A stretch of DNA of 64,000 nt from assembly GCA_002167285.1 (NCBI GenBank), contig NHDG01000117.1, forward strand, positions 2,188 through 66,187, given 5' to 3'. This DNA comes from Planctomycetia bacterium TMED53. GTDB lineage: Bacteria; Planctomycetota; UBA8108; UBA1146. The notes beneath the pieces were generated by a model that was given only the letters and a program-made list of their open reading frames with translations, ran no database searches and was not told the origin of the DNA. The first letter of the stretch is position 1, and each line of letters begins with the position of its first letter. Both the position numbers and the translations under genes were made by a program. Positions 1-64,000 of the stretch are shown here, piece after piece.

Positions 1-606
1 TTCAGTGATCTCGGCTCGGGTGAGCAGAATGGAATGCGAATCTTCAGCGTTTCCGGCGATATTCAACGGCCGGGAAATTATGAAGTGCCGGTTGGTACTC
101 CACTGCGCCAATTGCTCGTTGAGTTTGCAGGAGGGCCACTCCCCGGACGTGAGATCCAGGGAGTCACCATGGCAGGAGTCAGTGGGGGGTTGGTCGGGGC
201 AGAAGATCTCGACGTACGCCTTGACCCCGCTTCTCTCGATGGGCTCGGAGCGATGCTTGGTGCCGGGGGAATCGTTGTTCACGACGACACTCGTTGCATG
301 ATCAAGGCTGCTCGCGAAAGTATGCATTTCCTCAAAGAAGAGTCGTGTGGGAAGTGTTTCCCATGCCGCATTGGTACCACTCGCATGACCGAGATTTTGG
401 ATGAATTAGGTTCAGGTGAACCGGTTCGTGCCGGTGTCATGGATGAGATCGCCGACCTGGAAGAAGTGCTCGGCGAAACCAGCGCTTGCGGACTTGGCCT
501 TGCAGCACCCTACATCACTCGCATGTTGAAAAAGTACTGGCCTGACCAAATTCAGGAACGCTTGAATGGGACTACACCACACTCCAAAGGAGTCACTGAT
601 GAGTAA
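1..606 (+). CDS. NuoF-like FMN/NAD-binding flavoprotein subunit (formate dehydrogenase beta / FdsB-HydB-like), C-terminal part; the 5' end lies outside the window
   Basis: Frame 1 is open from base 1 (FSDLGSGEQNGMRIFSVSGDIQRPGNYEVP...). The 4Fe-4S motif ESCGKCFPCRIGT is typical of the NuoF/51-kDa family. Stop TAA is at 604-606, overlapping the ATG of the downstream fdhA. Confidence 0.8.
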   Translation, partial: FSDLGSGEQNGMRIFSVSGDIQRPGNYEVPVGTPLRQLLVEFAGGPLPGREIQGVTMAGVSGGLVGAEDLDVRLDPASLDGLGAMLGAGGIVVHDDTRCMIKAARESMHFLKEESCGKCFPCRIGTTRMTEILDELGSGEPVRAGVMDEIADLEEVLGETSACGLGLAAPYITRMLKKYWPDQIQERLNGTTPHSKGVTDE

Positions 607-3367
607 TGACAACCGAATGATCATCGATGGTGAAGAGGTGTCCTTCCAGACGGGTGAAACCGTTTTGGAGGTGGCCCGCCGTCAAGGTTCATTCGTTCCA
701 ACCTTGTGTTACGACGAGAGGCTTGATCCTTATGGGTCGTGTCGCCTTTGTGTGGTCGAGGTCGAGGGACGTCGCCTTCCCGCTTCCTCTTGTACTTTGA
801 AGGCAGAACCGGGCATGGATATTCGCACCGGTAGCGATTCCATCCGGAAGATGCAAACCACATTGGTCGAGATGGTGCTCTCTGAAAACCCTGATGATGA
901 GTGCCCGCGCTGTCGGGACATTGGCACCTGCGAAGTTCACGAACTCGCCGATCATTTTGATGTGGGCAGGGAGCGATTCCTGGGTGAGATCAGCAACGCA
1001 TCGAAAGACGATTCCAATCCTTTCTTGCTGCGGGATTACGACCGCTGCATCTCCTGTTACCGCTGTGTTCGCATCTGTGATGAAGTCGAGGCGGATCACG
1101 CCATCACCATGACCGGTCGTGGATGGAATAAGGGTATCGCCACCGCTTTCGACGGTGGATTGATGGACAGCGATTGCACCCTTTGTGGCCAATGTATCTA
1201 CACTTGTCCGACCGGTGCTCTTGCCGACAAGAAGATGGTTGGGCAAGGAGAGATTCCCGGTGAAGTGGAAGTCACTCGCAGCGTCTGCCCATATTGCGGA
1301 ACCGGTTGCTCGATCAACCTTCACAGTCGTGATGGCAAGATGATCGGCGTGACACCGGTCCTCGACGGTCCAGTGAATGAGGGAGCACTCTGCGTGAAAG
1401 GGCAGTTTGGGTTCGACTTTGTCAATTCCAAAGATCGCCTGACACGCCCGTTGATCCGCAAGAACGGTGAACTCACACCAGTATCTTGGGATGAAGCTCT
1501 CGATTACACCGCACAAAAACTGCAGAGTGTGCTCGACGATCATGGGCCCAAGGCGTTCTACGCCATCGCTAGTGGACGTGCCCCTGGTGAAGGGGCATAC
1601 ATGTTGCAGAAGTTCACGCGGGCTGTGATGAACTCGAACCAAATCGACAACTGTTCGCGTGGCTGACACAGCCCAACTGTCGCCGGTCTGGCGGCATCCA
1701 TAGGGCGTGGAGCAATGTCAAACTCGATCCCAGAGATCGAAGATTCAAAGATGATGCTGTGTGTTGGCACTAACATGACAGAGTGCCATCCCATCATCGC
1801 AGTGCGGGTGAAAAAGGCTGTTCGCAAAGGGGCAAAGCTTTACGTAGTCGATCCGCGGAAGATTCCACTCACAGAATATGCGGATGGACACCTGCCCCTC
1901 AAGTTGGGCTCGGATGTCGCACTCTTTAATGCCATGGCCAAGGTCATCATCGATGAGGGCCTCGCCGATATGGATTACATCAATGAGCGAACCGAAGGCT
2001 TCGAGGAATTAAAAGCCCATCTGGAGCCTTTCACCCCTGAGTATGCAGAGGGAATTTCTGGGGTGCCTGCGGAGTTGATTCGCGAGTGCGCCATCGAATA
2101 TGCGAGCGCAGAAAGTGCTGGCATTTACTACACACTCGGAATCACAGAGCACATTTGCGGAGTCAGTAATGTTCAGAGCCTATGCAATTTGGCTTTGATC
2201 ACCGGAAATCTGGGCAAAAAATCTGCGGGCGTAAATCCATTGCGGGGACAGAACAACATTCAGGGTGCTGGGGATTGTGGAGCATTGCCGAACAATTACC
2301 CCGGGTTCCAGCAGGTGGAGGACCCTGTAAGCCAAGCGAAGTTTGAAAAAGCATGGGGCGCCCCCATGGATCCGAAGAAGGGGATCACCAAGATTGCTGC
2401 TCTCGACCATGCAGTAGATGGCCGAATCAAAGCGATGTGGATCTGTGGTGAGAATACCCTCGTCACCGATCCGGATGTCAAACACACCACTAAGGCGTTG
2501 GAATCTCTCGACTTCCTCATCGTGCAGGACATGTTCCTTACAGATACAGCTAAGTTAGCAGATGTGGTCTTCCCTGCTGCAGCATTCACAGAGGTGGATG
2601 GCTTCTTCACTAACTCTGACCGTCGGGTCCAAAGAATTCGTAAAGCTGCAGACCCCCCTGGAAAGTCTCAGCCGGATTGGTGGATCATCTCCAATGTCGC
2701 CAAGAGGATGAAGACATTGGTACATTTCGATTACGCCAATAGCGAAGAGGTCTTCGATGAGTTGGCTTCTTTGTCGCCGATTTATGCGGGATTGACCTAC
2801 GATCGAATCGAGAAAGGTGATCTCTCCTGGCCGGTGCCCGATCGTGAACACCCTGGAACTCCAGTACTTCACGAAGGGGAATTCCTCAACGGCAAAGGCA
2901 AGTTGCAGCTCCTCGATTACGTTCCTCCGTCAGAAAATCCGGATGAAGAATATCCTTATTACCTGACGACAGGTCGCAGGTTGCCGACTTACCACACCAA
3001 TACGATGACTGGTCGATCCGGTGGTTTCCGAATCCTGGTTCCCAACGAGTGGTTGGAAGTTCATCCCGCCGATGCGGATCGGTTGGGTTTGGATGACGGA
3101 GATTGGGCACGAATTCGGTCACGAAGGGGGGATGTGGTGACGCGAGTTGCGATCACGAGAACTTCTCCACGTGGAACCGTCTTTATGAGCTTCGCCTTCC
3201 CCGAAGAAGTGATGACGAACTTCGTCACTAATCCGGATGTGGATCCCATCACTGAGACTCCAGAGTTCAAAGTGGCGGCAGTCTCCATCGAAAAGGTTGA
3301 GGCTCCGACCGGGTTGGGTGCTGAACAAGCTCTGAGAGCAGATCCGGAAGAGCCGGGCGTTGTCTGA
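599..3367 (+). CDS. fdhA: Formate dehydrogenase alpha subunit (molybdopterin oxidoreductase), selenocysteine-containing; in-frame UGA at 1664-1666
   Basis: ORFs 566..1666 and 1715..3367 share one frame and are separated only by TGA 1664-1666. The N-terminus has 2Fe-2S (CYDERLDPYGSCRLCVVEV) and 4Fe-4S motifs (CISCYRCVRIC, CTLCGQCIYTCP, CPYCGTGCS). The junction NCSRG-[UGA]-HSPTVAGLAASIGRGAMSNSIPEIE matches, from memory, the E. coli FdhF Sec region (ARV-U-HGPSVAGL..GNGAMSN). ATG 599 is preceded by aaagga. Confidence 0.85.
1678..1696 (+). promoter_or_regulatory. SECIS-like hairpin directing Sec insertion at UGA 1664
   Basis: A 7-bp stem, tgtcgcc (1678-1684) / ggcggca (1690-1696, one G-U pair), with a GGUCU loop. 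It begins 12 nt after the UGA. It covers the V-A-G-L codons, where the E. coli fdhF SECIS apical GGUCUG sits as I recall it. Confidence 0.6.
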
Positions 3368-4490
3368 ACCTGGAACAGAAGATGGTTTCCCTGTCACTGG
3401 TCATGGAGGTCATTTCGGCATAGGTTCGCCTGCGACGCTCTCGATTCATGGGCGTGAGGTGAGCATCTCAGGTAAAGAGGTTTCCAAGGTCACTCTCGAC
3501 TTGTACCAATGTGAGGCGAGTATCGTCGGGAAATGCCTCGATGTTCTCGATACCTCGCAGCAGGTGGGCTTTTCCACAGTCAATCCGCAAGTATACGCCC
3601 GGTTGCAGGAAATCGCGCCGGCAGATTTATCTGAAGAGCTGACGGCGATGGCTGGAGTTCTGTACCGGTCGCAAAAATCTACCAAGCAGCTTTACTGGGT
3701 TTCAGGGATCTTGGTGAGCTTGCTTCTTGTCAGCGGTTTTCTCTTCTTGAAACAAGTGACACTCAATGTCGTCAATTGGGTTCCCGTTGAAATCGATCAA
3801 ACCATCGGCGAGCCGATTCATGAGTTGATGCTCAAAGAGTACGTAATTGTGGAGGACCCTGTGCTGCTACAAGCGACGGGGAAGATCTTCGATTCGTTAT
3901 TGCCACATCTTCCAATCGAGGGTTTGAAACCCCATTGGACTTTGGTCAAGAGCCCTGTCGTCAATGCGTACTGCCTTCCTGGTGGAGCGATCACTATCTT
4001 CACAGGGTTGTTGAAGGATGCAGAGTCTCCGGATGAGGTTGCGGCAGTCTTGGCGCATGAGTTGGCCCATGCCACAGAGCGACATGGATTACGCCAGATG
4101 GCTCAAAGTGCATCGGTGGCCTTGGCGATCCAACTGTCATTGGGAGATTTGGGTGGAGTCGCAGCCGCAGGCGGCGAAGCCGCGCATAGCCTACTCAGCA
4201 AAGGCTATAGTCGAGATCATGAGCGGGAGGCTGACGCGATCGGTTTGAAGATGCTGACAGCCGCGGGGTGGAAACCCCTCGCGATGTCGAACTTTTTCGA
4301 GCGGCTTGCCCAAAAAGGTGGAGGTGATCAGCCTCCTGCCTGGTTTTCAACCCATCCTCATCCTGGGGAACGGGCCCAGGTGATTCGCGAGGTAGTGGCT
4401 TCCGAAAGTGCTGGCGAGATGAATCGCAAGACCGCATCGCCCCCGGAGATCGACTGGCAAGCTGTGCAGGAAGCATTGGGGAAACTCTAG
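3360..4490 (+). CDS. M48-family zinc metalloprotease, membrane-anchored
   Basis: HExxH motif (AHELAHATERH), TM segment LYWVSGILVSLLLVSGFLFL, and C-terminal STHPHPGER, which is typical of M48 peptidases. The TTG start at 3360 is uncertain. Confidence 0.7.
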   Translation: MSEPGTEDGFPVTGHGGHFGIGSPATLSIHGREVSISGKEVSKVTLDLYQCEASIVGKCLDVLDTSQQVGFSTVNPQVYARLQEIAPADLSEELTAMAGVLYRSQKSTKQLYWVSGILVSLLLVSGFLFLKQVTLNVVNWVPVEIDQTIGEPIHELMLKEYVIVEDPVLLQATGKIFDSLLPHLPIEGLKPHWTLVKSPVVNAYCLPGGAITIFTGLLKDAESPDEVAAVLAHELAHATERHGLRQMAQSASVALAIQLSLGDLGGVAAAGGEAAHSLLSKGYSRDHEREADAIGLKMLTAAGWKPLAMSNFFERLAQKGGGDQPPAWFSTHPHPGERAQVIREVVASESAGEMNRKTASPPEIDWQAVQEALGKL

Positions 4491-6190
4491 TGCTGACAGC
4501 TTCAGAGCCACGGACTCAACAAAATGTTCTCTTGCTGTTGTTGTTATTCGGTTTTTATCTACTGGTGGCTTCTTCGACGACACTTTGGGATCGAGACGAA
4601 CCAAGATTCGCCCGCGCGGCTGTAGAGATGTGGCACAGCGGTGATTACATGGTTCCCCGATTCAATGGGGAGCTGCGCCCGGATAAGCCACCTCTGGTGT
4701 ATTGGTGCATGAATCCATGGATCAGCTGGTTTGGCGCGACCGATCTTGCGGTCCGAATGCCATCCATCATCGGTTCATTGGTGATGGCGCTCGCCACTTT
4801 CCATATCGGTCGAAACCTGGGGGGAATCCGCGTCGGTCGAAGGGCCTTATGGCTTCTTCTTTGCATGCCCTTGCCGATCTTTATCGGGACTGCAGCAACT
4901 GCCGATGGAACCTTGCTCGCAGGTGTGACCGTTTCCCTGGCGGTATTGGTGGATCGATTGATCCAAGGGCAGAGATCGGGGCATGGGGTGATTTTGTTTG
5001 CGGCATTGTCATGCGCGCTGCTGGCGAAGGGCCCTGTGGGTTTGGCGCCTTTCTGGTTAGGAACAGTCTTCATCGCTTGGGTGGGGAAAGATGATTTGCG
5101 GTGGGATCGTCGATGGTGGTGGGAAGCCTTCGCTGCCACAGCCATCGCGCTACTTTGCTTTTTGGCGTGGGGTTGGCCCGCGAATGAGCAAACAGGTGGC
5201 GAGCTCGCACGATTAGGTTTGGGTCGACATGTATTTCAACGCATCGCTGAGCCGTTGGAGAGTCACGGTGGATCAGGCCTTTTCGGATGGTTGGTATCCT
5301 TGCCGTTTTACCTTCCGGTTTTGTTCTTGGGTGCTGCTCCCGCTTCAGCTCTGTTGATCCCTGGGATTGTTAAAAGAAAAGGGTTCTCAAATGAGCAGAG
5401 ACGCGTGTGGTGGATTCTCGCAAGCCTGATCCTTCCCGTGTTTCTGCTGATGACTTTGGTGGCGACGAAATTGCCCCACTACATTTTGGCAACCTTTCCA
5501 GGTGTTGCGGTTGCTTGCTCTTGGTATTGGTCCCAGCACTCAGAGCAGATCAGTACCTCTTCAAAGTCACTCGCTGAAAAGATTGGTGTTTGGATCACAA
5601 TACTTCTACTCGCCACTTTGGGAATCGCTTGGGTCTTCGCCGTCGAAGAGATCAGTGGTTCGGTGATGGTTGCGATCCCCACAGCTGCGATTTTCCTGTC
5701 TGCAGCAATCAGTGTGCTCTATTGGGAACGGCAAGCTTCCTTTTATTCGCTCAAGGCTCCTGGAGGAACCGCTGCATTGGTAGCACTGGGCATCGGGTCT
5801 TTGTTGATGGGGGCGGGGCACCTCGAGCCTGATTGCAAGGTAGCCCAACCCATCGCAGAGCAGGTCAAATCAGCAGAGGGTTCGTTTGCGAGGGCTCAAG
5901 TTTCTACTCTGAACTACTTTGAGCCTTCTCTGCTCTTTGCTTTGAACCCGGAACCACTCGTTGGAGCTAAAGCCATCCCCGAGTTGAGTGGGGACAGTTT
6001 GAATCATTGGCTCGTTGATGAGGGGCCAGCATGGTTGGTCACGGCCGTTGAGGTGGGGAAAGAGAATCCCCATTCCGCCACGCTTTCAGAATCAACGAGA
6101 GTTGAAAGACGTTGGCAGAAGAAGATCTTTAACTATTCCAATGGCCGTTGGCTCGTTGTCGAACTTTGGCTCAGGTCTCCCGTGGGTTGA
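4490..6190 (+). CDS. ArnT/PMT-like (GT39/GT83, PMT_2) integral-membrane glycosyltransferase
   Basis: Polytopic membrane protein. The N-terminal LWDRDEPRFARAAVEM...RPDKPPLVYW signature is characteristic of ArnT-like lipid/undecaprenyl-linked glycosyltransferases. The GTG start overlaps the upstream stop by 1 nt. Confidence 0.7.
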   Translation: MLTASEPRTQQNVLLLLLLFGFYLLVASSTTLWDRDEPRFARAAVEMWHSGDYMVPRFNGELRPDKPPLVYWCMNPWISWFGATDLAVRMPSIIGSLVMALATFHIGRNLGGIRVGRRALWLLLCMPLPIFIGTAATADGTLLAGVTVSLAVLVDRLIQGQRSGHGVILFAALSCALLAKGPVGLAPFWLGTVFIAWVGKDDLRWDRRWWWEAFAATAIALLCFLAWGWPANEQTGGELARLGLGRHVFQRIAEPLESHGGSGLFGWLVSLPFYLPVLFLGAAPASALLIPGIVKRKGFSNEQRRVWWILASLILPVFLLMTLVATKLPHYILATFPGVAVACSWYWSQHSEQISTSSKSLAEKIGVWITILLLATLGIAWVFAVEEISGSVMVAIPTAAIFLSAAISVLYWERQASFYSLKAPGGTAALVALGIGSLLMGAGHLEPDCKVAQPIAEQVKSAEGSFARAQVSTLNYFEPSLLFALNPEPLVGAKAIPELSGDSLNHWLVDEGPAWLVTAVEVGKENPHSATLSESTRVERRWQKKIFNYSNGRWLVVELWLRSPVG

Positions 6191-6972
6191 AATCGACTGA
6201 TCCAAAATGCGCAACAAAAAGCTCCTAGTATGAATCCCGGAAGGGTATCGGACGGCCAATGTTCTGCTGTCAAAACTCTTGTGGCACAGAGCCAAATCCC
6301 CGAGCAAATCCATAGTGGACTCATACGAGGAAAGAGGACACAGAGGAGCATTACCATCACTCCGGCAGCGGTGGAGTGCCCCGAAGGTAAACTGTGATGG
6401 CTGTGTTCGAACGAGATGGGTTGCCAATCGGGAAACGCGCGATAGATCAGTTCGTTCGGTCGGCCACGACCGATCAACACCTTCAATCCTTGGGCCAAAA
6501 CACCTGCGGTAACCGCGCCTAGAAATGCTCCTTGAATAGGAACTTGGAACCGATTCCAACCGGAAATGAATCGAGTCAGTAGAGTTAGCACAAGTAACAC
6601 GAACAAGACGGCATAACCCTCTGCCAGATGAGTCGTCACCGATGCCACACGGCGAAGGGTAAAAAGCCAACTGGGAGCGGCGCCCGGTTGATCAGCAGGA
6701 TCGTAAGTACGACGAACCTCCAAGATGGTTTGTTGATCAAAAGTGATGCCTTCGACACTTCCAGGCTTCCATTGTTTCTGTGGAGCTTCACCTTCAAGTT
6801 GATGGAACTGATCCCAGGCCTCATAAGCAGGATTATTGGAAAAGTTGAAGAGGGGTACCTGGGAAGCGATGAAGAAGAGAACCAGAGTGACAAAGATCAG
6901 TAGGCTCCAGCGACGCAATCCGGCAAATTGCAGAGGATTCCACTTCGAAGAGATCAGCGGTTGATTTATCAA
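6133..6972 (-). CDS. PAP2-superfamily phosphatase (lipid phosphate / lipid A phosphatase-like)
   Basis: All three PAP2 motifs are present: KVLIGRGRP, PSGHS, TRVLTAEHWPSD. The protein is multi-TM. It has a 4-nt overlap with radA upstream. Confidence 0.8.
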   Translation of the reverse strand: MINQPLISSKWNPLQFAGLRRWSLLIFVTLVLFFIASQVPLFNFSNNPAYEAWDQFHQLEGEAPQKQWKPGSVEGITFDQQTILEVRRTYDPADQPGAAPSWLFTLRRVASVTTHLAEGYAVLFVLLVLTLLTRFISGWNRFQVPIQGAFLGAVTAGVLAQGLKVLIGRGRPNELIYRAFPDWQPISFEHSHHSLPSGHSTAAGVMVMLLCVLFPRMSPLWICSGIWLCATRVLTAEHWPSDTLPGFILGAFCCAFWISRFQPTGDLSQSSTTSQRPLE

Positions 6973-8342
6973 TCGACAAACCTGCGCGCCAATTGAGCCA
7001 GCTCGGGAACTTCATGAACCTTCATACCCTTTGGACCCGCATCCTCGAGACTGCCCGGAGCAACGCAGGCGATGTTAAAGCCCAACCTCGCCGATTCTTC
7101 GAGGCGTTGCCGCGTTCCCGCTACCGGACGTACTTCGCCTAGTAGCCCGACTTCTCCTGCGAAAACCAAATCCTTGGGAAGTGGGCGATCATGGAATGAT
7201 GAGAGGAGCGCTGCGGCGAGTGCCAGGTCCCCAGCGGTTCCGCGAAGTTTAACGCCGCCGACGACATTGGCGTGAATGTCGCAGCCACCAAGGGGAATTC
7301 CTAATCGCTTTTCGAGAACAGCTGCGAGCATTGAGAGCCGTGCGCTATCGATCCCTGAACACTTTCTTGCTGGAGAGCCATGGGCGGTAGGGCTCACCAA
7401 TGCCTGAACTTCGAGGAGTAGCGGCCGGGTGCCTTCGAGAATGGCAGCCGTCGCCGATCCGGGAGAGGCGTTCGAGCGGTCGGAGAGGAGTAACCCGGAA
7501 GGGTTATCGACTTCATGGAGTCCGTCCGCACGCATTTCAAAGATGCCGACCTCTTCCGTGGATCCAAATCTGTTTTTCAGACCTCGAAGGATTCTCAGTG
7601 CGTTTCCACGTTCACCTTCAAACTGTAGAACTCCATCGACCATGTGTTCGAGAGTTCTTGGGCCGGCAACGCTTCCATCTTTAGTGACGTGACCGACGAG
7701 AAGGAGGGCAAATCCTTCGCGGCGAGCGAGGGAGATCAAGCGCGCCGTAACTTCTCGAACCTGGACGACACCTCCCGCACCGGCTGGAAGATCATCCCAG
7801 CGTACGGTTTGGATGCTGTCGATTCCGACGACTGCGGGGGAGGTCTCTTTGATTTGAGCTTCGATCGCATCGAGATCACACTCTGAGAGGAGCCACAGCT
7901 GTTCATCGGCGACACCGATGCGATCCGCGCGCAATCGGACCTGCGCTGCAGATTCTTCTCCAGTGACGTAAAGAAAGCGCTGGTCTCTTGTTGTCGCAGA
8001 AGCAACAGAATGGGCCAGCTGTAGTAAAAGCGTAGACTTGCCGATCCCCGGTTCACCTGAAAGGAGGATGCCGCTTCCAGGAACGAGCCCTCCACCGAGA
8101 ACCCTATCCACTTCACCCATGCCAGAGCTGACCCGGTCCTCCTCACGCGCTTCCACCTCACCGATGGGGACCGCAGCGCTTTTTTCACCGGTTAGCCGAG
8201 GTGTGGAGTTCCCGGGCTTTTCAGCTTTCACCTTGTGTTCCGAAAGGGAGTTGAAGGTACCGCAGTCAGGGCAGCGGCCCATATAGCGTTCGTGGGTCGA
8301 CCCACACTCCAAGCATAGATAAACAGTGTGAGCTTTGGCCAT
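6969..8342 (-). CDS. radA: DNA repair protein RadA/Sms
   Basis: N-terminal C4 zinc finger (CLECGSTHERYMGRCPDCG), Walker A GEPGIGKST, KNRFG motif and a Lon-like C-terminal domain. Confidence 0.95.
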   Translation of the reverse strand: MAKAHTVYLCLECGSTHERYMGRCPDCGTFNSLSEHKVKAEKPGNSTPRLTGEKSAAVPIGEVEAREEDRVSSGMGEVDRVLGGGLVPGSGILLSGEPGIGKSTLLLQLAHSVASATTRDQRFLYVTGEESAAQVRLRADRIGVADEQLWLLSECDLDAIEAQIKETSPAVVGIDSIQTVRWDDLPAGAGGVVQVREVTARLISLARREGFALLLVGHVTKDGSVAGPRTLEHMVDGVLQFEGERGNALRILRGLKNRFGSTEEVGIFEMRADGLHEVDNPSGLLLSDRSNASPGSATAAILEGTRPLLLEVQALVSPTAHGSPARKCSGIDSARLSMLAAVLEKRLGIPLGGCDIHANVVGGVKLRGTAGDLALAAALLSSFHDRPLPKDLVFAGEVGLLGEVRPVAGTRQRLEESARLGFNIACVAPGSLEDAGPKGMKVHEVPELAQLARRFVD

Positions 8343-8449
8343 CGATCTCCCTCAAATCGGTTACGGTCATTCCCCTCCACCTTGGCCCCAAACTGAAGCC
8401 AGGTCCAGTCTTCGTCGACAGGTGTACTCAAAAGGAGTCCTGATCGGGT

Positions 8450-9841
8450 CTATTCTTCGAGTCCTATTACCAGATTGCGGAAGTGTTCTCCACGCTCCTC
8501 GAAGGAAGTGTATTGATCATAGGAGGGAAATGCGGGGCTGAGCAGAATCGTGTCCCCGGGTTGGCAAAGATCTACTGCCGATTCAAAGGCCTCATCCAAG
8601 TGGTCGCAGCGCCTTGCCAAGTTGTGAGGGGCTCGACTTTTGATTGCTCCCAGAAGGCGATCAGCTGAATCTCCATAGGCGAAGATATGAATGTTTCGCT
8701 TTGAAATCGAGGATGCCAAAGGGTCGAGGTCGATCCCTTTATCTTTACCTCCGCAGAGCCAAATGACTCGACCTTCAATACGGTCGAGAGCGGAGATGGT
8801 GGCATCTGGCGTCGTTGCTTTGGAGTCATTGATGAATGTTACGCCGTTTTTGCGAGTAACCACCTCGAACCGGTGTGGCAAGCCGCTGAAGCTTTTTGCC
8901 GCGGTCTGACAACCTTCTTTAGTGGCTCCAAGTTTTTTGGCGAGGGTCATTGCCAGGGCGAGGTTGGAGCGGCCGGTGACGCCGTCCAGATTTGGATTGG
9001 CAGAAGCGTAGTCATTCGTTTGTAACTCTGGATCGATCATCGAAATCAGATTTGGTGTGGTTTCCAGCTCTGAAATGGCGGCCACAAATGGGGAATCAGG
9101 GGCGGCGATCACCGATTGAGATTGTCGATGAGGTGGTCTCAACAGATTCAGTTTTGCTTGAAAGTAAGTTTCTTCATCGCCGTGCCAATCGAGATGATCG
9201 GGTGCAAAGGGAGTCAGGGCGACCACAGGAGGGCGAGGTATTTCAGTCCCCAGGCGTGAAGCTTGAAAAGAAGAAATCTCTACAATCCATCGGGTCTCAG
9301 TGGAGCAGCTTTCAAGCTGGCTCAGGAGGCTACCGCCAAAGTTACCACCTACCCGAACTGGAAGTCCGGAGGCGCTGATCATGTCGTGGGCGAGAGCGCA
9401 AACGGTGCTTTTCCCATTGGTTCCTGTCACAGCCGCGAGGTGTTGGTGGGGGGCCCAGGCAAGGAAGAGCCCCAGTTCTGTTACGGGGCGTACTCCAGAT
9501 TCATAGACGTGCTGCAAAAAGGGAGCAGCGGGAGGGATCGCTGGATTGATGACGGCCCAATCGATTCCTCGGAGGTGATCGGCCTGATGACCACCCAGGT
9601 GGATGTTCTCTTCAGGGATGATGGAATCGATCAACTCGATGGAGGCGTTCAATGTCGAACGTGGTGCGTGATCACTGACGGTGACGATTGCCCCTTTGGA
9701 GTGAAGGAAATGGACCAGGTCGGTCCCTCCTCCATGGGTGCCCAGACCAAGGACGAGAACTTTGAGGCCTTCCAGTTGATCGGGACCTCTGTCGGGGCCC
9801 AAAAAATCTAACTGCTCGAAACGAATGATCGGCTGATTCAC
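8450..9841 (-). CDS. murD: UDP-N-acetylmuramoyl-L-alanine--D-glutamate ligase
   Basis: N-terminal Rossmann segment VLVLGLGTHGG, Mur-ligase P-loop GTNGKST, 463 aa. Confidence 0.9.
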   Translation of the reverse strand: MNQPIIRFEQLDFLGPDRGPDQLEGLKVLVLGLGTHGGGTDLVHFLHSKGAIVTVSDHAPRSTLNASIELIDSIIPEENIHLGGHQADHLRGIDWAVINPAIPPAAPFLQHVYESGVRPVTELGLFLAWAPHQHLAAVTGTNGKSTVCALAHDMISASGLPVRVGGNFGGSLLSQLESCSTETRWIVEISSFQASRLGTEIPRPPVVALTPFAPDHLDWHGDEETYFQAKLNLLRPPHRQSQSVIAAPDSPFVAAISELETTPNLISMIDPELQTNDYASANPNLDGVTGRSNLALAMTLAKKLGATKEGCQTAAKSFSGLPHRFEVVTRKNGVTFINDSKATTPDATISALDRIEGRVIWLCGGKDKGIDLDPLASSISKRNIHIFAYGDSADRLLGAIKSRAPHNLARRCDHLDEAFESAVDLCQPGDTILLSPAFPSYDQYTSFEERGEHFRNLVIGLEE

Positions 9842-10302
9842 CGCCGCTGACCTGGATTAGGGGTTTCGGTCGAATCTTGTAAGGGCGTTTCGACCCCTGC
9901 TTCACGGGCATGCTCGTGGAAGGAGTCTCTCAAGTCGTCCAGATTTTGCTCTTCAAAGGTGTATTCGAGGACGTGTTCGACAGGAATGGTGCCGGGCCAG
10001 AGGACTTCCGAGATGAAGTCCAGAGGGAAGACCTGGTGCCATGGACGACTTAAGCGGATCTTTTCACGGATCGGCTTGAGGGAACGTGCGCCTCGTAACT
10101 CGCTCTCCTCCATACGAATCTGGAGATCCCAGGTCCCATAGAAGTCAAAGGGGATCGTTGCAGGAGTGACTCCCTTGTCCTGCCCATTGAGAAAGACCCG
10201 TGCGCCTTCTGGTTCCGTCCGAATTTGCAGAGTGCGTTCGACGCAACCACAGAGCAGCGGCAGTGAAAGAGAAATCAGCAGCATTGGCAATAATCTGGAC
10301 AT
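9838..10302 (-). CDS. PEGA-domain lipoprotein
   Basis: Lipobox LPLLCGC follows ATG 10302, and the PEGA motif is present (PEGARVFLNGQDKGVTPA). The longest ORF extends to 10395, so the start is uncertain. The stop overlaps the murD start by 4 nt. Confidence 0.6.
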   Translation of the reverse strand: MSRLLPMLLISLSLPLLCGCVERTLQIRTEPEGARVFLNGQDKGVTPATIPFDFYGTWDLQIRMEESELRGARSLKPIREKIRLSRPWHQVFPLDFISEVLWPGTIPVEHVLEYTFEEQNLDDLRDSFHEHAREAGVETPLQDSTETPNPGQRR

Positions 10303-10444
10303 AGGGGTCAACGCCTTCCTCTTGAGGTAGTATCCGGGCCGATACCTCACCTGCGCCATGCTAACTCTCGGTTTAGCTGCGACAAAGGCCTTCACTGGAG
10401 TCCTTCATGGAAGGGGATTAACTTGTTCTGCGAGAGGCGGATCG

Positions 10445-10858
10445 ATGGCTAAGCCGTGGTGGAAAGATGGACTTCCCTTCAAATGCACGCAATGCGGGCA
10501 CTGTTGTCGAATTGAAGGCTACGTTTGGGTCAATCAGAAGGAGATCGAAGCTTTGGCGAAGCAGCTTGAAATGTCTCCGGAAGATTTTGAATGGAAATAT
10601 GTCCGCAGGGTGGGCAGGCGTAAGAGCCTGATCGAAAAGCCGAACCATGAATGCATCTTTTGGGAAGACGGCTGCAGCGTCTATGAATCCCGACCGACCC
10701 AATGCAAAACCTTTCCCTTTTGGAATCAGAATTTAGAATCGATGGAGGACTGGCTCGAAGTCGTCGAAGAGTGCCCAGGGTCCGGAACTGGGGTGGTCTA
10801 TACAGCGGAAGAAATTGAAGAGCTGCGGAAAGGGCACGGGCAGACCAACAAAAAATAA
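10445..10858 (+). CDS. YkgJ-family (UPF0153) cysteine-cluster protein
   Basis: CxxCGxCC motif (CTQCGHCC) plus a second Cys cluster (CIFWEDGCSVYESRPTQC). Start taken at ATG 10445; the longest ORF begins at 10358. Confidence 0.6.
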   Translation: MAKPWWKDGLPFKCTQCGHCCRIEGYVWVNQKEIEALAKQLEMSPEDFEWKYVRRVGRRKSLIEKPNHECIFWEDGCSVYESRPTQCKTFPFWNQNLESMEDWLEVVEECPGSGTGVVYTAEEIEELRKGHGQTNKK

Positions 10859-10882
10859 GCCGACAATATCGAGTCGGCGATT

Positions 10883-11779
10883 TTATTGAGCACAGATCCT
10901 TGCCAAATCACGGAGTAACACAAAGCCGGAATTGTCTTCGCCCCACGAGGTGTCCCGTTGTTCTTTGGTGATGACACAAAGAGAAAAGGGGCCAGAGGGG
11001 GACATCGCCAAGATCACTTCGGAGCGGCTTCGATTGACCGCGCCCTGTTTGGAATAAACGGTAACTTCAGGCGGGAACGCCGAGAGCATTTCTTCTCGCC
11101 AGTAGCTGCTATTCATCAGTTTGAGCATCAACTCATCCCAAGGAGAGCCGATGCATTCCCGGGAGTAGAGGCTTTCGACCATGCGGGTCATCTCCCTGGG
11201 CGTCGTCTGGCCCCAGCCCCACTGCTTGTAATCATCTTCGCGGCCCGGCGTCCTCGAATTGACGTAGGTGTTTGGGTAACCATTCTGCTGTAACCAACGA
11301 TTGATAGTCAGACCTGTTCCTGCAAGTTCCTGGCACCAGAGTGAGGCGGTGTTGTCACTGTAGCGGATCATCAAGTCTGCAAGTTTGGAGAGGGCGATCT
11401 TTTCGCCATCTTGAAAGGAAGCGAGCAGGTCTTCGCCGGCATACCGACGAGCGATTTTGTAGGTTCGTTTTTCATGCCAATCGAGTTCACCCTTAGAGAC
11501 CCGATCCAGCAGCGCAAACAGGATGGGTAACTTTACCAAACTTGCCGTGGGGAAGGTTTCGTCTGCACGTATAGAAATCTCTTCACCACTGCCCAGGTGG
11601 TGATAGTGGACTCCGACGACCCCTTCAAATTGGGCGATTCGATTTTCGATCTGCGATTGGAGCAGTTTTTGATCGGGGGCAGACTTCAGGGGTAGCCCTT
11701 GGCAGCCGATAACGATGAGAAGGCCGACCAAGCCAAGAGTGCGAAGAGCCTGGATCAGGGCTTTGTTGATAGCGCTCAA
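10883..11779 (-). CDS. Class A beta-lactamase-related serine hydrolase, lipoprotein
   Basis: Lipobox VIGCQG, SxxK (ASLVK), SDN (YSDNTA) and a KTG-like triad (SKQG). Confidence 0.65.
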   Translation of the reverse strand: MSAINKALIQALRTLGLVGLLIVIGCQGLPLKSAPDQKLLQSQIENRIAQFEGVVGVHYHHLGSGEEISIRADETFPTASLVKLPILFALLDRVSKGELDWHEKRTYKIARRYAGEDLLASFQDGEKIALSKLADLMIRYSDNTASLWCQELAGTGLTINRWLQQNGYPNTYVNSRTPGREDDYKQWGWGQTTPREMTRMVESLYSRECIGSPWDELMLKLMNSSYWREEMLSAFPPEVTVYSKQGAVNRSRSEVILAMSPSGPFSLCVITKEQRDTSWGEDNSGFVLLRDLARICAQ

Positions 11780-11908
11780 AATGGTTCCTTCCTGGGTTCG
11801 GGGGGGAGGATACCTGAAAACAGGATAATTCCCCGATTTCTCTCAAGAGTCCAGTCCCCGTTGACGATGACGGTTATGGAGACTTGAACTCCGAGAGAGG
11901 ATCGAACG

Positions 11909-12577
11909 ATGAATAGTTCAAACACCCTAATGGTGGCCCTGGTTGCCATGCTGCTGCTGGCAGGCTGTGCTGGTTCTGAGAAAGTGATTTCCAGTAGCCA
12001 GCAGATCATCACCGAGAACGAGGAAGGTCGCTCGACCATCGTCGACGTCAAAATTGACAAGTACGAGAAGTTGGCGCGGGATTTCCCGAAAGAACCTCGT
12101 TATCAAGAGCGTTTGGCCCGTTACTACTGGGAGAAGAGGGATCATCAGAGTGCCTTGGCTGCTTTGAAAAAAGCTCGTCGCATCGATCCCAACAATCCTA
12201 GATACGATTACCTTGCAGCTCAAATTTACAAGAGTCTTGGTAGCTATACTGCTGCTGAAAGATCTTATCTTGCACTGATCGAATCGACCGGCGATCAAAA
12301 GTACAGCGGACCGTTGATTGAACTGGCCCAGTTGTACGTGGATATGGATCGACTCGATCTGGCCCGTAAGTATCTGGACCTTTGCCTCGAAGTTGACCCG
12401 ACATTCGGCGAGCCCCATTACTGGATTGCGACCATCTACCTGAAACAAGGGCGTCGTGATTTAGCCATCAGGAGTTATGAGCGTTACTTGCGCGTCGGAA
12501 ACTCTGCGCGCCAGGAAGAAGTTCTGCAAACTCTTCAGGCTCTCCAACCAGATCTGCGAATTCACGACATTCGCTGA
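11909..12577 (+). CDS. TPR-repeat lipoprotein
   Basis: Lipobox LLAGCAGS and several TPR-like helices (ALAALKKARRIDPNNPRYDYLAAQIYKSLG, LARKYLDLCLEVDPTFGEPHYWIATIYLKQG). Confidence 0.7.
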   Translation: MNSSNTLMVALVAMLLLAGCAGSEKVISSSQQIITENEEGRSTIVDVKIDKYEKLARDFPKEPRYQERLARYYWEKRDHQSALAALKKARRIDPNNPRYDYLAAQIYKSLGSYTAAERSYLALIESTGDQKYSGPLIELAQLYVDMDRLDLARKYLDLCLEVDPTFGEPHYWIATIYLKQGRRDLAIRSYERYLRVGNSARQEEVLQTLQALQPDLRIHDIR

Positions 12578-12600
12578 TCCTAAAACAGCCCTCTCTTCTC

Positions 12601-12645
12601 GGCGGAGGAATGGCACAGCGTGCCGGTCCTCCGCCGTATTTTTTT
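12601..12645 (+). terminator. Rho-independent terminator after the TPR gene
   Basis: A 9-bp GC-rich stem, ggcggagga (12601-12609) / tcctccgcc (12627-12635), followed by a T7 run at 12639-12645. Confidence 0.7.
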
Positions 12646-13040
12646 GTGTTCCAGCTATGTAAAAGATGAGGAGTTTGGCAAAGAAATTTGTCAAAAAAAT
12701 AGAGCCGGAGGGAACCAGGTTCCCTCCGACCCGTGAGGAGGTGTGTCTAATATTGAAACGAATCACAGTGTGGAGATGTTCCCCAAATCACCTAATCCGC
12801 GGGATTTTGTCGCTCAATTTCAGTAACCCCTTCAGCGAGAAGAGGTGCCATCCTCATTGAGGCTTCAAAATCCAGCGCGCTGCAGCTGGTGCTCGTAGCA
12901 ATCTTATATTGCTGGGCTTACACAGACCTGGGCGCGCGATTTACTAAAACACGAAGCACGAAAAACGACTCATTACAAAGTTCTAATTGAGCTGATTTCA
13001 GAACTTTGGAAACGATCAGTAAGATCAAATCCGCTCTTGC

Positions 13041-13994
13041 TTATTCGCTCTTGAACTTGCGGAGGTGGTGGGTCATGACCCATGCTCTCTCCACGAAGTC
13101 GGCCGAGAGTATGAGGGGTGGCAACTCAGAACGCAAGAACTGCAGACGGATATGCTCAGAAGAATCGATAAAGTATTGGCAGAAGATGGTCTGGATTTCT
13201 GTAAAATCCATCGTCGCATCGACTTTGTCAGAGAGTTTGACCAAAGCAAAATCACCGTTATTGATACTTCTAACCGTATCGAAGACGACAATTTCCTGAT
13301 TTTTGAAGGAGGGGTATCCCGCCCCAGCCATCGCATCTCCACAAACGCGAAGTGCATAACTTGTGGAAGAATCAGTGCCCGGAATTTTTATCCAATCCTC
13401 AACGATACCGTTGGGGATGTTTCGTGAATCGATCTCAACAGGATATGGATTCTCTTCGTCATGGATGAGTGGGATGCCTTCTCCACTGTCGGTAGAGCTC
13501 GATTCAACCTTTTTGATTTCAAGTTCAACGTTGTCCAATTTTTCTTCCGCAAGGGTGATCAAATCGAGGGGAGCTAATCCCAGTGCCTTGCAGGCATTGC
13601 GAATATAATCTGATTCGAGTCCACTTCTCCGGCCCTCTTCAACAGAGACCGCATAGGCTTTGGAAACACCGGCTCTGCGAGCCAGATCCTCGACAGTCAG
13701 ATGCTTTTGTCTTCTCGCGGATCGAATCACTTTACCGATAGAAGATCGGAATGGGGCGGCGGCGGATCGCGCCAGGGAGCGGATCTCCTGACCATCCGTA
13801 TCGTCGATCAATTGGGAAGGCGCCACATTGAGGGCCTTGGCGATTCGCGTCAGTACTTCACTGTTGATGCGTCTTTGACCACTTTCGAGGCGACTCATTT
13901 GCGAAGCGGAAAGCCCTATCTTTTGAGCGAGGTCCTTTGCGGTGATTCCAGATTCCTCACGCAGCTTTTTGATGATCTCACCAATTTTATTCAT
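13041..13994 (-). CDS. XRE-family regulator with two HTH domains and a C-terminal S24 (LexA/CI)-like domain lacking the catalytic Ser
   Basis: HTH1 is ITAKDLAQKIGLSASQMSRLESG and HTH2 is LTVEDLARRAGVSKAYAVSVEEG. The C-terminal YALRVCGDAMAGAGYPSF..EIVVFD..NGDFALVKL resembles the S24 GDSM..VVV..G core, but with Ala (codon 13332-13334) in place of the nucleophile Ser. Confidence 0.7.
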   Translation of the reverse strand: MNKIGEIIKKLREESGITAKDLAQKIGLSASQMSRLESGQRRINSEVLTRIAKALNVAPSQLIDDTDGQEIRSLARSAAAPFRSSIGKVIRSARRQKHLTVEDLARRAGVSKAYAVSVEEGRRSGLESDYIRNACKALGLAPLDLITLAEEKLDNVELEIKKVESSSTDSGEGIPLIHDEENPYPVEIDSRNIPNGIVEDWIKIPGTDSSTSYALRVCGDAMAGAGYPSFKNQEIVVFDTVRSINNGDFALVKLSDKVDATMDFTEIQTIFCQYFIDSSEHIRLQFLRSELPPLILSADFVERAWVMTHHLRKFKSE

Positions 13995-14923
13995 TCGGCG
14001 ATCCCTGCGCTTTGAATCAAAAATAGAGATGAAATCATGATCGAGTTGAAAAAGGTATGAAACAAAATGACGGTCAATAGGCTTCCCGTGCGGTTGTAGA
14101 GCAAGGCCAGAGCGACACCTAAAGCTGCGATCGGAAAGATGCTGGCGAGGGAATCATGCACTACTCCAAAGATGACTCCGGATAAAACTGCGGACGCGAT
14201 GACCGAGCGGTAACCGAGCAACCATCGAAAGAGTAATCCCCTGAAGAGAAGTTCTTCGAGCCAAGGTGCTATGAGGATGATATTGATCACCAAAAAGGTA
14301 ATCAGCGAATAATCCCCCTCTTCGACAGCCTCACCAAATAGGGAGATCGCTATTTGAGGATTGAGCTCATGACCAAACGCCGTCAATACCGCTGACCAAA
14401 TTAAAGCGAGAAAGAGGTGGATCGGTAGCCATGCCAAACAAGCGAATAGGCCGCTTTTAAGACATGAGCTCACCGTTGAGTTGGTCCCCAGGAGGAAGGA
14501 GCTTGCCGTGGGATTTCTTCGCTGCCAAAGGCTTACATAGAACAGAATCAAAAGGATCAGAAGCCCATTAAGGATCATTGATGCCATGAAGAGAGGACGT
14601 GCTTGATCACGAGTCAGTAGAGGCGCGCTGGGTCCCTTATTCGAAGGCTCTTCTGTTACCTCTTGCTCCGATTCCGCAGGAGTTGCTTCTGTTTCTGTTA
14701 GGGCAGAACCCCCGGTGAGTTCGGACGTCTGTTCTAAATCTATAGTCGGGTCGGGCAACTCGGCGGAGTTGAGGGCCAGAGCTCCAGCCACAAATTGCAG
14801 AACCAGATACAAGCCGAAAAAGAGCAAGACCTGTGAGCCTGCCCACGGAGCAGTTGGATCTTTAGGGGATTGCGACAAAGGGCCAGGCTTCAGGAGACCA
14901 AAGCTTTTGGCAGATGAGTTCAT
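13991..14923 (-). CDS. CPBP (CAAX/Abi) family intramembrane glutamic endopeptidase
   Basis: EExxxR motif ([10 protein letters not shown]), FGVVH and HTFFN motifs, multi-TM. ATG 14923 overlaps the thiG stop (ATGA), and its own stop overlaps the XRE start. Confidence 0.8.
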
Positions 14924-15735
14924 TCGCCAAGAACTCCTTCGGTGGGACTGGATGCCTGGGCATAACGACGTTTGGCAATCCTGCCTGCTCGCGCAGCGAA
15001 CCAACCCGCATCGAGGGCATGTCGCATGGCGTGAGCCATGGCAACAGGATCTTTAGCACCTGCAATTCCGGTGTTGAGGAGAACGCCTTCCGCGCCTAGT
15101 TCCATGGCGATGGTGACATCACTAGCGGTACCCACTCCTGCATCGATGATCACCGGAACATCGAGTTGTTCGAGGATGATGGAGAGGTTGTTGGAGTTGA
15201 GGATCCCCTGACCACTGCCAATCGGTGATCCCGCAGGCATCACCGAGGTTGCTCCCGCATCTTGAAGGCGCAGTGCGAGAACCGGATCATCGCTGCTGTA
15301 GACCAAAACCTTAAACCCGTCAGCGACCAATTCCCTACACGCTTCGAGGGTACCGACAGGATCTGGAAGTAGTGTTTTGCGATCGCCAAGGACTTCCAAC
15401 TTGACCCAATCTCCCAAGCCGAGTTCCCGGGAAAGTTGGCATACCCGGATGGCGTCTTCCGCATTGAAGCAGCCGGCAGTATTGGGGAGCAGAAAGTATT
15501 TTTCACGGTCGAGCTGTGCAAGCAGGTTATCACCGCTATTGAGGTCTACCCGACGAATGGCGACCGTTACCACTTCGCAGCCGGAGGCTTCCAGAGCAGC
15601 ATTCATCGTTTCAGCATCGCTGTATTTGCCGGTGCCGACAAAGAGCCTCGATCTGAATGTACGATCGCCAAGGGTCAGGGGGGTGGGGGTGTTGTGTGTT
15701 TGGGTGTTACCGGGAACGGTTTCGCTGGAACCCAT
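14920..15735 (-). CDS. thiG: Thiazole synthase
   Basis: Full-length ThiG-like sequence (LFVGTGKY..., [21 protein letters not shown]), directly downstream of thiS. Confidence 0.9.
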
Positions 15736-15737
15736 GT

Positions 15738-15959
15738 TTATCCTCCTCCGACGATGGTCACCACTTCAATATGATCGCCCGCTTCAATGATCGTTTCAGC
15801 ATGCAGTGAACGAGGGACGATCTTTTTGTTGCGTTCAACTGCGACAGCGATGGGGTTGATCGGCAAAGAGTTCACCAGATCGAGGACCGATGTTTCGGCC
15901 TCGATCTGGTGAACCTCGCCATTCAGTTGAATCTCAAATCGATTCGATTGATTTGACAT
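15738..15959 (-). CDS. thiS: Sulfur-carrier protein ThiS
   Basis: 73-aa ubiquitin-like protein ending in ...VTIVGGG (C-terminal Gly-Gly), 2 nt upstream of thiG. Confidence 0.8.
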
Positions 15960-15971
15960 CGACCATCACCG

Positions 15972-17564
15972 TCAGTTGGAGGCACGTGCAAATCGGTAGT
16001 AGACCTCAAGGGTCATCGCACCGATGGCGGTGTTGTAGACTCGGCCTCCTGCAATACCCCATTCACCGATGGGATCCCAAGAGCCGTCTTCACAACCACC
16101 GACACGCTGGTTCTTGACGAGTGCATCGATCATCGCCTCATTCCACTCACGCCACTTACTACCGCCGATTTGGAACATGGCATAGGTCGCGTAGTACCAG
16201 TAGTAGAGGTTGATCTTCGACTTGCGCTTGCCCTCTTGTGGACGCCATTCCGGAATTTCATCCATCAAGACATTGGTTCCTGCTTTGATCGCTTCAGTGT
16301 TGGTCTTCTCGCCAGAGAAGATACGGCAGAGCACACCCACAGCAGTCATACAGGAGAGATCCTTCGAGTAGGGGTAAGGCTCTGGGTAAGAGGCTTGCAA
16401 TCTTGAGCCTTCGTCACCAGGGTTCTCGTATCCACAAATCCCGGAGCGTGCGGTACAAGATTCGAACCACTTGAGTGCACCTTCGAAGGCTGGGTTGAAG
16501 TCCTTGGTTTTGACTTTGATATAGCGCGACTGTGCGCAAACCTTGGCGGTTTTGAGCGCGAGCACCATCCAACCGGTTACCGAAGTGTCATTACGGCCCG
16601 CCTGGTAGTCGTACTTCCAGCCGTATCCGGGATTCTGTGAGTTCAAGCACCACTTCGTAGCCCGCGCCACCGAGTTGGACAGCTTGATCTTGTCCTGCGA
16701 CATCAACAGGAGTTCGCTCATCGCCATCGTCGCGATGGCGTGGTTGTAGATCCACTCATCGGTGTCCTCTTGGGGCATACCGTAGAGACCATTCAGCTTC
16801 GGATCTGCGTTTTTGACCTGTTGCTTGAGCATCCAATCCATCGCCTTGCGCATGACGATGACGAAATCGGGGAACTCACCACTTTCGTGGGTGTGACCAA
16901 AGCCGAGGAAGGCAAGCATGGCGAGAGCTGTGACTCCGACATCGTAACCTTCGAAACCGTCACCTTGTTCCTGCTCACAACCATCTGGTCGCAGGAATCC
17001 ATTCGATGACCAGTGTCCATCCGGATGCTGATGACGCTTGAGCCAATACAGCGCTGCAAGAACGGCGCTCTCGGTCGCTTCACTACCACCTTCTCGTGAC
17101 AAGGAACCTTTGCCGAAGCGGTTTCCGTAAGCACCGGCACCTGCTCCAGTCATGCCGAAGGCATCGTTGAGCTGGTTTTTGATGTTCTTGTTGGTCTTAT
17201 TGTTCTTGCTGGTTCCTTTGGGTGTCCGACTGATCTTGTCGGGCTTGAGCATCTTGATCGGATCCGTCTTTTGTTTTTCGAGGATCTCCGGTTTGCGCTC
17301 GATATCCCTCTTTTTGGTCGGGTCGTACTTTGGAGGTTTGATCTCCTTTTTGACGATGGTCTTGCGCTGTTCCTTCTCCTCTTTGACTTCGAGGATGACG
17401 ACCGTTCCGAGGATCGAAAGAACGATGACGTGGAAGGCTGCGGAGATGGCCCAGTAGGGAGTATTACTCAACCAACCGGTGTTCGTCGGCTCTTCGTAAT
17501 CGTCTTCGTACTCGTCTTCGTATTCCTGATTCATGTCGCTCTCTTTCTTTCCGGAAAGATCCAT
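15972..17564 (-). CDS. Membrane-anchored prenyltransferase/squalene-oxidase-repeat (alpha/alpha-toroid) protein
   Basis: Highly acidic N-terminus (EYEDEYEDDYEE), one TM segment, a Lys-rich linker, then repeats such as AALYWLKRHQHPDGHWS, GYGWKYDY and CEDGSWDP. These resemble terpene cyclase / prenyltransferase repeats as I recall them. Confidence 0.5.
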   Translation of the reverse strand: MDLSGKKESDMNQEYEDEYEDDYEEPTNTGWLSNTPYWAISAAFHVIVLSILGTVVILEVKEEKEQRKTIVKKEIKPPKYDPTKKRDIERKPEILEKQKTDPIKMLKPDKISRTPKGTSKNNKTNKNIKNQLNDAFGMTGAGAGAYGNRFGKGSLSREGGSEATESAVLAALYWLKRHQHPDGHWSSNGFLRPDGCEQEQGDGFEGYDVGVTALAMLAFLGFGHTHESGEFPDFVIVMRKAMDWMLKQQVKNADPKLNGLYGMPQEDTDEWIYNHAIATMAMSELLLMSQDKIKLSNSVARATKWCLNSQNPGYGWKYDYQAGRNDTSVTGWMVLALKTAKVCAQSRYIKVKTKDFNPAFEGALKWFESCTARSGICGYENPGDEGSRLQASYPEPYPYSKDLSCMTAVGVLCRIFSGEKTNTEAIKAGTNVLMDEIPEWRPQEGKRKSKINLYYWYYATYAMFQIGGSKWREWNEAMIDALVKNQRVGGCEDGSWDPIGEWGIAGGRVYNTAIGAMTLEVYYRFARASN

Positions 17565-17615
17565 TGGAAGCTATCCGATGGTCAGAATCGAGAATATCTG
17601 CAATTGTCAAAATGG

Positions 17616-17652
17616 CAAGAGGCGAGTTGCCAAATAGGCAACTCGCCTCTTG
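17616..17652 (-). terminator. Rho-independent terminator after hemF
   Basis: Perfect 16-bp inverted repeat, caagaggcgagttgcc (17616-17631) / ggcaactcgcctcttg (17637-17652), with a 5-nt loop. On the minus strand it is followed by CCATTTTGAC. Confidence 0.65.
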
Positions 17653-17682
17653 AATCGTCTTTCATCGCCAATTGGAGTGGTT

Positions 17683-18633
17683 TTAGACCTCAGGTGAGGT
17701 CATGGGATCTTCGCTGAGCCAGTCGCGAGGGCGCAGAAATGAAGCCAATTCAGCTTCGGCGGAATTTTCTTCAGGAGTCCACCCACTGTGCCAGCGGACC
17801 ACCGGTGGCAATGACATCAGGATCGCTTCCGTTCTTCCTCCGCTTTGAATTCCAAAGAGGGTTCCGCGATCAAAGAGCAGATTAAATTCGACGTAGCGCC
17901 CGCGCCGGTAGAGTTGGAATTGACGTTGATCTTCATCGTAATGCTCTTGGTGGCGTCGTTCGACGATGGGTTGATAGGCATCGAGGAATGCATTGCCCAC
18001 CGATTGAGTGATGTCACGGCAGCGATCGAACCCACCTTCATTTAAGTCGTCAAAAAAGAGTCCGCCAACTCCACGGGTTTCATCTCGGTGTGGCAGAAAG
18101 AAGTAACGATCACACCATGCTTTGAACTGTGGATACAAGTCGCTGCCATGAGGTTCGAGTGCGGCCTTGGCAGTTTCATGCCAATGACGGGCGTCTTCCA
18201 GGCGGGGGTAGTAAGGAGTCAGGTCAAATCCGCCGCCAAACCACCACACAGGTGGTTCTCCTTCTTTTTGAGCATGGAACAAGCGAACGTTCATATGTGA
18301 AGTTGGAATGTGAGGGTTGCGCGGATGGATCACAAGTGAGATTCCCATCGCTTCAAAACTGCGACCGGCTAACTCAGGCCGTTGAGCACTGGCAGTGGGC
18401 GGAAGTGCCGAGCCACTGACTTTCGAGAAGTTGACACCTGCTTGCTCGAAGATGGCTCCGTCTCTCAAGAGCCTACTCTCGCCTCCGCCACCTTCTTCCC
18501 GATCCCAAGATGTGGTTTCAAACGTGCTCTCTCCATCTTGGTTTTCGAGAGCTTGGCAAATGCGGGATTGCAAATCACGAAGCCACTCCTCGAATTGAGC
18601 AGCTGGGATCTGCGAGTCAGCAGAGAAATTCAT
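17683..18633 (-). CDS. hemF: Oxygen-dependent coproporphyrinogen III oxidase
   Basis: HemF motifs [22 protein letters not shown] and GTLFG. Start taken at ATG 18633 (MNFSADS...); the longest ORF extends to 18717. Confidence 0.9.
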
Positions 18634-19165
18634 CCGGGATCTCCATCCACTTCTGATGTGGAGTCGTGGCCTGATTGGGATTCTATGAAGAAAGTGCCCC
18701 TCGAAAGTTGGCAGCACAAGTCCTCCGCTTCGTTGCGGATCGGATTTCCTCGGCTCCGGTGGCGGGGAAGATCGGTGGGAATGACAATTTCCAGCTCAAA
18801 GTGGGGTTTTGAGACACTTTTGAAGGTATCTCAAAAATGCACTTTACATTTTATATGTTGCAAGGTAGATTCCTTTCGGTTCGGCGGTCGGAGAGAGTTG
18901 GGGAGTGGTCGAACCCGTAGAGTTTTTTTCCCCGAAGTTGACGCGGCGTACCTCTCTCCGACCTACATTTTTCCCCCTGTTGCCGCAGTCCGGGGTGAAA
19001 ACAAGCTTTGCCTTCCAAACGGCCCTCTCCGGGATCGACCCATTTCCGGAGGGGGCTCACGCCTTTTCCAGCCAGAATTCTCGTTAAACCTCCTCGTCAA
19101 CGTGTGGATATCTTGATCTCAAGGTATGATTCCAAGCTGTCGTTTGCTCTGAAGGGGGCGATTTT

Positions 19166-19498
19166 GTGAATTTGGATGCCAGGTATCAGACTGAACTCGT
19201 GGAGCTTCTGGAACCGGCGACCTTGTTGATCGTTTGGACCGATGGCCATGAGAGTCTTTACTCACACAGAGATCTCAGAGAATCCTGTGAGTGTGCCTCC
19301 TGTGTTGACGAATGGACTCGGCAGCCACTTCTCGATCCCGATTCGATCCCAGAGAGCCTTCGTTGTGTCGCTGTCGAAGCGACTGGAAGGTACGGCCTCA
19401 ACCTCAAATTTTCAGATGGACATGCCACTGGAATTTGGTCTCTTGAGAGATTGCGAAAGTCCTGCCCTTGTCCTGAATGTCTGGAGTCTTCCGCATGA
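19166..19498 (+). CDS. DUF971 (gamma-butyrobetaine hydroxylase N-terminal-like) protein
   Basis: Duplicated W.DGH....Y....LR..C.C..C pattern (IVWTDGHESLYSHRDLRESCECASC; KFSDGHATGIWSLERLRKSCPCPEC). Confidence 0.7.
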   Translation: MNLDARYQTELVELLEPATLLIVWTDGHESLYSHRDLRESCECASCVDEWTRQPLLDPDSIPESLRCVAVEATGRYGLNLKFSDGHATGIWSLERLRKSCPCPECLESSA

Positions 19499-20778
19499 AA
19501 GTTATGTTTCCACGAATTATCGCTGCGATCGTCCTCATTTCAGTCGGTTGGTTCTCCCATAGTTTGGTTCCCACATCGGAAGCACCGAAGGCTCCTCAAA
19601 GGGGAGGCTGGCCTCGTCCAGGAGGAATGGGCACGAGTGGATACGAAGGACGAAAAGGGAATGAAGAAGTCGTTCCTGTAGAGGTCAGTTCGACTCTGCT
19701 TGCTGTGATTCGTGAAAGAGTTCGAAGCAGCGGGATTCTTGAACCAGAACGAGAAGTAACGGTTCTTTCACGGGTCGAAGGAACAGTGGATGAAGTTGTT
19801 GCAGTCGAGGGCGCGCGTATTCGTGAAGGGCAAAGCCTTTGCGCTATCGATCAGAAAGAATTGCTGATTGCGGCAGAGGTTGCCAATATCGAATTGCAAC
19901 AAGCTAATGCGAATTACAAACGCCTCGAAGATCTGGCAAAAACGGGTGATTCATCTGGAGAGGTTCTCGAAAATGCACGCTTCTCCAAGGAGCGGGCTCA
20001 AGCGGGTCACCAGACCGCCCTCATCAATCTTGGACATTCCCAGCCGAAAGCCCTCTTTGATGGAATCGTCATGCGTCGTCGCATCGAGCCGGGGCAATAC
20101 GTGCGTGTCGGCGACGAATTGTTCACTTATGCGGATTTCGAGCCTTTGCGTGTACGTATGTATCTTCCTGAGGGTGAAGTTCAGGACCTCGAAAAGGGGC
20201 AGCGTTGTGTTTTGCGTTCGGAAAGTGACGGCCCCATCTTGACGGAAGGTACTATCGAGCGCATTAGCCCGGTGATCGACCGTCAAAGCCTGACTGTCGA
20301 AGTCCTCGCCATATTCCCTGAAGCCTCGGTGACACTCAGGCCAGGGTCATTTGTGCACGTCGATGTCATCACCCGAACATTGGAAAATCGAGTTGTGGTA
20401 CCGCGTAAGGCCGTTGCTTCGCGACAAAATCGCAATCTTGTTTACCGACTTCTCGCTGATGAAACGGTTCAAGAAGTCGAAGTGGTCACAGGCTTTGAAA
20501 ACGATTCCATCGTCGTCATCGAAGAAGGGCTTTCCATCGGAGACAAGTTGGTGGTCCAGGGGATCGAAAAGCTAAAAGACCGCAGCAAGGTTAGCGTCTA
20601 TCGCAGCATTCCTGTAGAGGTGGATGAGTTGACGGTAGAACCTTTGCAAACCGAAGCTAAAGCTCCAAACGTAAAGATTCCAGCTGGAGATACTCGAGCC
20701 GCAAAGACTCCAGCCGCAAAGACTCCAGCTGCAGATACTCCCAAAAGAAAAAAAGGTCCTAAGCGGGAAAGACCATAG
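19495..20778 (+). CDS. Efflux RND periplasmic adaptor (MFP/HlyD family)
   Basis: N-terminal TM segment, coiled-coil hairpin, lipoyl and beta-barrel segments (SRVEGTVDEV...; VVPRKAV...). ATG 19495 overlaps the DUF971 stop (ATGA). Confidence 0.85.
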   Translation: MKVMFPRIIAAIVLISVGWFSHSLVPTSEAPKAPQRGGWPRPGGMGTSGYEGRKGNEEVVPVEVSSTLLAVIRERVRSSGILEPEREVTVLSRVEGTVDEVVAVEGARIREGQSLCAIDQKELLIAAEVANIELQQANANYKRLEDLAKTGDSSGEVLENARFSKERAQAGHQTALINLGHSQPKALFDGIVMRRRIEPGQYVRVGDELFTYADFEPLRVRMYLPEGEVQDLEKGQRCVLRSESDGPILTEGTIERISPVIDRQSLTVEVLAIFPEASVTLRPGSFVHVDVITRTLENRVVVPRKAVASRQNRNLVYRLLADETVQEVEVVTGFENDSIVVIEEGLSIGDKLVVQGIEKLKDRSKVSVYRSIPVEVDELTVEPLQTEAKAPNVKIPAGDTRAAKTPAAKTPAADTPKRKKGPKRERP

Positions 20779-20802
20779 GTAGGGAAGTAGCGCAAGAACG
20801 TC

Positions 20803-23800
20803 ATGGAAGCATTTCTCCAAAGTATCATTCGTAAGCCTGTCACCGTAGCGATGGTCACTGTCGCTGCTGTGACCTTCGGTGTGCTTTCACTTCAGAGACT
20901 TCCTGTCGAACTGTTGCCCGATATCAACTATCCCACCTTGACGGTACAGACCGAATTGCCAGATGCCTCACCCCAAGAAGTAGAACAGTTGGTCACCAAC
21001 TCCATCGAGGAAGTGGTAGGAGTGACTCAAGGGTTGTTGCGCTACACCAGCACCTCCCGTGCAGGAGTTTCGGAAGTGGTCCTGGAGTTCAGCTGGGATA
21101 CGGACATGCAGAGGGCCAGCCTCGACGTGCGCGAGAAGCTTGATTTGGTCAATCTTCCTGATGACGCCCGTGCGCCGTTGGTTTTCAGATTCGACCCTTC
21201 CCTCGATCCGATGACTCGTCTTGCATTGACAGGGCCACGCACTATTCCCGATCTGCGAAAGCTGGCTGAGTTAAAGATCAAGAGACGCCTGGAAACGGTG
21301 ACTGGCGTTGCTGCGGCGAGAGTGACAGGCGGCGCGGAGGATGAGGTCCTCGTTGATCTCGATCCTCAAAAGTTGGAGGTCCTTGGCCTCGACGTCACTG
21401 CGGTCAGTCGAAGAATCGCCCAAGAAAACGTCAATCGCTCTGGGGGCGAGATTCGCGATCGTCAAACAGCGTATCGATTGAGAACTGTCAAAGAGTTCAA
21501 GTCCTTGGAGGACATCGAAAACGTTGTCGTACGTCAGGGCCAAACCGGAACAGTGCGAGTCAAGGACATCGGCAATGTCGCCATCGTTCCTCGGGATGAT
21601 GAGATTTTGGTTCGAGTTGATGGACAACCAGCGGTTCAGATCGATCTCTACAAAGAGGGCGATGCGAATGCCGTCAACGTGGCGAAGGCTTTACGAGAGC
21701 GACTGAGTGATCTGAAAGATGATCGCGAGTTGGAGGGGTGCGAACTGTTCGTCCTTTCCGATCAGGCGCGCTTTATTGAAGAATCCATCGATAGCGTTCA
21801 ATCGACCGCGCTGATGGGTGCGTTGCTGGCAGCGGTAGTGCTGTATGTCTTTTTGCGTAACATGCTCAGCACATTGACCATCGCGCTCTCGATTCCCGTC
21901 TCGGTCGCAGTCACTTTCCTGCTGATGGAGCTGACAGGGATTAGTTTGAATGTACTTTCGCTCGGTGGATTGGCACTGGGCATCGGTATGCTCGTGGATA
22001 ACAGCGTGGTCGTTTTGGAATCGATTCAGCGATTACGTGAAGAAGGTGTTGAAGATCGCGAAGCTGTCAGCAAAGGAACCGGTCAGGTTCTCGGCGGTAT
22101 CGTCGCTTCAACCATCACCACGATTGCGGTCTTTTTACCCCTGATTTTCGTTAAGGGAATCGGCGGTGAGATCTTCCGTGATCAGGCATTGACCGTGACC
22201 TACTCTCTCATCGCGAGCCTCTTCGTTGCAGCGACGGTGATCCCTACAGTGGTTTCAAGAGGAATGGGTTTTTCAGGTGGCTTCGTGAGCAAGCTGATCG
22301 CGCTGATCGATCAGTTATTGTCTCCTCTGGCTCGTCTGTTCACCTGGCTTCTCGATTTGGCGCAGAAAGCTTATTCGCAAACATTGGGCTCTTTGTTGAA
22401 GATGCCGTGGGGGGCACCAACTCTCGCATTGGCCTTGTGCATGGTTGTTCTGCCAAAAGCAGATGAATTGGGCACAGAATTGGTCCCCGATCTGTACCAG
22501 GGCCAGTTTTACTTCGATGTTGAGTTAGCTGAGGGCACTCCCCTGGAAGAAACTGATCGCAAGATCGCTGCGATGGAAAAGATCGTCAGTGATCTTAAAA
22601 CTGAGGGTCTTCCGATTGAACTCTACACGTCAACTGTGGGCGAGTCTCCTGTCTTGGGAGAGGTGCAATCTGGAGAACGCAGGGAGCATATCGCTCGCAT
22701 CGGTCTTGGCTTGACTTCTTCCGCTTCAAGAGAAGATGAAGCTCGCTTGATTGAGAAATTGGAAGATCGCTTCCGCCAGATTCCTGATTGTCCATTCACT
22801 TTGGGCAGGCCATCTCTATTCACATTCCGCGATCCCATCGAAGTTGAGGTTTACGACGAGGATCTCGAAGTCCTGCGAGATTCCGCCTTAAACATAGGAG
22901 ATCGGATGTCCCTGGTGGCAGGGCTCACCGACGTAGTGCCACGTGTTCCCGATCAGGTGCCAGAGATCCACGTGAGAATGGATCCTTATCGCCTGTCTGC
23001 GTTCAATCTCAATTTGGGTCAGGTTGCGGATGGATTGCGTGCTCGTGGAATCGGCGAAATCTCAACCCAGTATCGTTATGCTGAAAAACCGATCGATATT
23101 CGTGTGCGCATCGAGGGTGCACTGGACAGGACTCTCGATCAGGCTTCACAAGATGCGGTTGCGCAAACGGAATCTGAGACCGGAGCAATGCTACGAGTCG
23201 CTTCCCTAGGAAGACTTGAAGAGGCATTGGGACCGGTAGAAATCAGGCGTGTTGGGGGGGAGCGATCGGTCTCGGTCACAGCGAGAACCGACGGGGTCGA
23301 TTTGGGAACAGCGACTGCAAATGTTTCCGATGCTCTGACAGGAAGCTTTCTCCCACCGACGACGACCGCCAAGTTGTCGGGGCAAAATCTGGAGATGACA
23401 GAATCGTTACAGAGTCTGGCGATGGCTCTCGCATTAGCGGTATTCGTCGTTTATCTCGTCCTTGCCAGTACTTTTGAATCGCTCAAGTTGCCCTTCATCG
23501 TCATTTTGACCGTTCCTCTGGGGATTTGTGGGGCGATCTTGGCAATGTGGATCACCGGCATTCCCCTTGGCGTATTGTCGATGATCGGAGTGATCCTGTT
23601 GTGCGGGATCGTCGTCAACAATGGCATCATTTACGTCAGTCGTATTCAGCAATTGCAGGCCACAGGATTGGATCCTTCCGCCGCTACTCTCAAGGCGGGA
23701 AGTGAAAGATTGCGGCCCATTCTCATCACGAGCGCGACGACGATCCTGGGGTTGTTACCCTTGGCCCTCGGATTTGGACCGGGAGCTGAATTGCGTAAGC

Positions 23801-23916
23801 CGTTGGCAATCACCGTAGTATGGGGATTGGCCGTGGCCACGATGCTGACCTTGGTCGTCATCCCAAGTGGCTACAGAGCATTAATGGGGGATGGAAACAA
23901 GGTGGAGTCGGCATGA
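20803..23916 (+). CDS. RND efflux permease (AcrB/HAE family), paralog 1
   Basis: 1037-aa protein with 12-TM architecture, N-terminal IRKPVTVAMVTVAAVTFGVLSLQRLPVELLPDINYPTLTVQT, and two large periplasmic loops. Confidence 0.9.
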   Translation: MEAFLQSIIRKPVTVAMVTVAAVTFGVLSLQRLPVELLPDINYPTLTVQTELPDASPQEVEQLVTNSIEEVVGVTQGLLRYTSTSRAGVSEVVLEFSWDTDMQRASLDVREKLDLVNLPDDARAPLVFRFDPSLDPMTRLALTGPRTIPDLRKLAELKIKRRLETVTGVAAARVTGGAEDEVLVDLDPQKLEVLGLDVTAVSRRIAQENVNRSGGEIRDRQTAYRLRTVKEFKSLEDIENVVVRQGQTGTVRVKDIGNVAIVPRDDEILVRVDGQPAVQIDLYKEGDANAVNVAKALRERLSDLKDDRELEGCELFVLSDQARFIEESIDSVQSTALMGALLAAVVLYVFLRNMLSTLTIALSIPVSVAVTFLLMELTGISLNVLSLGGLALGIGMLVDNSVVVLESIQRLREEGVEDREAVSKGTGQVLGGIVASTITTIAVFLPLIFVKGIGGEIFRDQALTVTYSLIASLFVAATVIPTVVSRGMGFSGGFVSKLIALIDQLLSPLARLFTWLLDLAQKAYSQTLGSLLKMPWGAPTLALALCMVVLPKADELGTELVPDLYQGQFYFDVELAEGTPLEETDRKIAAMEKIVSDLKTEGLPIELYTSTVGESPVLGEVQSGERREHIARIGLGLTSSASREDEARLIEKLEDRFRQIPDCPFTLGRPSLFTFRDPIEVEVYDEDLEVLRDSALNIGDRMSLVAGLTDVVPRVPDQVPEIHVRMDPYRLSAFNLNLGQVADGLRARGIGEISTQYRYAEKPIDIRVRIEGALDRTLDQASQDAVAQTESETGAMLRVASLGRLEEALGPVEIRRVGGERSVSVTARTDGVDLGTATANVSDALTGSFLPPTTTAKLSGQNLEMTESLQSLAMALALAVFVVYLVLASTFESLKLPFIVILTVPLGICGAILAMWITGIPLGVLSMIGVILLCGIVVNNGIIYVSRIQQLQATGLDPSAATLKAGSERLRPILITSATTILGLLPLALGFGPGAELRKPLAITVVWGLAVATMLTLVVIPSGYRALMGDGNKVESA

Positions 23917-26900
23917 AGAGTTTTGTTCGCCTCTGTCTTTCGCGTCCGATCACGACACTGACCGTGCATCTTTTGTTGCTTCTTGCAGGGATTTTGTCGA
24001 TTCAGTATTTGCCACTGAGTGCCCTGCCGAACTTCAGTCAGAATCGCATCAATGTCACCGTCCCTTATCCCAATGCTTCGCCGACACAGGTAGAGAACGA
24101 GGTGGTGAGACCTCTCGAGGAAGCTTTGGCAACCCTCCATGGTTTGGAAGGGATCGAGTCGGAGTCGAGTGATGGACGTGGTCGTGTCACTTTAAGATTT
24201 GGTCATGGCTCCGACACCGATGCGATCAAGGTCGAAGTCCGAGAGCGATTGGCGCGCGCGATCAATGATCTCCCTGTCGAGGATATCGAGAGAATTCGTG
24301 TCCGAGATGGGGGTTGGGGCCCAGGGGTCGATACCATCATCGAAGCCCGGATCAGCTCAAAGGGCATCGATCTCTCTGAAAACTACGACCTACTCGTCAA
24401 TCGTATTCAAAGACCTTTGGAACGGATCGATGGCGTTGGCCAGGTAGAATTAGATGGCATCAAGCCTCTCGAAGTTCGAATTCAATTCCGCAAAGGCGAT
24501 CTCGAAAGACACGGGCTGACCCTTGGAGGGATCGCTGCCGTCATCAATGGGTCGAATATCGATGCGACCATCGGCAGGATTTGGAAAGAGGGCAAAACCC
24601 GTCGCCTGCGCATGATCAATGCGATCGACGACTACGATGACCTTTTCGATTTGCCGATCAATGATCGGGGATTGCGCCTCGGCCAAGTGGCAACCATCGA
24701 GCGTATCGAAGGAGAAATGCGCTGGGGGCGTCACCTCAATCACTCTCGGGCGATCTCCTTGGAGATTGCCCAGCAATCTGGAGCGAACACCGTGAATACG
24801 TGTCGCCGGGTTCGAGAAGTGGTCAAGACGATCCAGGAAGATCCACAGTTGGCCGGGATCACGCTATTGGTTTGGCAAGATCAAGGAAAGATGATCGAAA
24901 ACTCCATCCGGCAACTGCGGGATGCTGGATTCATCGGTGGAGGATTGGCGCTGGTCGTGCTCTTGATCTTCCTCCGAAGATTTTCGGCGACCTTCCTTGT
25001 CGGTATGGCGATCCCCATCTCTGTGCTCTCGGCGATGGCTGCCCTTTACCTCTTTGAAATGGAACTCAACACCATCACGATCCTGGCGCTGATGCTGGGA
25101 GTGGGAATGCTGGTCGATACTGCGGTCGTCGTTGTCGAATCCATCGTTCGTCGTGCCACTATGGGTGAAGCTCCTACCGAGGCGGCGACACGGGGAACGA
25201 TGGAAGTGGCGACGCCGGTATTCGCCGCAACATTGACGACGATGGTGGTGTTCCTACCAGTGATGATCGCTGGAGACAGTCAATTTTCCGAGCACCTCGG
25301 TAATGTGGGACTCGTGATCTCATTGACTATCGGCGCCAGTCTCTTTGTTTCTCTGACTTTGGTTCCGATGGTTTCCGCACGTATCTTTGGCAGTAAAGCT
25401 GTGAAAAAAGCGGCTTGGTTTGAATCTTTCAAAGGTTTGTACCTGCGCTTCCTCGGCGGCGCTGTTCGGCACAGGTTCCTGACTATCGCTATCGCTCTGG
25501 CAGCAACCCTGAGTGTGATCATTCCATTCCAGAATGGTTTCCGTCTCAATATGTCGGACATGGATTGGAAGGCGAGCTTTGCAAACATCGCCTACAACCC
25601 TGTCGAAGGTCTCGACTATCGGGAGATGGAGAAAGTGGTCACCCAAGTTGAGCTGCTTTTAGAGAGTCGTCGGGATGTGATCGGTGAAGGAGATATCTAT
25701 TCATGGTTCGCTGACGGAACTGCACTGACAAGGATTTATCCGCCACAAGAGATGGCAACGGAGGAGTACCTTGCTGATCTCAAAGCGCGTATCTCGCCAA
25801 TTTTGCCGAAGATTCCAGGTTTTAACATCAAGACCAGTGACGGTTGGGGTTGGGGTGGACGCGGCGGCGGACGCTCAAGTGCAGGTTCGATCAATGTGCG
25901 CTTAAAAGGGGTCTCAGGATCGCTTCTCGATGAACTTGCTCCACAAGTTGCGGCGTATCTCGCCAATGTGGAGGGGGTTGCTGACAGCGAGATTCGCGGC
26001 AGGAATCAAGTCGATGAGCTTCGTCTCGAGCCGGATGAGGATCTCTTGAGTCGGCTGCAAGTTTCTGGTGATCAAGTTGCGCGCAGCGTCAGTATGTCAT
26101 TTGCCGGGAGTCGGCTCTCCAGTTTGCGGACTCGATCGAGCGATATGGAGATCAGTCTCGGGCTTCTTGAAGAGGAGACCGATACTGTTGCCGAGCTCAA
26201 AGGAATGCGGTTCCCGGTGACCGCTGATCTGGAACTCCCGGTAGAAGATCTCGGTGATCTCGTTCAGGCAGAGGCTCCCGACGAACGAAAGAGGTGGGAT
26301 CGCCTCGCTTACGCCAATGTCTCGGTGGAGATGGGGCGTGGTGATCAGCAACAGATTCAAGCTCGGATCGAACAAGCGCTCGAATCTTATACCTGGCCAG
26401 TGGGTTATACCTGGGATCTGGGTGAGCAATGGTCGGGGCGCTGGCGTAATCGAGAATCTTTCGGCGAGGGGATGTACCTCTCTGTCTTCCTCGTTTACAT
26501 GGTTCTCGCTTGTCTCTTCGAATCTCTGAGAACACCTCTGGTGTTGATGGTCTCTGTGTTCCTCGCCATCCCTGGTGTGATTTGGACTCTTTATCTACAG
26601 GGCGACAATCTCGATACACCGGCGGCGGTAGGGACGATCCTTTTGAGTGGTATCGTCGTCAATAATGGGATCGTTCTCATCGATCAGATATTGCGCAGGA
26701 TGGCAGAGGGACAATCGCGTATCGATGCCATCATCGATGGTGCGGGGGATCGTTTGCGCCCGATTCTGATCACGGCATTGACGACGATTCTCGGACTGAT
26801 TCCTATGGCCTACACGACCCAAATCACGACAGGCCCTTCCTTCACGACCCTCGGAAAAACAATTATCGGGGGTTTGGGGGCGTCGACACTGCTGACTCTG

Positions 26901-26996
26901 ATCGTGCTTCCAGTGGTGCTTTCATTGACCCTGAAGCCCTCGCGAGAGGTCGTGGAAGTAGCTCCCCACGAGGGCGAATCATCCAGCGAAGTGTAG
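23913..26996 (+). CDS. RND efflux permease, paralog 2
   Basis: MKSFVRLCLSRPITTLTVHLL...LPLSALPNFSQNRINVTVPYP, 12-TM architecture. ATG 23913 overlaps the stop of paralog 1 (ATGA). Confidence 0.9.
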   Translation: MKSFVRLCLSRPITTLTVHLLLLLAGILSIQYLPLSALPNFSQNRINVTVPYPNASPTQVENEVVRPLEEALATLHGLEGIESESSDGRGRVTLRFGHGSDTDAIKVEVRERLARAINDLPVEDIERIRVRDGGWGPGVDTIIEARISSKGIDLSENYDLLVNRIQRPLERIDGVGQVELDGIKPLEVRIQFRKGDLERHGLTLGGIAAVINGSNIDATIGRIWKEGKTRRLRMINAIDDYDDLFDLPINDRGLRLGQVATIERIEGEMRWGRHLNHSRAISLEIAQQSGANTVNTCRRVREVVKTIQEDPQLAGITLLVWQDQGKMIENSIRQLRDAGFIGGGLALVVLLIFLRRFSATFLVGMAIPISVLSAMAALYLFEMELNTITILALMLGVGMLVDTAVVVVESIVRRATMGEAPTEAATRGTMEVATPVFAATLTTMVVFLPVMIAGDSQFSEHLGNVGLVISLTIGASLFVSLTLVPMVSARIFGSKAVKKAAWFESFKGLYLRFLGGAVRHRFLTIAIALAATLSVIIPFQNGFRLNMSDMDWKASFANIAYNPVEGLDYREMEKVVTQVELLLESRRDVIGEGDIYSWFADGTALTRIYPPQEMATEEYLADLKARISPILPKIPGFNIKTSDGWGWGGRGGGRSSAGSINVRLKGVSGSLLDELAPQVAAYLANVEGVADSEIRGRNQVDELRLEPDEDLLSRLQVSGDQVARSVSMSFAGSRLSSLRTRSSDMEISLGLLEEETDTVAELKGMRFPVTADLELPVEDLGDLVQAEAPDERKRWDRLAYANVSVEMGRGDQQQIQARIEQALESYTWPVGYTWDLGEQWSGRWRNRESFGEGMYLSVFLVYMVLACLFESLRTPLVLMVSVFLAIPGVIWTLYLQGDNLDTPAAVGTILLSGIVVNNGIVLIDQILRRMAEGQSRIDAIIDGAGDRLRPILITALTTILGLIPMAYTTQITTGPSFTTLGKTIIGGLGASTLLTLIVLPVVLSLTLKPSREVVEVAPHEGESSSEV

Positions 26997-27141
26997 TGAT
27001 TTACAACACTTGTTGCCTCACATCGGGGTGCTGCCCACCCGGTTTCCTTCTTATTCTCGGGCCTTGTTTCGTAACCTCTTTTATTGAAGGGTGTTATGAT
27101 AATTGGGCTGGGTAAAAGTTCCCTGGAGGGATACTGGAGAT

Positions 27142-27157
27142 TGGCATGAGATCTGCC
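27142..27157 (+). promoter_or_regulatory. Candidate sigma54 (-24/-12) promoter upstream of the gspK-like operon
   Basis: TGGCAT-GAGAT-CTGCC, with GG at 27143-27144 and GC at 27155-27156, i.e. the canonical spacing of TGGCAC-N5-TTGCW. It lies about 80 nt upstream of ATG 27237. Confidence 0.55.
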
Positions 27158-27236
27158 GAAGATGTAGGTGCGGGATCGATGCTGCCGAGAGGGCATGGCG
27201 GTCCCCGCTGAACCGTCTGACAGGGATGTGAGTGCG

Positions 27237-28874
27237 ATGAGAAGCACGCAGGAAAACATCACGAATCGGAGGCATGTCCACGGATCCGCAAAGGATTCCG
27301 GGATGGCCCTCTTCATCGTATTGGTGTTGGTTCTCGTCCTCACCGTTGTCATCACTCAGATGGTCTTCGTGACTCAGGTGGAAAAACGAATTTCTCAGAA
27401 TCGTCAGGGTTTCACTCATTTGAACTATGCTTTGCAAGCCAGTTCACGCCTTGTCATGCAAAAGATCTCTGAAGATTTGATGGAAGACCTGGGATTGCTC
27501 GAGGCACTCGAAGCAGACGCTGAATCTGGATTTGGATCGCTTCCCGGAGGTGGCAACGGTGATGCCGGACCTAACACGGGCCAAGGGAGCCCCGGTGAAG
27601 ATGATGATCGCGATGGCGAGAACGGCCCTTCCGAATCTTCCGATGATCCCGTCGACACACGTCATGATGCTTGGGCATACCCCATTCAGGACACGATCAA
27701 TGAAGTTCAGGTTTCCGGAGAAATCATCGACGGCGAATCCTGTATCGACCTGAATCACATCTTTGAGTTGGTTCTCTTCGAAGAAGATGAAGAAGACCCA
27801 GCGGATGGAGATGGCGAGGAGGGCGGTGACGGTGGAGAAGGTGATCTTCCTGATTTAGGAGATCTTGGGGTTCCGACGACGAGCGGCAATGGACTCGCTT
27901 CTTCGGCGAATTTCGGTACCGCCTCTACTGGTAGTGATTTTGAAGAGGAATACGTTCTGCCGGAGCAGCAGCAAGTGGACGACGCCGAGATCATGCTGAC
28001 CAGATTGATCGAAGCAGTGATCGATTATAACCAAGAGAACGGCTTCTCATACGATCAGACACCTGATGCCACCGACGCTGCAGGCGCCATCGTTGGCTAC
28101 GTCTTTCAGCGGGTGTCCGATGAAAAGACACGTCGGATCCGCAGTCTTGATTCATTGTTGCAATTGGAAGAGGTCAGTCTCGAATTGTTTGATGGCCCGG
28201 TCGATCCGGCCGAAGCGGAGAGATTGGCTGAAGAAGCAGAGGCCGCAGGAGATTCAGGAGATTTTCCGGGTGGCCTCGGAGGGCTTGCAGGCGGAATGGG
28301 CTTGCAAGATCTTCCTGGAATCGGCTCCCTCGAGTTCCTCGAGCAGAGCGGATTTTCCCTGATGGATGACATGGTGGAAGGGCCGATTCAGCCCATCGGA
28401 TTGCGTCACGTCATGACCGCAAACTCCTCAGGGAAAATCAATCTCAACACTGCAAGGCCAGAAGTTCTCATGGCATTGATCCCATCCATCGAAGACTTTG
28501 ATGAAGCGAAGGAGATCGCTTGGCAAATTTTCGATAGGGGAAACACCTTCAGGGAGCTCTCAGAGGAAGAAGAAGCTCTGGCTGCAGAACAGGCACTGGA
28601 GGACGGAGAAGAGCCCCCTCAAGAGTTTGAGCATTTCACCAGTCTTAATCAGTTGTCCCAGATCAATGAAGACTGGACCGTCTCGGAAATTGGCGAGGAT
28701 TCTATCGCCGATCTTCTTAAAGAGGATTTGAAGTCGAATGTGGTTTTTGCCAGCCAATATTTCACAGCAAACCTCGAAGGGACCAAGAATAATCAGACTC
28801 TGGCGGGTAAACTGGTATGTGCAAGGAGAGATCGTCACATCGTGGTGCTCTCGTGGCGAGAGATGAAACGATGA
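27237..28874 (+). CDS. GspK-like minor pseudopilin with a long acidic insertion
   Basis: N-terminal SGMALFIVLVLVLVLTVVITQM hydrophobic segment and a C-terminal GKINLNTARPEVLMALIPS helix-hairpin-helix-like motif typical of GspK. The middle is Asp/Glu/Gly-rich (EEDEEDPADGDGEEGGDGGEGD). The start is uncertain (27168, 27195 or 27237). Confidence 0.55.
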   Translation: MRSTQENITNRRHVHGSAKDSGMALFIVLVLVLVLTVVITQMVFVTQVEKRISQNRQGFTHLNYALQASSRLVMQKISEDLMEDLGLLEALEADAESGFGSLPGGGNGDAGPNTGQGSPGEDDDRDGENGPSESSDDPVDTRHDAWAYPIQDTINEVQVSGEIIDGESCIDLNHIFELVLFEEDEEDPADGDGEEGGDGGEGDLPDLGDLGVPTTSGNGLASSANFGTASTGSDFEEEYVLPEQQQVDDAEIMLTRLIEAVIDYNQENGFSYDQTPDATDAAGAIVGYVFQRVSDEKTRRIRSLDSLLQLEEVSLELFDGPVDPAEAERLAEEAEAAGDSGDFPGGLGGLAGGMGLQDLPGIGSLEFLEQSGFSLMDDMVEGPIQPIGLRHVMTANSSGKINLNTARPEVLMALIPSIEDFDEAKEIAWQIFDRGNTFRELSEEEEALAAEQALEDGEEPPQEFEHFTSLNQLSQINEDWTVSEIGEDSIADLLKEDLKSNVVFASQYFTANLEGTKNNQTLAGKLVCARRDRHIVVLSWREMKR

Positions 28875-28893
28875 TGCGTCAAAGGATGAATCG

Positions 28894-30045
28894 ATGATAA
28901 AGCTGAATCTCAAATGGGTCGCAGCAGGTCTGGCCTTGTTCAATATCGGCGGATTGGCACTGCTGACCGTCACATTGTTGAACATGTATGGATTTACCGA
29001 AGAGGATCGAAAGCAGATCCGTTTGGTGAACCCGAAGGACTTCGAGATGCCTGCAGATACGCCGAGACCAGTTTCAAACCGTTATCAGACGGTGATACGT
29101 GATCTCTACAGAAAGAAGCCGGTGCCCCCCGTTGTACCAGTGAAAACTGAGCAGGAGCCTGAGCTTCCAGTTCTCGATGGCGGGCCGTTGAGAGATTGGC
29201 AAGTGACAGGAGTCATCATTTCTGAAGAGGGTCGAAAGTTTGCTACTCTCCAAGAGAAGTCGGCGAACCCTATCGGTTCAGCGACCACCGGCCGCAGAAC
29301 TACGACGAACTCGCGTCTACGAGGAACTACAGGAAGAACCTCTTCAAGAACGACGACTTCCCGTGGCAGAACTTCGAGTCGCTCGAGAGCTCCAAGTAGA
29401 CTTCCGAGTCAGAATCAATCGAGGGTGCGCTACATTGAACAAGGCCAAGAATTTCGGGTCGATGAGAATACTTACGAAGTTCTGAGTATTACCCATACTC
29501 CTAAGCAGATCACTTACAGATACGACAATCGTAGCTACACACTTCAAACCGAGGACGTTCTTGACCCGGTGATCAATGAGGTCGATGGAGGTTTGGTGCT
29601 GAAAGGCTACAGCCCTGAAGAATTAGAAACTCTGGGTCTCGGAGGCAGCCAACTTCCCGGGCGCGGAACGCCTCAACCTCAAAGGATTCCCAATGATTCC
29701 AGAGGAGCCATCAAGAATGGCAAAGGCCAAGATGTCTCTGGGGGAGCAGGCGCAAAGGGGAGTACCCCAGCAACGAACCGAACACCCACCAATACCCGAC
29801 CGACCCCGGCTAAGAATCAGCCGAGCAGATCCGGGTTGGGTGGATCCAATAATCAAAGGGGGCGTGTTCAGCCAGCGAAACCCAATCCGCGAGGATCAGG
29901 GCTTTCGCGGGAAACTTCCGAACAGAAACAAAGCCGCAAGCAACTTGAGGCCACTTTGGGGATCGATCTGGAAAAAGATCCTCAAGGTGCGATTCGACAA
30001 CTTGAAGGTTTGACAAACCCGCGCCCGCGATCGCGAGATCAATAG
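28894..30045 (+). CDS. Membrane-anchored protein, possible GspC/PilP-like (HR-domain) component with basic Arg/Ser/Thr-rich insertions
   Basis: N-terminal TM segment (WVAAGLALFNIGGLALLTVTLL). WQVTGVIISEEGRKFATLQEKS ... YIEQGQEFRVDENTYEVLSITHTPKQITYRY resembles the GspC/PilP HR beta-strand pattern. It is interrupted by GRRTTTNSRLRGTTGRTSSRTTTSRGRTSSRSR. SD aaagga lies upstream of the ATG. Confidence 0.4.
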   Translation: MIKLNLKWVAAGLALFNIGGLALLTVTLLNMYGFTEEDRKQIRLVNPKDFEMPADTPRPVSNRYQTVIRDLYRKKPVPPVVPVKTEQEPELPVLDGGPLRDWQVTGVIISEEGRKFATLQEKSANPIGSATTGRRTTTNSRLRGTTGRTSSRTTTSRGRTSSRSRAPSRLPSQNQSRVRYIEQGQEFRVDENTYEVLSITHTPKQITYRYDNRSYTLQTEDVLDPVINEVDGGLVLKGYSPEELETLGLGGSQLPGRGTPQPQRIPNDSRGAIKNGKGQDVSGGAGAKGSTPATNRTPTNTRPTPAKNQPSRSGLGGSNNQRGRVQPAKPNPRGSGLSRETSEQKQSRKQLEATLGIDLEKDPQGAIRQLEGLTNPRPRSRDQ

Positions 30046-30081
30046 AGAACCCGATTCATCTCCAGCGAGAGGAGTCCTGTC

Positions 30082-31827
30082 GTGGCATTGCACGCAGGTA
30101 TTGAAGTAGACGGTGGCATAGTCCGCATTGCTGTCTTGGATGTTTCAGCCAAGCAGACAGTGATCGTCGATTTCATCGAAGAAGCAACACAAGGAGATTC
30201 CTCTGATGAGCGCAATGAATCTTTGCGCAAGATTCTCAAGGAGAATCTGACAGGTGGTGATCGAGCTGGCTTGGAGGTTGCTTCGTCAATCCCGACCCGT
30301 TTGATGACTATCAGGGATATCGCTGTACCTTTCACAAAAGACGAGGTGATTCAAAAGACGATTCGTTACGAGAGTGAAGGCCACATCCCTGGAGTGTCGA
30401 TCGATGACCTCATCATCGATTACTTGAAATGTTCTGAAAATGAGGACTCAGCTCAACTGATCATTGGTGCCATCGATAAAGATTCGTTGCGCAAGCATTT
30501 GGACATCTTTAAGGACACGGGTCTCGATCCTGCGAGAGTGGAGATCGACGAAACCGCTTTGGCGACTTCTTTTCATGTTGCCCATGAAAAGCTGCAAAGC
30601 GGTAAGACCTTGCTGCTGAATATGGAAGCGGGTCACACCGATTTTGTCATCATCGAAGATGGGCGTATCGTTCGTCTTCGTTCGACAGCGAATCAGCTGA
30701 TACGTGATGCTTCGCCTGCTCTTCCGACCGCGGAGGAGATGGAGGTCAACGATCCCGTAGGTGAAGAACGCGATGGGAATGCTGACCCTGAAGCCGCTTT
30801 TGAGCAGTTGTTCGAAGAGAATGAGACTCCTGAGGTTGTCGAAGAACCTTTGGAAGAGTTGGCGATCGCTGTCGTTTCTGATGAAGAGTTCGATCAGCTA
30901 AAAGAGCCAGAGGTGACGCAGGGACGGCCAGTCTTTAGCTCAGACGAGTTGGTCTCCCGTTTGATTACGGAAATCCAAAGAACCTTTGCCGGGTACTTTC
31001 TCAGAAACCCTATCGACCAAATCGTTGTTTCTGGAAAAGTGTCGAAGGATTTGAACTTAGTTGAGAAGCTCTCTGAATCCTTTGAGCTTCCCGCGCATCA
31101 ACTCAGAGTTTGCGACAAGATCGAAAGCTCTATGGGGTTGGATAAGGTTGGTCGCTGTAATGAGTCTGGTGCCACTGCTGTCGGCCTCGCTTTGGGTGTC
31201 GCAGGGCAATCATTGACCGAATTTGATCTCCGCAAGGAGGAGTTTCGTTATGAGCGTCGCTTCGCGAAGTTGATCCCTGGATTGGTTCTGCTTGGGTTGA
31301 TTTTTTGCTTGTCATCGATCGCCCATCTGATTTCCAGTCATCGAGAAGGGCAATTGCGTCGTGCCGAGTACGAAGCTGTGCGCAGTAATCAGATGGAAGT
31401 TTATAAATCTCGATTTGGGGAAGAGCCCCAGCTGCGAGGCGCAGGGACTTCGATCTTGGCTGCAGCCCAAAGGAAGATTAACGAATTGAAGGGCGGCAGT
31501 GCTGGAAACAAACGAGCTCGAATTGATGAGTATCTGCCAATTGTCGAAATGATCGAAGACGTTTCAAAAGGGGTGACTTCAGCCCGACCCGAGGTGTATC
31601 CAGAGTGGCTCACTTTGGACATCAGTGGTTTGAAACGAAAAGACCAGAAGTCCACTGTGACGATGAGGGTCCCTGATGCGATCGCAGCGAACACGGTTGC
31701 AGGGGCTCTTGGAAACTCGACAAAGTTCTTCCGAATCGAAGATGATATCAAGGAAGATAAGGAAAATAAGAAACTGACCCTCAACCTATTCCTGTTGCCA
31801 GCAGTGTCCGGTGCAAGGGAGCGATGA
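30082..31827 (+). CDS. GspL/PilM-like actin-fold assembly protein with a TM segment and periplasmic C-terminal domain
   Basis: The N-terminal PilM/GspL-like region (AGIEVDGGIVRIAVLD...; LLNMEAGHTDFVIIEDGRIVRLRS) is followed by TM segment LIPGLVLLGLIFCLSSIAHLI and a domain of about 170 aa. GTG start with SD gagaggag. Confidence 0.6.
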   Translation: MALHAGIEVDGGIVRIAVLDVSAKQTVIVDFIEEATQGDSSDERNESLRKILKENLTGGDRAGLEVASSIPTRLMTIRDIAVPFTKDEVIQKTIRYESEGHIPGVSIDDLIIDYLKCSENEDSAQLIIGAIDKDSLRKHLDIFKDTGLDPARVEIDETALATSFHVAHEKLQSGKTLLLNMEAGHTDFVIIEDGRIVRLRSTANQLIRDASPALPTAEEMEVNDPVGEERDGNADPEAAFEQLFEENETPEVVEEPLEELAIAVVSDEEFDQLKEPEVTQGRPVFSSDELVSRLITEIQRTFAGYFLRNPIDQIVVSGKVSKDLNLVEKLSESFELPAHQLRVCDKIESSMGLDKVGRCNESGATAVGLALGVAGQSLTEFDLRKEEFRYERRFAKLIPGLVLLGLIFCLSSIAHLISSHREGQLRRAEYEAVRSNQMEVYKSRFGEEPQLRGAGTSILAAAQRKINELKGGSAGNKRARIDEYLPIVEMIEDVSKGVTSARPEVYPEWLTLDISGLKRKDQKSTVTMRVPDAIAANTVAGALGNSTKFFRIEDDIKEDKENKKLTLNLFLLPAVSGARER

Positions 31828-31828
31828 G

Positions 31829-32380
31829 ATGAGCGCAAAAGGAAGTACCAGCGACCTAACCCAGATTCTTCTGCTGACGCTGTTTCTTTGTTCAGCGGTT
31901 TTCGGTGCGTGGGGATTTTGGGTCAAGAAACAAGCCGCCGATTACCAGGCCGTCACTAAGCGTGAAGAAGGTAATCTGCTGCAGATGCGCGAGTTGCTTT
32001 CCAGTGCCGAAAGCAAAGAGGTGGTTCTTGAGCATCGTCGTCGCGAAGAAAGCAAAAAGAACGCCAGTAAAATCAGCGATGTCGTCATCGGTATTATTGA
32101 GACGATGAGAAATTCAACTGGACGTCCAGAGCTCAAGACTGGAAACAATGATGTCAAATCCTTGGCGGGGGGGATCAAGAAGCATATTTACACCGCTTCA
32201 TTTGAAGAGCGTCCACTCCGTGATCATGTGAGTTTCATCGCCAACATCCAAGCTCGAGCACCTCACCTCGGTTTCGAGAAGGTTAAAATTACCAATAAGT
32301 CTCCACGCAGTGAGTATCAGGATACCTGGGATCTGCAGCTGACAATCGTTAGCTTTGCCGGGGGTGAGCCCACTCGATAA
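31829..32380 (+). CDS. GspM/PilO-like bitopic protein (tentative)
   Basis: A single N-terminal TM segment (ILLLTLFLCSAVFGAWGFWV), a coiled-coil segment and a small C-terminal domain. The call rests on position directly after the GspL-like gene and on topology only. Confidence 0.35.
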   Translation: MSAKGSTSDLTQILLLTLFLCSAVFGAWGFWVKKQAADYQAVTKREEGNLLQMRELLSSAESKEVVLEHRRREESKKNASKISDVVIGIIETMRNSTGRPELKTGNNDVKSLAGGIKKHIYTASFEERPLRDHVSFIANIQARAPHLGFEKVKITNKSPRSEYQDTWDLQLTIVSFAGGEPTR

Positions 32381-32462
32381 GAGGATTGACGGAGTGCGCT
32401 GATCATTCGTCGGGTTGATTGAGTCTTTATTGTTGATCACCTGTGATAGGGATCAGCTTTAA

Positions 32463-34679
32463 TTATCTCGAGGCTTCGAAGAGTATCCCCTGACAACGAA
32501 GAGATTGGGTATCGACCCCAAGGATGAATGCTCCACCCCAAGTCGGGCTGGCCTGTTGGGTGAGTAGGTTTTGCCACGGTTCATGGTCGAGTGATTTACA
32601 CACCCTTTCGAGCAGGCCTGTGACAGGGTCAAAAATGCTCGCCTCTTTGATATCCATGCCGCCGTTATCTCTACCGCCGACGATGAGGACGCGCCCTCCC
32701 GGAAGTGGTGCGATTCCCGGATGAAGTGTTTCTTGAACCAATCGACCTACCGGGACCCACTCCAATAGTAAGTAGCCCCTACCATTGTCTTTGAGTTGCA
32801 AAACGAACCCTGTGCGACAATTGGAAGTTTGATGCGGGGCGAAAGGATCTGGGGTGGGGGGTTTACGTGTTCCCGCAACCAGCAGAGCCGAGCTTTCGTT
32901 GAGACCGGAGTCGATTCCCGGAAGCATTCGTAGACTTCGACGGGGGCCGGGGAGATCGGAATCTGAGCTCATTCTCAAACGTCGAAGGCTACGGGTACCC
33001 CTGCGGATTCGAAATGCTTCCGGTGCAGAGAGCACCCGGCAGTACTCGGCGGTAAATTTGACGTAGGGTGCACCCAGTGAGCCACCGTAGCCGCCATAGA
33101 TGAACAACAGCGGATCCTCCGCATCGGCGAGAAGAACTGAAGCATGTTGGTGGCGAGGATATGCCAACTCTCCGGCCTGATATGATTCTGCCCTGATCGA
33201 GCCGTCTTCAAACGATATGGAATCTTCGAGGATGATCACCTCGATGATTCCGTTTAATTCCCCCTCCAGTCGTCCACCGACGAGAACGATCTCATTTTCG
33301 TCGGCGATCACGTGTGCACTGTGTTCGAACCTGGGAGTGCAGGGCTGACTCATGGCGACCGGAAGAAAACTGGAGTTTTCAGAGTTTTGAACGAAGACTT
33401 CCGCATCATTGCGAACCTGTTTGCCATCCCAGCCACCGAAGAGCAGAACTAAATCATCCGCGGTTCCTGTGATGCCATCTTCGCCAGTCAGAATAGAGGC
33501 GGTGTGTCCCTTTCTGGGGTGCTGCATAGGAATCGGTCCGATATGCCCACCTCTGGGATTGAGGATCCATGCTTCGCCGAGGACTCGGGATTTACCGCTG
33601 GGACTTAAAGTCCTTCCGCCTGCGAGAAGAAATCTTCCTCCAGCGAGCGGTGTCAGTGTGGAGCCTTCCAGGGGAGGGACTCCCGAATCAAGATTCACTG
33701 GACTCCATGGATCGCAGTCTCCTTCAAGATCGACCACATAAGGTGCTGCGACCCCTGCGCCCCTCGAGGTTTGTAACTCGTTTGAAGGGAGGATCGAGGT
33801 TGAGGTGAGAGCCACTCCAGAACTGGAACCTTCATATTTGTACCTTGTGGGATCGGCGACTCCATCGATGGTCAGCATCGGTGAGGCGCCGAGAATCAGC
33901 GACGATTGCATCGAGGGATTGGAGGCGATCCAGCGGGCCGGAAAATTTTGATCGCCGAGGCGGTCCCCTGAGACAGGAAGGCGGATCAAATCGTCTGGTC
34001 CGAGGAAGGTGTCTCCGGGTTGGTGTATATCGACGCCTGTAGAAACCAACTTGTCCCACTCGAGTACCAAGAGGTCTTCCTGATTGACGGTTGAGCTGCC
34101 ATCTGTATCTACCCAGCGTGCACCGATCAGTTGAGCCGGCTCTACGGGGGAGGGGTTGATGACGATGGATTCACTGCTTTTCTTTTTGAATTGTGAGATT
34201 TCTGATTCGGGAAGGATCTGATTCAGGTTCACCGTTAACCTAGCCAGGTCTGCATTGGAGCCTTCTCCTCTAGTCAGCAGTGGAGAGAAGCCAGACTCGA
34301 GATAGATTCGCCATTCATTGAGGCGCTCGCCTTCCTCGATACGGTACTTTCCTTCAACGATATCGGGATGAGAGAATTGGAGCCCACTACTCGAAGGAGC
34401 TGGGAGAAGCATCGGTCTATCGAAGCTTAAAGTTAAAATTCCCTGGAAATCAGAATCGGCGATTTCGCTCGATTCAATTCGTGCGTCGATAATCTGCCAT
34501 GAGTCTGAAGGATTGCAGCCGATCACCGCCAACAAGGTCAGTGACAAGAGAAGCCACGAGATCGTTGATTGACAAAATGCAACAATCACGCAGTGTTGAT
34601 TGGAGTGTTCAGGGTGGCGAGAGGAATCGATCACCGAGATTACTTTCCAGGGTTCAGCCGAGGGCAGGTCTGGGTCCAT
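32463..34679 (-). CDS. Kelch-repeat beta-propeller lipoprotein (large)
   Basis: Lipobox LLAVIGCNPS and repeated Kelch signatures (HPRKGHTASIL..LLFGGWDG, PRFEHSAHVI..VLVGGR, PRHQHASVLL..IYGGYGG, PLPGGRVLIVGGRD). Start uncertain; the longest ORF extends to 34832 and would overlap the upstream gene. Confidence 0.6.
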   Translation of the reverse strand: MDPDLPSAEPWKVISVIDSSRHPEHSNQHCVIVAFCQSTISWLLLSLTLLAVIGCNPSDSWQIIDARIESSEIADSDFQGILTLSFDRPMLLPAPSSSGLQFSHPDIVEGKYRIEEGERLNEWRIYLESGFSPLLTRGEGSNADLARLTVNLNQILPESEISQFKKKSSESIVINPSPVEPAQLIGARWVDTDGSSTVNQEDLLVLEWDKLVSTGVDIHQPGDTFLGPDDLIRLPVSGDRLGDQNFPARWIASNPSMQSSLILGASPMLTIDGVADPTRYKYEGSSSGVALTSTSILPSNELQTSRGAGVAAPYVVDLEGDCDPWSPVNLDSGVPPLEGSTLTPLAGGRFLLAGGRTLSPSGKSRVLGEAWILNPRGGHIGPIPMQHPRKGHTASILTGEDGITGTADDLVLLFGGWDGKQVRNDAEVFVQNSENSSFLPVAMSQPCTPRFEHSAHVIADENEIVLVGGRLEGELNGIIEVIILEDSISFEDGSIRAESYQAGELAYPRHQHASVLLADAEDPLLFIYGGYGGSLGAPYVKFTAEYCRVLSAPEAFRIRRGTRSLRRLRMSSDSDLPGPRRSLRMLPGIDSGLNESSALLVAGTRKPPTPDPFAPHQTSNCRTGFVLQLKDNGRGYLLLEWVPVGRLVQETLHPGIAPLPGGRVLIVGGRDNGGMDIKEASIFDPVTGLLERVCKSLDHEPWQNLLTQQASPTWGGAFILGVDTQSLRCQGILFEASR

Positions 34680-34719
34680 ACGAATGTTGCCCCTCAAGGG
34701 GATTCGGTTCAAGTGGTGA

Positions 34720-35859
34720 TCAGCCGTCGTAGCCGAGTTTTTGCAGTGCGGTGATGATTTCTTGTTGAACCCTGTCAGAGGGATCCACACGGTCTCGGGC
34801 TTGAACCAGGACATTGATGGCTGCAGATCCATCGATGTTCAGAAGTGCTCTCACCGCAGAAATGCGCGTGGAAATGTTTTCGTCCTCCAGCAGGACCCTT
34901 TCGACCACGGGGATCGAATTGACATCCCTGATGCCACCGAGGGCACCGAGGTAGGATTGTCGAACGTAAGGGTTCAGCTCTTCCCCAAGGGCGGTCTCCA
35001 GTGTTTGCGAGTGGTCTTGCCCGCCATTCATTTTGAGGCCGTAGGCTGCGCGTTGGCGCACTCTGAAATGGGACGGATCTCGAAGTAATGCACCGAAGAC
35101 ATCGGTGTTATCGGCTGCACGGTCATGGTGGGTCAATGCTTCAACAAATCGATATCGATGCTGAATCGTATCTTCAGCGAGTGAGTACTCCCTGAGGATC
35201 TCCATCGATAACTCAGTATTTGCAAGTGCCAGGGCATCGATAGTGTGTTTGACTTCGCTCTCTTTATCCACTTCAACTGACCAATGGTAGTGGTCGATCA
35301 ACCCGACCAATGCCTCGTCAGATCCAATCTTGCCTAGCGCTTTGAGAAGAAATCGTCGATTGATGAAATCGGGTTCCTCCTTGAGCATGCCGACCAGCAT
35401 GGGGACATGCTCCGGGCCAAGGCCATCGAGCAGCTCCTGTAGATCACCTCGCGCGCGAGCGACTCGATGGGCGGTGGAAGCATCGAGGGCTTTACTCCAT
35501 TGGCACTTTTGAAACAGCTCAAAGATATCATTGGAGATTTTTTTGTCCTCCGGCGAGAGGGAGTCTAATGCGGAGGGTGAATCGTTCACTTCGGGCCCTG
35601 GTTCACCGATGGGTTCTGGTGAAGGTTTCTGGGGTCCTTCCGCTTTCGGAGTGGGTGACTCTATCGGAGTGGGATCCAAAGGCTTCCACAGTTGTGCAAA
35701 AAACCAGCCGAGGCACAGTAATGCGATAATCGCGACCCATTGCAGGAGGGCATTGCCCGATTCTGAAAGACCAAAAGAGTTAAAAAAGTGAGTCGAAGGG
35801 GAGTGGGCCTCCGATGAGGCTCCGACTCCCTTTCGACTCCACTGATCTTTTCGATTCAT
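34720..35859 (-). CDS. HEAT-repeat protein with an N-terminal membrane anchor
   Basis: TM segment LLQWVAIIALLCLGWFFAQLW and PBS-lyase/HEAT-like repeats (RRFLLKALGKIGSDEAL, VRQRAAYGL, YVRQSYLGALGGIRDVNSIPVV, STRISAVRALLNI). Confidence 0.6.
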   Translation of the reverse strand: MNRKDQWSRKGVGASSEAHSPSTHFFNSFGLSESGNALLQWVAIIALLCLGWFFAQLWKPLDPTPIESPTPKAEGPQKPSPEPIGEPGPEVNDSPSALDSLSPEDKKISNDIFELFQKCQWSKALDASTAHRVARARGDLQELLDGLGPEHVPMLVGMLKEEPDFINRRFLLKALGKIGSDEALVGLIDHYHWSVEVDKESEVKHTIDALALANTELSMEILREYSLAEDTIQHRYRFVEALTHHDRAADNTDVFGALLRDPSHFRVRQRAAYGLKMNGGQDHSQTLETALGEELNPYVRQSYLGALGGIRDVNSIPVVERVLLEDENISTRISAVRALLNIDGSAAINVLVQARDRVDPSDRVQQEIITALQKLGYDG

Positions 35860-35894
35860 GTAACTGATCGGTTCCTGTCCTTACAGTGTAACAA

Positions 35895-37787
35895 CTACGG
35901 CGCAATGATTTCGTTGGTGTTGGGCAACAGAATCACTTCGCAACTGATGGTTGCAGGTTCATCACCATAGTTGGGGAAGTAGCTAACCCCGCCACCGATG
36001 GAGACGACGCGATCGTCAACGGTGTCCAACAGTCCATCTTCACCAGGGATCACACTCAAGGTGTGGAGGCACTTCGCTTGAGCGAGCTGAATCAGAGGGT
36101 CGACAGCGACTCCGAAGTTATCGATGACGTCATCTGTGTAGGACGTATCTACATTGATAAATGTTCCGAAGATACCTGTCGGGTGGGTGATCGGGTTGAT
36201 AGTGGCTGTTGGATCCCAAGGGGGGTCATTCAAGAAGTTGAAGAAGGGGTCGTAGATGGTGACTCCGACCAGTCCATTGCTACAAGTTCCAACCATCGTT
36301 TCTTGGCAACCGTTGGGCGTTGGGAAGTCGAATCCGCCTCCGGCGGTCACTCCAACACCGGTGGTGATCACTTGACCGTTGTAGGTACGACGGGTGTTGA
36401 CCATGACCAAATCCGCTTCACTTCTCGCGAAGGGGCCGCAATTCATGGGATCTGCAACGATGTTTTCAATGTTGTTGGTCAAGCCAGGGGTGTCATTAAA
36501 CACCGTGAAGGTCAATCCGTCGGAGGGGCCAAATCCGGTGAAGGTTGCGACCACCAAATCATTGGCGCCGCCAGCGGTTGGGCAGGCGGGAGCATCATCG
36601 TCACCATTGGCGATCACCAGCAAGTTGGTCATCCCCGGTACGGAAGCGATATCCCCTGCGAGTGGATCGATTTCACCGTCAGGAGGATCGGAGAGGTCAA
36701 ACGCCAGGGTAGAATCGCGGACGACTCCTAGATTCAGCATCGCAGGAGTGTTGACGCGACCCTGCGCGACGATTCCTGCAGCCAGGCGATTGTCACCAGT
36801 AGTCACATCGTAGTATTCAAAGTTCTGAGAGTTGTCGGTGTCATTTTGCCACGGCAGTTTGAACTGGGGTGCAAAGATCGTCGAAAGGGTTTGGAACCCT
36901 CCGGCGTGAAGGATGATGTCATCCGTGGTTCCCAACTCATTGTCGAGGCCACCGAGTGCTCCGGAAGAATGGCCAACGCGTCCACGGGCACTGAGGAACT
37001 CAGCTTCCTGACCTGTCACCGTCAGTGCGGGTGAGAAGGATCTGGAAGCGGGATCGTAGATCTCCATCGACTTCAAGGAAGGGAACACATTGATCGTGAT
37101 CTGGAACCCAGGCTGCCCAGGAGCAAAGTTGGGGTCGATGATCGTTTCATTGCGCGACTCTTGGCCCCCGGCGATCAAGACTTTGCCGTTTGGTAACAAG
37201 GTTGCGGAGTGGCGGAATCGAGGGGTCGCAAGATCTGGGTCGATGGCTAAGGCATCGGGGCCAAACTCACGACTGCCAATATCGTAGATCTCTGAAGTTT
37301 CGTAGGCCTCTGCGAAGAGGGCATCGGCGGTGCCGCCACAGATGAGAACGTTGCCGTCGGGGAGGAGAGTCGCAGTATGGAAGATGCGACCACCTTGGCT
37401 CAGCGTCATGATGTCACCATCGACATCGGTATCGATGAAGTCACCGGAGATGGTGTCCGGGATCGGATCACCGAAATCGACGCCCCCACCTTGGTCGAAA
37501 ATCTCCGCGGTATCGAGGGAAGTGAGGTGACGTTCGTCGGTTCCCCCTGCAACCAAAACGGTTCCATCTCCCAGGACAGTTGCTGTGTGTCCATAACGAG
37601 GGGTGACCATTCCTGGTCCCCGGACCACAGCGTTGTCGTCGAGGAAAGCTGCAGCGTTATTGATATTGGGAATCGCGTCACCGGAACCGTGGCAACCTGT
37701 CAACGACACGACTGCCGCACAGAAGCACAGGAACAGGAGGGGGCTGAATCCAGAGGGATTCGGACGAAGATTTTTGAGAGGGCTCAT
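35895..37787 (-). CDS. Kelch-repeat beta-propeller lipoprotein
   Basis: Lipobox VVSLTGCHGS and Kelch repeats PRYGHTATVLGDGTVLVAGG, RIFHTATLLPDGNVLICGG, PRFRHSATLLPNGKVLIAGG, GRVGHSSGAL..ILHAGG. Confidence 0.7.
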   Translation of the reverse strand: MSPLKNLRPNPSGFSPLLFLCFCAAVVSLTGCHGSGDAIPNINNAAAFLDDNAVVRGPGMVTPRYGHTATVLGDGTVLVAGGTDERHLTSLDTAEIFDQGGGVDFGDPIPDTISGDFIDTDVDGDIMTLSQGGRIFHTATLLPDGNVLICGGTADALFAEAYETSEIYDIGSREFGPDALAIDPDLATPRFRHSATLLPNGKVLIAGGQESRNETIIDPNFAPGQPGFQITINVFPSLKSMEIYDPASRSFSPALTVTGQEAEFLSARGRVGHSSGALGGLDNELGTTDDIILHAGGFQTLSTIFAPQFKLPWQNDTDNSQNFEYYDVTTGDNRLAAGIVAQGRVNTPAMLNLGVVRDSTLAFDLSDPPDGEIDPLAGDIASVPGMTNLLVIANGDDDAPACPTAGGANDLVVATFTGFGPSDGLTFTVFNDTPGLTNNIENIVADPMNCGPFARSEADLVMVNTRRTYNGQVITTGVGVTAGGGFDFPTPNGCQETMVGTCSNGLVGVTIYDPFFNFLNDPPWDPTATINPITHPTGIFGTFINVDTSYTDDVIDNFGVAVDPLIQLAQAKCLHTLSVIPGEDGLLDTVDDRVVSIGGGVSYFPNYGDEPATISCEVILLPNTNEIIAP

Positions 37788-38189
37788 GCGTTCCGTCTCT
37801 TTCCTGGGAAGCAGGTTCTTTCCACTAGTCGAAAACCGGTCTTGCCACTGTTGTCAGCGATCGATACCCATCCTACACAGGAGCGGGTTCCTGGGCTTCA
37901 GATCTCTCGAAATCCCCGCAGAGATCTTTGGCGCAAACAGGTAGAAACCGGGTGGGGGACGGGCAGGTCGGGACTCGAAGAAAGGATGAGGCGGCGCCTC
38001 GCCAGCTTTCCCAACAAGACCGTTTCCCTACAAGCCAGGATTCTAGATCGGCCATTTGCAACTGTCTACCCAAGGCCAGTCTGCTCTTTTGGGTACAGGA
38101 GATGATCCATGCATCTCAATAGGACCATTCTACCCCCCGTGGAGCGCCGATGGCGATCTCGACGAGAGTTGATCCTCTCATGGGAATCA

Positions 38190-38205
38190 TGCAATTGTGG
38201 TGCCA
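38190..38205 (-). promoter_or_regulatory. Sigma54 promoter (consensus match) facing the Kelch-HEAT-Kelch operon
   Basis: The minus strand reads TGGCAC-CACAA-TTGCA, an exact match to TGGCAC-N5-TTGCA. It lies downstream of the gspJ 3' hairpin and about 400 nt upstream of ATG 37787. Confidence 0.7.
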
Positions 38206-38321
38206 AATCGCAAGTGTGTGGAAAATACTCTAATTGCCGATCTAAGCACACTGGAGGTAAGTAATCAAGAAATAGGCGTGCGGAAGTGGCACATTCGTGG
38301 GCTCTCTGTCAAACGAAAACC

Positions 38322-38387
38322 GGGGCCTCCGGTGGCTCGAACCTGGGGATCACGCAATCCGGGTTCTGCCATCCTTCCGGAGGCCCC
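38322..38387 (-). terminator. Terminator-like structure after the gspJ-like gene
   Basis: An 11-bp GC-rich stem, GGGGCCTCCGG / CCGGAGGCCCC (38377-38387 pairs with 38322-38332), encloses 44 nt. On the minus strand it is followed by GGTTTTCGTTT. The large loop makes this atypical. Confidence 0.4.
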
Positions 38388-38398
38388 TCACAAATCGA

Positions 38399-39301
38399 TT
38401 AAAAGTCTCCCAACAACCCTTCTGCCAGCTCCGCTTCAGGATCGGGAAGCAGCACCTGATCCGTGACGATCAGCGGGATCACCGTCGAGAAAACTTCTAC
38501 TAACGGTTCCCCGGAAGGATCGAGGATGCGCCCACGTTCATCGCCGTAGTGCAGGTAGAGCACCACTTGGACCGCTCGGGGGATCGGGATCGGCAGCGGC
38601 TCCTCGGGAATCGGTTCACCGGTTGCGGGGTCGATGTTGTCCGCAGAAGCCGCATTGGAGGCTGCAGCTGCAGCCGCCGCGGGGTCATCGGCAGCAAGAG
38701 CGGCCTCTTCTGCTTCGAGCCGTTCCTCTTCATCAAGGAAGGGGAAGTCGCTCTCATTCACTTCAGGAAGTAGCGAGCTGGAGTCCCAATCGCCGACCCA
38801 GTTATTTTCTGCATCGAGAAAAAGGAAATCCATCGCCTTCATGCGATCGTAGATGGCGGTGCGTTCCCCTGTGTCGAGGGGGTCCAATTCCATATCCCAC
38901 GCGACCCTACGAAAGAGGATGAAATCTCCATCCTTACCGGGTCGTAGTGCGTAGCCGACGGAGCTGACTTCACCGGTCCAGCTGGAAATCGTTTCTTCCG
39001 GTTCGGGGACTGGTGAAGTAGTGAGGAAGTCGATGGTGTCTTCGGCGTTCTCTTCTTCACCACGGCTTTCACCGCGGAAGATTTCCTCACCAAAGCCACG
39101 CCAGATCGTGCCTTGGAGGTCACGGCGCATCTGATTGAGAATCGCTTCACCAACTTTGCCGGTGAGGGTTGCTTCATGAACCCGGCGATCCGCTTCGATG
39201 GTGGTTTCCAAAATTGTGTAACTCGCCAGCATGACGAGCCCGAAGATTCCGAGCACGACGACCAACTCGATGAGGGTGAATCCGTCTGATTTTTGATGCA
39301 T
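38399..39301 (-). CDS. GspJ-like minor pseudopilin
   Basis: Prepilin-type N-terminus (SDGFTLIELVVVLGIFGLVMLA), 300 aa, last gene of the pseudopilin run, with an acidic/Ala-rich C-terminal insertion. Confidence 0.55.
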   Translation of the reverse strand: MHQKSDGFTLIELVVVLGIFGLVMLASYTILETTIEADRRVHEATLTGKVGEAILNQMRRDLQGTIWRGFGEEIFRGESRGEEENAEDTIDFLTTSPVPEPEETISSWTGEVSSVGYALRPGKDGDFILFRRVAWDMELDPLDTGERTAIYDRMKAMDFLFLDAENNWVGDWDSSSLLPEVNESDFPFLDEEERLEAEEAALAADDPAAAAAAASNAASADNIDPATGEPIPEEPLPIPIPRAVQVVLYLHYGDERGRILDPSGEPLVEVFSTVIPLIVTDQVLLPDPEAELAEGLLGDF

Positions 39302-39792
39302 CAGAATTCTCCTTCACCGGTCATGTCGATCAATTGACCTGCGTAGTCGTAAAGGGCATCCCCCTCTTGTGTAAGAACACGCGTGGAGAGGGTGACCGAT
39401 TCGATTTCTTCGGTATCGCGGCCGGATCCTTGGCCGCTGTAAACGGATGGGTATTCGAGAGTCAGGGTGACCATCAGCGTCCGGGGGCCGATGTCAGTGG
39501 TTGATTCGTCGAATATTTCTACATTCCATGTCCAATCACCGACGCTGCTCTTGCCGGGGACTTCCAAATTGCCGGAGGTGTTTTCCGCAAGACCGAAGGC
39601 GACTTCATCCAATTTTTCACGGGCGAGACGATTAACGAGGCGTTGATTGTTGTAATCAAATGCATCGTCGAGGGCTTTGACCCTTAGATCGAGAATCGTC
39701 AGGAACGCACCACTGATGATGGCGACCGCCATCACCAACTCGACGAGGGTGAATCCATGATCGGAGGTGGGTGAATCTTTGAGAGTTACCAT
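39301..39792 (-). CDS. GspI-like minor pseudopilin
   Basis: Prepilin-type N-terminus (DHGFTLVELVMAVAIISGAFLTIL), 163 aa. Its stop abuts the start of the next gene. Confidence 0.55.
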   Translation of the reverse strand: MVTLKDSPTSDHGFTLVELVMAVAIISGAFLTILDLRVKALDDAFDYNNQRLVNRLAREKLDEVAFGLAENTSGNLEVPGKSSVGDWTWNVEIFDESTTDIGPRTLMVTLTLEYPSVYSGQGSGRDTEEIESVTLSTRVLTQEGDALYDYAGQLIDMTGEGEF

Positions 39793-40316
39793 TGTGGAAA
39801 CTCCGCATCATCTCCTGGAATGTAATCGGTGGTTCCCAAGATTGCTTGGAAGTAAACACCGATACTCTGTTCATCCTCGTTACTGAGGATGGCGATGTGG
39901 GATCCGGAGGAGCCATACTTGTCGAGAACGAGATCGACGGTGCCGTACTCATCTCGACTGCCATCCGGATGAATGATGCCAGTGATCTCGACACCATCTG
40001 GCAGTACCTCTGCGCCGAGGCTTTCCCTTTGGTCAAAATCGAGATCTGGGTCTTCATCCGGCTCTGGGGGGAGTAGGATTTCGACAGTGCTGTCTTCCAA
40101 TCGGTATCGCAGCACGTATTCCCTACCAACGCCTCCACCGAGGCTGCGAGCCCACGCGACCGTTTGACCAACAGTTCGAGCAGCAGAACGCAGCTTGTAA
40201 CGGGGAGAGAGATTGTCCAGATTCGGAACCACGACCGTGGCGATGATCCCCAACAGAGCGATCACGACGATCAACTCGATGATGGTGAAGCCAGAGGTGC
40301 GATTCCGGGGAGACAT
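39786..40316 (-). CDS. GspH-like minor pseudopilin
   Basis: Prepilin-type N-terminus (TSGFTIIELIVVIALLGIIATVVVP) followed by LRSAARTVGQTVAWARS, typical of GspH/FimT. Confidence 0.6.
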   Translation of the reverse strand: MSPRNRTSGFTIIELIVVIALLGIIATVVVPNLDNLSPRYKLRSAARTVGQTVAWARSLGGGVGREYVLRYRLEDSTVEILLPPEPDEDPDLDFDQRESLGAEVLPDGVEITGIIHPDGSRDEYGTVDLVLDKYGSSGSHIAILSNEDEQSIGVYFQAILGTTDYIPGDDAEFPQW

Positions 40317-40319
40317 TCT

Positions 40320-40754
40320 CTAGTATCTTCCCTGATTGTTACTGTCATCTGAGTAGAGATCCTGGGCGTAACCCTCGCCTCCTTCAGTCATGTCTTCACC
40401 AAGACTGATGAATACGGGGCGTCCATCGATGATCTCGAAGAAGTAAACCTCGTTGGTCCAGGGATCGAGAGGTTCCGTGTCGAGGTAAGTGTGAGTGAAC
40501 CCGTTGAAGTCCGCGGGGGGATTGATCAACTCATCGATAGAGTCCGGATAACGACCGTGGTCGGTGCGGAACATCTTGCACTGGGTATCGAGTGCTTTGA
40601 AATCCTGTTTGACTTTGGCAACCTTGGCCTGGTCCGTCCTGCCCATGACATTGGGTACGACGAAGGTGGCAAGGATTCCAATAATAGCGATCACCACGAT
40701 CAGTTCGATCAGGGTGAATCCGTCTTCAGGACGATTCCATTTGGAATTTTTCAT
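40320..40754 (-). CDS. gspG: Type II secretion major pseudopilin GspG
   Basis: EDGFTLIELIVVIAIIGILATFVVPNVMGRTDQAKVAKVKQDFKALDTQCKMFRTDHGRYP...DPW motif. ATG 40754 is preceded by the strong SD AGGAGG. Confidence 0.85.
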   Translation of the reverse strand: MKNSKWNRPEDGFTLIELIVVIAIIGILATFVVPNVMGRTDQAKVAKVKQDFKALDTQCKMFRTDHGRYPDSIDELINPPADFNGFTHTYLDTEPLDPWTNEVYFFEIIDGRPVFISLGEDMTEGGEGYAQDLYSDDSNNQGRY

Positions 40755-40804
40755 GATTCCTCCTGTGACTTTCCGGGCCGTTGGCCCTCTCTCTTCTCTA
40801 TGAA

Positions 40805-42019
40805 TCAAGTGTTATTGAACTGCAACAAAGGCAGCAGTACGGCCAGGATGATGAATGACACCACCACGGCGAGGAGCACGATGATGATCGGTTCGATCAT
40901 CGCCGTCAGTTTCTGAATTGAGAGTTCGATCTCTTCTTCGTAGGTTTCTGAGATTCTGTTCAATACAGATTCCAGTTCTCCGCTCTGCTCGCCGACGGCG
41001 ATCATGTATCCGACCATCGGCGGGAAGAGGGGAGATTTTTTCAAAGGTGTGGAGATATCTGCACCTTCGACGATGCGTTCAGCGATCTCGGCGATGGTTT
41101 TTGACATCACCGCGTTGTTGACGACATTGCCGACGATTCTCAGGGAATCCAAGGCTGGCAATCCGCTTCGTAAAAGTGTCGACAAGGTCACGGTGAATCG
41201 CGAAATGGCGGAGCGCTGTAACAATCCGCCCAACACCGGGATCTTGAGCAAAAGTTGATCGTAAGCGAATCGTCCTTTTTCGGTTTTCTTGAGTCCTTCG
41301 AGAAAGAGTAGGAATCCGAGGAGGGCGCCGAGCCCCAATAACCAATAGGCCTTGAAGGCATCGCTGATCATGATCAGCACTTCAGTCGCCCATGGTAGAG
41401 CATTGTCCTTTTGTACCAGCATCTCGGTGATTCTGGGAACGACGAAGGTCATCAGGAAGACGACGACCCCGAGGCCAACCACCATCATGATGGCGGGGTA
41501 GGTCAATGCTGCGGATAGCTTTCCTCTGAGGCTCGCTTGTTTCTGCAGGTACTCAGAAAGGCTGAAGAGAATTTCATCTAGGTTTCCGCTCGCCTCTCCA
41601 GCTCTCACCATATTGATGTAGAGATCGCTGAAGACAGCGGGGTGCAAGCTCATGGCATCTGCAAGGCCGGCACCGGCAACAATCCGCTCGCGAATATCGC
41701 GGAAAACCACCTCGAGGCGTTTCTCTTCGATCTGCTCGACAAGGACGTTGAGCGCTTCTGAGAGGTGCACTCCTGAACCGAGCAATGTTGAAAACTGACG
41801 GGTCAGAATTGCCAGGCTACGGATATCGACTTTCCGCTCGATGCGGTAATTGAAGATGCTCTTCGACTTTTTGTTGACCGTATTAATCCGCTCCATATCC
41901 GTGACACGGAGCTGCTGATGACGCAGCTTGTCACGGGCTTCTCGTGCCGTATCGGCATCGATATTGCCCTTCTGCTGGCGACCTCTTTGGTCGATGGCCT
42001 TGTAGGAGAAGATTGGCAT
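40805..42019 (-). CDS. gspF: Type II secretion inner-membrane platform protein GspF
   Basis: 404 aa with a duplicated T2SSF domain (two cytoplasmic helical domains, three TM segments). Its stop overlaps the longest gspG ORF. Confidence 0.9.
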   Translation of the reverse strand: MPIFSYKAIDQRGRQQKGNIDADTAREARDKLRHQQLRVTDMERINTVNKKSKSIFNYRIERKVDIRSLAILTRQFSTLLGSGVHLSEALNVLVEQIEEKRLEVVFRDIRERIVAGAGLADAMSLHPAVFSDLYINMVRAGEASGNLDEILFSLSEYLQKQASLRGKLSAALTYPAIMMVVGLGVVVFLMTFVVPRITEMLVQKDNALPWATEVLIMISDAFKAYWLLGLGALLGFLLFLEGLKKTEKGRFAYDQLLLKIPVLGGLLQRSAISRFTVTLSTLLRSGLPALDSLRIVGNVVNNAVMSKTIAEIAERIVEGADISTPLKKSPLFPPMVGYMIAVGEQSGELESVLNRISETYEEEIELSIQKLTAMIEPIIIVLLAVVVSFIILAVLLPLLQFNNT

Positions 42020-42038
42020 CTGAAGTCCTTATTATTCC

Positions 42039-43742
42039 TTAGAAGACGTCCATCTGGGTGACTCGTAAAACTTCTTCGACGGTGGTGACTCCCTGAGCCA
42101 CTTTACGTGAACCGTCCATACGGAGAGTGCGTAAGTGTCCACTTTCAACCGCAGTCTGCTTGATCACGGAAGCACTCGTTCGTGAGATGATTTGGTCACG
42201 GATGGTCTCATTCATCGTCAAAATTTCGTAAATAGCTGTTCGGTCGTAGTAACCCCTGCCAAGACAGGAATCACAGCCACGACCGTGGTAGAGCTTACCT
42301 TCCAACAGCTGATCCTTTTCAAGGCCGATGCTTTTCAGCTGGCTAGGCTCTGGTTCGAAGGACTCTTTGCAGCGGGGGCAGATCACTCTGACCAGGCGTT
42401 GGGCGACGACGCCGATCAACGATGAGGAAACCAGGTACGGTTCGACACCGAGGTCGATCATTCGTGTCACCGCACCGGCTGAATCGTTGGTGTGAAGGGT
42501 GGAGAACACCAAGTGTCCGGTGTTCGAAGCCTGCACAGCGATGCCTGCGGTTTCCATGTCGCGGATCTCACCGACCATCATGACATCCGGATCCTGACGC
42601 ATCAGGGTTCGAAGTCCGGAAGCAAAGGTCAGGCCTTTTTTGTTGGAGACCTGAATCTGACTGATGGAATCGATGTTGTATTCGATGGGGTCTTCGATGG
42701 TGATGATGTTCAGTTCTTGGGAGTCCATCTCTGCAAGAGCTGCGTAGAGTGTCGTGGATTTTCCGGAACCGGTAGGTCCCGTCACCAACAGCACTCCGTG
42801 GGAAGAGTTGACCAAACCATCGAGAAGCTCATAGTTGCGGTTATCGAGGCCGATCTCTTCCAAGCGATAGAGGCGCGCGCTTTTATCGAGGAGTCGGAAG
42901 ACGATCCTCTCCCCGTAACTGGTTGGGATCGAGGAGATCCTCAAGTCCAACTCACTATCGCCAATTTTGACAGAGGTTCGTCCGTCTTGGGGAAGTCGTC
43001 TTTCGGCGATATCCATCTTGCCGATCACCTTCACCCTGGAGACGAGTGCTTCCTGGATCTTCTTTGGAATCACCTTGGTGTCGTAAAGGATGCCGTCGAT
43101 GCGGTATCGAACTTGCAGTCGATCCGCAAAGGGTTGCAGGTGAATATCTGAAGCACGATTTTTTTGTGCCTCAAACAGGATGGTGTTCATCAGTTTGATG
43201 ATCGGCGCCTTGTTGGCGATATCGAGAACGTCTTCGGTTTCGTCGATTTCAGCTGCGATACCAATCAGGTCGTCATCTTCGATACCCTCCAGCAGTTCAT
43301 CCACATCTGCGCTCGACTTTTGGTAAGCGCGATTGATGAGCGCGGTGATTTGGGCCCGAGTCGATACCACCGGTTCGATGACCAGGCCGACTTTTGCCGA
43401 GAGGTCGTCCATCGGCTGAACATCGAGGGGGTCACACGTTGCTACGATGAGAGTTCCTGGCTCTTCACCGACGGCGATCAAGTTGTAGGTCCTCGCAAAT
43501 TGAGCGGGAACACTATTGACGAACATGTCTGGGGTACTGAAATCCTCCAGATCTTCAATGTAATTGAGATGAAGTTGTGCGGAGAGGGCTTTCAGGAAGT
43601 CCTCTTCCGAGACGTATCCCTTTTCCCGCAAGACCTTGTCGATGGGCTTGCCGGTGGTGCGTTCCTCTTCCTGGCACTCATGTAGTTGATCTTGGTTCAG
43701 GAGTCCGTCTTCGATCAGTCCGTTGAAGATCGAATGAATCAT
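42039..43742 (-). CDS. gspE: Type II secretion ATPase GspE
   Basis: Walker A GPTGSGKST, Asp box/Walker B (MMVGEIRD), His box (LVFSTLHTND), a tetracysteine motif (CPRC...CDSC) and an N-terminal T2SSE_N domain. Confidence 0.95.
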   Translation of the reverse strand: MIHSIFNGLIEDGLLNQDQLHECQEEERTTGKPIDKVLREKGYVSEEDFLKALSAQLHLNYIEDLEDFSTPDMFVNSVPAQFARTYNLIAVGEEPGTLIVATCDPLDVQPMDDLSAKVGLVIEPVVSTRAQITALINRAYQKSSADVDELLEGIEDDDLIGIAAEIDETEDVLDIANKAPIIKLMNTILFEAQKNRASDIHLQPFADRLQVRYRIDGILYDTKVIPKKIQEALVSRVKVIGKMDIAERRLPQDGRTSVKIGDSELDLRISSIPTSYGERIVFRLLDKSARLYRLEEIGLDNRNYELLDGLVNSSHGVLLVTGPTGSGKSTTLYAALAEMDSQELNIITIEDPIEYNIDSISQIQVSNKKGLTFASGLRTLMRQDPDVMMVGEIRDMETAGIAVQASNTGHLVFSTLHTNDSAGAVTRMIDLGVEPYLVSSSLIGVVAQRLVRVICPRCKESFEPEPSQLKSIGLEKDQLLEGKLYHGRGCDSCLGRGYYDRTAIYEILTMNETIRDQIISRTSASVIKQTAVESGHLRTLRMDGSRKVAQGVTTVEEVLRVTQMDVF

Positions 43743-46069
43743 GGCTGCATCTCTTCCTTGGTGGCATCCTCGACGGAGATCTCGTCTTTCTGTGCTGCAT
43801 CGCGCGGATTATTGGGATCAGTGAATTGTTGCAGACGAATATCGTCGTCGAATGAACGGACTCCCTTGATGGCGTCCTTGGTGAAGTTGCCAAGGCCGTT
43901 GTAGTTGGAGTCATCCATGATGTGTGCACTAAGGAAGACGTATAGATTGTCGCGGGCGGTGCTGGAGGCCTTCGACTGGAACAATGGGCCGAGGAAAGGT
44001 AGATCTCCGAGGAAGGGGACCTTGCTTGCGACCTCGGCTTGCGCCATCTGTGCCAACCCACCGATGATGAACATGCCGCCGTCGGGGATCGTCACTTTAC
44101 TACTGACCACGTTGGTGGAACGATCGGGAAGTGCTCCGGAGTCGTTAGCGGCAACCGCAAAGGATGACACTTCCAACTGAAGTTCAAGGAGTACGACTTC
44201 GCTAGAGATCGTTGGCACCAGATTGAGAGTGATTCCCGCAGACTCTGATTGCTGACTTGTCGTCACGTTGATGTTTGAGGTACTCGACGTGGTATAGAAG
44301 ATCTCGTTGGTCACCGAGATGGAGTTCTCCTGGTTGTCGTCTGCGAGGATGAATGGGGTGGCCAGAATGTTACTGTCGTTATCCTCTTTCAAAGCTCTGA
44401 TGATTAATGGGAATTGCCCGTCCTGTTGGATGATCCCACCGAGTCCATTGGAGACACCTGGAGTTCTCGAAAGTCCGGTGATGACTCCATTCGGATCGAG
44501 GGCGGGGGTCACCGTACTCGCTCCGAATGAGCTGAGCAGGATTCCTGCAAGGTTTTGATCGTCGAGATTTCCGGCGAGGAACTCGAGAGTGTAATTCAGG
44601 CTCGAAGAATCTTTAACCTGAACGAGGGCGACTTCGAGGAACACCTGGCGACGACGTTGGTCGATCTGCTTGAGGATGTTCTCGATTTCTTCGTACTCCT
44701 CCGGTTCCGCCTGGATGATCAGTGAGTTGGTTTGCTCGTGGGGGACGATCCTGGTCGGAGTGAACTGTTGCTGAGTCTGAACTCCACCGGTGTTTCCTGC
44801 TCCGGTTCTGTTTCTGGTGTTCGTTCTAGAGGTGTTTGTCCGACGAAGAGAACCTTCAGATCCTTCCACCAACTGGCGGATGTTGTCGGCGAGTTCTTCA
44901 GCTTTCAGGTAATTGACTTTGTAGATCCAAGTCGTGTTTCTGACGTTACGAACCTTGGTATCGAGCTCATCGATGAGCTGGTGTACCAGATCCAATTCGT
45001 CGGGGTCAGTGGACTGAATGATGATTTTTTGTGTGCGGTCATCAGGGATGAGACGGGTCGATTCACCCGCGAGGGTTCCAGAGGAGAAGCTCCTGTTGGT
45101 TTGTCCCCGGGCTCCTCCCTGGGCGGGGGTCGGTGTCGTTCGTCTTCCGGTCGAGCCGGTGGGACTGAATTCACTGAGCGCCTCTGTGACGATTTGCACG
45201 ATACTTTGGGCGTCGGCGTAGAAGAGTTCGCGAATCGTTAGCGATTGCTCAGGTCCGGTGACTTCGACGTCGATGTACTTCACGATTCGTTGGATGTGTT
45301 CCAGGACTCGCATCTTGGCACGGATCAACATCGTCTCGTTCTCCGGAACGGTGACGATCTTGACGCTGCCTGAAGCATTTCCTGCTCCTGCGATGCCGAG
45401 AAGTTCCTGCAAGGCGGTACGAACTACCTGAGCAGTGGTGAAATCCAACTGTAAAACGAGGGTCGCCAATTCTTCTCCGGGTGCGGTGATCGCTTCTTCA
45501 TCGTCGGCAACGTAGATGGGGCTAACCGGATCGACGGGGGCGGATTGTCCTCCCCTGGGAGAAGCTGAGCGAACATTGACCGCTATCGTTCCATCTTCCA
45601 GTTCACTTTCCCACAACTCGTAACCATTGGTTTCCAAGATCGCCTTGATGACCGGATAGGTCAGTGGGTCCACATCGCCGATCACATCGACGGTGGTGTC
45701 TTCGGCGAAGGCGACGTCATTCGCCGCCGAAGGGTAGTTGACGAACTTACCGGTGGTTCGCTGGATGAAACGCAGCAGACTAAGCACGGGGAAGGAACCT
45801 TCCTCCATGCGATAGACCTCCGCATTATCCACCTCTTCGATTGCGCCGGCGGCTTCCTCTTCGACGGGAGCCGCGTCATCTCCATCTTGGGCACTTGCGA
45901 CGGAACCGAGTCCCGGTGTCAGTACCAAGAGAAGCAGGCTCAGTAGCAGCAGACCAGCTGGTCTGAACTCTCCAAGCCTCTCCGGCATGGGGGTATGGTC
46001 GGTCTCATCGAAGGAGACCGGGCGATTCATCTGAGGCATTGCTGTGTACCCTCTCAACTTGGGGTTCAT
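43739..46069 (-). CDS. gspD: Type II secretion secretin GspD
   Basis: Repeated Secretin_N modules (..TNSLIIQAEPEEYEEIENILKQIDQRR) and a C-terminal secretin core (VTIPDGGMFIIGGL..KVPFLGDLPFLGPLFQSK). Start uncertain: ATG 46069 has SD GAGAGG, and TTG 46192 and ATG 45988 are alternatives. Confidence 0.85.
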   Translation of the reverse strand: MNPKLRGYTAMPQMNRPVSFDETDHTPMPERLGEFRPAGLLLLSLLLLVLTPGLGSVASAQDGDDAAPVEEEAAGAIEEVDNAEVYRMEEGSFPVLSLLRFIQRTTGKFVNYPSAANDVAFAEDTTVDVIGDVDPLTYPVIKAILETNGYELWESELEDGTIAVNVRSASPRGGQSAPVDPVSPIYVADDEEAITAPGEELATLVLQLDFTTAQVVRTALQELLGIAGAGNASGSVKIVTVPENETMLIRAKMRVLEHIQRIVKYIDVEVTGPEQSLTIRELFYADAQSIVQIVTEALSEFSPTGSTGRRTTPTPAQGGARGQTNRSFSSGTLAGESTRLIPDDRTQKIIIQSTDPDELDLVHQLIDELDTKVRNVRNTTWIYKVNYLKAEELADNIRQLVEGSEGSLRRTNTSRTNTRNRTGAGNTGGVQTQQQFTPTRIVPHEQTNSLIIQAEPEEYEEIENILKQIDQRRRQVFLEVALVQVKDSSSLNYTLEFLAGNLDDQNLAGILLSSFGASTVTPALDPNGVITGLSRTPGVSNGLGGIIQQDGQFPLIIRALKEDNDSNILATPFILADDNQENSISVTNEIFYTTSSTSNINVTTSQQSESAGITLNLVPTISSEVVLLELQLEVSSFAVAANDSGALPDRSTNVVSSKVTIPDGGMFIIGGLAQMAQAEVASKVPFLGDLPFLGPLFQSKASSTARDNLYVFLSAHIMDDSNYNGLGNFTKDAIKGVRSFDDDIRLQQFTDPNNPRDAAQKDEISVEDATKEEMQP

Positions 46070-46243
46070 GGCATTTCCTCTCTCTTCATCGGCCGGTAGG
46101 CGATCGGCCTTGGGACTTTTCGGGACATTTTTCCTGATCTTGTGTTCGGCGATCCGACGACAGGGTCGAGACTTGCTCTCTCCTGCCGCCAAATGCAGCG
46201 AAACTCGCTGCAGGGATGGAATCCGCCGTTCCCCTTCATTTTA

Positions 46244-46259
46244 AGCAAATCAAATGCCC
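46244..46259 (-). promoter_or_regulatory. Candidate sigma54 (-24/-12) promoter upstream of gspD
   Basis: The minus strand reads GGGCAT-TTGAT-TTGCT, with GG at 46258/46257 and GC at 46246/46245, i.e. canonical spacing. Only the first T of the consensus differs. Confidence 0.55.
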
Positions 46260-46426
46260 GTCCATGGCAACTGGGCAAGTTATCCAACTTTATTTAAATA
46301 AAGGGGTTACGTGATTCCGGTAACCTATTCCTGGTGGCCAATTATCTGATCTGGGGTGTGAAGTGTTGTGAAATCGAACATCTTTGCCAGGAGGGGTTTT
46401 CGTGACGATGCTGGATTATCGGAGGT

Positions 46427-47200
46427 TCAGGGGCGAGATCGATCCAGATCTTGAAGCATCTTTTGAGCTTCTTTCCAAAGGTGTTCGGGGATCCTGATCA
46501 GCAAAGAGTTGGTGGGCTCGTTGACGACGACGTGAATTCCCTGGCCCCCTCGATCCTCCCAGCGCTGCTCCAGCAGTTCAGCCAGCAATGGGGCTCTCAT
46601 AAATTGGGCCTTCCAAATCTTCAGTGCGGGTCGATCTTGGTTCGGTGGGGGGCGTTGGTCTTTTTCGCGAATCAGTCGGAGATAGTGATTCAAGCGCGCG
46701 TTGGAAGCGCAGTTTAGAACGATGCTATTTGTCCGAGGTGAAGGGACGAAGTTGCTGTAACGGTCGAGTGGATCGAGGTTTTTTTCCTTGGAGCGAGCTT
46801 CTGAGCGCAACAGGTCAACCGCTTCTTCCGGATCGAGATGTTCGAGTTGAATCACTTCGATGATGGGCTTTGGACGTGGTGGATCAGCCAGAGGATTGTA
46901 CGTGATCCAGTAAGCTCTTGGTTGATCAGCGGAGCCAACGGGTTTGAGGAAAAGACCAGAGTTGTTGAGAAGTGCTTCCAAGAGCTGAAAATTCTGGTGA
47001 TTCAATGTGAATGGTTTGAGTAAGTTCACAGGTGTGTTGCCCATTTTATCTTCAGCGTAGACGAGCGGGGCATCTGAAAGTAATGCCCAGCCTCTCAGCA
47101 GAGAGGCCGCGGGAAGATAACCCTTGGGCAGAACATCACCGGGTTCGGTAGGTAGCGGCAGCAGCAGAAATGCAGAGAGGCAAATTCCCAAGGTATTCAC
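46427..47200 (-). CDS. Secreted protein with Secretin_N-like repeats (free-standing secretin N-domain protein)
   Basis: Signal peptide MNTLGICLSAFLLLPLP. There are two segments shaped like secretin N-domains (IEVIQLEHLDPEEAVDLLR...RTNSIVLNCASNARLNHYLRLIREKD; LKIWKAQFMRAPLLAELLE...PTNSLLIRIPEHLWKEAQKMLQDLD). GTG start. Confidence 0.45.
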   Translation of the reverse strand: MNTLGICLSAFLLLPLPTEPGDVLPKGYLPAASLLRGWALLSDAPLVYAEDKMGNTPVNLLKPFTLNHQNFQLLEALLNNSGLFLKPVGSADQPRAYWITYNPLADPPRPKPIIEVIQLEHLDPEEAVDLLRSEARSKEKNLDPLDRYSNFVPSPRTNSIVLNCASNARLNHYLRLIREKDQRPPPNQDRPALKIWKAQFMRAPLLAELLEQRWEDRGGQGIHVVVNEPTNSLLIRIPEHLWKEAQKMLQDLDRSRP

Positions 47201-47342
47201 GAAGGTGAATCTCCATTCTGAAAGCCCTCATCCAGCACACCGATCCGATTCAGGTTCTGAGGATTGATGATCGGTAAATACGTTCGTACCGACGTGGCAT
47301 TGTCCTCAGCAGAAACGGGGAAATTCCTCAACAAGTTCCACA

Positions 47343-49181
47343 TCATTCGACCATGTTCTTCAATCTCGAGTAGAGGGTCGATCTTTCGATTCCAAGGATT
47401 TCAGCAGCCTTCTTTTTGTTTCCACCAGCGTGCTCCAAAACCTTTAAAATATGCTCCTCTTCAAGGACTTTGAGGGAAACAGGTTTCCACTCTCCCTCCG
47501 ACTGAATTGCGGGGTCTTGAGGTAGCAATCGCAAATCGTTGCCTTCAATCAGACCGCCCTCAGAGAAGATCACGGCACTCTCAAGAAGGTTGCGGAGTTC
47601 GCGAACATTTCCGGGGAAAGGGTGTGAATCCAGCAACTCGATCGCTTCGGGGGTGAGTTGTTTTCTCGGTCTGTTCTTGTCGGAAAATTGATCGAGGAAG
47701 TGCTCCGCAAGAAGTGCAATATCTCCACTTCGATCTCTCAACGGCGGAGCCTGAATCTCGAGAACGGCGAGACGGAAGTAGAGATCCTCACGGAATCGAC
47801 CCGCTTCAACTTCTTTTTTGAGGTCGCGATTGGTTGCGGCAATTAATCGAACGTCAACTTCAATGGAGGTGTTACTGCCAACCATTTCGAGGCAACGGGT
47901 TTCCAGTAATCGCAGCATTTTTGATTGGGCTGGCTCGGGAAGTTCGCCAATTTCATCAAGAAACACGGTGCCGCCATCTGCCGCTTCAAACTTACCGATT
48001 TTTTTGCGGTCCGCTCCTGTGAACGCTCCCTTTTCGTGGCCGAAGAGTTCGCTTTCGACAAGATGGGGAGGAATCGCGGCGCAATTGATGGTGACAAATG
48101 GGGCGGCAGATCGAGATCCATGAAAGTGAATCCCCCGCGCGACGAGTTCTTTGCCGGTGCCGGTTTCTCCCATCACCAGGACGGTCCCTTGTGTTGGAGC
48201 TACTTTTTTGATGAATGTGCGGACTTCTTCGATGGCTTGGGAAGAACCGATGATGGGGTGGGTGTTCAGAACTGATTTCACCAGTTCTTCCTTCTCATGA
48301 TGGAGCTCGTCGAGCTCGGCATTGAGAGAGAGCCCTGCACCCATCGTTGCGGCAGCAATGCCACCAGCCCACATCTCCGCTTCACCCAAGGGGCGAGAGT
48401 CTCCATCAATTCGATCGAGGTAGAGAATGCCACTGAGGGATCCCTCGATGAAAATTGGTGCGGCGATCACGCTACGAATTTCATCACCTGTCACACTGCG
48501 GCGGTCTTCAAAACGAGGATCTAAGGAGGTGTCACGAGAAAGAACTGTGCGTCTATTGCGCAACAGTTCCGCAAGGATGGTTTGGCTTAACACGAATCCT
48601 TGCAGTGGCACTCCAATCCGCGACCAAGCAGTTCGGCATAGCCAATGGTCACCTTCTTGGATCAAGATGGCTCCACGATCAGCTTCCACTCCTTCGACTA
48701 ATTTTTGTAATCCTCGATCGAGGCTTTCTGAGTCGGAGAACCCTTCACCAAGAAGGGGGGCGGCTTGATCCAGGGTTTTGAGGATTTGACGAACTTGTTG
48801 ATCCGAGAAGCTACCGGGATCTTCAGTTTTTGAATCCAGGATTTGGGTACGCTCAGGATGATCGGAAAATGTTTCAATCCGTGTTTCGACGATGAGCTCC
48901 GTATCTCCAATACGAATATGCTGACCTGGGAACAACAATTGTTCTTTGATGGGGTCGCCAGAGACAAACGTGCCATTAGAAGAATCGAGATCGGTAACTT
49001 TCCAGCCGGATGAAGTCAAATTGAGAAGAGCGTGAAAGCGGCTGGCTGCGGGGTCACGTAAGCAGATTTCGGCCGATTCATCACGGCCGATGCGAATTCC
49101 GTCTCGACGTGCCAACTCATCACTGATGTCGTATTTTTTTGCGGATTCACCTGGGGAAACGACGTGGACACGAGTCTTCAT
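47343..49181 (-). CDS. Sigma54-dependent transcriptional activator with N-terminal FHA and GAF domains
   Basis: FHA domain (IRIGRDESAEICLRDPAASRFHALL...DLDSSNGTFV), a central GAF-like region, AAA+ domain (GETGTGKE, ESELFGHEKGAFTGA) and a Fis-type HTH (AAEILGIERSTLYSRLK). ATG 49181 overlaps the kinase stop (ATGA). Confidence 0.85.
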   Translation of the reverse strand: MKTRVHVVSPGESAKKYDISDELARRDGIRIGRDESAEICLRDPAASRFHALLNLTSSGWKVTDLDSSNGTFVSGDPIKEQLLFPGQHIRIGDTELIVETRIETFSDHPERTQILDSKTEDPGSFSDQQVRQILKTLDQAAPLLGEGFSDSESLDRGLQKLVEGVEADRGAILIQEGDHWLCRTAWSRIGVPLQGFVLSQTILAELLRNRRTVLSRDTSLDPRFEDRRSVTGDEIRSVIAAPIFIEGSLSGILYLDRIDGDSRPLGEAEMWAGGIAAATMGAGLSLNAELDELHHEKEELVKSVLNTHPIIGSSQAIEEVRTFIKKVAPTQGTVLVMGETGTGKELVARGIHFHGSRSAAPFVTINCAAIPPHLVESELFGHEKGAFTGADRKKIGKFEAADGGTVFLDEIGELPEPAQSKMLRLLETRCLEMVGSNTSIEVDVRLIAATNRDLKKEVEAGRFREDLYFRLAVLEIQAPPLRDRSGDIALLAEHFLDQFSDKNRPRKQLTPEAIELLDSHPFPGNVRELRNLLESAVIFSEGGLIEGNDLRLLPQDPAIQSEGEWKPVSLKVLEEEHILKVLEHAGGNKKKAAEILGIERSTLYSRLKNMVE

Positions 49182-50914
49182 GAGACATCTGCCATGCGCA
49201 ATGCGCGTAATACTCTCTCTCGATCGAGAGCTCCTTGGAGAAGGACCCGATCCACTTTGCTGTTCCAACCGGAGATGTCTCCTTCGAATCTCAAGCCCGG
49301 TGCACCGGAAGGGATCGCATCGACAGGGATACTGAAAACGATCGTCAGGATGTCTGAAGTTTGCTTTTCACCAGCGGTGGAAATCGAAAATTGATATCGT
49401 TGCCGATCTGGGTTTTGCCGATCCAATTTTTCCAACTTCAAATGGTGGTTCACTCCCTCACGGACAACCCCAGTCCGTTGTAAATCTTCGATTTCAACCG
49501 CTACAGGAGATCCTTGTTGCAATACTTCAATTCGTGGAGGTGCCGATCTCCCTACCGGAAGGCTGATGCGCCAACGATTTCCAGGTTGATCGGGGTCACC
49601 GGCGACTTGCAGTTCCAGATCGGGATTACCAAGACAGCGTAAGCCATGGATCTCCCAGCTATCGATCTCCGACATAAATGGAAATGAGACGGTTCTGGAA
49701 TCATTGGCCCAACGCAGTTGACCATCCCTGATCGATAGGGATATGCGCTTTCGCGTAGCCCTCTGGTCTTCGAGAGGGTCCATACGGAAGAACCTCTCGA
49801 GTTCACCATTCTTGAAATCGAAATCGAGAAGATCTTTTGCTCCCTGATGGGCCAATAGGTCGCCGTAATATTCGCTGACCCGTTTGTTGGCTGAGGGGAA
49901 TCCCAACCAGTCTCCTATGCCACCGTTGATCGAGGCGGCCCAGCCGACCACTGTAATCAAGAGGGCAACAGTCGTCGCCGCGATCAGAGAACTACGTGCA
50001 GACTGCTTTTTGCTGGGATCGAGGCGGCTCTCTATCCCTCGCAGGCATTGCAGTACTTCCCGGTAGTTTTGTGGGCGCTGTTTTGGATCCTTCGCCATCA
50101 TGCGGTGGAGGAGGTCATCCAGTTCTGGATCGAGACCTGGTTTCACTTCAGTGACACGTGGAACCGGCGCATTGACATGAGCAATTAGGAGATCCATGCG
50201 CGAGTCTCTGCGGTATGGCGGAGACCCGGTCAGTAGATGGAACAGCGTTGCACCCAGACTGTAAATGTCAGATCTTTCATCGGTCACTGATCCTTGAACC
50301 TGTTCTGGGGAGCAGTATTGCGGAGTTCCTACGACTTCTGTTTCGTCATCCGTGAGTTCTCCAACAGGTCCAGCGAGACCAAAGTCGACCAACTTAATAC
50401 TGTCCCGGGAATCGATGATCAGGTTTGAAGGTTTGATATCACGGTGAATGATTCCTTGATTGCGCGCTTCCTCTAATGCTCGAGAAGCGGCGAGTGCGAC
50501 GCGCAAGACTTCCAGAGTTTCGAGGCATTTTTGTTTTTGTAGTAGTTCCTCAAAACTGGGGCCAGGAAGAAACTCCATCACTAAATAGGGAAGTTCACCG
50601 TCGTCGTGAATTGCGTGAATCTGGCCGATGTTGGGATGGTTGACTGCAGCGATGGCGCGAGCTTCGGCCAAGAATTTTTCACGGATATCGTCATGATCCT
50701 TGAGTCGTGGGTGAACACGTTTGATGGCGACGGTTCTTTGTAGCGATGGATCGTGGGCGCGGTAAACGATTCCCATGCCACCTTCGCCCATCTTCTCTTC
50801 GATGACGAAGTGGCCAATTTTGTCGAAGCTGGGGGTTTGCATCGGTTGGGTGTCACCCGCTGAAAGGCTATCCGAGTCCGGTGTGGCGGGGCTGAGGAGA
50901 ATGTCAGATTTCAT
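49178..50914 (-). CDS. Hanks-type Ser/Thr protein kinase with a TM segment and an extracytoplasmic C-terminal domain
   Basis: Gly loop GEGGMGIVYRA, VAIK Lys, catalytic loop HRDIKPSNL, DFG and GTPQYCSPE motifs. TM segment LIAATTVALLITVVGWA is followed by a domain of about 250 aa of unknown fold. Confidence 0.9.
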   Translation of the reverse strand: MKSDILLSPATPDSDSLSAGDTQPMQTPSFDKIGHFVIEEKMGEGGMGIVYRAHDPSLQRTVAIKRVHPRLKDHDDIREKFLAEARAIAAVNHPNIGQIHAIHDDGELPYLVMEFLPGPSFEELLQKQKCLETLEVLRVALAASRALEEARNQGIIHRDIKPSNLIIDSRDSIKLVDFGLAGPVGELTDDETEVVGTPQYCSPEQVQGSVTDERSDIYSLGATLFHLLTGSPPYRRDSRMDLLIAHVNAPVPRVTEVKPGLDPELDDLLHRMMAKDPKQRPQNYREVLQCLRGIESRLDPSKKQSARSSLIAATTVALLITVVGWAASINGGIGDWLGFPSANKRVSEYYGDLLAHQGAKDLLDFDFKNGELERFFRMDPLEDQRATRKRISLSIRDGQLRWANDSRTVSFPFMSEIDSWEIHGLRCLGNPDLELQVAGDPDQPGNRWRISLPVGRSAPPRIEVLQQGSPVAVEIEDLQRTGVVREGVNHHLKLEKLDRQNPDRQRYQFSISTAGEKQTSDILTIVFSIPVDAIPSGAPGLRFEGDISGWNSKVDRVLLQGALDRERVLRALRMADVS

Positions 50915-51072
50915 CGATTCGCCTCCAATCTCGGTGCCTAAGGAGTTGCTTCAATTTCACGACCGGTCGATCCACCCCGGCCCACGTCATGCTATCCTAA
51001 CCGACAGGGAAGGCAGGATTTCAGCGCCTGCCCAGTTCATGGGGAGATCAGACTCGCAAGGATAGTCTCACG

Positions 51073-52251
51073 ATGGCGGACAAATTCGACAACATACTTC
51101 GTTCAGTTTCCGGAGAAGACCCAAGATCCTTGCTTAAAAGGGTTCAGGGAGCATCTTCCGGTGAGGAAGATTTTGAGGTTCTACGCCTCACAGACACCGA
51201 ATTGCACATCGGTCTCCCAGCCGATTCTGCGCTATTGGACTCGATTTTGGCTCTCGGCTTTGAAATGGATCAAGCGCAAGAACCGAGCTGGGAACCCGCC
51301 CCTGCGGCTGGAGTAGCCCCGGAAGATTTTTACAGCACGACGCATCATCGAACCCAGGTTTGGTTGGGTGGTGAATGGAGAGTTGTCGCCGATCAGCGCA
51401 TGGATGGGTGTATTACCCACCAATCAGGTCAACCGCGCTGTGTCAAACTCCGGGATCTATCTGCTGGAGATCCGGTCCTCGTGGGCTTCGCTGGAGTGCG
51501 AGTGGTCCATGTGGATTCAGGAGACGAAGGCTATGACTTCGCCTTCATGGCCAATGATGTTTCCTCGGAGAGAAGAGCAGAAGTCCAAACTTCCAGGGTG
51601 GTTCAGCTCGCGCGCCAGGCGCGGGAGCGGGGCGAGAAGATCGTCTGGGTTCCAGGCCCAGTCATCGTTCATACCGGCGCATCCAGAGAGCTGGAAATTT
51701 TAGTCAGGGAAGGCTGGGTGGACTCAGTTCTCAGTGGTAATGCTCTGGCTGTACACGACATCGAATCGCAATGGTTGGGAACCAGTTTGGGAGTATCGGT
51801 GGATGATGGAAGAGTCATGCCTCATGGCCACTCTCATCACATGCGGGCGATCAATCGCATTCGCGCCCATGGATCCATCGAAGCAGCAGTCTCTGCGGGT
51901 GATTTGAAGGGCGGTTTGATGCACGCCCTCGTCGAAGAGAGAGTGCCTTACGTATTGGTCGGATCTATTCGAGACGATGGCCCACTTCCAGATACGGAGA
52001 TGGACCTCTTCAAGGGGCAAGATCAATATGCTGAGCAATTGAAGGGTGCGGGATTGGTGATCGTCTTATCGACGATGCTTCACGGTATCGGCGTCGGAAA
52101 CATGCTATCGGGTGAGGTCCCATTGGTTTGTGTCGATATTCATCCGGCAGTGGCCACCAAGCTGTCGGATCGGGGTTCAGCGCATGCCATTGGCATCGTG
52201 ACCGACGTGGGTCTCTTCGTCCGGCGATTGCGTGAAGAGCTGGTTGGATAG
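51073..52251 (+). CDS. LOR/SDH-conserved-domain (TIGR00300-like) protein; function uncertain
   Basis: The size (392 aa) and the C-terminal segments (LSGNALAVHDIE, GHSHHMRAINRIR, SIRDDGPLPD) fit the TIGR00300 / deoxyhypusine-synthase-like fold as I recall it. This has not been verified. Confidence 0.35.
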   Translation: MADKFDNILRSVSGEDPRSLLKRVQGASSGEEDFEVLRLTDTELHIGLPADSALLDSILALGFEMDQAQEPSWEPAPAAGVAPEDFYSTTHHRTQVWLGGEWRVVADQRMDGCITHQSGQPRCVKLRDLSAGDPVLVGFAGVRVVHVDSGDEGYDFAFMANDVSSERRAEVQTSRVVQLARQARERGEKIVWVPGPVIVHTGASRELEILVREGWVDSVLSGNALAVHDIESQWLGTSLGVSVDDGRVMPHGHSHHMRAINRIRAHGSIEAAVSAGDLKGGLMHALVEERVPYVLVGSIRDDGPLPDTEMDLFKGQDQYAEQLKGAGLVIVLSTMLHGIGVGNMLSGEVPLVCVDIHPAVATKLSDRGSAHAIGIVTDVGLFVRRLREELVG

Positions 52252-52270
52252 AAGGCGGAGTTCACGGTCG

Positions 52271-53668
52271 ATGGATCTCGATACACACCTTCCCTTCTTT
52301 AACGATCTTTTTGCGAATCGTTGCACGACCAACTCGGAAGACCTCAATCGCTATGGACGAGACGAAACAGAAGACTTGTGTTTCCCTCCACACGTTGTCG
52401 TCAAACCCGAAACGGTTGAAGAGATTTCAGCGGTTTTACGTTACTGCCATGAACACAGAATCCCCGTTACTCCAGGAGGCGCTCGCACAGGATTGAGCGG
52501 TGGGGCGTTGCCCGTTCATGGGGGGGTACTCCTCTCCATGGAGCGATTGAATCGAATCATCGAAATCGATGAAAGAAATCATCAAGTCACCACTGAACCG
52601 GGAGTGATCACGCAAGTCTTGCAAGAAGCGGTGCGTGAAAAGGGGCTTTTCTACCCGCCAGATCCGGCGAGCAAAGGTAGCTGTTTTATCGGTGGCAACA
52701 TCGCTGAAAATTCTGGAGGACCCAAGGCGGTGAAATATGGTGTGACCCGGGACTACGTCCTCAATTTGGAAGTGGTTCTCCCTGGTGGGGAAGTGATTTG
52801 GACCGGTGCAAATGTGCTCAAGAATGCCACCGGCTACGATTTAACCCACTTGATGGTGGGTTCAGAGGGGACGCTTGGAGTCGTTACCAAAATCGTTCTA
52901 AAGCTCATTCCACACCCGACTCACGACCTGTTGATGCTGGTGCCATTTCGCGAAGCGCGGGCGGCATGTGAGGCTGTGGCGGCGATTTTTCAAGCGGGAA
53001 TCACTCCCAGTGGCCTCGAGTTTATGGAGCGGGATGCTTTGATCGCCACTCGTGAGTTCACCGGTGACGACACCCTGAAAATTGAGGCGGATCATGCGGC
53101 GCATCTGTTGATAGAAGTGGATGGGCACGATCCGGATGGGTTGATGGAAGAGTGTGAAAAGATTGTTGGAGTTCTCGAACGTTTTCCCACAGACGAGATC
53201 CTCTTTGCAGATTCGACTGCACAAAAAGAAGGCTTGTGGTCATTGAGGCGTAAAGTTAGTGAAGCGGTCAAAGCACGATCGATCTATAAAGAAGAAGATA
53301 CGGTGGTGCCCCGTTACCAACTTCCAGAGCTTCTCGACCACGTAAAAAGAATCGGAGCAGAGTACGGCTTCGAATCGATTTGTTATGGGCACGCGGGTGA
53401 TGGGAATTTACACGTCAACATTCTTCGCGGGGATTTAAGCGATCAGCAGTGGCGGGAAGAGATCCCCAGTGCGATCCGAGAGCTCTTTACAGAAGTTCGC
53501 AAGTTGGGCGGAACCATCTCTGGAGAACATGGTATCGGCGTTGTTCAGCAACCCTATATGGATGTAATGTTTCCCGAAGTGACCCTTGATTTGATGCGAT
53601 CGATCAAAAAAGTCTTCGATCCCAGAGGGGTTCTCAATCCCGGGAAGATCTTCGACCCCGTCGTCTAA
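52271..53668 (+). CDS. FAD-linked oxidase (GlcD / D-lactate dehydrogenase family)
   Basis: FAD_binding_4 motifs (PGGARTGLSGGALP; EPGVITQVL) and a C-terminal FAD-oxidase_C region (GTISGEHGIG..., DPRGVLNPGKIF). Confidence 0.85.
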   Translation: MDLDTHLPFFNDLFANRCTTNSEDLNRYGRDETEDLCFPPHVVVKPETVEEISAVLRYCHEHRIPVTPGGARTGLSGGALPVHGGVLLSMERLNRIIEIDERNHQVTTEPGVITQVLQEAVREKGLFYPPDPASKGSCFIGGNIAENSGGPKAVKYGVTRDYVLNLEVVLPGGEVIWTGANVLKNATGYDLTHLMVGSEGTLGVVTKIVLKLIPHPTHDLLMLVPFREARAACEAVAAIFQAGITPSGLEFMERDALIATREFTGDDTLKIEADHAAHLLIEVDGHDPDGLMEECEKIVGVLERFPTDEILFADSTAQKEGLWSLRRKVSEAVKARSIYKEEDTVVPRYQLPELLDHVKRIGAEYGFESICYGHAGDGNLHVNILRGDLSDQQWREEIPSAIRELFTEVRKLGGTISGEHGIGVVQQPYMDVMFPEVTLDLMRSIKKVFDPRGVLNPGKIFDPVV

Positions 53669-53679
53669 GAAAAAAGTTC

Positions 53680-55005
53680 CTAGAGGGGGACAGGTTTCTT
53701 TACGGAATCCTTTTTCGATTCCTCTTCCTTCTTTTTCGTCGGCTCTTCCGATTCCTTCGGGGCCTCCTTCATTGATTGTCCCCACTGTTCCAATTCCTTG
53801 ATATCGACCGTTTCCGGCAGAGGGGTCTTCGGTGAGTTCAGTGCGAGTAAGGTCATCGCCGTGCCGTAAGCAGCACTTCTTGGAAACACTCGATCATTCC
53901 ATGTTCCTGGTTTGTCGCGGACCTGCCAAAGGAGTTCCAGGAGTCGAATGCGGGCCTGTTTCTGCTCTTCTTTGGGAAGGACTTTGATGGCGCGGGCTGT
54001 GTGTAGGTGTGCGTAAAAGAAGTAATACGGCGCGATGTAGTAGGGTGGGTTGTGGGTTCCTGTTCCCGCTCTGCGACGTTCGAGCCATTTCCAGTGATCA
54101 AAAAATGCTTTTAGGGCGAAGCGGACCTTTTCGATGTCATTCATGCCGACTTGAAAGAGAGCCAATTCGCTCACTGCCATGCGCGCACAAGCCCCTTCTA
54201 AAGCTTCGAAGCCTTCACCTGACACCCTGTCCGGTTGGGTCGAATACTGGATTGCGCCACTTTCGATTCGTGCGTTTTCGATGGTCTTCAAGGCACGTAT
54301 GACGACATTGCCATCGAAGGGGTAACCCATCTCTTTAGCTCGCAGAAGTGCCATCACTGCTGGCCCTGTCATGAATGGGGAGGCTGGGCTCTGCACGTTG
54401 CGGCGACGTGATCGGGAGTAATTCCAGCCACCACCAGGGATCTCATTTTGGATGAGGGTATCGATCAGTTGCCGGATTTTTTGCTGAACAGCAGCAAGGC
54501 GATCCTTGGGAACCATGTTGAGTTGTTCCAGTCGCAGCAAGGTTTCCAAGCATTCGATGTGTCCCCAATCGCGGACGTCGTAACCACGATTGAAACCCAC
54601 TCCCATGGCGGGGGATTGCAGTGATTCTTTGAGGAGAAAATTAAGTCCTCTCAGCAGAACGTTACCGAGAGGATCCTTTTCTTTGAAATTGACTCTTTTA
54701 GTGGGGAGCGATTCGATCAAGGAGCGTAAGACGATGGCGGTTCCACCTACACGATAACCTGGAGGGATTTGCCCCCGTTCTCGGTAGACGCCTTCGTAGG
54801 GCCATTCGCCAATGGGATAGGCAGCACCTTTGCTATCCCCTTCCTCCTCCGCCGATTGCCCCTCTTGTTGCCCCTCTTGGGCTTGCAAAAGAAACTCGAT
54901 GGCTTTGACGCTGGCATCTCGCCAACGGTCTTCCTCGTTGATGATTTCGGGAGTGGGGAAGGCAAGGGAGCAGTAGAAACAGATCAGCGGGAAGAAGGAA
55001 TTCAT
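53680..55005 (-). CDS. Secreted protein, possibly an alpha/alpha-toroid (prenyltransferase/terpene-cyclase-like) fold, with a Lys/Glu-rich tail
   Basis: Signal-like N-terminus MNSFFPLICFYCSLAFP, motifs IPGGGWNYS and PGTWNDRVFP, and a C-terminal KKKEEESKKDSVKK tail. The fold assignment is weak. Confidence 0.4.
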   Translation of the reverse strand: MNSFFPLICFYCSLAFPTPEIINEEDRWRDASVKAIEFLLQAQEGQQEGQSAEEEGDSKGAAYPIGEWPYEGVYRERGQIPPGYRVGGTAIVLRSLIESLPTKRVNFKEKDPLGNVLLRGLNFLLKESLQSPAMGVGFNRGYDVRDWGHIECLETLLRLEQLNMVPKDRLAAVQQKIRQLIDTLIQNEIPGGGWNYSRSRRRNVQSPASPFMTGPAVMALLRAKEMGYPFDGNVVIRALKTIENARIESGAIQYSTQPDRVSGEGFEALEGACARMAVSELALFQVGMNDIEKVRFALKAFFDHWKWLERRRAGTGTHNPPYYIAPYYFFYAHLHTARAIKVLPKEEQKQARIRLLELLWQVRDKPGTWNDRVFPRSAAYGTAMTLLALNSPKTPLPETVDIKELEQWGQSMKEAPKESEEPTKKKEEESKKDSVKKPVPL

Positions 55006-55342
55006 CGGTAACGACTCCGTTGCAGCTTTTTAGGATTCTCTTTTGAAGCTGCATGCTGCCACGAATTGGGGAAGGACTGCAGCACAATTCAGCAGAGTGG
55101 GAGTGAGTTAAATTACTACAAAAATACCCCATATGAGGCCCTATATCGGGTAAAGTGGCCGATAGGTTCGTGATCCTCGCCGATGTGTGTCTTCGTAAGT
55201 TTTTTATTTTCAAGGGTTTATGAATTCAGTGGTCAATTCGAGCTGAAGCCGGTGGGGTTCAGACAGCGGGTACACCATTTGCTATCTATATCCACAGCTG
55301 ACCCGCTGAATCGCCGCACGGTTGCGGTGCCTTGAGAGAGGA

Positions 55343-57124
55343 ATGGGCTCCATGAGTTCCCAATCCATGAGTTCCGAAACGGGATTCTGGAACTTCAGGT
55401 TCAAACTGATTCTGCTGATTGCCCTTTTGATGGCTGGCACCCTTTCGGTGCAGGCGGTCATCCGCAATCACAGCATTCAGGTGATCCTCGATGGCACCGA
55501 AGAGGTCGCTGGCAAGATTGCCAATGAGGCGGCGGAGAAGATTGTGATCGCCACCTCCACCAATGATCCAGCGAGCTGGAATAGTGGAGGGGTTTCCTCC
55601 GCATACTTCCAAAATAACTCCAGGCTATCAAAGACACTGGAGCTGAATGCTCTGGAAATTATGCGTCTGTCAGATGAGATTCGATCTCAGACAAGCGCAC
55701 AAGATTCCACGGGTAGCATGAACCTAGAGGAGACTCTTCTCGATATGGTCGTGGCTTTCCAACCGGACTTGAACAGTTCCGCATACGTCGAAGCTAGAAA
55801 AGTATTGATTGCTCGATCGAACTCCCAAGGAACGACAGTCATTCGTAAAGAAGAATATAAACCTGAAAGATATGGCAAGAGAAAAAGCAGTTCCTCTGCG
55901 AAGAATTTTGGTACTGCTAAAGAGACTTCTTTAACGCTAAGTTTCGCGACCCCTGAGCTCGGTGAAGCCACTGAACAAGTAGAGAATCTTGGTCTTGAAG
56001 AGCCAGCAAATTCTGAGGTTCCATCCATCGGCGACCTCTTCCTTACCACAGAGGCTTCTTCCGTGGAGGGATCCGCTGCAAGTGAAAGTAGTCCTGGAGG
56101 ATTCAGTGGAGACCCGGACAACTTGTCGATCGATCTTAAAGTTCCTCTTCAAGAATTGGCAGAGTTGGTCCGTCAAACTAATGAGCGTGATCTGCTGGCG
56201 ACCCTCTCCGTATTTATGATCGGATTGGCGCTGGCATGGATCCTTGGTAGTCGTCTGGTTAAGCCGGTTACCGAAGTGGTTGAAGGGATGCAAAAAGTCG
56301 CTGCAGGCGACATGAGTGTAAGACTTTCAGAACAGAGGGATGTCGAGTTTGCACTCATTAATGGCCATTTTAATGAAATGGTTCAGCAGTTGGAAAACGC
56401 CCGTTCTATGGAACGGGGACTAGAGCACCGTGAGCGTTTGCAAACGATGGGGGACCTCGCTGCTGGGGTTGCCCACGATATTCGTAATCCCTTGAGTGCG
56501 ATCTCGATGATCGTTGGGCGTCTCGGGTTTGACTATGCACCTACCGATGCCAAAGAGAGAGAAGAGTTTCTGAGTCATACCAAAGACATCAAGGATGAGA
56601 TCGAGAGACTCAACAATCTCGTTTCCGACTTTTTGCAGTTGGCCCAGCCGAACTCTCAGGATTCAAAGCCTTGCCAAGTGGGGGATCTGCTTCAGGAGCT
56701 TCATAGGCTCCTCGACAAAGAGGCCGCCGATCAAAATGTCAGCATCCAGTTAGACATTCAGGAGGATCTATCTCTAACCCGCTGGAATCCTGTCGAAGGA
56801 AAGAGTGCTTTCCTGAATGTGGCGATGAATGCCATCCAGGCGATGCAGTCCACTGGAGGATCATTAACGATTCAAGCGCGAAGTGATGATCACTGGATCG
56901 TCGTGGCCTTTAAAGATGATGGGCCCGGAATCGCCCGCGAGGATTGCGAGCAGGTTCTGCTTCCCTACGTCACTCGCAGACCAGGCGGAACCGGATTGGG
57001 CCTCGCGATCGCTCGCAGGGTTGCTGAGCGTTACGGAGGACGTCTCGAATTGACTTCACAACTCGCTGTCGGTACGGAAGTCCGATTCCTGCTACCCGTT
57101 CTCGATGAGGAGGCCTCGGCATGA
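55343..57124 (+). CDS. Sensor histidine kinase (HAMP-HisKA-HATPase_c)
   Basis: Two TM segments flank a region of about 260 aa. HAMP domain, H-box AAGVAHDIRNPL, G-boxes FKDDGPGI and GGTGLGLAI. ATG 55343 has SD gagagagga; the longest ORF begins at 55322. Confidence 0.85.
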   Translation: MGSMSSQSMSSETGFWNFRFKLILLIALLMAGTLSVQAVIRNHSIQVILDGTEEVAGKIANEAAEKIVIATSTNDPASWNSGGVSSAYFQNNSRLSKTLELNALEIMRLSDEIRSQTSAQDSTGSMNLEETLLDMVVAFQPDLNSSAYVEARKVLIARSNSQGTTVIRKEEYKPERYGKRKSSSSAKNFGTAKETSLTLSFATPELGEATEQVENLGLEEPANSEVPSIGDLFLTTEASSVEGSAASESSPGGFSGDPDNLSIDLKVPLQELAELVRQTNERDLLATLSVFMIGLALAWILGSRLVKPVTEVVEGMQKVAAGDMSVRLSEQRDVEFALINGHFNEMVQQLENARSMERGLEHRERLQTMGDLAAGVAHDIRNPLSAISMIVGRLGFDYAPTDAKEREEFLSHTKDIKDEIERLNNLVSDFLQLAQPNSQDSKPCQVGDLLQELHRLLDKEAADQNVSIQLDIQEDLSLTRWNPVEGKSAFLNVAMNAIQAMQSTGGSLTIQARSDDHWIVVAFKDDGPGIAREDCEQVLLPYVTRRPGGTGLGLAIARRVAERYGGRLELTSQLAVGTEVRFLLPVLDEEASA

Positions 57125-58548
57125 TCGAAATCCTCGGAAAGGTACTGGTTGCAGACGATGAGAGATCACAGAGAGAGATCCTCGTCTCTTCTCTCGAGAA
57201 GAGGGGTTATCAGGTCACCGGCGTAGCCAATTTGAAAGCAGCCATCGACGCGTTTGAGCAGGCACGGGAAGAAGGGGCCCCCTTCCATACAGTGGTTACA
57301 GATCTGCGCATGCCCACTGATAAAGAGGGCCTTGAGCTGCTGGTTCATGTGCGAACTGAAGATCCGCTATGCGAAGTGATTCTGGTGACGGCATACGCCT
57401 CCAGTGATGTGGCGTTTCAATCGGGCGAAGCGCGAGCATTTGCCTTCCTTGAAAAACCGCTCGATTTTGAAAAGACGATTTTCACCATCGATTCTGCCGT
57501 CGAAAAATCACGACTTGCACATGAAAACGCTAACCTTCGTCAGTTGATCCATGGACAAAACAGCTTCTGTGGATTGGTCGGCAAAGAAGAAAGTATGAAG
57601 CACCTTTATCAGTTGATTGAGCGGGTGTCCTCCTCTGATGCGTTGTGCTTGATTCGTGGTGAGAGTGGCACCGGTAAAGAACTGGTGGCGAGGGCTGTTC
57701 ATGATTGCAGTCAGCGAAGCGCTCAACCTTTTGTAGCCATCAACTGCGCGGCAATCCCACCGAATTTGATCGAGAGCGAGCTTTTCGGACACGAAAAGGG
57801 CGCATTTACCGGCGCCTCATCCCGCCGTTCAGGACGTTTTGAAGATGTCGGGAATGGTAGTCTCTTTCTCGACGAGATCGGTGCGATGGCGCTCGAACTT
57901 CAACCGAAACTTCTTCGAGCCCTCCAGGAGATGGAGTTTTCTCGTGTGGGGTCAGTAGAAACGATCCCCTTTAACGGTCGGATCATCGCGGCAACAGCAA
58001 GAGATCTCGAAGAAGCGGTTCAGCAAGAAGAGTTTCGTGAGGATCTGTTTTTCCGCTTGAACGTGGTCGTTCTCGATATTCCGCCTTTGCGCGAAAGAAA
58101 AGGTGACCTATCACTCTTGGTGGATCACTTCATCGCCAAGGGGCGTTTACGTCACAACAGGGATTTCGAGGGCGTGACTCCGGAGGTGATGGATGCCTTC
58201 GAGAGCCATAGTTGGCCCGGCAATGTTCGCGAGTTGGAAAATTGCCTCGAACGGATGATGGTGCTCACAGAAGATTCCCTCTTGGATGCCAAGCTGTTGC
58301 CTCCGGGTCTGAAAAACTCTCAGAGTGGCGTAAAGATTGACGAAGAGAGTCATTTTTCACTGCCCTCGGAAGGACTAGTCCTCGAAGATTTGGAAAAGGA
58401 CCTCATCTTACAGGCCCTTCTTCGCTCCGATGGAAAACTGGAACCCGCGGCGAGAATGCTAGGGATCACCTACAAGACCCTTCAATACCGCATCAAGAAG
58501 TATGGACTGAGGGAAACTTCGGACGGAGTGGGTCATGAAAAAGAATAA
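57121..58548 (+). CDS. NtrC-family sigma54-dependent response regulator (REC-AAA+-Fis HTH)
   Basis: REC domain with phospho-acceptor context VVTDLRMP, AAA+ motifs GESGTGKE and ESELFGHEKGAFTGA, and HTH AARMLGITYKTLQYRIKKYG. The ATG overlaps the kinase stop. Confidence 0.9.
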   Translation: MIEILGKVLVADDERSQREILVSSLEKRGYQVTGVANLKAAIDAFEQAREEGAPFHTVVTDLRMPTDKEGLELLVHVRTEDPLCEVILVTAYASSDVAFQSGEARAFAFLEKPLDFEKTIFTIDSAVEKSRLAHENANLRQLIHGQNSFCGLVGKEESMKHLYQLIERVSSSDALCLIRGESGTGKELVARAVHDCSQRSAQPFVAINCAAIPPNLIESELFGHEKGAFTGASSRRSGRFEDVGNGSLFLDEIGAMALELQPKLLRALQEMEFSRVGSVETIPFNGRIIAATARDLEEAVQQEEFREDLFFRLNVVVLDIPPLRERKGDLSLLVDHFIAKGRLRHNRDFEGVTPEVMDAFESHSWPGNVRELENCLERMMVLTEDSLLDAKLLPPGLKNSQSGVKIDEESHFSLPSEGLVLEDLEKDLILQALLRSDGKLEPAARMLGITYKTLQYRIKKYGLRETSDGVGHEKE

Positions 58549-58692
58549 ATTTCTTCTACCGGAACCTACGGGTGGCCGGATGAAAGTATGCGAATCGAGT
58601 ATAAGTAACATGGGTCGAGAGACGTTGTTGTCGAGGCCCATAAAGTTGCAGTTCACCACCCGGGAGGGGTGGATCTGCGAAGGAGATTCAGA

Positions 58693-61600
58693 ATGAATAC
58701 GGCAACCAAAGCAGGGGTGATCGCACTCTTGATTGCGGGTTTATGTATTATCGTCATCAGTTTCATGGGCGATTCGATGGATGGTCCCGATTTCGATCCA
58801 GGACCAGGTACTGGCGCATCGACTTCGACCCAGGAAGAAACCCGTCCGGAGGTCAAGCTCCCCGAGAGGCCTAAAACTCTCGTTTCGGTGCAGGGCATCG
58901 TTCGTGACAACAATGGCACCCCATTGCCCCAAGCCAGGGTGATGGTTTCCCGCTATCAGGGTGGTGAAGGTGTCGGCCTTGCACGAGTGGATGAAACCCA
59001 AGCTGGAGCCGACGGTCGCTTTAGCTTTTCTGACCTCATCCCCGGTATGTACCGCTTTAAGGCGGAGCTGAGGGGATACCAAGGAGGTCAAAAAGAAACG
59101 ATGCTCGTCGGCGATGCCAACATCACCCAAGAGGAAATCGTATTGGTACTCTCTTCGGGTATGAGTATTAGCGGACGAATTTTGGACCCAGCTGGATCAC
59201 CGGTTGTCGGTGCCCAGGTTGCTGGGTTCAAAGAGCGTGTCGAACAGGATGCACCTCTTCAAACTCGTCTTCAGGTATTGCTCAATCTTGAAGAGATGCA
59301 GCAGGAGAACGGAATCGTAGCGGTGACCGATGGTAATGGTCGCTATGAAGTCGTAGGGCTTGAGAATATTTCTTACCGACTTCAAACAGTGGCTTCAGGC
59401 TTTTCTCCCGCAGAGAAGAGATACATCCCTGCAGGCAGCACCGACGTCGATTTCTTCCTTGAGTTGGGCGGAACCCTTTCTGGTAACGTCTCCGAAAATG
59501 GAGGAGCACCAGTTGCCGATGCGCTCGTCGAAATCTACCGTCAAACCGGAACGATGGACATCATCGAAATTATTCAGGAGAGGGCATTCCCTCCCCTCGC
59601 GAGTCGCATGACTGATGGATCTGGTCAGTTCGAGTTCAATGAATTAGGTGGTGACTCAGAGTTCAGGTTGGTGGTTCGAGCAGATGGCTATCAGCCGCGC
59701 CAGTTCGAGAAGCTGACAGTACTTCCTGGAGGCGCGGAACGCGTTGACGTCATTCTAGATCGTGGTCTCGTCATCGAGGGAACGGTTTACGACCCGGAAG
59801 GGAATGCACTCGCTGGGGCTCGCTGCAAAATCAATCCGATGGGAACTCGCACGGAAGGTCCTCCCATCGAGCTGACAGACGATGGCTTGGAAACCGATGA
59901 GAGTGGCAACTTCCGTTTCGACACACTCGACGATCTCGACTACCGTCTCGTCGTCAGCTTCCCTGATTTTGCCACTCACCAGCAGTTGAGAATCAGGCCA
60001 TCCGGAGAGCCGTTGAATATTCAACTCACAGAGGGCGCAGCCATCAGTGGCGGAGTCTTTGATGCTGAGACGAGCGCACCGATCGCCGGAGCGATGGTGA
60101 TGGTGAATGACGTCGCCGACGTGAAGAAGAGCGCCGTCACCGATTCCTCTGGGCTTTACTACGTTAGAGGAGTGACTGAACAGCGCAGACCCATCGCCTT
60201 CCTGAATGTTGATGCCAAAGGATACATGCGTTCAGGCAATGTTGAGGCGAGTGTTACAGAGGGGACTGAGACGACCGGGCAGGATTTTTACCTGCAGCGA
60301 AACGGAGTCGTTCGCGGTGTCTGCATCGATGCCAATGGGCAGCCGCTGCCTGGTGTTTCTGTCAGCGCGCGGAAGATGCATTCGGAGCAGAACCCGGTTG
60401 TCGTCAATGCCGCTCCTCCTGTCACCAGTGCAGAAGATGGCTCCTTTGAGATTACAGAGGTGTCTCCCGGTAGTGGTATGTTTGTCGAGGGGACCCACTC
60501 GCAGTATCTGACATCCCAATCAGACAACTTCGATCTTATGGCAGGTGGTTCTATCGAGAATTTGACACTGACGATGAAAATCGGTGGTCAAATTAGTGGA
60601 ATCGTCATCGACGAATCAGGTGTGCCTTTGGAAGGCGCAGTTGTTGCGGTGAGAGATGAATGGCTTGGAGATGTGAACCCTGAATCCTTACCTAATAAGA
60701 CGGTATCGGATGCAGCGGGGCAGTTCTCATTGCGCAGTCTCTCTGCTGGGTATCACAACTTGATCTGCTCCAACTCGGGATACTTAACTGTCGAAATGAG
60801 TGAGATCGCTGTTGAAGAAGGAATGAACACCGCCAACATTGAGTTGAAGTTGACTCGCGGCGCAACTCTTGAGGGATATGTCACTGATCTTACCGGTGAG
60901 CCGATTGAAGGAGCACGCGTCGTCGCCATCGATACCAGTGACGGCCTTCGCAAAATCTCAAAAAATTCTGATCTCACAGGGCGCTTCTCTTTCGATAATC
61001 TGGGGCGCTTCCCCGTTGATCTTGCTGTGGAGAAGAATGGATTTGCCGATGTTCGTCTTTTTGAAGTCGCCGTAGACGGACAGCCGATCACGGTTCAATT
61101 GGAAGCCCTCGGTGGCATGCGCGGAGTTGTCCTTCAAGAAGATGGCACTCCACTGCGAGCATTCAGTGTCTCCCCAAGGATCTATGAAGGTGATCGCGAA
61201 CTGACAAAAGTTCCCGCCAGAACTTTCCAATCTGAGGATGGGTTCTTCCAGTTCGACGGATTGGAGCCAGGCCTTTACAACGTGATCATCGGTGCTCCCG
61301 GATTTGCCCAGGCAAAGATCGAGGGAGTGACGATTCGTTCGAGCCAATGGGTTGACATTCAAACGGTTCGTTTGGGTCAGGGTGGAAGAGTCCTGGGCCA
61401 AATCATCGATGCGACCACAAATCAGCCGGTCGCCGGTGCAAAGGTCTCGGTGATCGGTGGAATTCGGAACTTCCTGACCAACTCAATTCAGTCCAGAGGC
61501 GGAGGGCGCAAAGATCAGGTGATGACTGGACCTGATGGATTCTTTGAGTTCATAGGCCTCTCTGCTCCACAGGTAGATTTGAAGGTTGAGCATCGTGCTT

Positions 61601-61941
61601 ACATCGGTGAAACGGTGAGGGACGTACTCAGCGGCACTGCAGATCTCGTCGTTGCCATTGGCAGCGGTGGAATCATTGAAGGTCGGGTCGTCGATGGGGC
61701 CGACTTTGTCGCAGGTGTCCAGGTTCTTCTTTCAGGGGGTGGCAAGGGGACTGATTCAAGGACCCAGACCGATCGCAAAGGGTTCTTTACCTTCCCGGGT
61801 TTGCCTTCCGGTACCTATACATTACGGGTTACCAGTTTTGGCACCGGTGATCGCAAGATTCCTCTCGATCAGGCACCGACAGCTCAGGTCAGCGTGGATG
61901 CCGGTTCATCGGAGTACATCGAATTTGATCTAGGTTCGTAA
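58693..61941 (+). CDS. Membrane-anchored protein made of about 11 tandem carboxypeptidase-regulatory-like (Ig-like beta-sandwich) domains
   Basis: N-terminal TM segment (AGVIALLIAGLCIIVISF) and a recurring motif about every 90-100 aa: [ILV].G.[IV].D..G.P[ILV].GA.V (e.g. ISGRILDPAGSPVVGAQV, IEGTVYDPEGNALAGARC, ISGIVIDESGVPLEGAVV, LEGYVTDLTGEPIEGARV). ATG 58693 has SD aaggag. Confidence 0.7.
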   Translation: MNTATKAGVIALLIAGLCIIVISFMGDSMDGPDFDPGPGTGASTSTQEETRPEVKLPERPKTLVSVQGIVRDNNGTPLPQARVMVSRYQGGEGVGLARVDETQAGADGRFSFSDLIPGMYRFKAELRGYQGGQKETMLVGDANITQEEIVLVLSSGMSISGRILDPAGSPVVGAQVAGFKERVEQDAPLQTRLQVLLNLEEMQQENGIVAVTDGNGRYEVVGLENISYRLQTVASGFSPAEKRYIPAGSTDVDFFLELGGTLSGNVSENGGAPVADALVEIYRQTGTMDIIEIIQERAFPPLASRMTDGSGQFEFNELGGDSEFRLVVRADGYQPRQFEKLTVLPGGAERVDVILDRGLVIEGTVYDPEGNALAGARCKINPMGTRTEGPPIELTDDGLETDESGNFRFDTLDDLDYRLVVSFPDFATHQQLRIRPSGEPLNIQLTEGAAISGGVFDAETSAPIAGAMVMVNDVADVKKSAVTDSSGLYYVRGVTEQRRPIAFLNVDAKGYMRSGNVEASVTEGTETTGQDFYLQRNGVVRGVCIDANGQPLPGVSVSARKMHSEQNPVVVNAAPPVTSAEDGSFEITEVSPGSGMFVEGTHSQYLTSQSDNFDLMAGGSIENLTLTMKIGGQISGIVIDESGVPLEGAVVAVRDEWLGDVNPESLPNKTVSDAAGQFSLRSLSAGYHNLICSNSGYLTVEMSEIAVEEGMNTANIELKLTRGATLEGYVTDLTGEPIEGARVVAIDTSDGLRKISKNSDLTGRFSFDNLGRFPVDLAVEKNGFADVRLFEVAVDGQPITVQLEALGGMRGVVLQEDGTPLRAFSVSPRIYEGDRELTKVPARTFQSEDGFFQFDGLEPGLYNVIIGAPGFAQAKIEGVTIRSSQWVDIQTVRLGQGGRVLGQIIDATTNQPVAGAKVSVIGGIRNFLTNSIQSRGGGRKDQVMTGPDGFFEFIGLSAPQVDLKVEHRAYIGETVRDVLSGTADLVVAIGSGGIIEGRVVDGADFVAGVQVLLSGGGKGTDSRTQTDRKGFFTFPGLPSGTYTLRVTSFGTGDRKIPLDQAPTAQVSVDAGSSEYIEFDLGS

Positions 61942-61969
61942 ATATCGATCCTCCTCAAATGAGGTATTG

Positions 61970-62009
61970 CAGGGAGCATTCGGGGTAAATGAACCCCGAA
62001 TGCTCCCTG
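61970..62009 (+). terminator. Strong hairpin after the repeat-protein gene (terminator-like, no U tract)
   Basis: Perfect 16-bp inverted repeat, cagggagcattcgggg (61970-61985) / ccccgaatgctccctg (61994-62009), with an 8-nt loop, 29 nt after the stop codon. Confidence 0.5.
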
Positions 62010-62323
62010 AACTAATTGAACCCCGCTCTGTGGGCTTCTCATAACCCAATATAAATATGGGGCTTAGAAGAAATGATGTGGTTTTAGGCGGAAGCTCACA
62101 TTTGGACCGTCATTTGCAATAATCGAAGAGGAAAGATCGCAGCGAAGGATTCTGTCCTCGTCCAACGTCTTACAGATGGAAACGACGATTGTGGAATGAC
62201 GATTCACGTCATGGATTAGCTGGCATGAATCTCCCATCCACTTGGATGGCTTTCTGAAGATGGTTTTCTGCGCTGCACAGAGTGAGTGGATCGAAAGAAT
62301 CGATCCGCAGGAAACGGAATCGC

Positions 62324-63586
62324 ATGAAGCAGATAACGAATTCTCAGAGTGATTTAGAGTTCGAAAAGAATTCAGAGTTTGAAAAGAACGGTGTTCGGAA
62401 TCCCGGTCCCCCTCCTCAGAGCCCTAACAGGAGTGTGCCGACGATTCCCTTCCTCACGGGGATAGGGGTGGCTTTGGCCGCATTTTGCCTGTTCTCCGGG
62501 ATTCCGACACTTTCCCTCGCCGGTCAGCAAGATCCTCCTGCTGAGGAGGCTGAGATCTCAGGGAAGGTTGTGATTTCTGATCAGGTGAAGGAAATCAAAC
62601 CTGCAAACGGCGAAAAGGCTCAAAACAAGAAAGAGCTAGGAAAGCCGACAGATTCCAAAACAGAAAAAGCAGGCTCCGATTCCAAAAAGGAAACAAGCTT
62701 CAAAGAAGCCCAACGCTGGGTTCAGCAATTGGGCTCAGAGTCTTGGGAAGAGCGAGAAGTTGCCTATTCCGAATTGTTGAAGTTGGGTGAGGCAGCCAGG
62801 GCAGCGCTTCAAGGTGCACTCAAAAGCTCCGATCCTGAAGTGGTCTCAAAATCAGAAGAGCTCCTTGCAGAGCTGGATAAGCCTTCTGTCGAGGAGTTGG
62901 TTCGTGAGAGTGCTCAGGCTGACGGCCGCTTCACGGGTCGTAGAAGAATTATCTCTGGTCCTGGTGGAATCGTGACTCTCGATTTAAATCCTCGTGAGGA
63001 AGGAAAGAGATCGGTTCGATTCGATCCGATTACCAAGGATTTGGAACGGATCGAGAAGGAGATCTTCAAAGAGTTTTTCGATTCACCCAGTCCACTCGAT
63101 ACCATCCGGGAAATGGAAAAGCAGCTGAGGCAAGATCCTCTGGAGAGATTACGCGGAGGATTGGTTATTGAAACTTTTCCTGGTGTTCGTATGTCCGGTT
63201 CCGTTTCCAAGGGCAGCTTCAGTCGTAATGAATACCGCAATGGAAGCTTGGCACTGAGTATCGAAGGAAAGAATGGCCGATACACCGTTGAGCCAATGGG
63301 TTTTGTCCTGGAGACGTTACACCCGGCGTTGAAGTCCCACCTTCCTCTAGCCAAGGACGCAGGCTTCTTGGTCAGATCGGTGCGTCCTGAAAGCCCCGCA
63401 GCCCAATTGGGGATTCAGCCCTGGGACATCCTTCTCAAGGCTGGAGATCAAAGCATCCAGAAAGAGGAGAAGTTGGCTGAGGTATTCCGCTTTCCTCGTG
63501 AAAGCGTTGCTTTGGAAATCCTCAGGCAGGGTCAACCGTTGCAGCTCAAGCCTGCCCCTGTCAGTTTGCAAGAAACCAAAAAATAG
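62324..63586 (+). CDS. PDZ-domain protein with an N-terminal TM segment and a HEAT-like helical segment
   Basis: TM segment IPFLTGIGVALAAFCLFSGI, a helical WEEREVAYSELLKLGEAARAALQGALKSSDPEVV segment, and a C-terminal PDZ-like region (FLVRSVRPESPAAQLGIQPWDILLKAGDQSI...ALEILRQGQPLQL). Start uncertain (GTG 62282 or ATG 62324). Confidence 0.55.
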   Translation: MKQITNSQSDLEFEKNSEFEKNGVRNPGPPPQSPNRSVPTIPFLTGIGVALAAFCLFSGIPTLSLAGQQDPPAEEAEISGKVVISDQVKEIKPANGEKAQNKKELGKPTDSKTEKAGSDSKKETSFKEAQRWVQQLGSESWEEREVAYSELLKLGEAARAALQGALKSSDPEVVSKSEELLAELDKPSVEELVRESAQADGRFTGRRRIISGPGGIVTLDLNPREEGKRSVRFDPITKDLERIEKEIFKEFFDSPSPLDTIREMEKQLRQDPLERLRGGLVIETFPGVRMSGSVSKGSFSRNEYRNGSLALSIEGKNGRYTVEPMGFVLETLHPALKSHLPLAKDAGFLVRSVRPESPAAQLGIQPWDILLKAGDQSIQKEEKLAEVFRFPRESVALEILRQGQPLQLKPAPVSLQETKK

Positions 63587-63615
63587 AATCTCGCTTCGAA
63601 TCGAAAGGCCCCGTC

Positions 63616-64000
63616 ATGTCAAACAGAGTTCATAAATGCATGATCTTGCTGGCAGGTTTTCTGCTGCCGGCTTGTATTCACGTTCATCCTTCAGGAGTGG
63701 CTCTCGCAGAAGATCCACAACTCAACACCGAGCAGCCTGCACGATTTATCGAGCTAGATGATCACGATTCTGACGTTGACTCAGAGCGCGCGATCATGGA
63801 GGAGGTGATGAGGCTCCGAGCCGAAATTAAAAAACTTCAGGAGCAGGTGGCTCGTTTGAAGTCGCTGCAAGCGGAGAGAGAATCATTGATGGGCGAAGTC
63901 GATCGATATCGGTGGAGCGAGATGGATGAAGCGATGGACTCCTTTATGCCGCCGAGGGCTTTTATGATGGAAGGTGAAGGCCCATTTCATGAGTTCCATG
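63616..64000 (+). CDS. Putative lipoprotein with a coiled-coil segment; the 3' end lies outside the window
   Basis: The frame is open from ATG 63616 to the window end and is absent from the ORF track because no stop is reached. Lipobox LLAGFLLPAC and coiled coil EEVMRLRAEIKKLQEQVARLKSLQAERESLMGEV. Confidence 0.45.
   Translation, partial: MSNRVHKCMILLAGFLLPACIHVHPSGVALAEDPQLNTEQPARFIELDDHDSDVDSERAIMEEVMRLRAEIKKLQEQVARLKSLQAERESLMGEVDRYRWSEMDEAMDSFMPPRAFMMEGEGPFHEFH

Follow-up and report, generated by a model that had tools for sequence, protein, structure and literature searches.

A Hanks kinase gene and an FHA-domain sigma54 activator gene linked to type II secretion genes in marine Planctomycetota

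Architecture of the locus

The window, by which we mean the whole 64,000-nucleotide stretch of Planctomycetia bacterium TMED53 DNA analysed here, carries on its minus strand the genes for a Hanks-type Ser/Thr kinase, an FHA- and GAF-containing sigma54 enhancer-binding protein (EBP) and a free-standing Secretin_N protein (SecN), followed by type II secretion system (T2SS) genes (Table 1). The kinase is laid out as an N-terminal tail, a kinase domain, one transmembrane segment and a periplasmic ConA-like domain. Among 14 aligned homologues the VAIK lysine K65 is nearly invariant, and H157-R158-D159, the catalytic-loop N164, D177-F178-G179 and the APE-like S202-P203-E204 are invariant; the catalytic motifs are intact and phosphotransfer activity is predicted. 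Ahead of this domain, T22 of the tail is invariant and the residue at +3 is always M, L or F, even in relatives whose ectodomains share 23-27% identity. Basic residues (KK..R) on the N-terminal side of the transmembrane segment point, by the positive-inside rule, to an N-in, C-out topology. A PASTA kinase (PknB/Stk1 equivalog NF033483) was rejected, with a score of 277.7 bits that falls short of the 450 cut-off, an alignment confined to the kinase domain, and a predicted ConA-like sandwich where PASTA repeats would be.

Table 1. Positions of the genes, domains and regulatory elements in the window.
Feature	Positions	Strand	Basis
Hanks-type Ser/Thr kinase gene, 578 aa	49178..50914	-	ORF and translation; Pkinase 172 bits (Pfam gathering score 31.7)
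Kinase tail motif D-T22-Q-P-M, candidate autophosphorylated pThr docking site for FHA	50840..50854	-	conservation; function inferred
Kinase catalytic domain, residues 37-286	50057..50806	-	Pfam PF00069, E 2e-50
Single transmembrane segment, about residues 308-330	49925..49993	-	sequence and alignment
Putative periplasmic sensor domain, residues 331-578, ConA-like lectin/glucanase beta-sandwich	49181..49924	-	AlphaFold2 and Foldseek
ATGA stop/start overlap, kinase-activator	49178..49181	-	ORFs
FHA-GAF-AAA+(sigma54)-HTH_8 EBP, 612 aa	47343..49181	-	Pfam
FHA domain, residues 1-100	48882..49181	-	Pfam PF00498, 56.4 bits (cut-off 20.7); residue conservation; AlphaFold2 pLDDT 83-92
Linker motif T112-Q113-I-L between FHA and GAF, candidate phospho-acceptor and FHA ligand	48837..48848	-	conservation
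GAF domain, NifA-like	48339..48725	-	PF01590, 38 bits
Sigma54-interaction AAA+ domain	47751..48254	-	PF00158, 234 bits
Fis-type HTH_8 DNA-binding domain, residues 570-608	47358..47474	-	PF02954, 51.6 bits
SecN, third constant member of the cassette	46427..47200	-	PF03958
19-bp enhancer-like dyad TGT-N11-ACA upstream of gspD, GTGTTGTGAAATCGAACAT on the + strand	46363..46381	.	phylogenetic footprint
Sigma54-type promoter of gspD-E-F-G-pseudopilin operon, GGGCAT-N5-TTGC	46245..46259	-	conserved -24/-12
T2SS operon: gspD, gspE, gspF, gspG and three pseudopilin-like genes	38399..46192	-	Pfam Secretin, T2SSE, T2SSF, T2SSG, N_methyl
Consensus sigma54 promoter before Kelch-HEAT-Kelch genes	38190..38205	-	perfect match
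Second dyad copy, GTGTAGTGATTTACAACAC, upstream of gspK-like operon	26991..27009	.	PWM
Sigma54-type promoter of gspK-like/PilM-like operon (27168-32380), TGGCAT-N5-CTGC	27142..27156	+	conservation

The C-terminal region of the kinase had been described, from the letters of the sequence, as an extracytoplasmic domain of about 250 residues with an unrecognised fold. The size holds, as does the lack of any sequence match in Pfam, NCBIfam or the PDB, but a fold class can now be predicted: AlphaFold2 gives a confident ConA-like jelly roll of the lectin/GH16 type (pLDDT 88.3, pTM 0.87). Foldseek pairs the model with PDB structures of GH16 glucanases and of legume lectins at a probability of 1.0 and an E-value of 3e-5, and all 41 chains at probability 1.0 (E 3e-5 to 1e-3) are lectins or GH16/GH43-associated sandwiches, with TM-scores of just 0.3-0.46, so that the match assigns a fold class and not a family. 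Only 19 representatives occur among 1.84 billion proteins; the nine kinase-length or truncated ones that were scanned are all kinases, and one 303-residue fragment gave no domain match. Judged by sequence, the ectodomain is a family of its own, confined to these kinases. The GH16 catalytic motif E-x-D-x-(x)-E is not kept (EIDSWE here; QLDRWE, ELREWK and EFDRLR in relatives), and the invariant acidic pair is instead the D-x-E within PDLEL. A GH16 glucanase was rejected because of this loss, which makes a binding domain more likely than an enzyme.

The kinase and activator genes meet, as the sequence-only reading had stated, in an overlap of stop and start codons: the kinase frame, read from 50914 down, ends GAT GTC TCA TGA, and the activator opens ATG AAG ACT, with the TGA at 49178-49180 and the ATG at 49179-49181. 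Overlaps of 4 nt are more common in operons than any other, and one such is unremarkable by itself. The ATGA form is retained in the closer relatives (loci L001-L012), and in distant ones the junction takes the form of TTGA, GTGA or CTGA, a 1-nt overlap, or a gap of 2-262 nt. SecN comes after the activator in every examined locus whose sequence reaches that far; its start overlaps the activator stop in the five relatives checked (L005, L022, L028-L030), and the minus strand between the two genes has no terminator-like site. The cassette encodes no phosphatase, a PP2C_2 search of the genome found no match, and the sole SpoIIE-type PP2C of the genome is located elsewhere.

That the activator carries an FHA domain in place of a receiver, together with a GAF domain, is borne out by Pfam, which places FHA at residues 29-92, GAF at 153-267, Sigma54_activat at 310-477, then AAA_lid_14, and HTH_8 at 570-608, and detects no receiver domain. 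Across 29 orthologues the pThr-binding residues S47, R48, H50, S67, S68 and N69 are invariant and G32 and R33 nearly so; the phosphothreonine-binding site is thus intact and predicted to bind pThr peptides. Equally invariant in these orthologues are Walker A (GETGTGKE, 338-345), GAFTGA (385-390) and D409-E410. The best NCBIfam match is NifA, and the protein scores under every equivalog cut-off; NifA itself (TIGR01817) was rejected at 367 bits against 528.85 and with no nif genes nearby.

Linkage to the secretion genes and their promoters

The kinase, the activator and the T2SS are strictly linked across one order of marine Planctomycetota. In every relative examined the kinase-activator-SecN trio adjoins the same T2SS cluster, and all 16 GTDB species with the ectodomain have a divergent argZ, then kinase, EBP and SecN, then T2SS genes as far as the contig reaches. 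The same neighbourhood surrounds five distant homologues (23-27% ectodomain identity) despite differing flanks or an insert between SecN and gspD, and the FHA-GAF activator is directly visible in four of the five; the contig of the fifth (L026) ends inside the downstream gene. Approached from the activator side, the kinase lies directly upstream in three of three orthologues looked up. Of 21 relatives, 18 have the ectodomain, each as a single copy, and the same 18 genomes give a strong gspK-like match; the three without such a match lack the ectodomain.

Part of this linkage reflects shared ancestry rather than independent retention, because a wider gene order of about 25 kb is common to the relatives. 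That the adjacency is nothing but inherited order within this single order of Planctomycetota, with no functional coupling, is very improbable nonetheless, given that the pair is never split in any examined locus although ectodomain identity falls to 23-27% and flanks, spacers and insertions vary, that stop/start overlaps are frequent, and that a kinase and a pThr reader have complementary domain logic.

Two operons of secretion genes are preceded by sigma54-type promoters. At gspD, in every one of loci L001-L021 that includes this spacer, neither the -24 nor the -12 element varies while the spacer does, and family f2 loci also have such promoters. The gspK-like/PilM-like operon, assigned by T2SSK and PilM_2 matches, retains TGGCA[CT]-N5-CTGC in five of six sampled genera of the family. 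At both gspD and gspK a conserved dyad lies 120-150 bp upstream of the conserved GG-N10-GC promoter, and these two dyads are the two best PWM matches over the 2.98-Mb genome, scoring 25.0 (gspD) and 22.4 (gspK). The f2 loci carry a related palindrome, for example TGTAGCG-GAT-CGCTACA. With an AAA+ domain bearing Walker A/B and GAFTGA, an HTH, sigma54 in the genome (two rpoN genes), and these promoters and dyads, the activator is by its sequence features a bacterial enhancer-binding protein.

A model for signalling and its alternatives

We suggest that the three genes, the last of them for a SecN protein taken to be periplasmic, probably form a regulatory cassette dedicated to the adjacent T2SS and working through pThr/FHA signalling, and that the pair most likely switches the T2SS genes on through the shared enhancer. 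The periplasmic ConA-like domain would respond to a signal in the envelope, for which a glycan or the state of the secretion machine is the most plausible candidate, and the kinase would autophosphorylate, with T22 as the candidate site. The FHA domain of the activator could then dock on this pThr and the kinase phosphorylate the activator, perhaps at T112 in the FHA-GAF linker, whereupon pThr/FHA contacts would lift the repression that the N-terminal region exerts, or would bring the hexamer together. With its HTH on the 19-bp TGT-N11-ACA dyad some 120-150 bp upstream, the activator would remodel sigma54-RNA polymerase at the promoters of gspD and gspK, thereby switching on the T2SS structural operons. 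The sequence-only reading had drawn this wiring in outline and had included the Kelch genes. The linkage, the intact motifs, the invariant threonines, the two rpoN genes and the promoters with a common dyad all speak for the outline, but not for the Kelch genes, whose promoter is not conserved beyond the genus, has another kind of element upstream and lacks the TGT-N11-ACA dyad in the PWM search.

Both partners offer an invariant Thr in a pT-x-x-hydrophobic context as a candidate FHA ligand, T22 (DTQPM) in the kinase and T112 (RTQIL) in the activator. T112-Q113 is invariant in 29 orthologues, with I, V or L at +3, inside an otherwise variable linker. Paralogous FHA-GAF sensor proteins have [ST]-x-[IV]-[IVL] at the matching position, the aligned residue is Ser instead of Thr in paralogous FHA-GAF histidine kinases, and AlphaFold2 places a short strand here (pLDDT about 63). 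FHA domains bind pSer poorly. Because of the Ser in paralogues and the predicted strand, the T112 motif may have a structural role, or may be phosphorylated without serving as an FHA ligand.

We considered how the same components might act with the opposite sign. In such an arrangement the phosphorylated kinase tail would hold on to the FHA domain and so keep the activator at the membrane and off the DNA, a signal or dephosphorylation would free it, and phosphorylation would be the off-switch. The conserved docking-type motif around T22 would serve this arrangement, the activation loop, which is acidic, has no conserved Thr in many relatives and is compatible with a constitutively active kinase, and the N-terminal regulatory domains of GAF-type activators, as in EBPs of the NorR/NifA type, commonly act negatively. 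The invariant T112-Q, however, speaks for an activator that is itself a substrate rather than just a tethered partner, and we regard this inverted arrangement as unlikely.

Somewhat less likely again is that a small molecule bound by the GAF domain is the main control on the activator, with the kinase merely co-expressed and acting on other targets, such as T2SS components post-translationally, as PpkA does for the T6SS. The GAF domain is NifA-like, its conservation is very strong (more than 20 of its positions are invariant among the orthologues), and the genome holds further kinases and FHA proteins; its 12 Hanks kinases, 9 FHA domains and 12 sigma54 activators make cross-talk possible. Against control chiefly through the GAF domain stand the strict conservation of the phosphate-binding residues of the FHA domain, the lack of any other FHA gene in either the cassette or the T2SS cluster, and the constant pairing of kinase and activator in all examined loci, even where the flanks change.

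A second activator, of the NtrC type (57121-58548), is likewise syntenic and could be the dyad binder. Together with its HAMP histidine kinase (the pair spans 55322-58548) it might serve the dyads and T2SS promoters, leaving the FHA-GAF activator to control, for example, SecN or the Kelch genes. This pair is syntenic with the locus in most relatives, and the HTH_8 domains are too alike for specificity to be assigned from them. In L025 and L028, however, the pair is not adjacent, yet kinase, activator and SecN (with the T2SS) stay together; the pair lies head-to-tail with downstream genes of its own (a giant CarboxypepD_reg protein and a PDZ protein). The FHA-GAF activator is encoded directly upstream of gspD on the same strand, and its core is NifA-like, the NifA enhancer TGT-N10-ACA being similar to the dyad. 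We therefore consider control of the T2SS by the two-component pair improbable and infer that the FHA-GAF activator binds the dyads.

Relation to known systems

In the H1-T6SS of Pseudomonas aeruginosa the PpkA/PppA-Fha1 threonine phosphorylation pathway, which is listed in PMC6213207, shares the logic by which a kinase with a periplasmic sensor domain gates a secretion machine through pThr and FHA. The earlier analogy to it survives as logic and no further. PpkA-Fha1 control is post-translational, uses a scaffold FHA protein to act on assembly and is paired with a PP2C, whereas here the FHA reader is the transcription activator itself, the machine is a T2SS and the locus has no phosphatase. 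Assignment of the T6SS pathway to this locus was rejected, there being no T6SS genes and no phosphatase in it and the FHA domain lying within a transcription factor.

In Mycobacterium tuberculosis, phosphorylation of EmbR by PknH is reported to depend on the EmbR FHA domain (Molle et al. 2003, Biochemistry 42:15300, cited in PMC6213207; PMC8636726). There too a Hanks kinase that spans the membrane and has an extracytoplasmic sensor domain is encoded beside an FHA transcription factor. EmbR differs from the activator here in being a sigma70 activator of the SARP/OmpR type whose FHA domain is C-terminal, and in having no AAA+/sigma54 mechanism and no GAF, and the systems differ in sensor fold and regulon (arabinan synthesis for PknH-EmbR).

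The GAF-AAA+-HTH core is that of NifA, NorR and FhlA, and the TGT-N11-ACA dyad resembles the NifA upstream activating sequence (UAS), TGT-N10-ACA. In contrast to these proteins, the activator bears an additional FHA domain at its N-terminus, has no nif, nor or hyc genes around it, and scores below every equivalog cut-off. The eukaryotic checkpoint kinases Chk2/Rad53 are activated by oligomerisation mediated by pThr-Gln and FHA, and for AAA+ activators assembly is the activating step. By analogy, given the invariant T-Q in the linker beside the FHA domain, the FHA of one subunit could bind the pThr of its neighbour and promote assembly. The analogy is mechanistic only, the proteins being unrelated and the aligned site being Ser in paralogous bacterial FHA-GAF proteins.

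There is a close likeness in protein architecture to FHA-domain sigma54 EBPs reported from Myxococcus xanthus, where Ser/Thr kinases rather than histidine kinases are said to have been proposed to feed sigma54 transcription. In both cases the FHA domain replaces the N-terminal receiver of the EBP. In Myxococcus the step from kinase through FHA to EBP is not known to have been demonstrated by biochemistry. The present locus differs in having the partner kinase in the same operon, an extra GAF domain, a T2SS rather than developmental genes as its output, and its place in the Planctomycetota. The proposed switch from kinase through FHA to sigma54 is a known idea, and the setting, a T2SS in Planctomycetota, is new.

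The kinase-activator pair and its predicted sensor domain

The kinase and activator genes share the nucleotides ATGA at 49178-49181, where the stop codon of the kinase overlaps the start codon of the activator. This overlap, which the sequence-only reading had pointed out, is evident when both reading frames are read; ATGA is the commonest operon junction and alone is not remarkable. Pfam places a Pkinase domain at residues 37-286 of the kinase and FHA (29-92), GAF (153-267), Sigma54_activat (310-477), AAA_lid_14 and HTH_8 (570-608) domains in the activator, with no receiver domain, in agreement with the earlier view that an FHA domain takes the place of a receiver and is accompanied by a GAF domain. 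The sequence features by which Hanks kinases, FHA domains and bacterial enhancer-binding proteins (EBPs) are recognised are present. In the kinase, K65, HRD, N164, DFG and SPE show little or no variation, and 29 activator orthologues conserve the FHA phosphate-binding residues (G32, R33, S47, R48, H50, S67, S68 and N69) together with Walker A, GAFTGA, Walker B and the HTH. NCBIfam matches were all sub-threshold, to PknB-type kinases for the kinase domain and to NifA and other EBPs for the activator; the equivalog thresholds missed were those of PknB-PASTA and NifA, respectively. The full-length AlphaFold2 (AF2) model of the activator is confident for the FHA and GAF domains only, with a poor AAA+ part (pLDDT 27-50), and we therefore draw no reading of interdomain packing from it.

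The kinase has a single hydrophobic segment (residues about 308-330) with basic residues before it, followed by about 250 residues for which Pfam, NCBIfam and PDB sequence profile searches gave nothing. At the sequence level, the domain is thus as unrecognised as had been described. A word-indexed search of 5.8 billion proteins returned 18 relatives of this ectodomain (residues 331-578), and HMMER, run exhaustively over 1.84 billion cluster representatives, returned 19. Ten matches were scanned with Pfam; nine are kinases, including seven of full length (565-647 aa) and one truncated, and the tenth is a 303-aa fragment with no Pfam domain. The genome that contains the window encodes one copy.

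Only structure prediction, which had been proposed for this domain, gave a fold, and the predicted fold is concanavalin-A (ConA)-like. The AF2 model, built from 18 sequences (mean pLDDT 88.3, pTM 0.87), consists of two helices flanking an all-beta sandwich, and its top Foldseek matches in the PDB are GH16 beta-glucanases and legume lectins, at probability 1.0 and E-values as low as 3e-5, whereas the TM-scores stay low at 0.3-0.46. Because the matches are strong in probability and E-value and low in TM-score, we assign the modeled domain to the concanavalin-A-like lectin/glucanase class as a family of its own. A GH16-like enzyme was rejected, since the catalytic E-x-D-x-x-E is not conserved among the relatives; the family-invariant acidic pair is a D-x-E within "PDLEL". 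A binding role, as a sensor, is more likely than catalysis, and it is solely the predicted fold class that suggests a carbohydrate ligand.

Two Thr motifs lie in otherwise variable, and probably flexible, segments of the two proteins. The N-terminal tail of the kinase carries [DE]-T22-[QR]-P-[ML], 14 residues ahead of the catalytic domain, where T22 is invariant and only M, L or F stands at +3, the remotest relatives included. The linker between the FHA and GAF domains of the activator carries T112-Q113-[IV]-[LIV], with invariant T and Q, at which AF2 places a short strand with only moderate confidence. Many FHA domains are known to prefer pT-x-x-hydrophobic, and both motifs fit this preference as candidate sites. 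Three points call for caution on these candidates: the AF2 strand at the linker motif, the Ser that paralogues mostly have at the place of T112 (below), and the activation loop of the kinase, which is acidic and whose Thr residues are not conserved.

The FHA-linker-GAF cassette likewise forms the N terminus of histidine kinases, of adenylate/guanylate cyclases and of one SpoIIE-type phosphatase in Pirellulales and other Planctomycetota (our proteins P0069-P0143), in which a linker motif [ST]-x-[IV]-[IVL] is conserved. The position aligned to T112 is mostly Ser ([GS]-S-[RQ]-I-[VI]) in the paralogous Pirellulales FHA-GAF histidine kinases, cyclases and PP2C proteins. The cassette looks like a reusable pThr-related input module.

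Conserved linkage to type II secretion genes

Downstream of the activator lie the gene for SecN, a free-standing Secretin_N protein, and those of a type II secretion system (T2SS). Upstream of the kinase, and divergent from it, are an ArgZ-like gene, an FAD oxidase gene and the genes of a HAMP histidine kinase/NtrC-type regulator pair, with the gene for a giant CarboxypepD_reg repeat protein after them.

Genes and regulatory elements of the kinase-activator-T2SS locus (window positions)
Feature	Position	Strand	Remarks
Kinase ORF	50914->49178	minus	578 aa; terminal codons GTC TCA TGA
Activator ORF, start ATG	49181-49179	minus
SecN	46427-47200	minus	downstream of activator
gspD, gspE, gspF, gspG, pseudopilin genes	down to 38399	minus	downstream of SecN
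Kelch-HEAT-Kelch module	32463-37787	minus
GspK-like + PilM-like operon	27168-32380	plus	convergent
gspD dyad, 19 bp	46381-46363		phylogenetic footprinting; about 120 bp before -24
gspD sigma54-type promoter, GGGCAT-N5-TTGC	46259-46245	minus	in SecN-gspD spacer
Second dyad copy	26991-27009		opposite orientation; upstream of gspK-like operon
gspK-like operon sigma54-type promoter, TGGCA[CT]-N5-CTGC	27142-27156	plus	about 150 bp downstream of dyad
Kelch sigma54 promoter, TGGCAC-N5-TTGCA	38205-38190	minus	perfect consensus; conserved within genus only

The arrangement ArgZ<- ->kinase-activator-SecN is common to all 16 GTDB species with the ectodomain, and gspD, E, F and G come after SecN for as much as each contig covers. 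These species are Planctomycetota MAGs, except that three records bear no title beyond "bacterium" and one carries the label Bacillota. The neighbourhood persists, despite altered upstream genes in some loci, around five far kinases whose ectodomains are 23-27% identical; the FHA-GAF activator is directly visible in four of these loci, and the contig of the fifth (L026) ends inside the downstream gene. In one locus (L024), SecN and gspD are separated by a gene for a PAS sensor kinase-receiver, which leaves the kinase-activator-SecN trio intact. Orthologues of the activator form about 30 clusters, from Planctomycetota MAGs wherever named, and in each of the three whose loci were inspected the kinase gene lies immediately upstream, with SecN and the T2SS downstream. 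Of 21 related genomes, 18 have a single copy of the ectodomain; these are the ones with a strong GspK-like match, and they belong to two families of the order. The other three have neither the ectodomain nor such a match.

The kinase/activator junction is ATGA in the closer relatives (L001-L012) and TTGA, GTGA or CTGA in remoter family members; with CTGA, the activator would start further upstream and the overlap would be longer. At still greater distance it becomes a 1-nt overlap or a gap of 2 to 262 nt. In the five loci checked (L005, L022, L028, L029 and L030), the activator stop overlaps the SecN start by 4 nt, so that the three genes form one translationally linked unit there. Given these overlaps, and with no terminator-like site on the minus strand of the activator-SecN interval of the window, kinase, activator and SecN look like one operon. 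Some of this conservation comes from the common ancestry of a syntenic block of ~25 kb; even so, the kinase-activator pair is never split in the loci examined, while flanks, spacers and sequence drift. Mere inherited synteny is a rival reading that we think very improbable.

Sigma54 promoters and a dyad common to the T2SS operons

Both T2SS operons are preceded by a sigma54-type promoter. At gspD, the -24/-12 elements are invariant in all L001-L021 loci that include the SecN-gspD spacer, with variation in the 5-nt spacer, and remoter loci keep a promoter of this type (TGGCGT/TGGCGG/GGGCAT-N5-TTGC). The 19-bp dyad is the most distal among further conserved upstream blocks and has the form GTGTTC-N7-GAACAC in relatives; at the gspK-like operon, dyad and promoter are conserved in five of six sampled genera of the family. 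With a weight matrix of 19 sites, two of them the window sites themselves, the window dyads rank first and second genome-wide (25.0 and 22.4; next 19.2), and neither of the next-best sites (C18:7790 and C22:68571) lies in a convincing promoter or gene setting. The sister family (f2) has related palindromes, e.g. TGTAGCG-GAT-CGCTACA, and the general form is therefore TGT-N11-ACA. Since the same dyad precedes the gspD and gspK promoters, we consider it a locus-specific enhancer common to the two T2SS operons. The gspK promoter region (26991-27156) is laid out like that of gspD, down to the A/T-rich block, TAACC.CTTTTATT, that separates dyad from promoter and could be an IHF-type bending site.

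The NifA enhancer is TGT-N10-ACA, which the window element recalls, and the core of the activator is NifA-like; this likeness is consistent with the activator as the dyad-binding protein. The NtrC-type regulator encoded in the same neighbourhood is a less probable rival candidate for that role.

The sequence-only reading had the activator drive an adjacent secretion/Kelch regulon through sigma54. Its secretion part gains the two promoters with their common dyad; its Kelch part gains no support, as the Kelch promoter lacks the dyad and is kept only within the genus, and control by the same activator is not supported. Some 75 bp ahead of the Kelch promoter stands a conserved element, TGTGYCA-N4-CGCACG (38277-38293, minus strand), with no second copy in the window; it differs from the T2SS dyad, which suggests another activator.

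A candidate sigma54 promoter ahead of the kinase (AGGCAC-N5-TTGGA, 50924-50939) was rejected: it lies right against the start codon, its GC element is missing, and relatives have no counterpart. Lack of such a promoter would fit steady, sigma54-independent expression of the sensor pair. Between activator and SecN, a scan of L001-L022 found no sigma54 promoter in L001-L021, nor is there one in the window's genome; only two distant loci (L023 and L025) have one. On the plus strand, GGGTAC-N5-TTTGC (55268-55282) has GG/GC at sigma54 spacing about 40 nt before the HAMP/NtrC operon and may be its autoregulated promoter. After gspJ, an extended hairpin of ~66 nt with a U-run (38316-38387, minus strand; -44 kcal/mol, z = -4.4) matches nothing in Rfam. 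It is almost invariant across genera, far above the flanking DNA and beyond the need of a plain terminator, and may therefore be a structured RNA or a protein-binding element.

A model for kinase input to sigma54 transcription

What we observe are the architecture, the conservation, the promoters and the enhancer; the most likely course of events, given below, is inferred for every biochemical step, for the direction of control, for the ligand and for which protein binds the dyad. The ConA-like domain would read a periplasmic cue and so activate the kinase, pT22 in the kinase tail would recruit the FHA domain of the activator, and the activator would be phosphorylated, with T112 as the candidate site. 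Contacts between pThr and FHA, within or between subunits, would relieve N-terminal repression or promote hexamer assembly, and the enhancer-bound activator would open sigma54 promoters at both the gspD and the gspK operon. The first interpretation of the pair is thus largely right apart from Kelch, and the finding beneath it is real and well conserved. New here are the lectin-like sensor family, the T2SS output, the common TGT-N11-ACA enhancer and the two invariant Thr motifs, through which the pathway is open to direct testing in vitro.

Less probably, the conserved T22 might serve an off-switch, in which the activator is tethered at the membrane; the invariant linker T112 suggests, on the other hand, that the activator is itself a substrate. 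It is also less probable that a GAF ligand dominates and the kinase acts elsewhere, a reading for which the strongly conserved GAF domain speaks and against which the unbroken pairing of the two genes does. A bolder form of the activating model, which we think improbable, makes the cassette a feedback loop that senses substrate or machine: the ConA-like ectodomain, perhaps with SecN, would read glycan or secretin state, and Chk2-like pThr-Gln/FHA contacts would drive assembly of the AAA+ activator.

Sigma54 activators are textbook two-component outputs. FHA-domain EBPs are reportedly found in Myxococcus xanthus, and eukaryote-like kinase input to sigma54 activators via FHA domains was proposed for Myxococcus twenty years ago; to our knowledge, it has never been dissected. 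Along with GAF-type EBPs, these are among the closest described systems to the cassette. So is PknH-EmbR of M. tuberculosis, in which a membrane Hanks kinase adjoins an FHA transcription factor that is phosphorylated in an FHA-dependent manner (PMC8636726, PMC6213207), and PpkA/PppA-Fha1 of the T6SS, but the action of the latter is post-translational (PMC6213207). If the bolder form of the model is correct, sigma54 transcription would for the first time be traced in full back to a Hanks kinase and a T2SS for the first time be placed under such control, and FHA-linker-GAF would be a general pThr-gated input, also bolted onto histidine kinases, cyclases and PP2C phosphatases in Planctomycetota. 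The organisms are uncultured and the general principle is already known. The cassette is compact, with one kinase, one activator, two candidate phospho-sites, a 19-bp enhancer at exactly two promoters and a T2SS output; with every element defined, each step can be tested using purified parts. The model suggests that abundant marine Planctomycetota induce their T2SS on a periplasmic, probably glycan, cue, which bears on how these polysaccharide degraders deploy secreted and surface proteins.

The assembly, an 83%-complete Planctomycetota MAG of 2.98 Mb, encodes two rpoN, 12 sigma54-type AAA+ domains, 12 Hanks kinase domains and 9 FHA domains. A second FHA-(GAF-like)-sigma54 activator of 689 aa (C75:27607-31814) has no kinase nearby; its stop codon overlaps the start codon of the gene for a 713-aa membrane protein with an FHA domain. 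An FHA-kinase fusion is encoded on C91 at about 51.5-52.6 kb. With these pThr readers in one genome, they may engage in cross-talk. A search of the genome for PP2C_2-type phosphatases gave nothing, and the only SpoIIE-type PP2C phosphatase detected (C96:121364-124493) lies about 2 kb from one rpoN.
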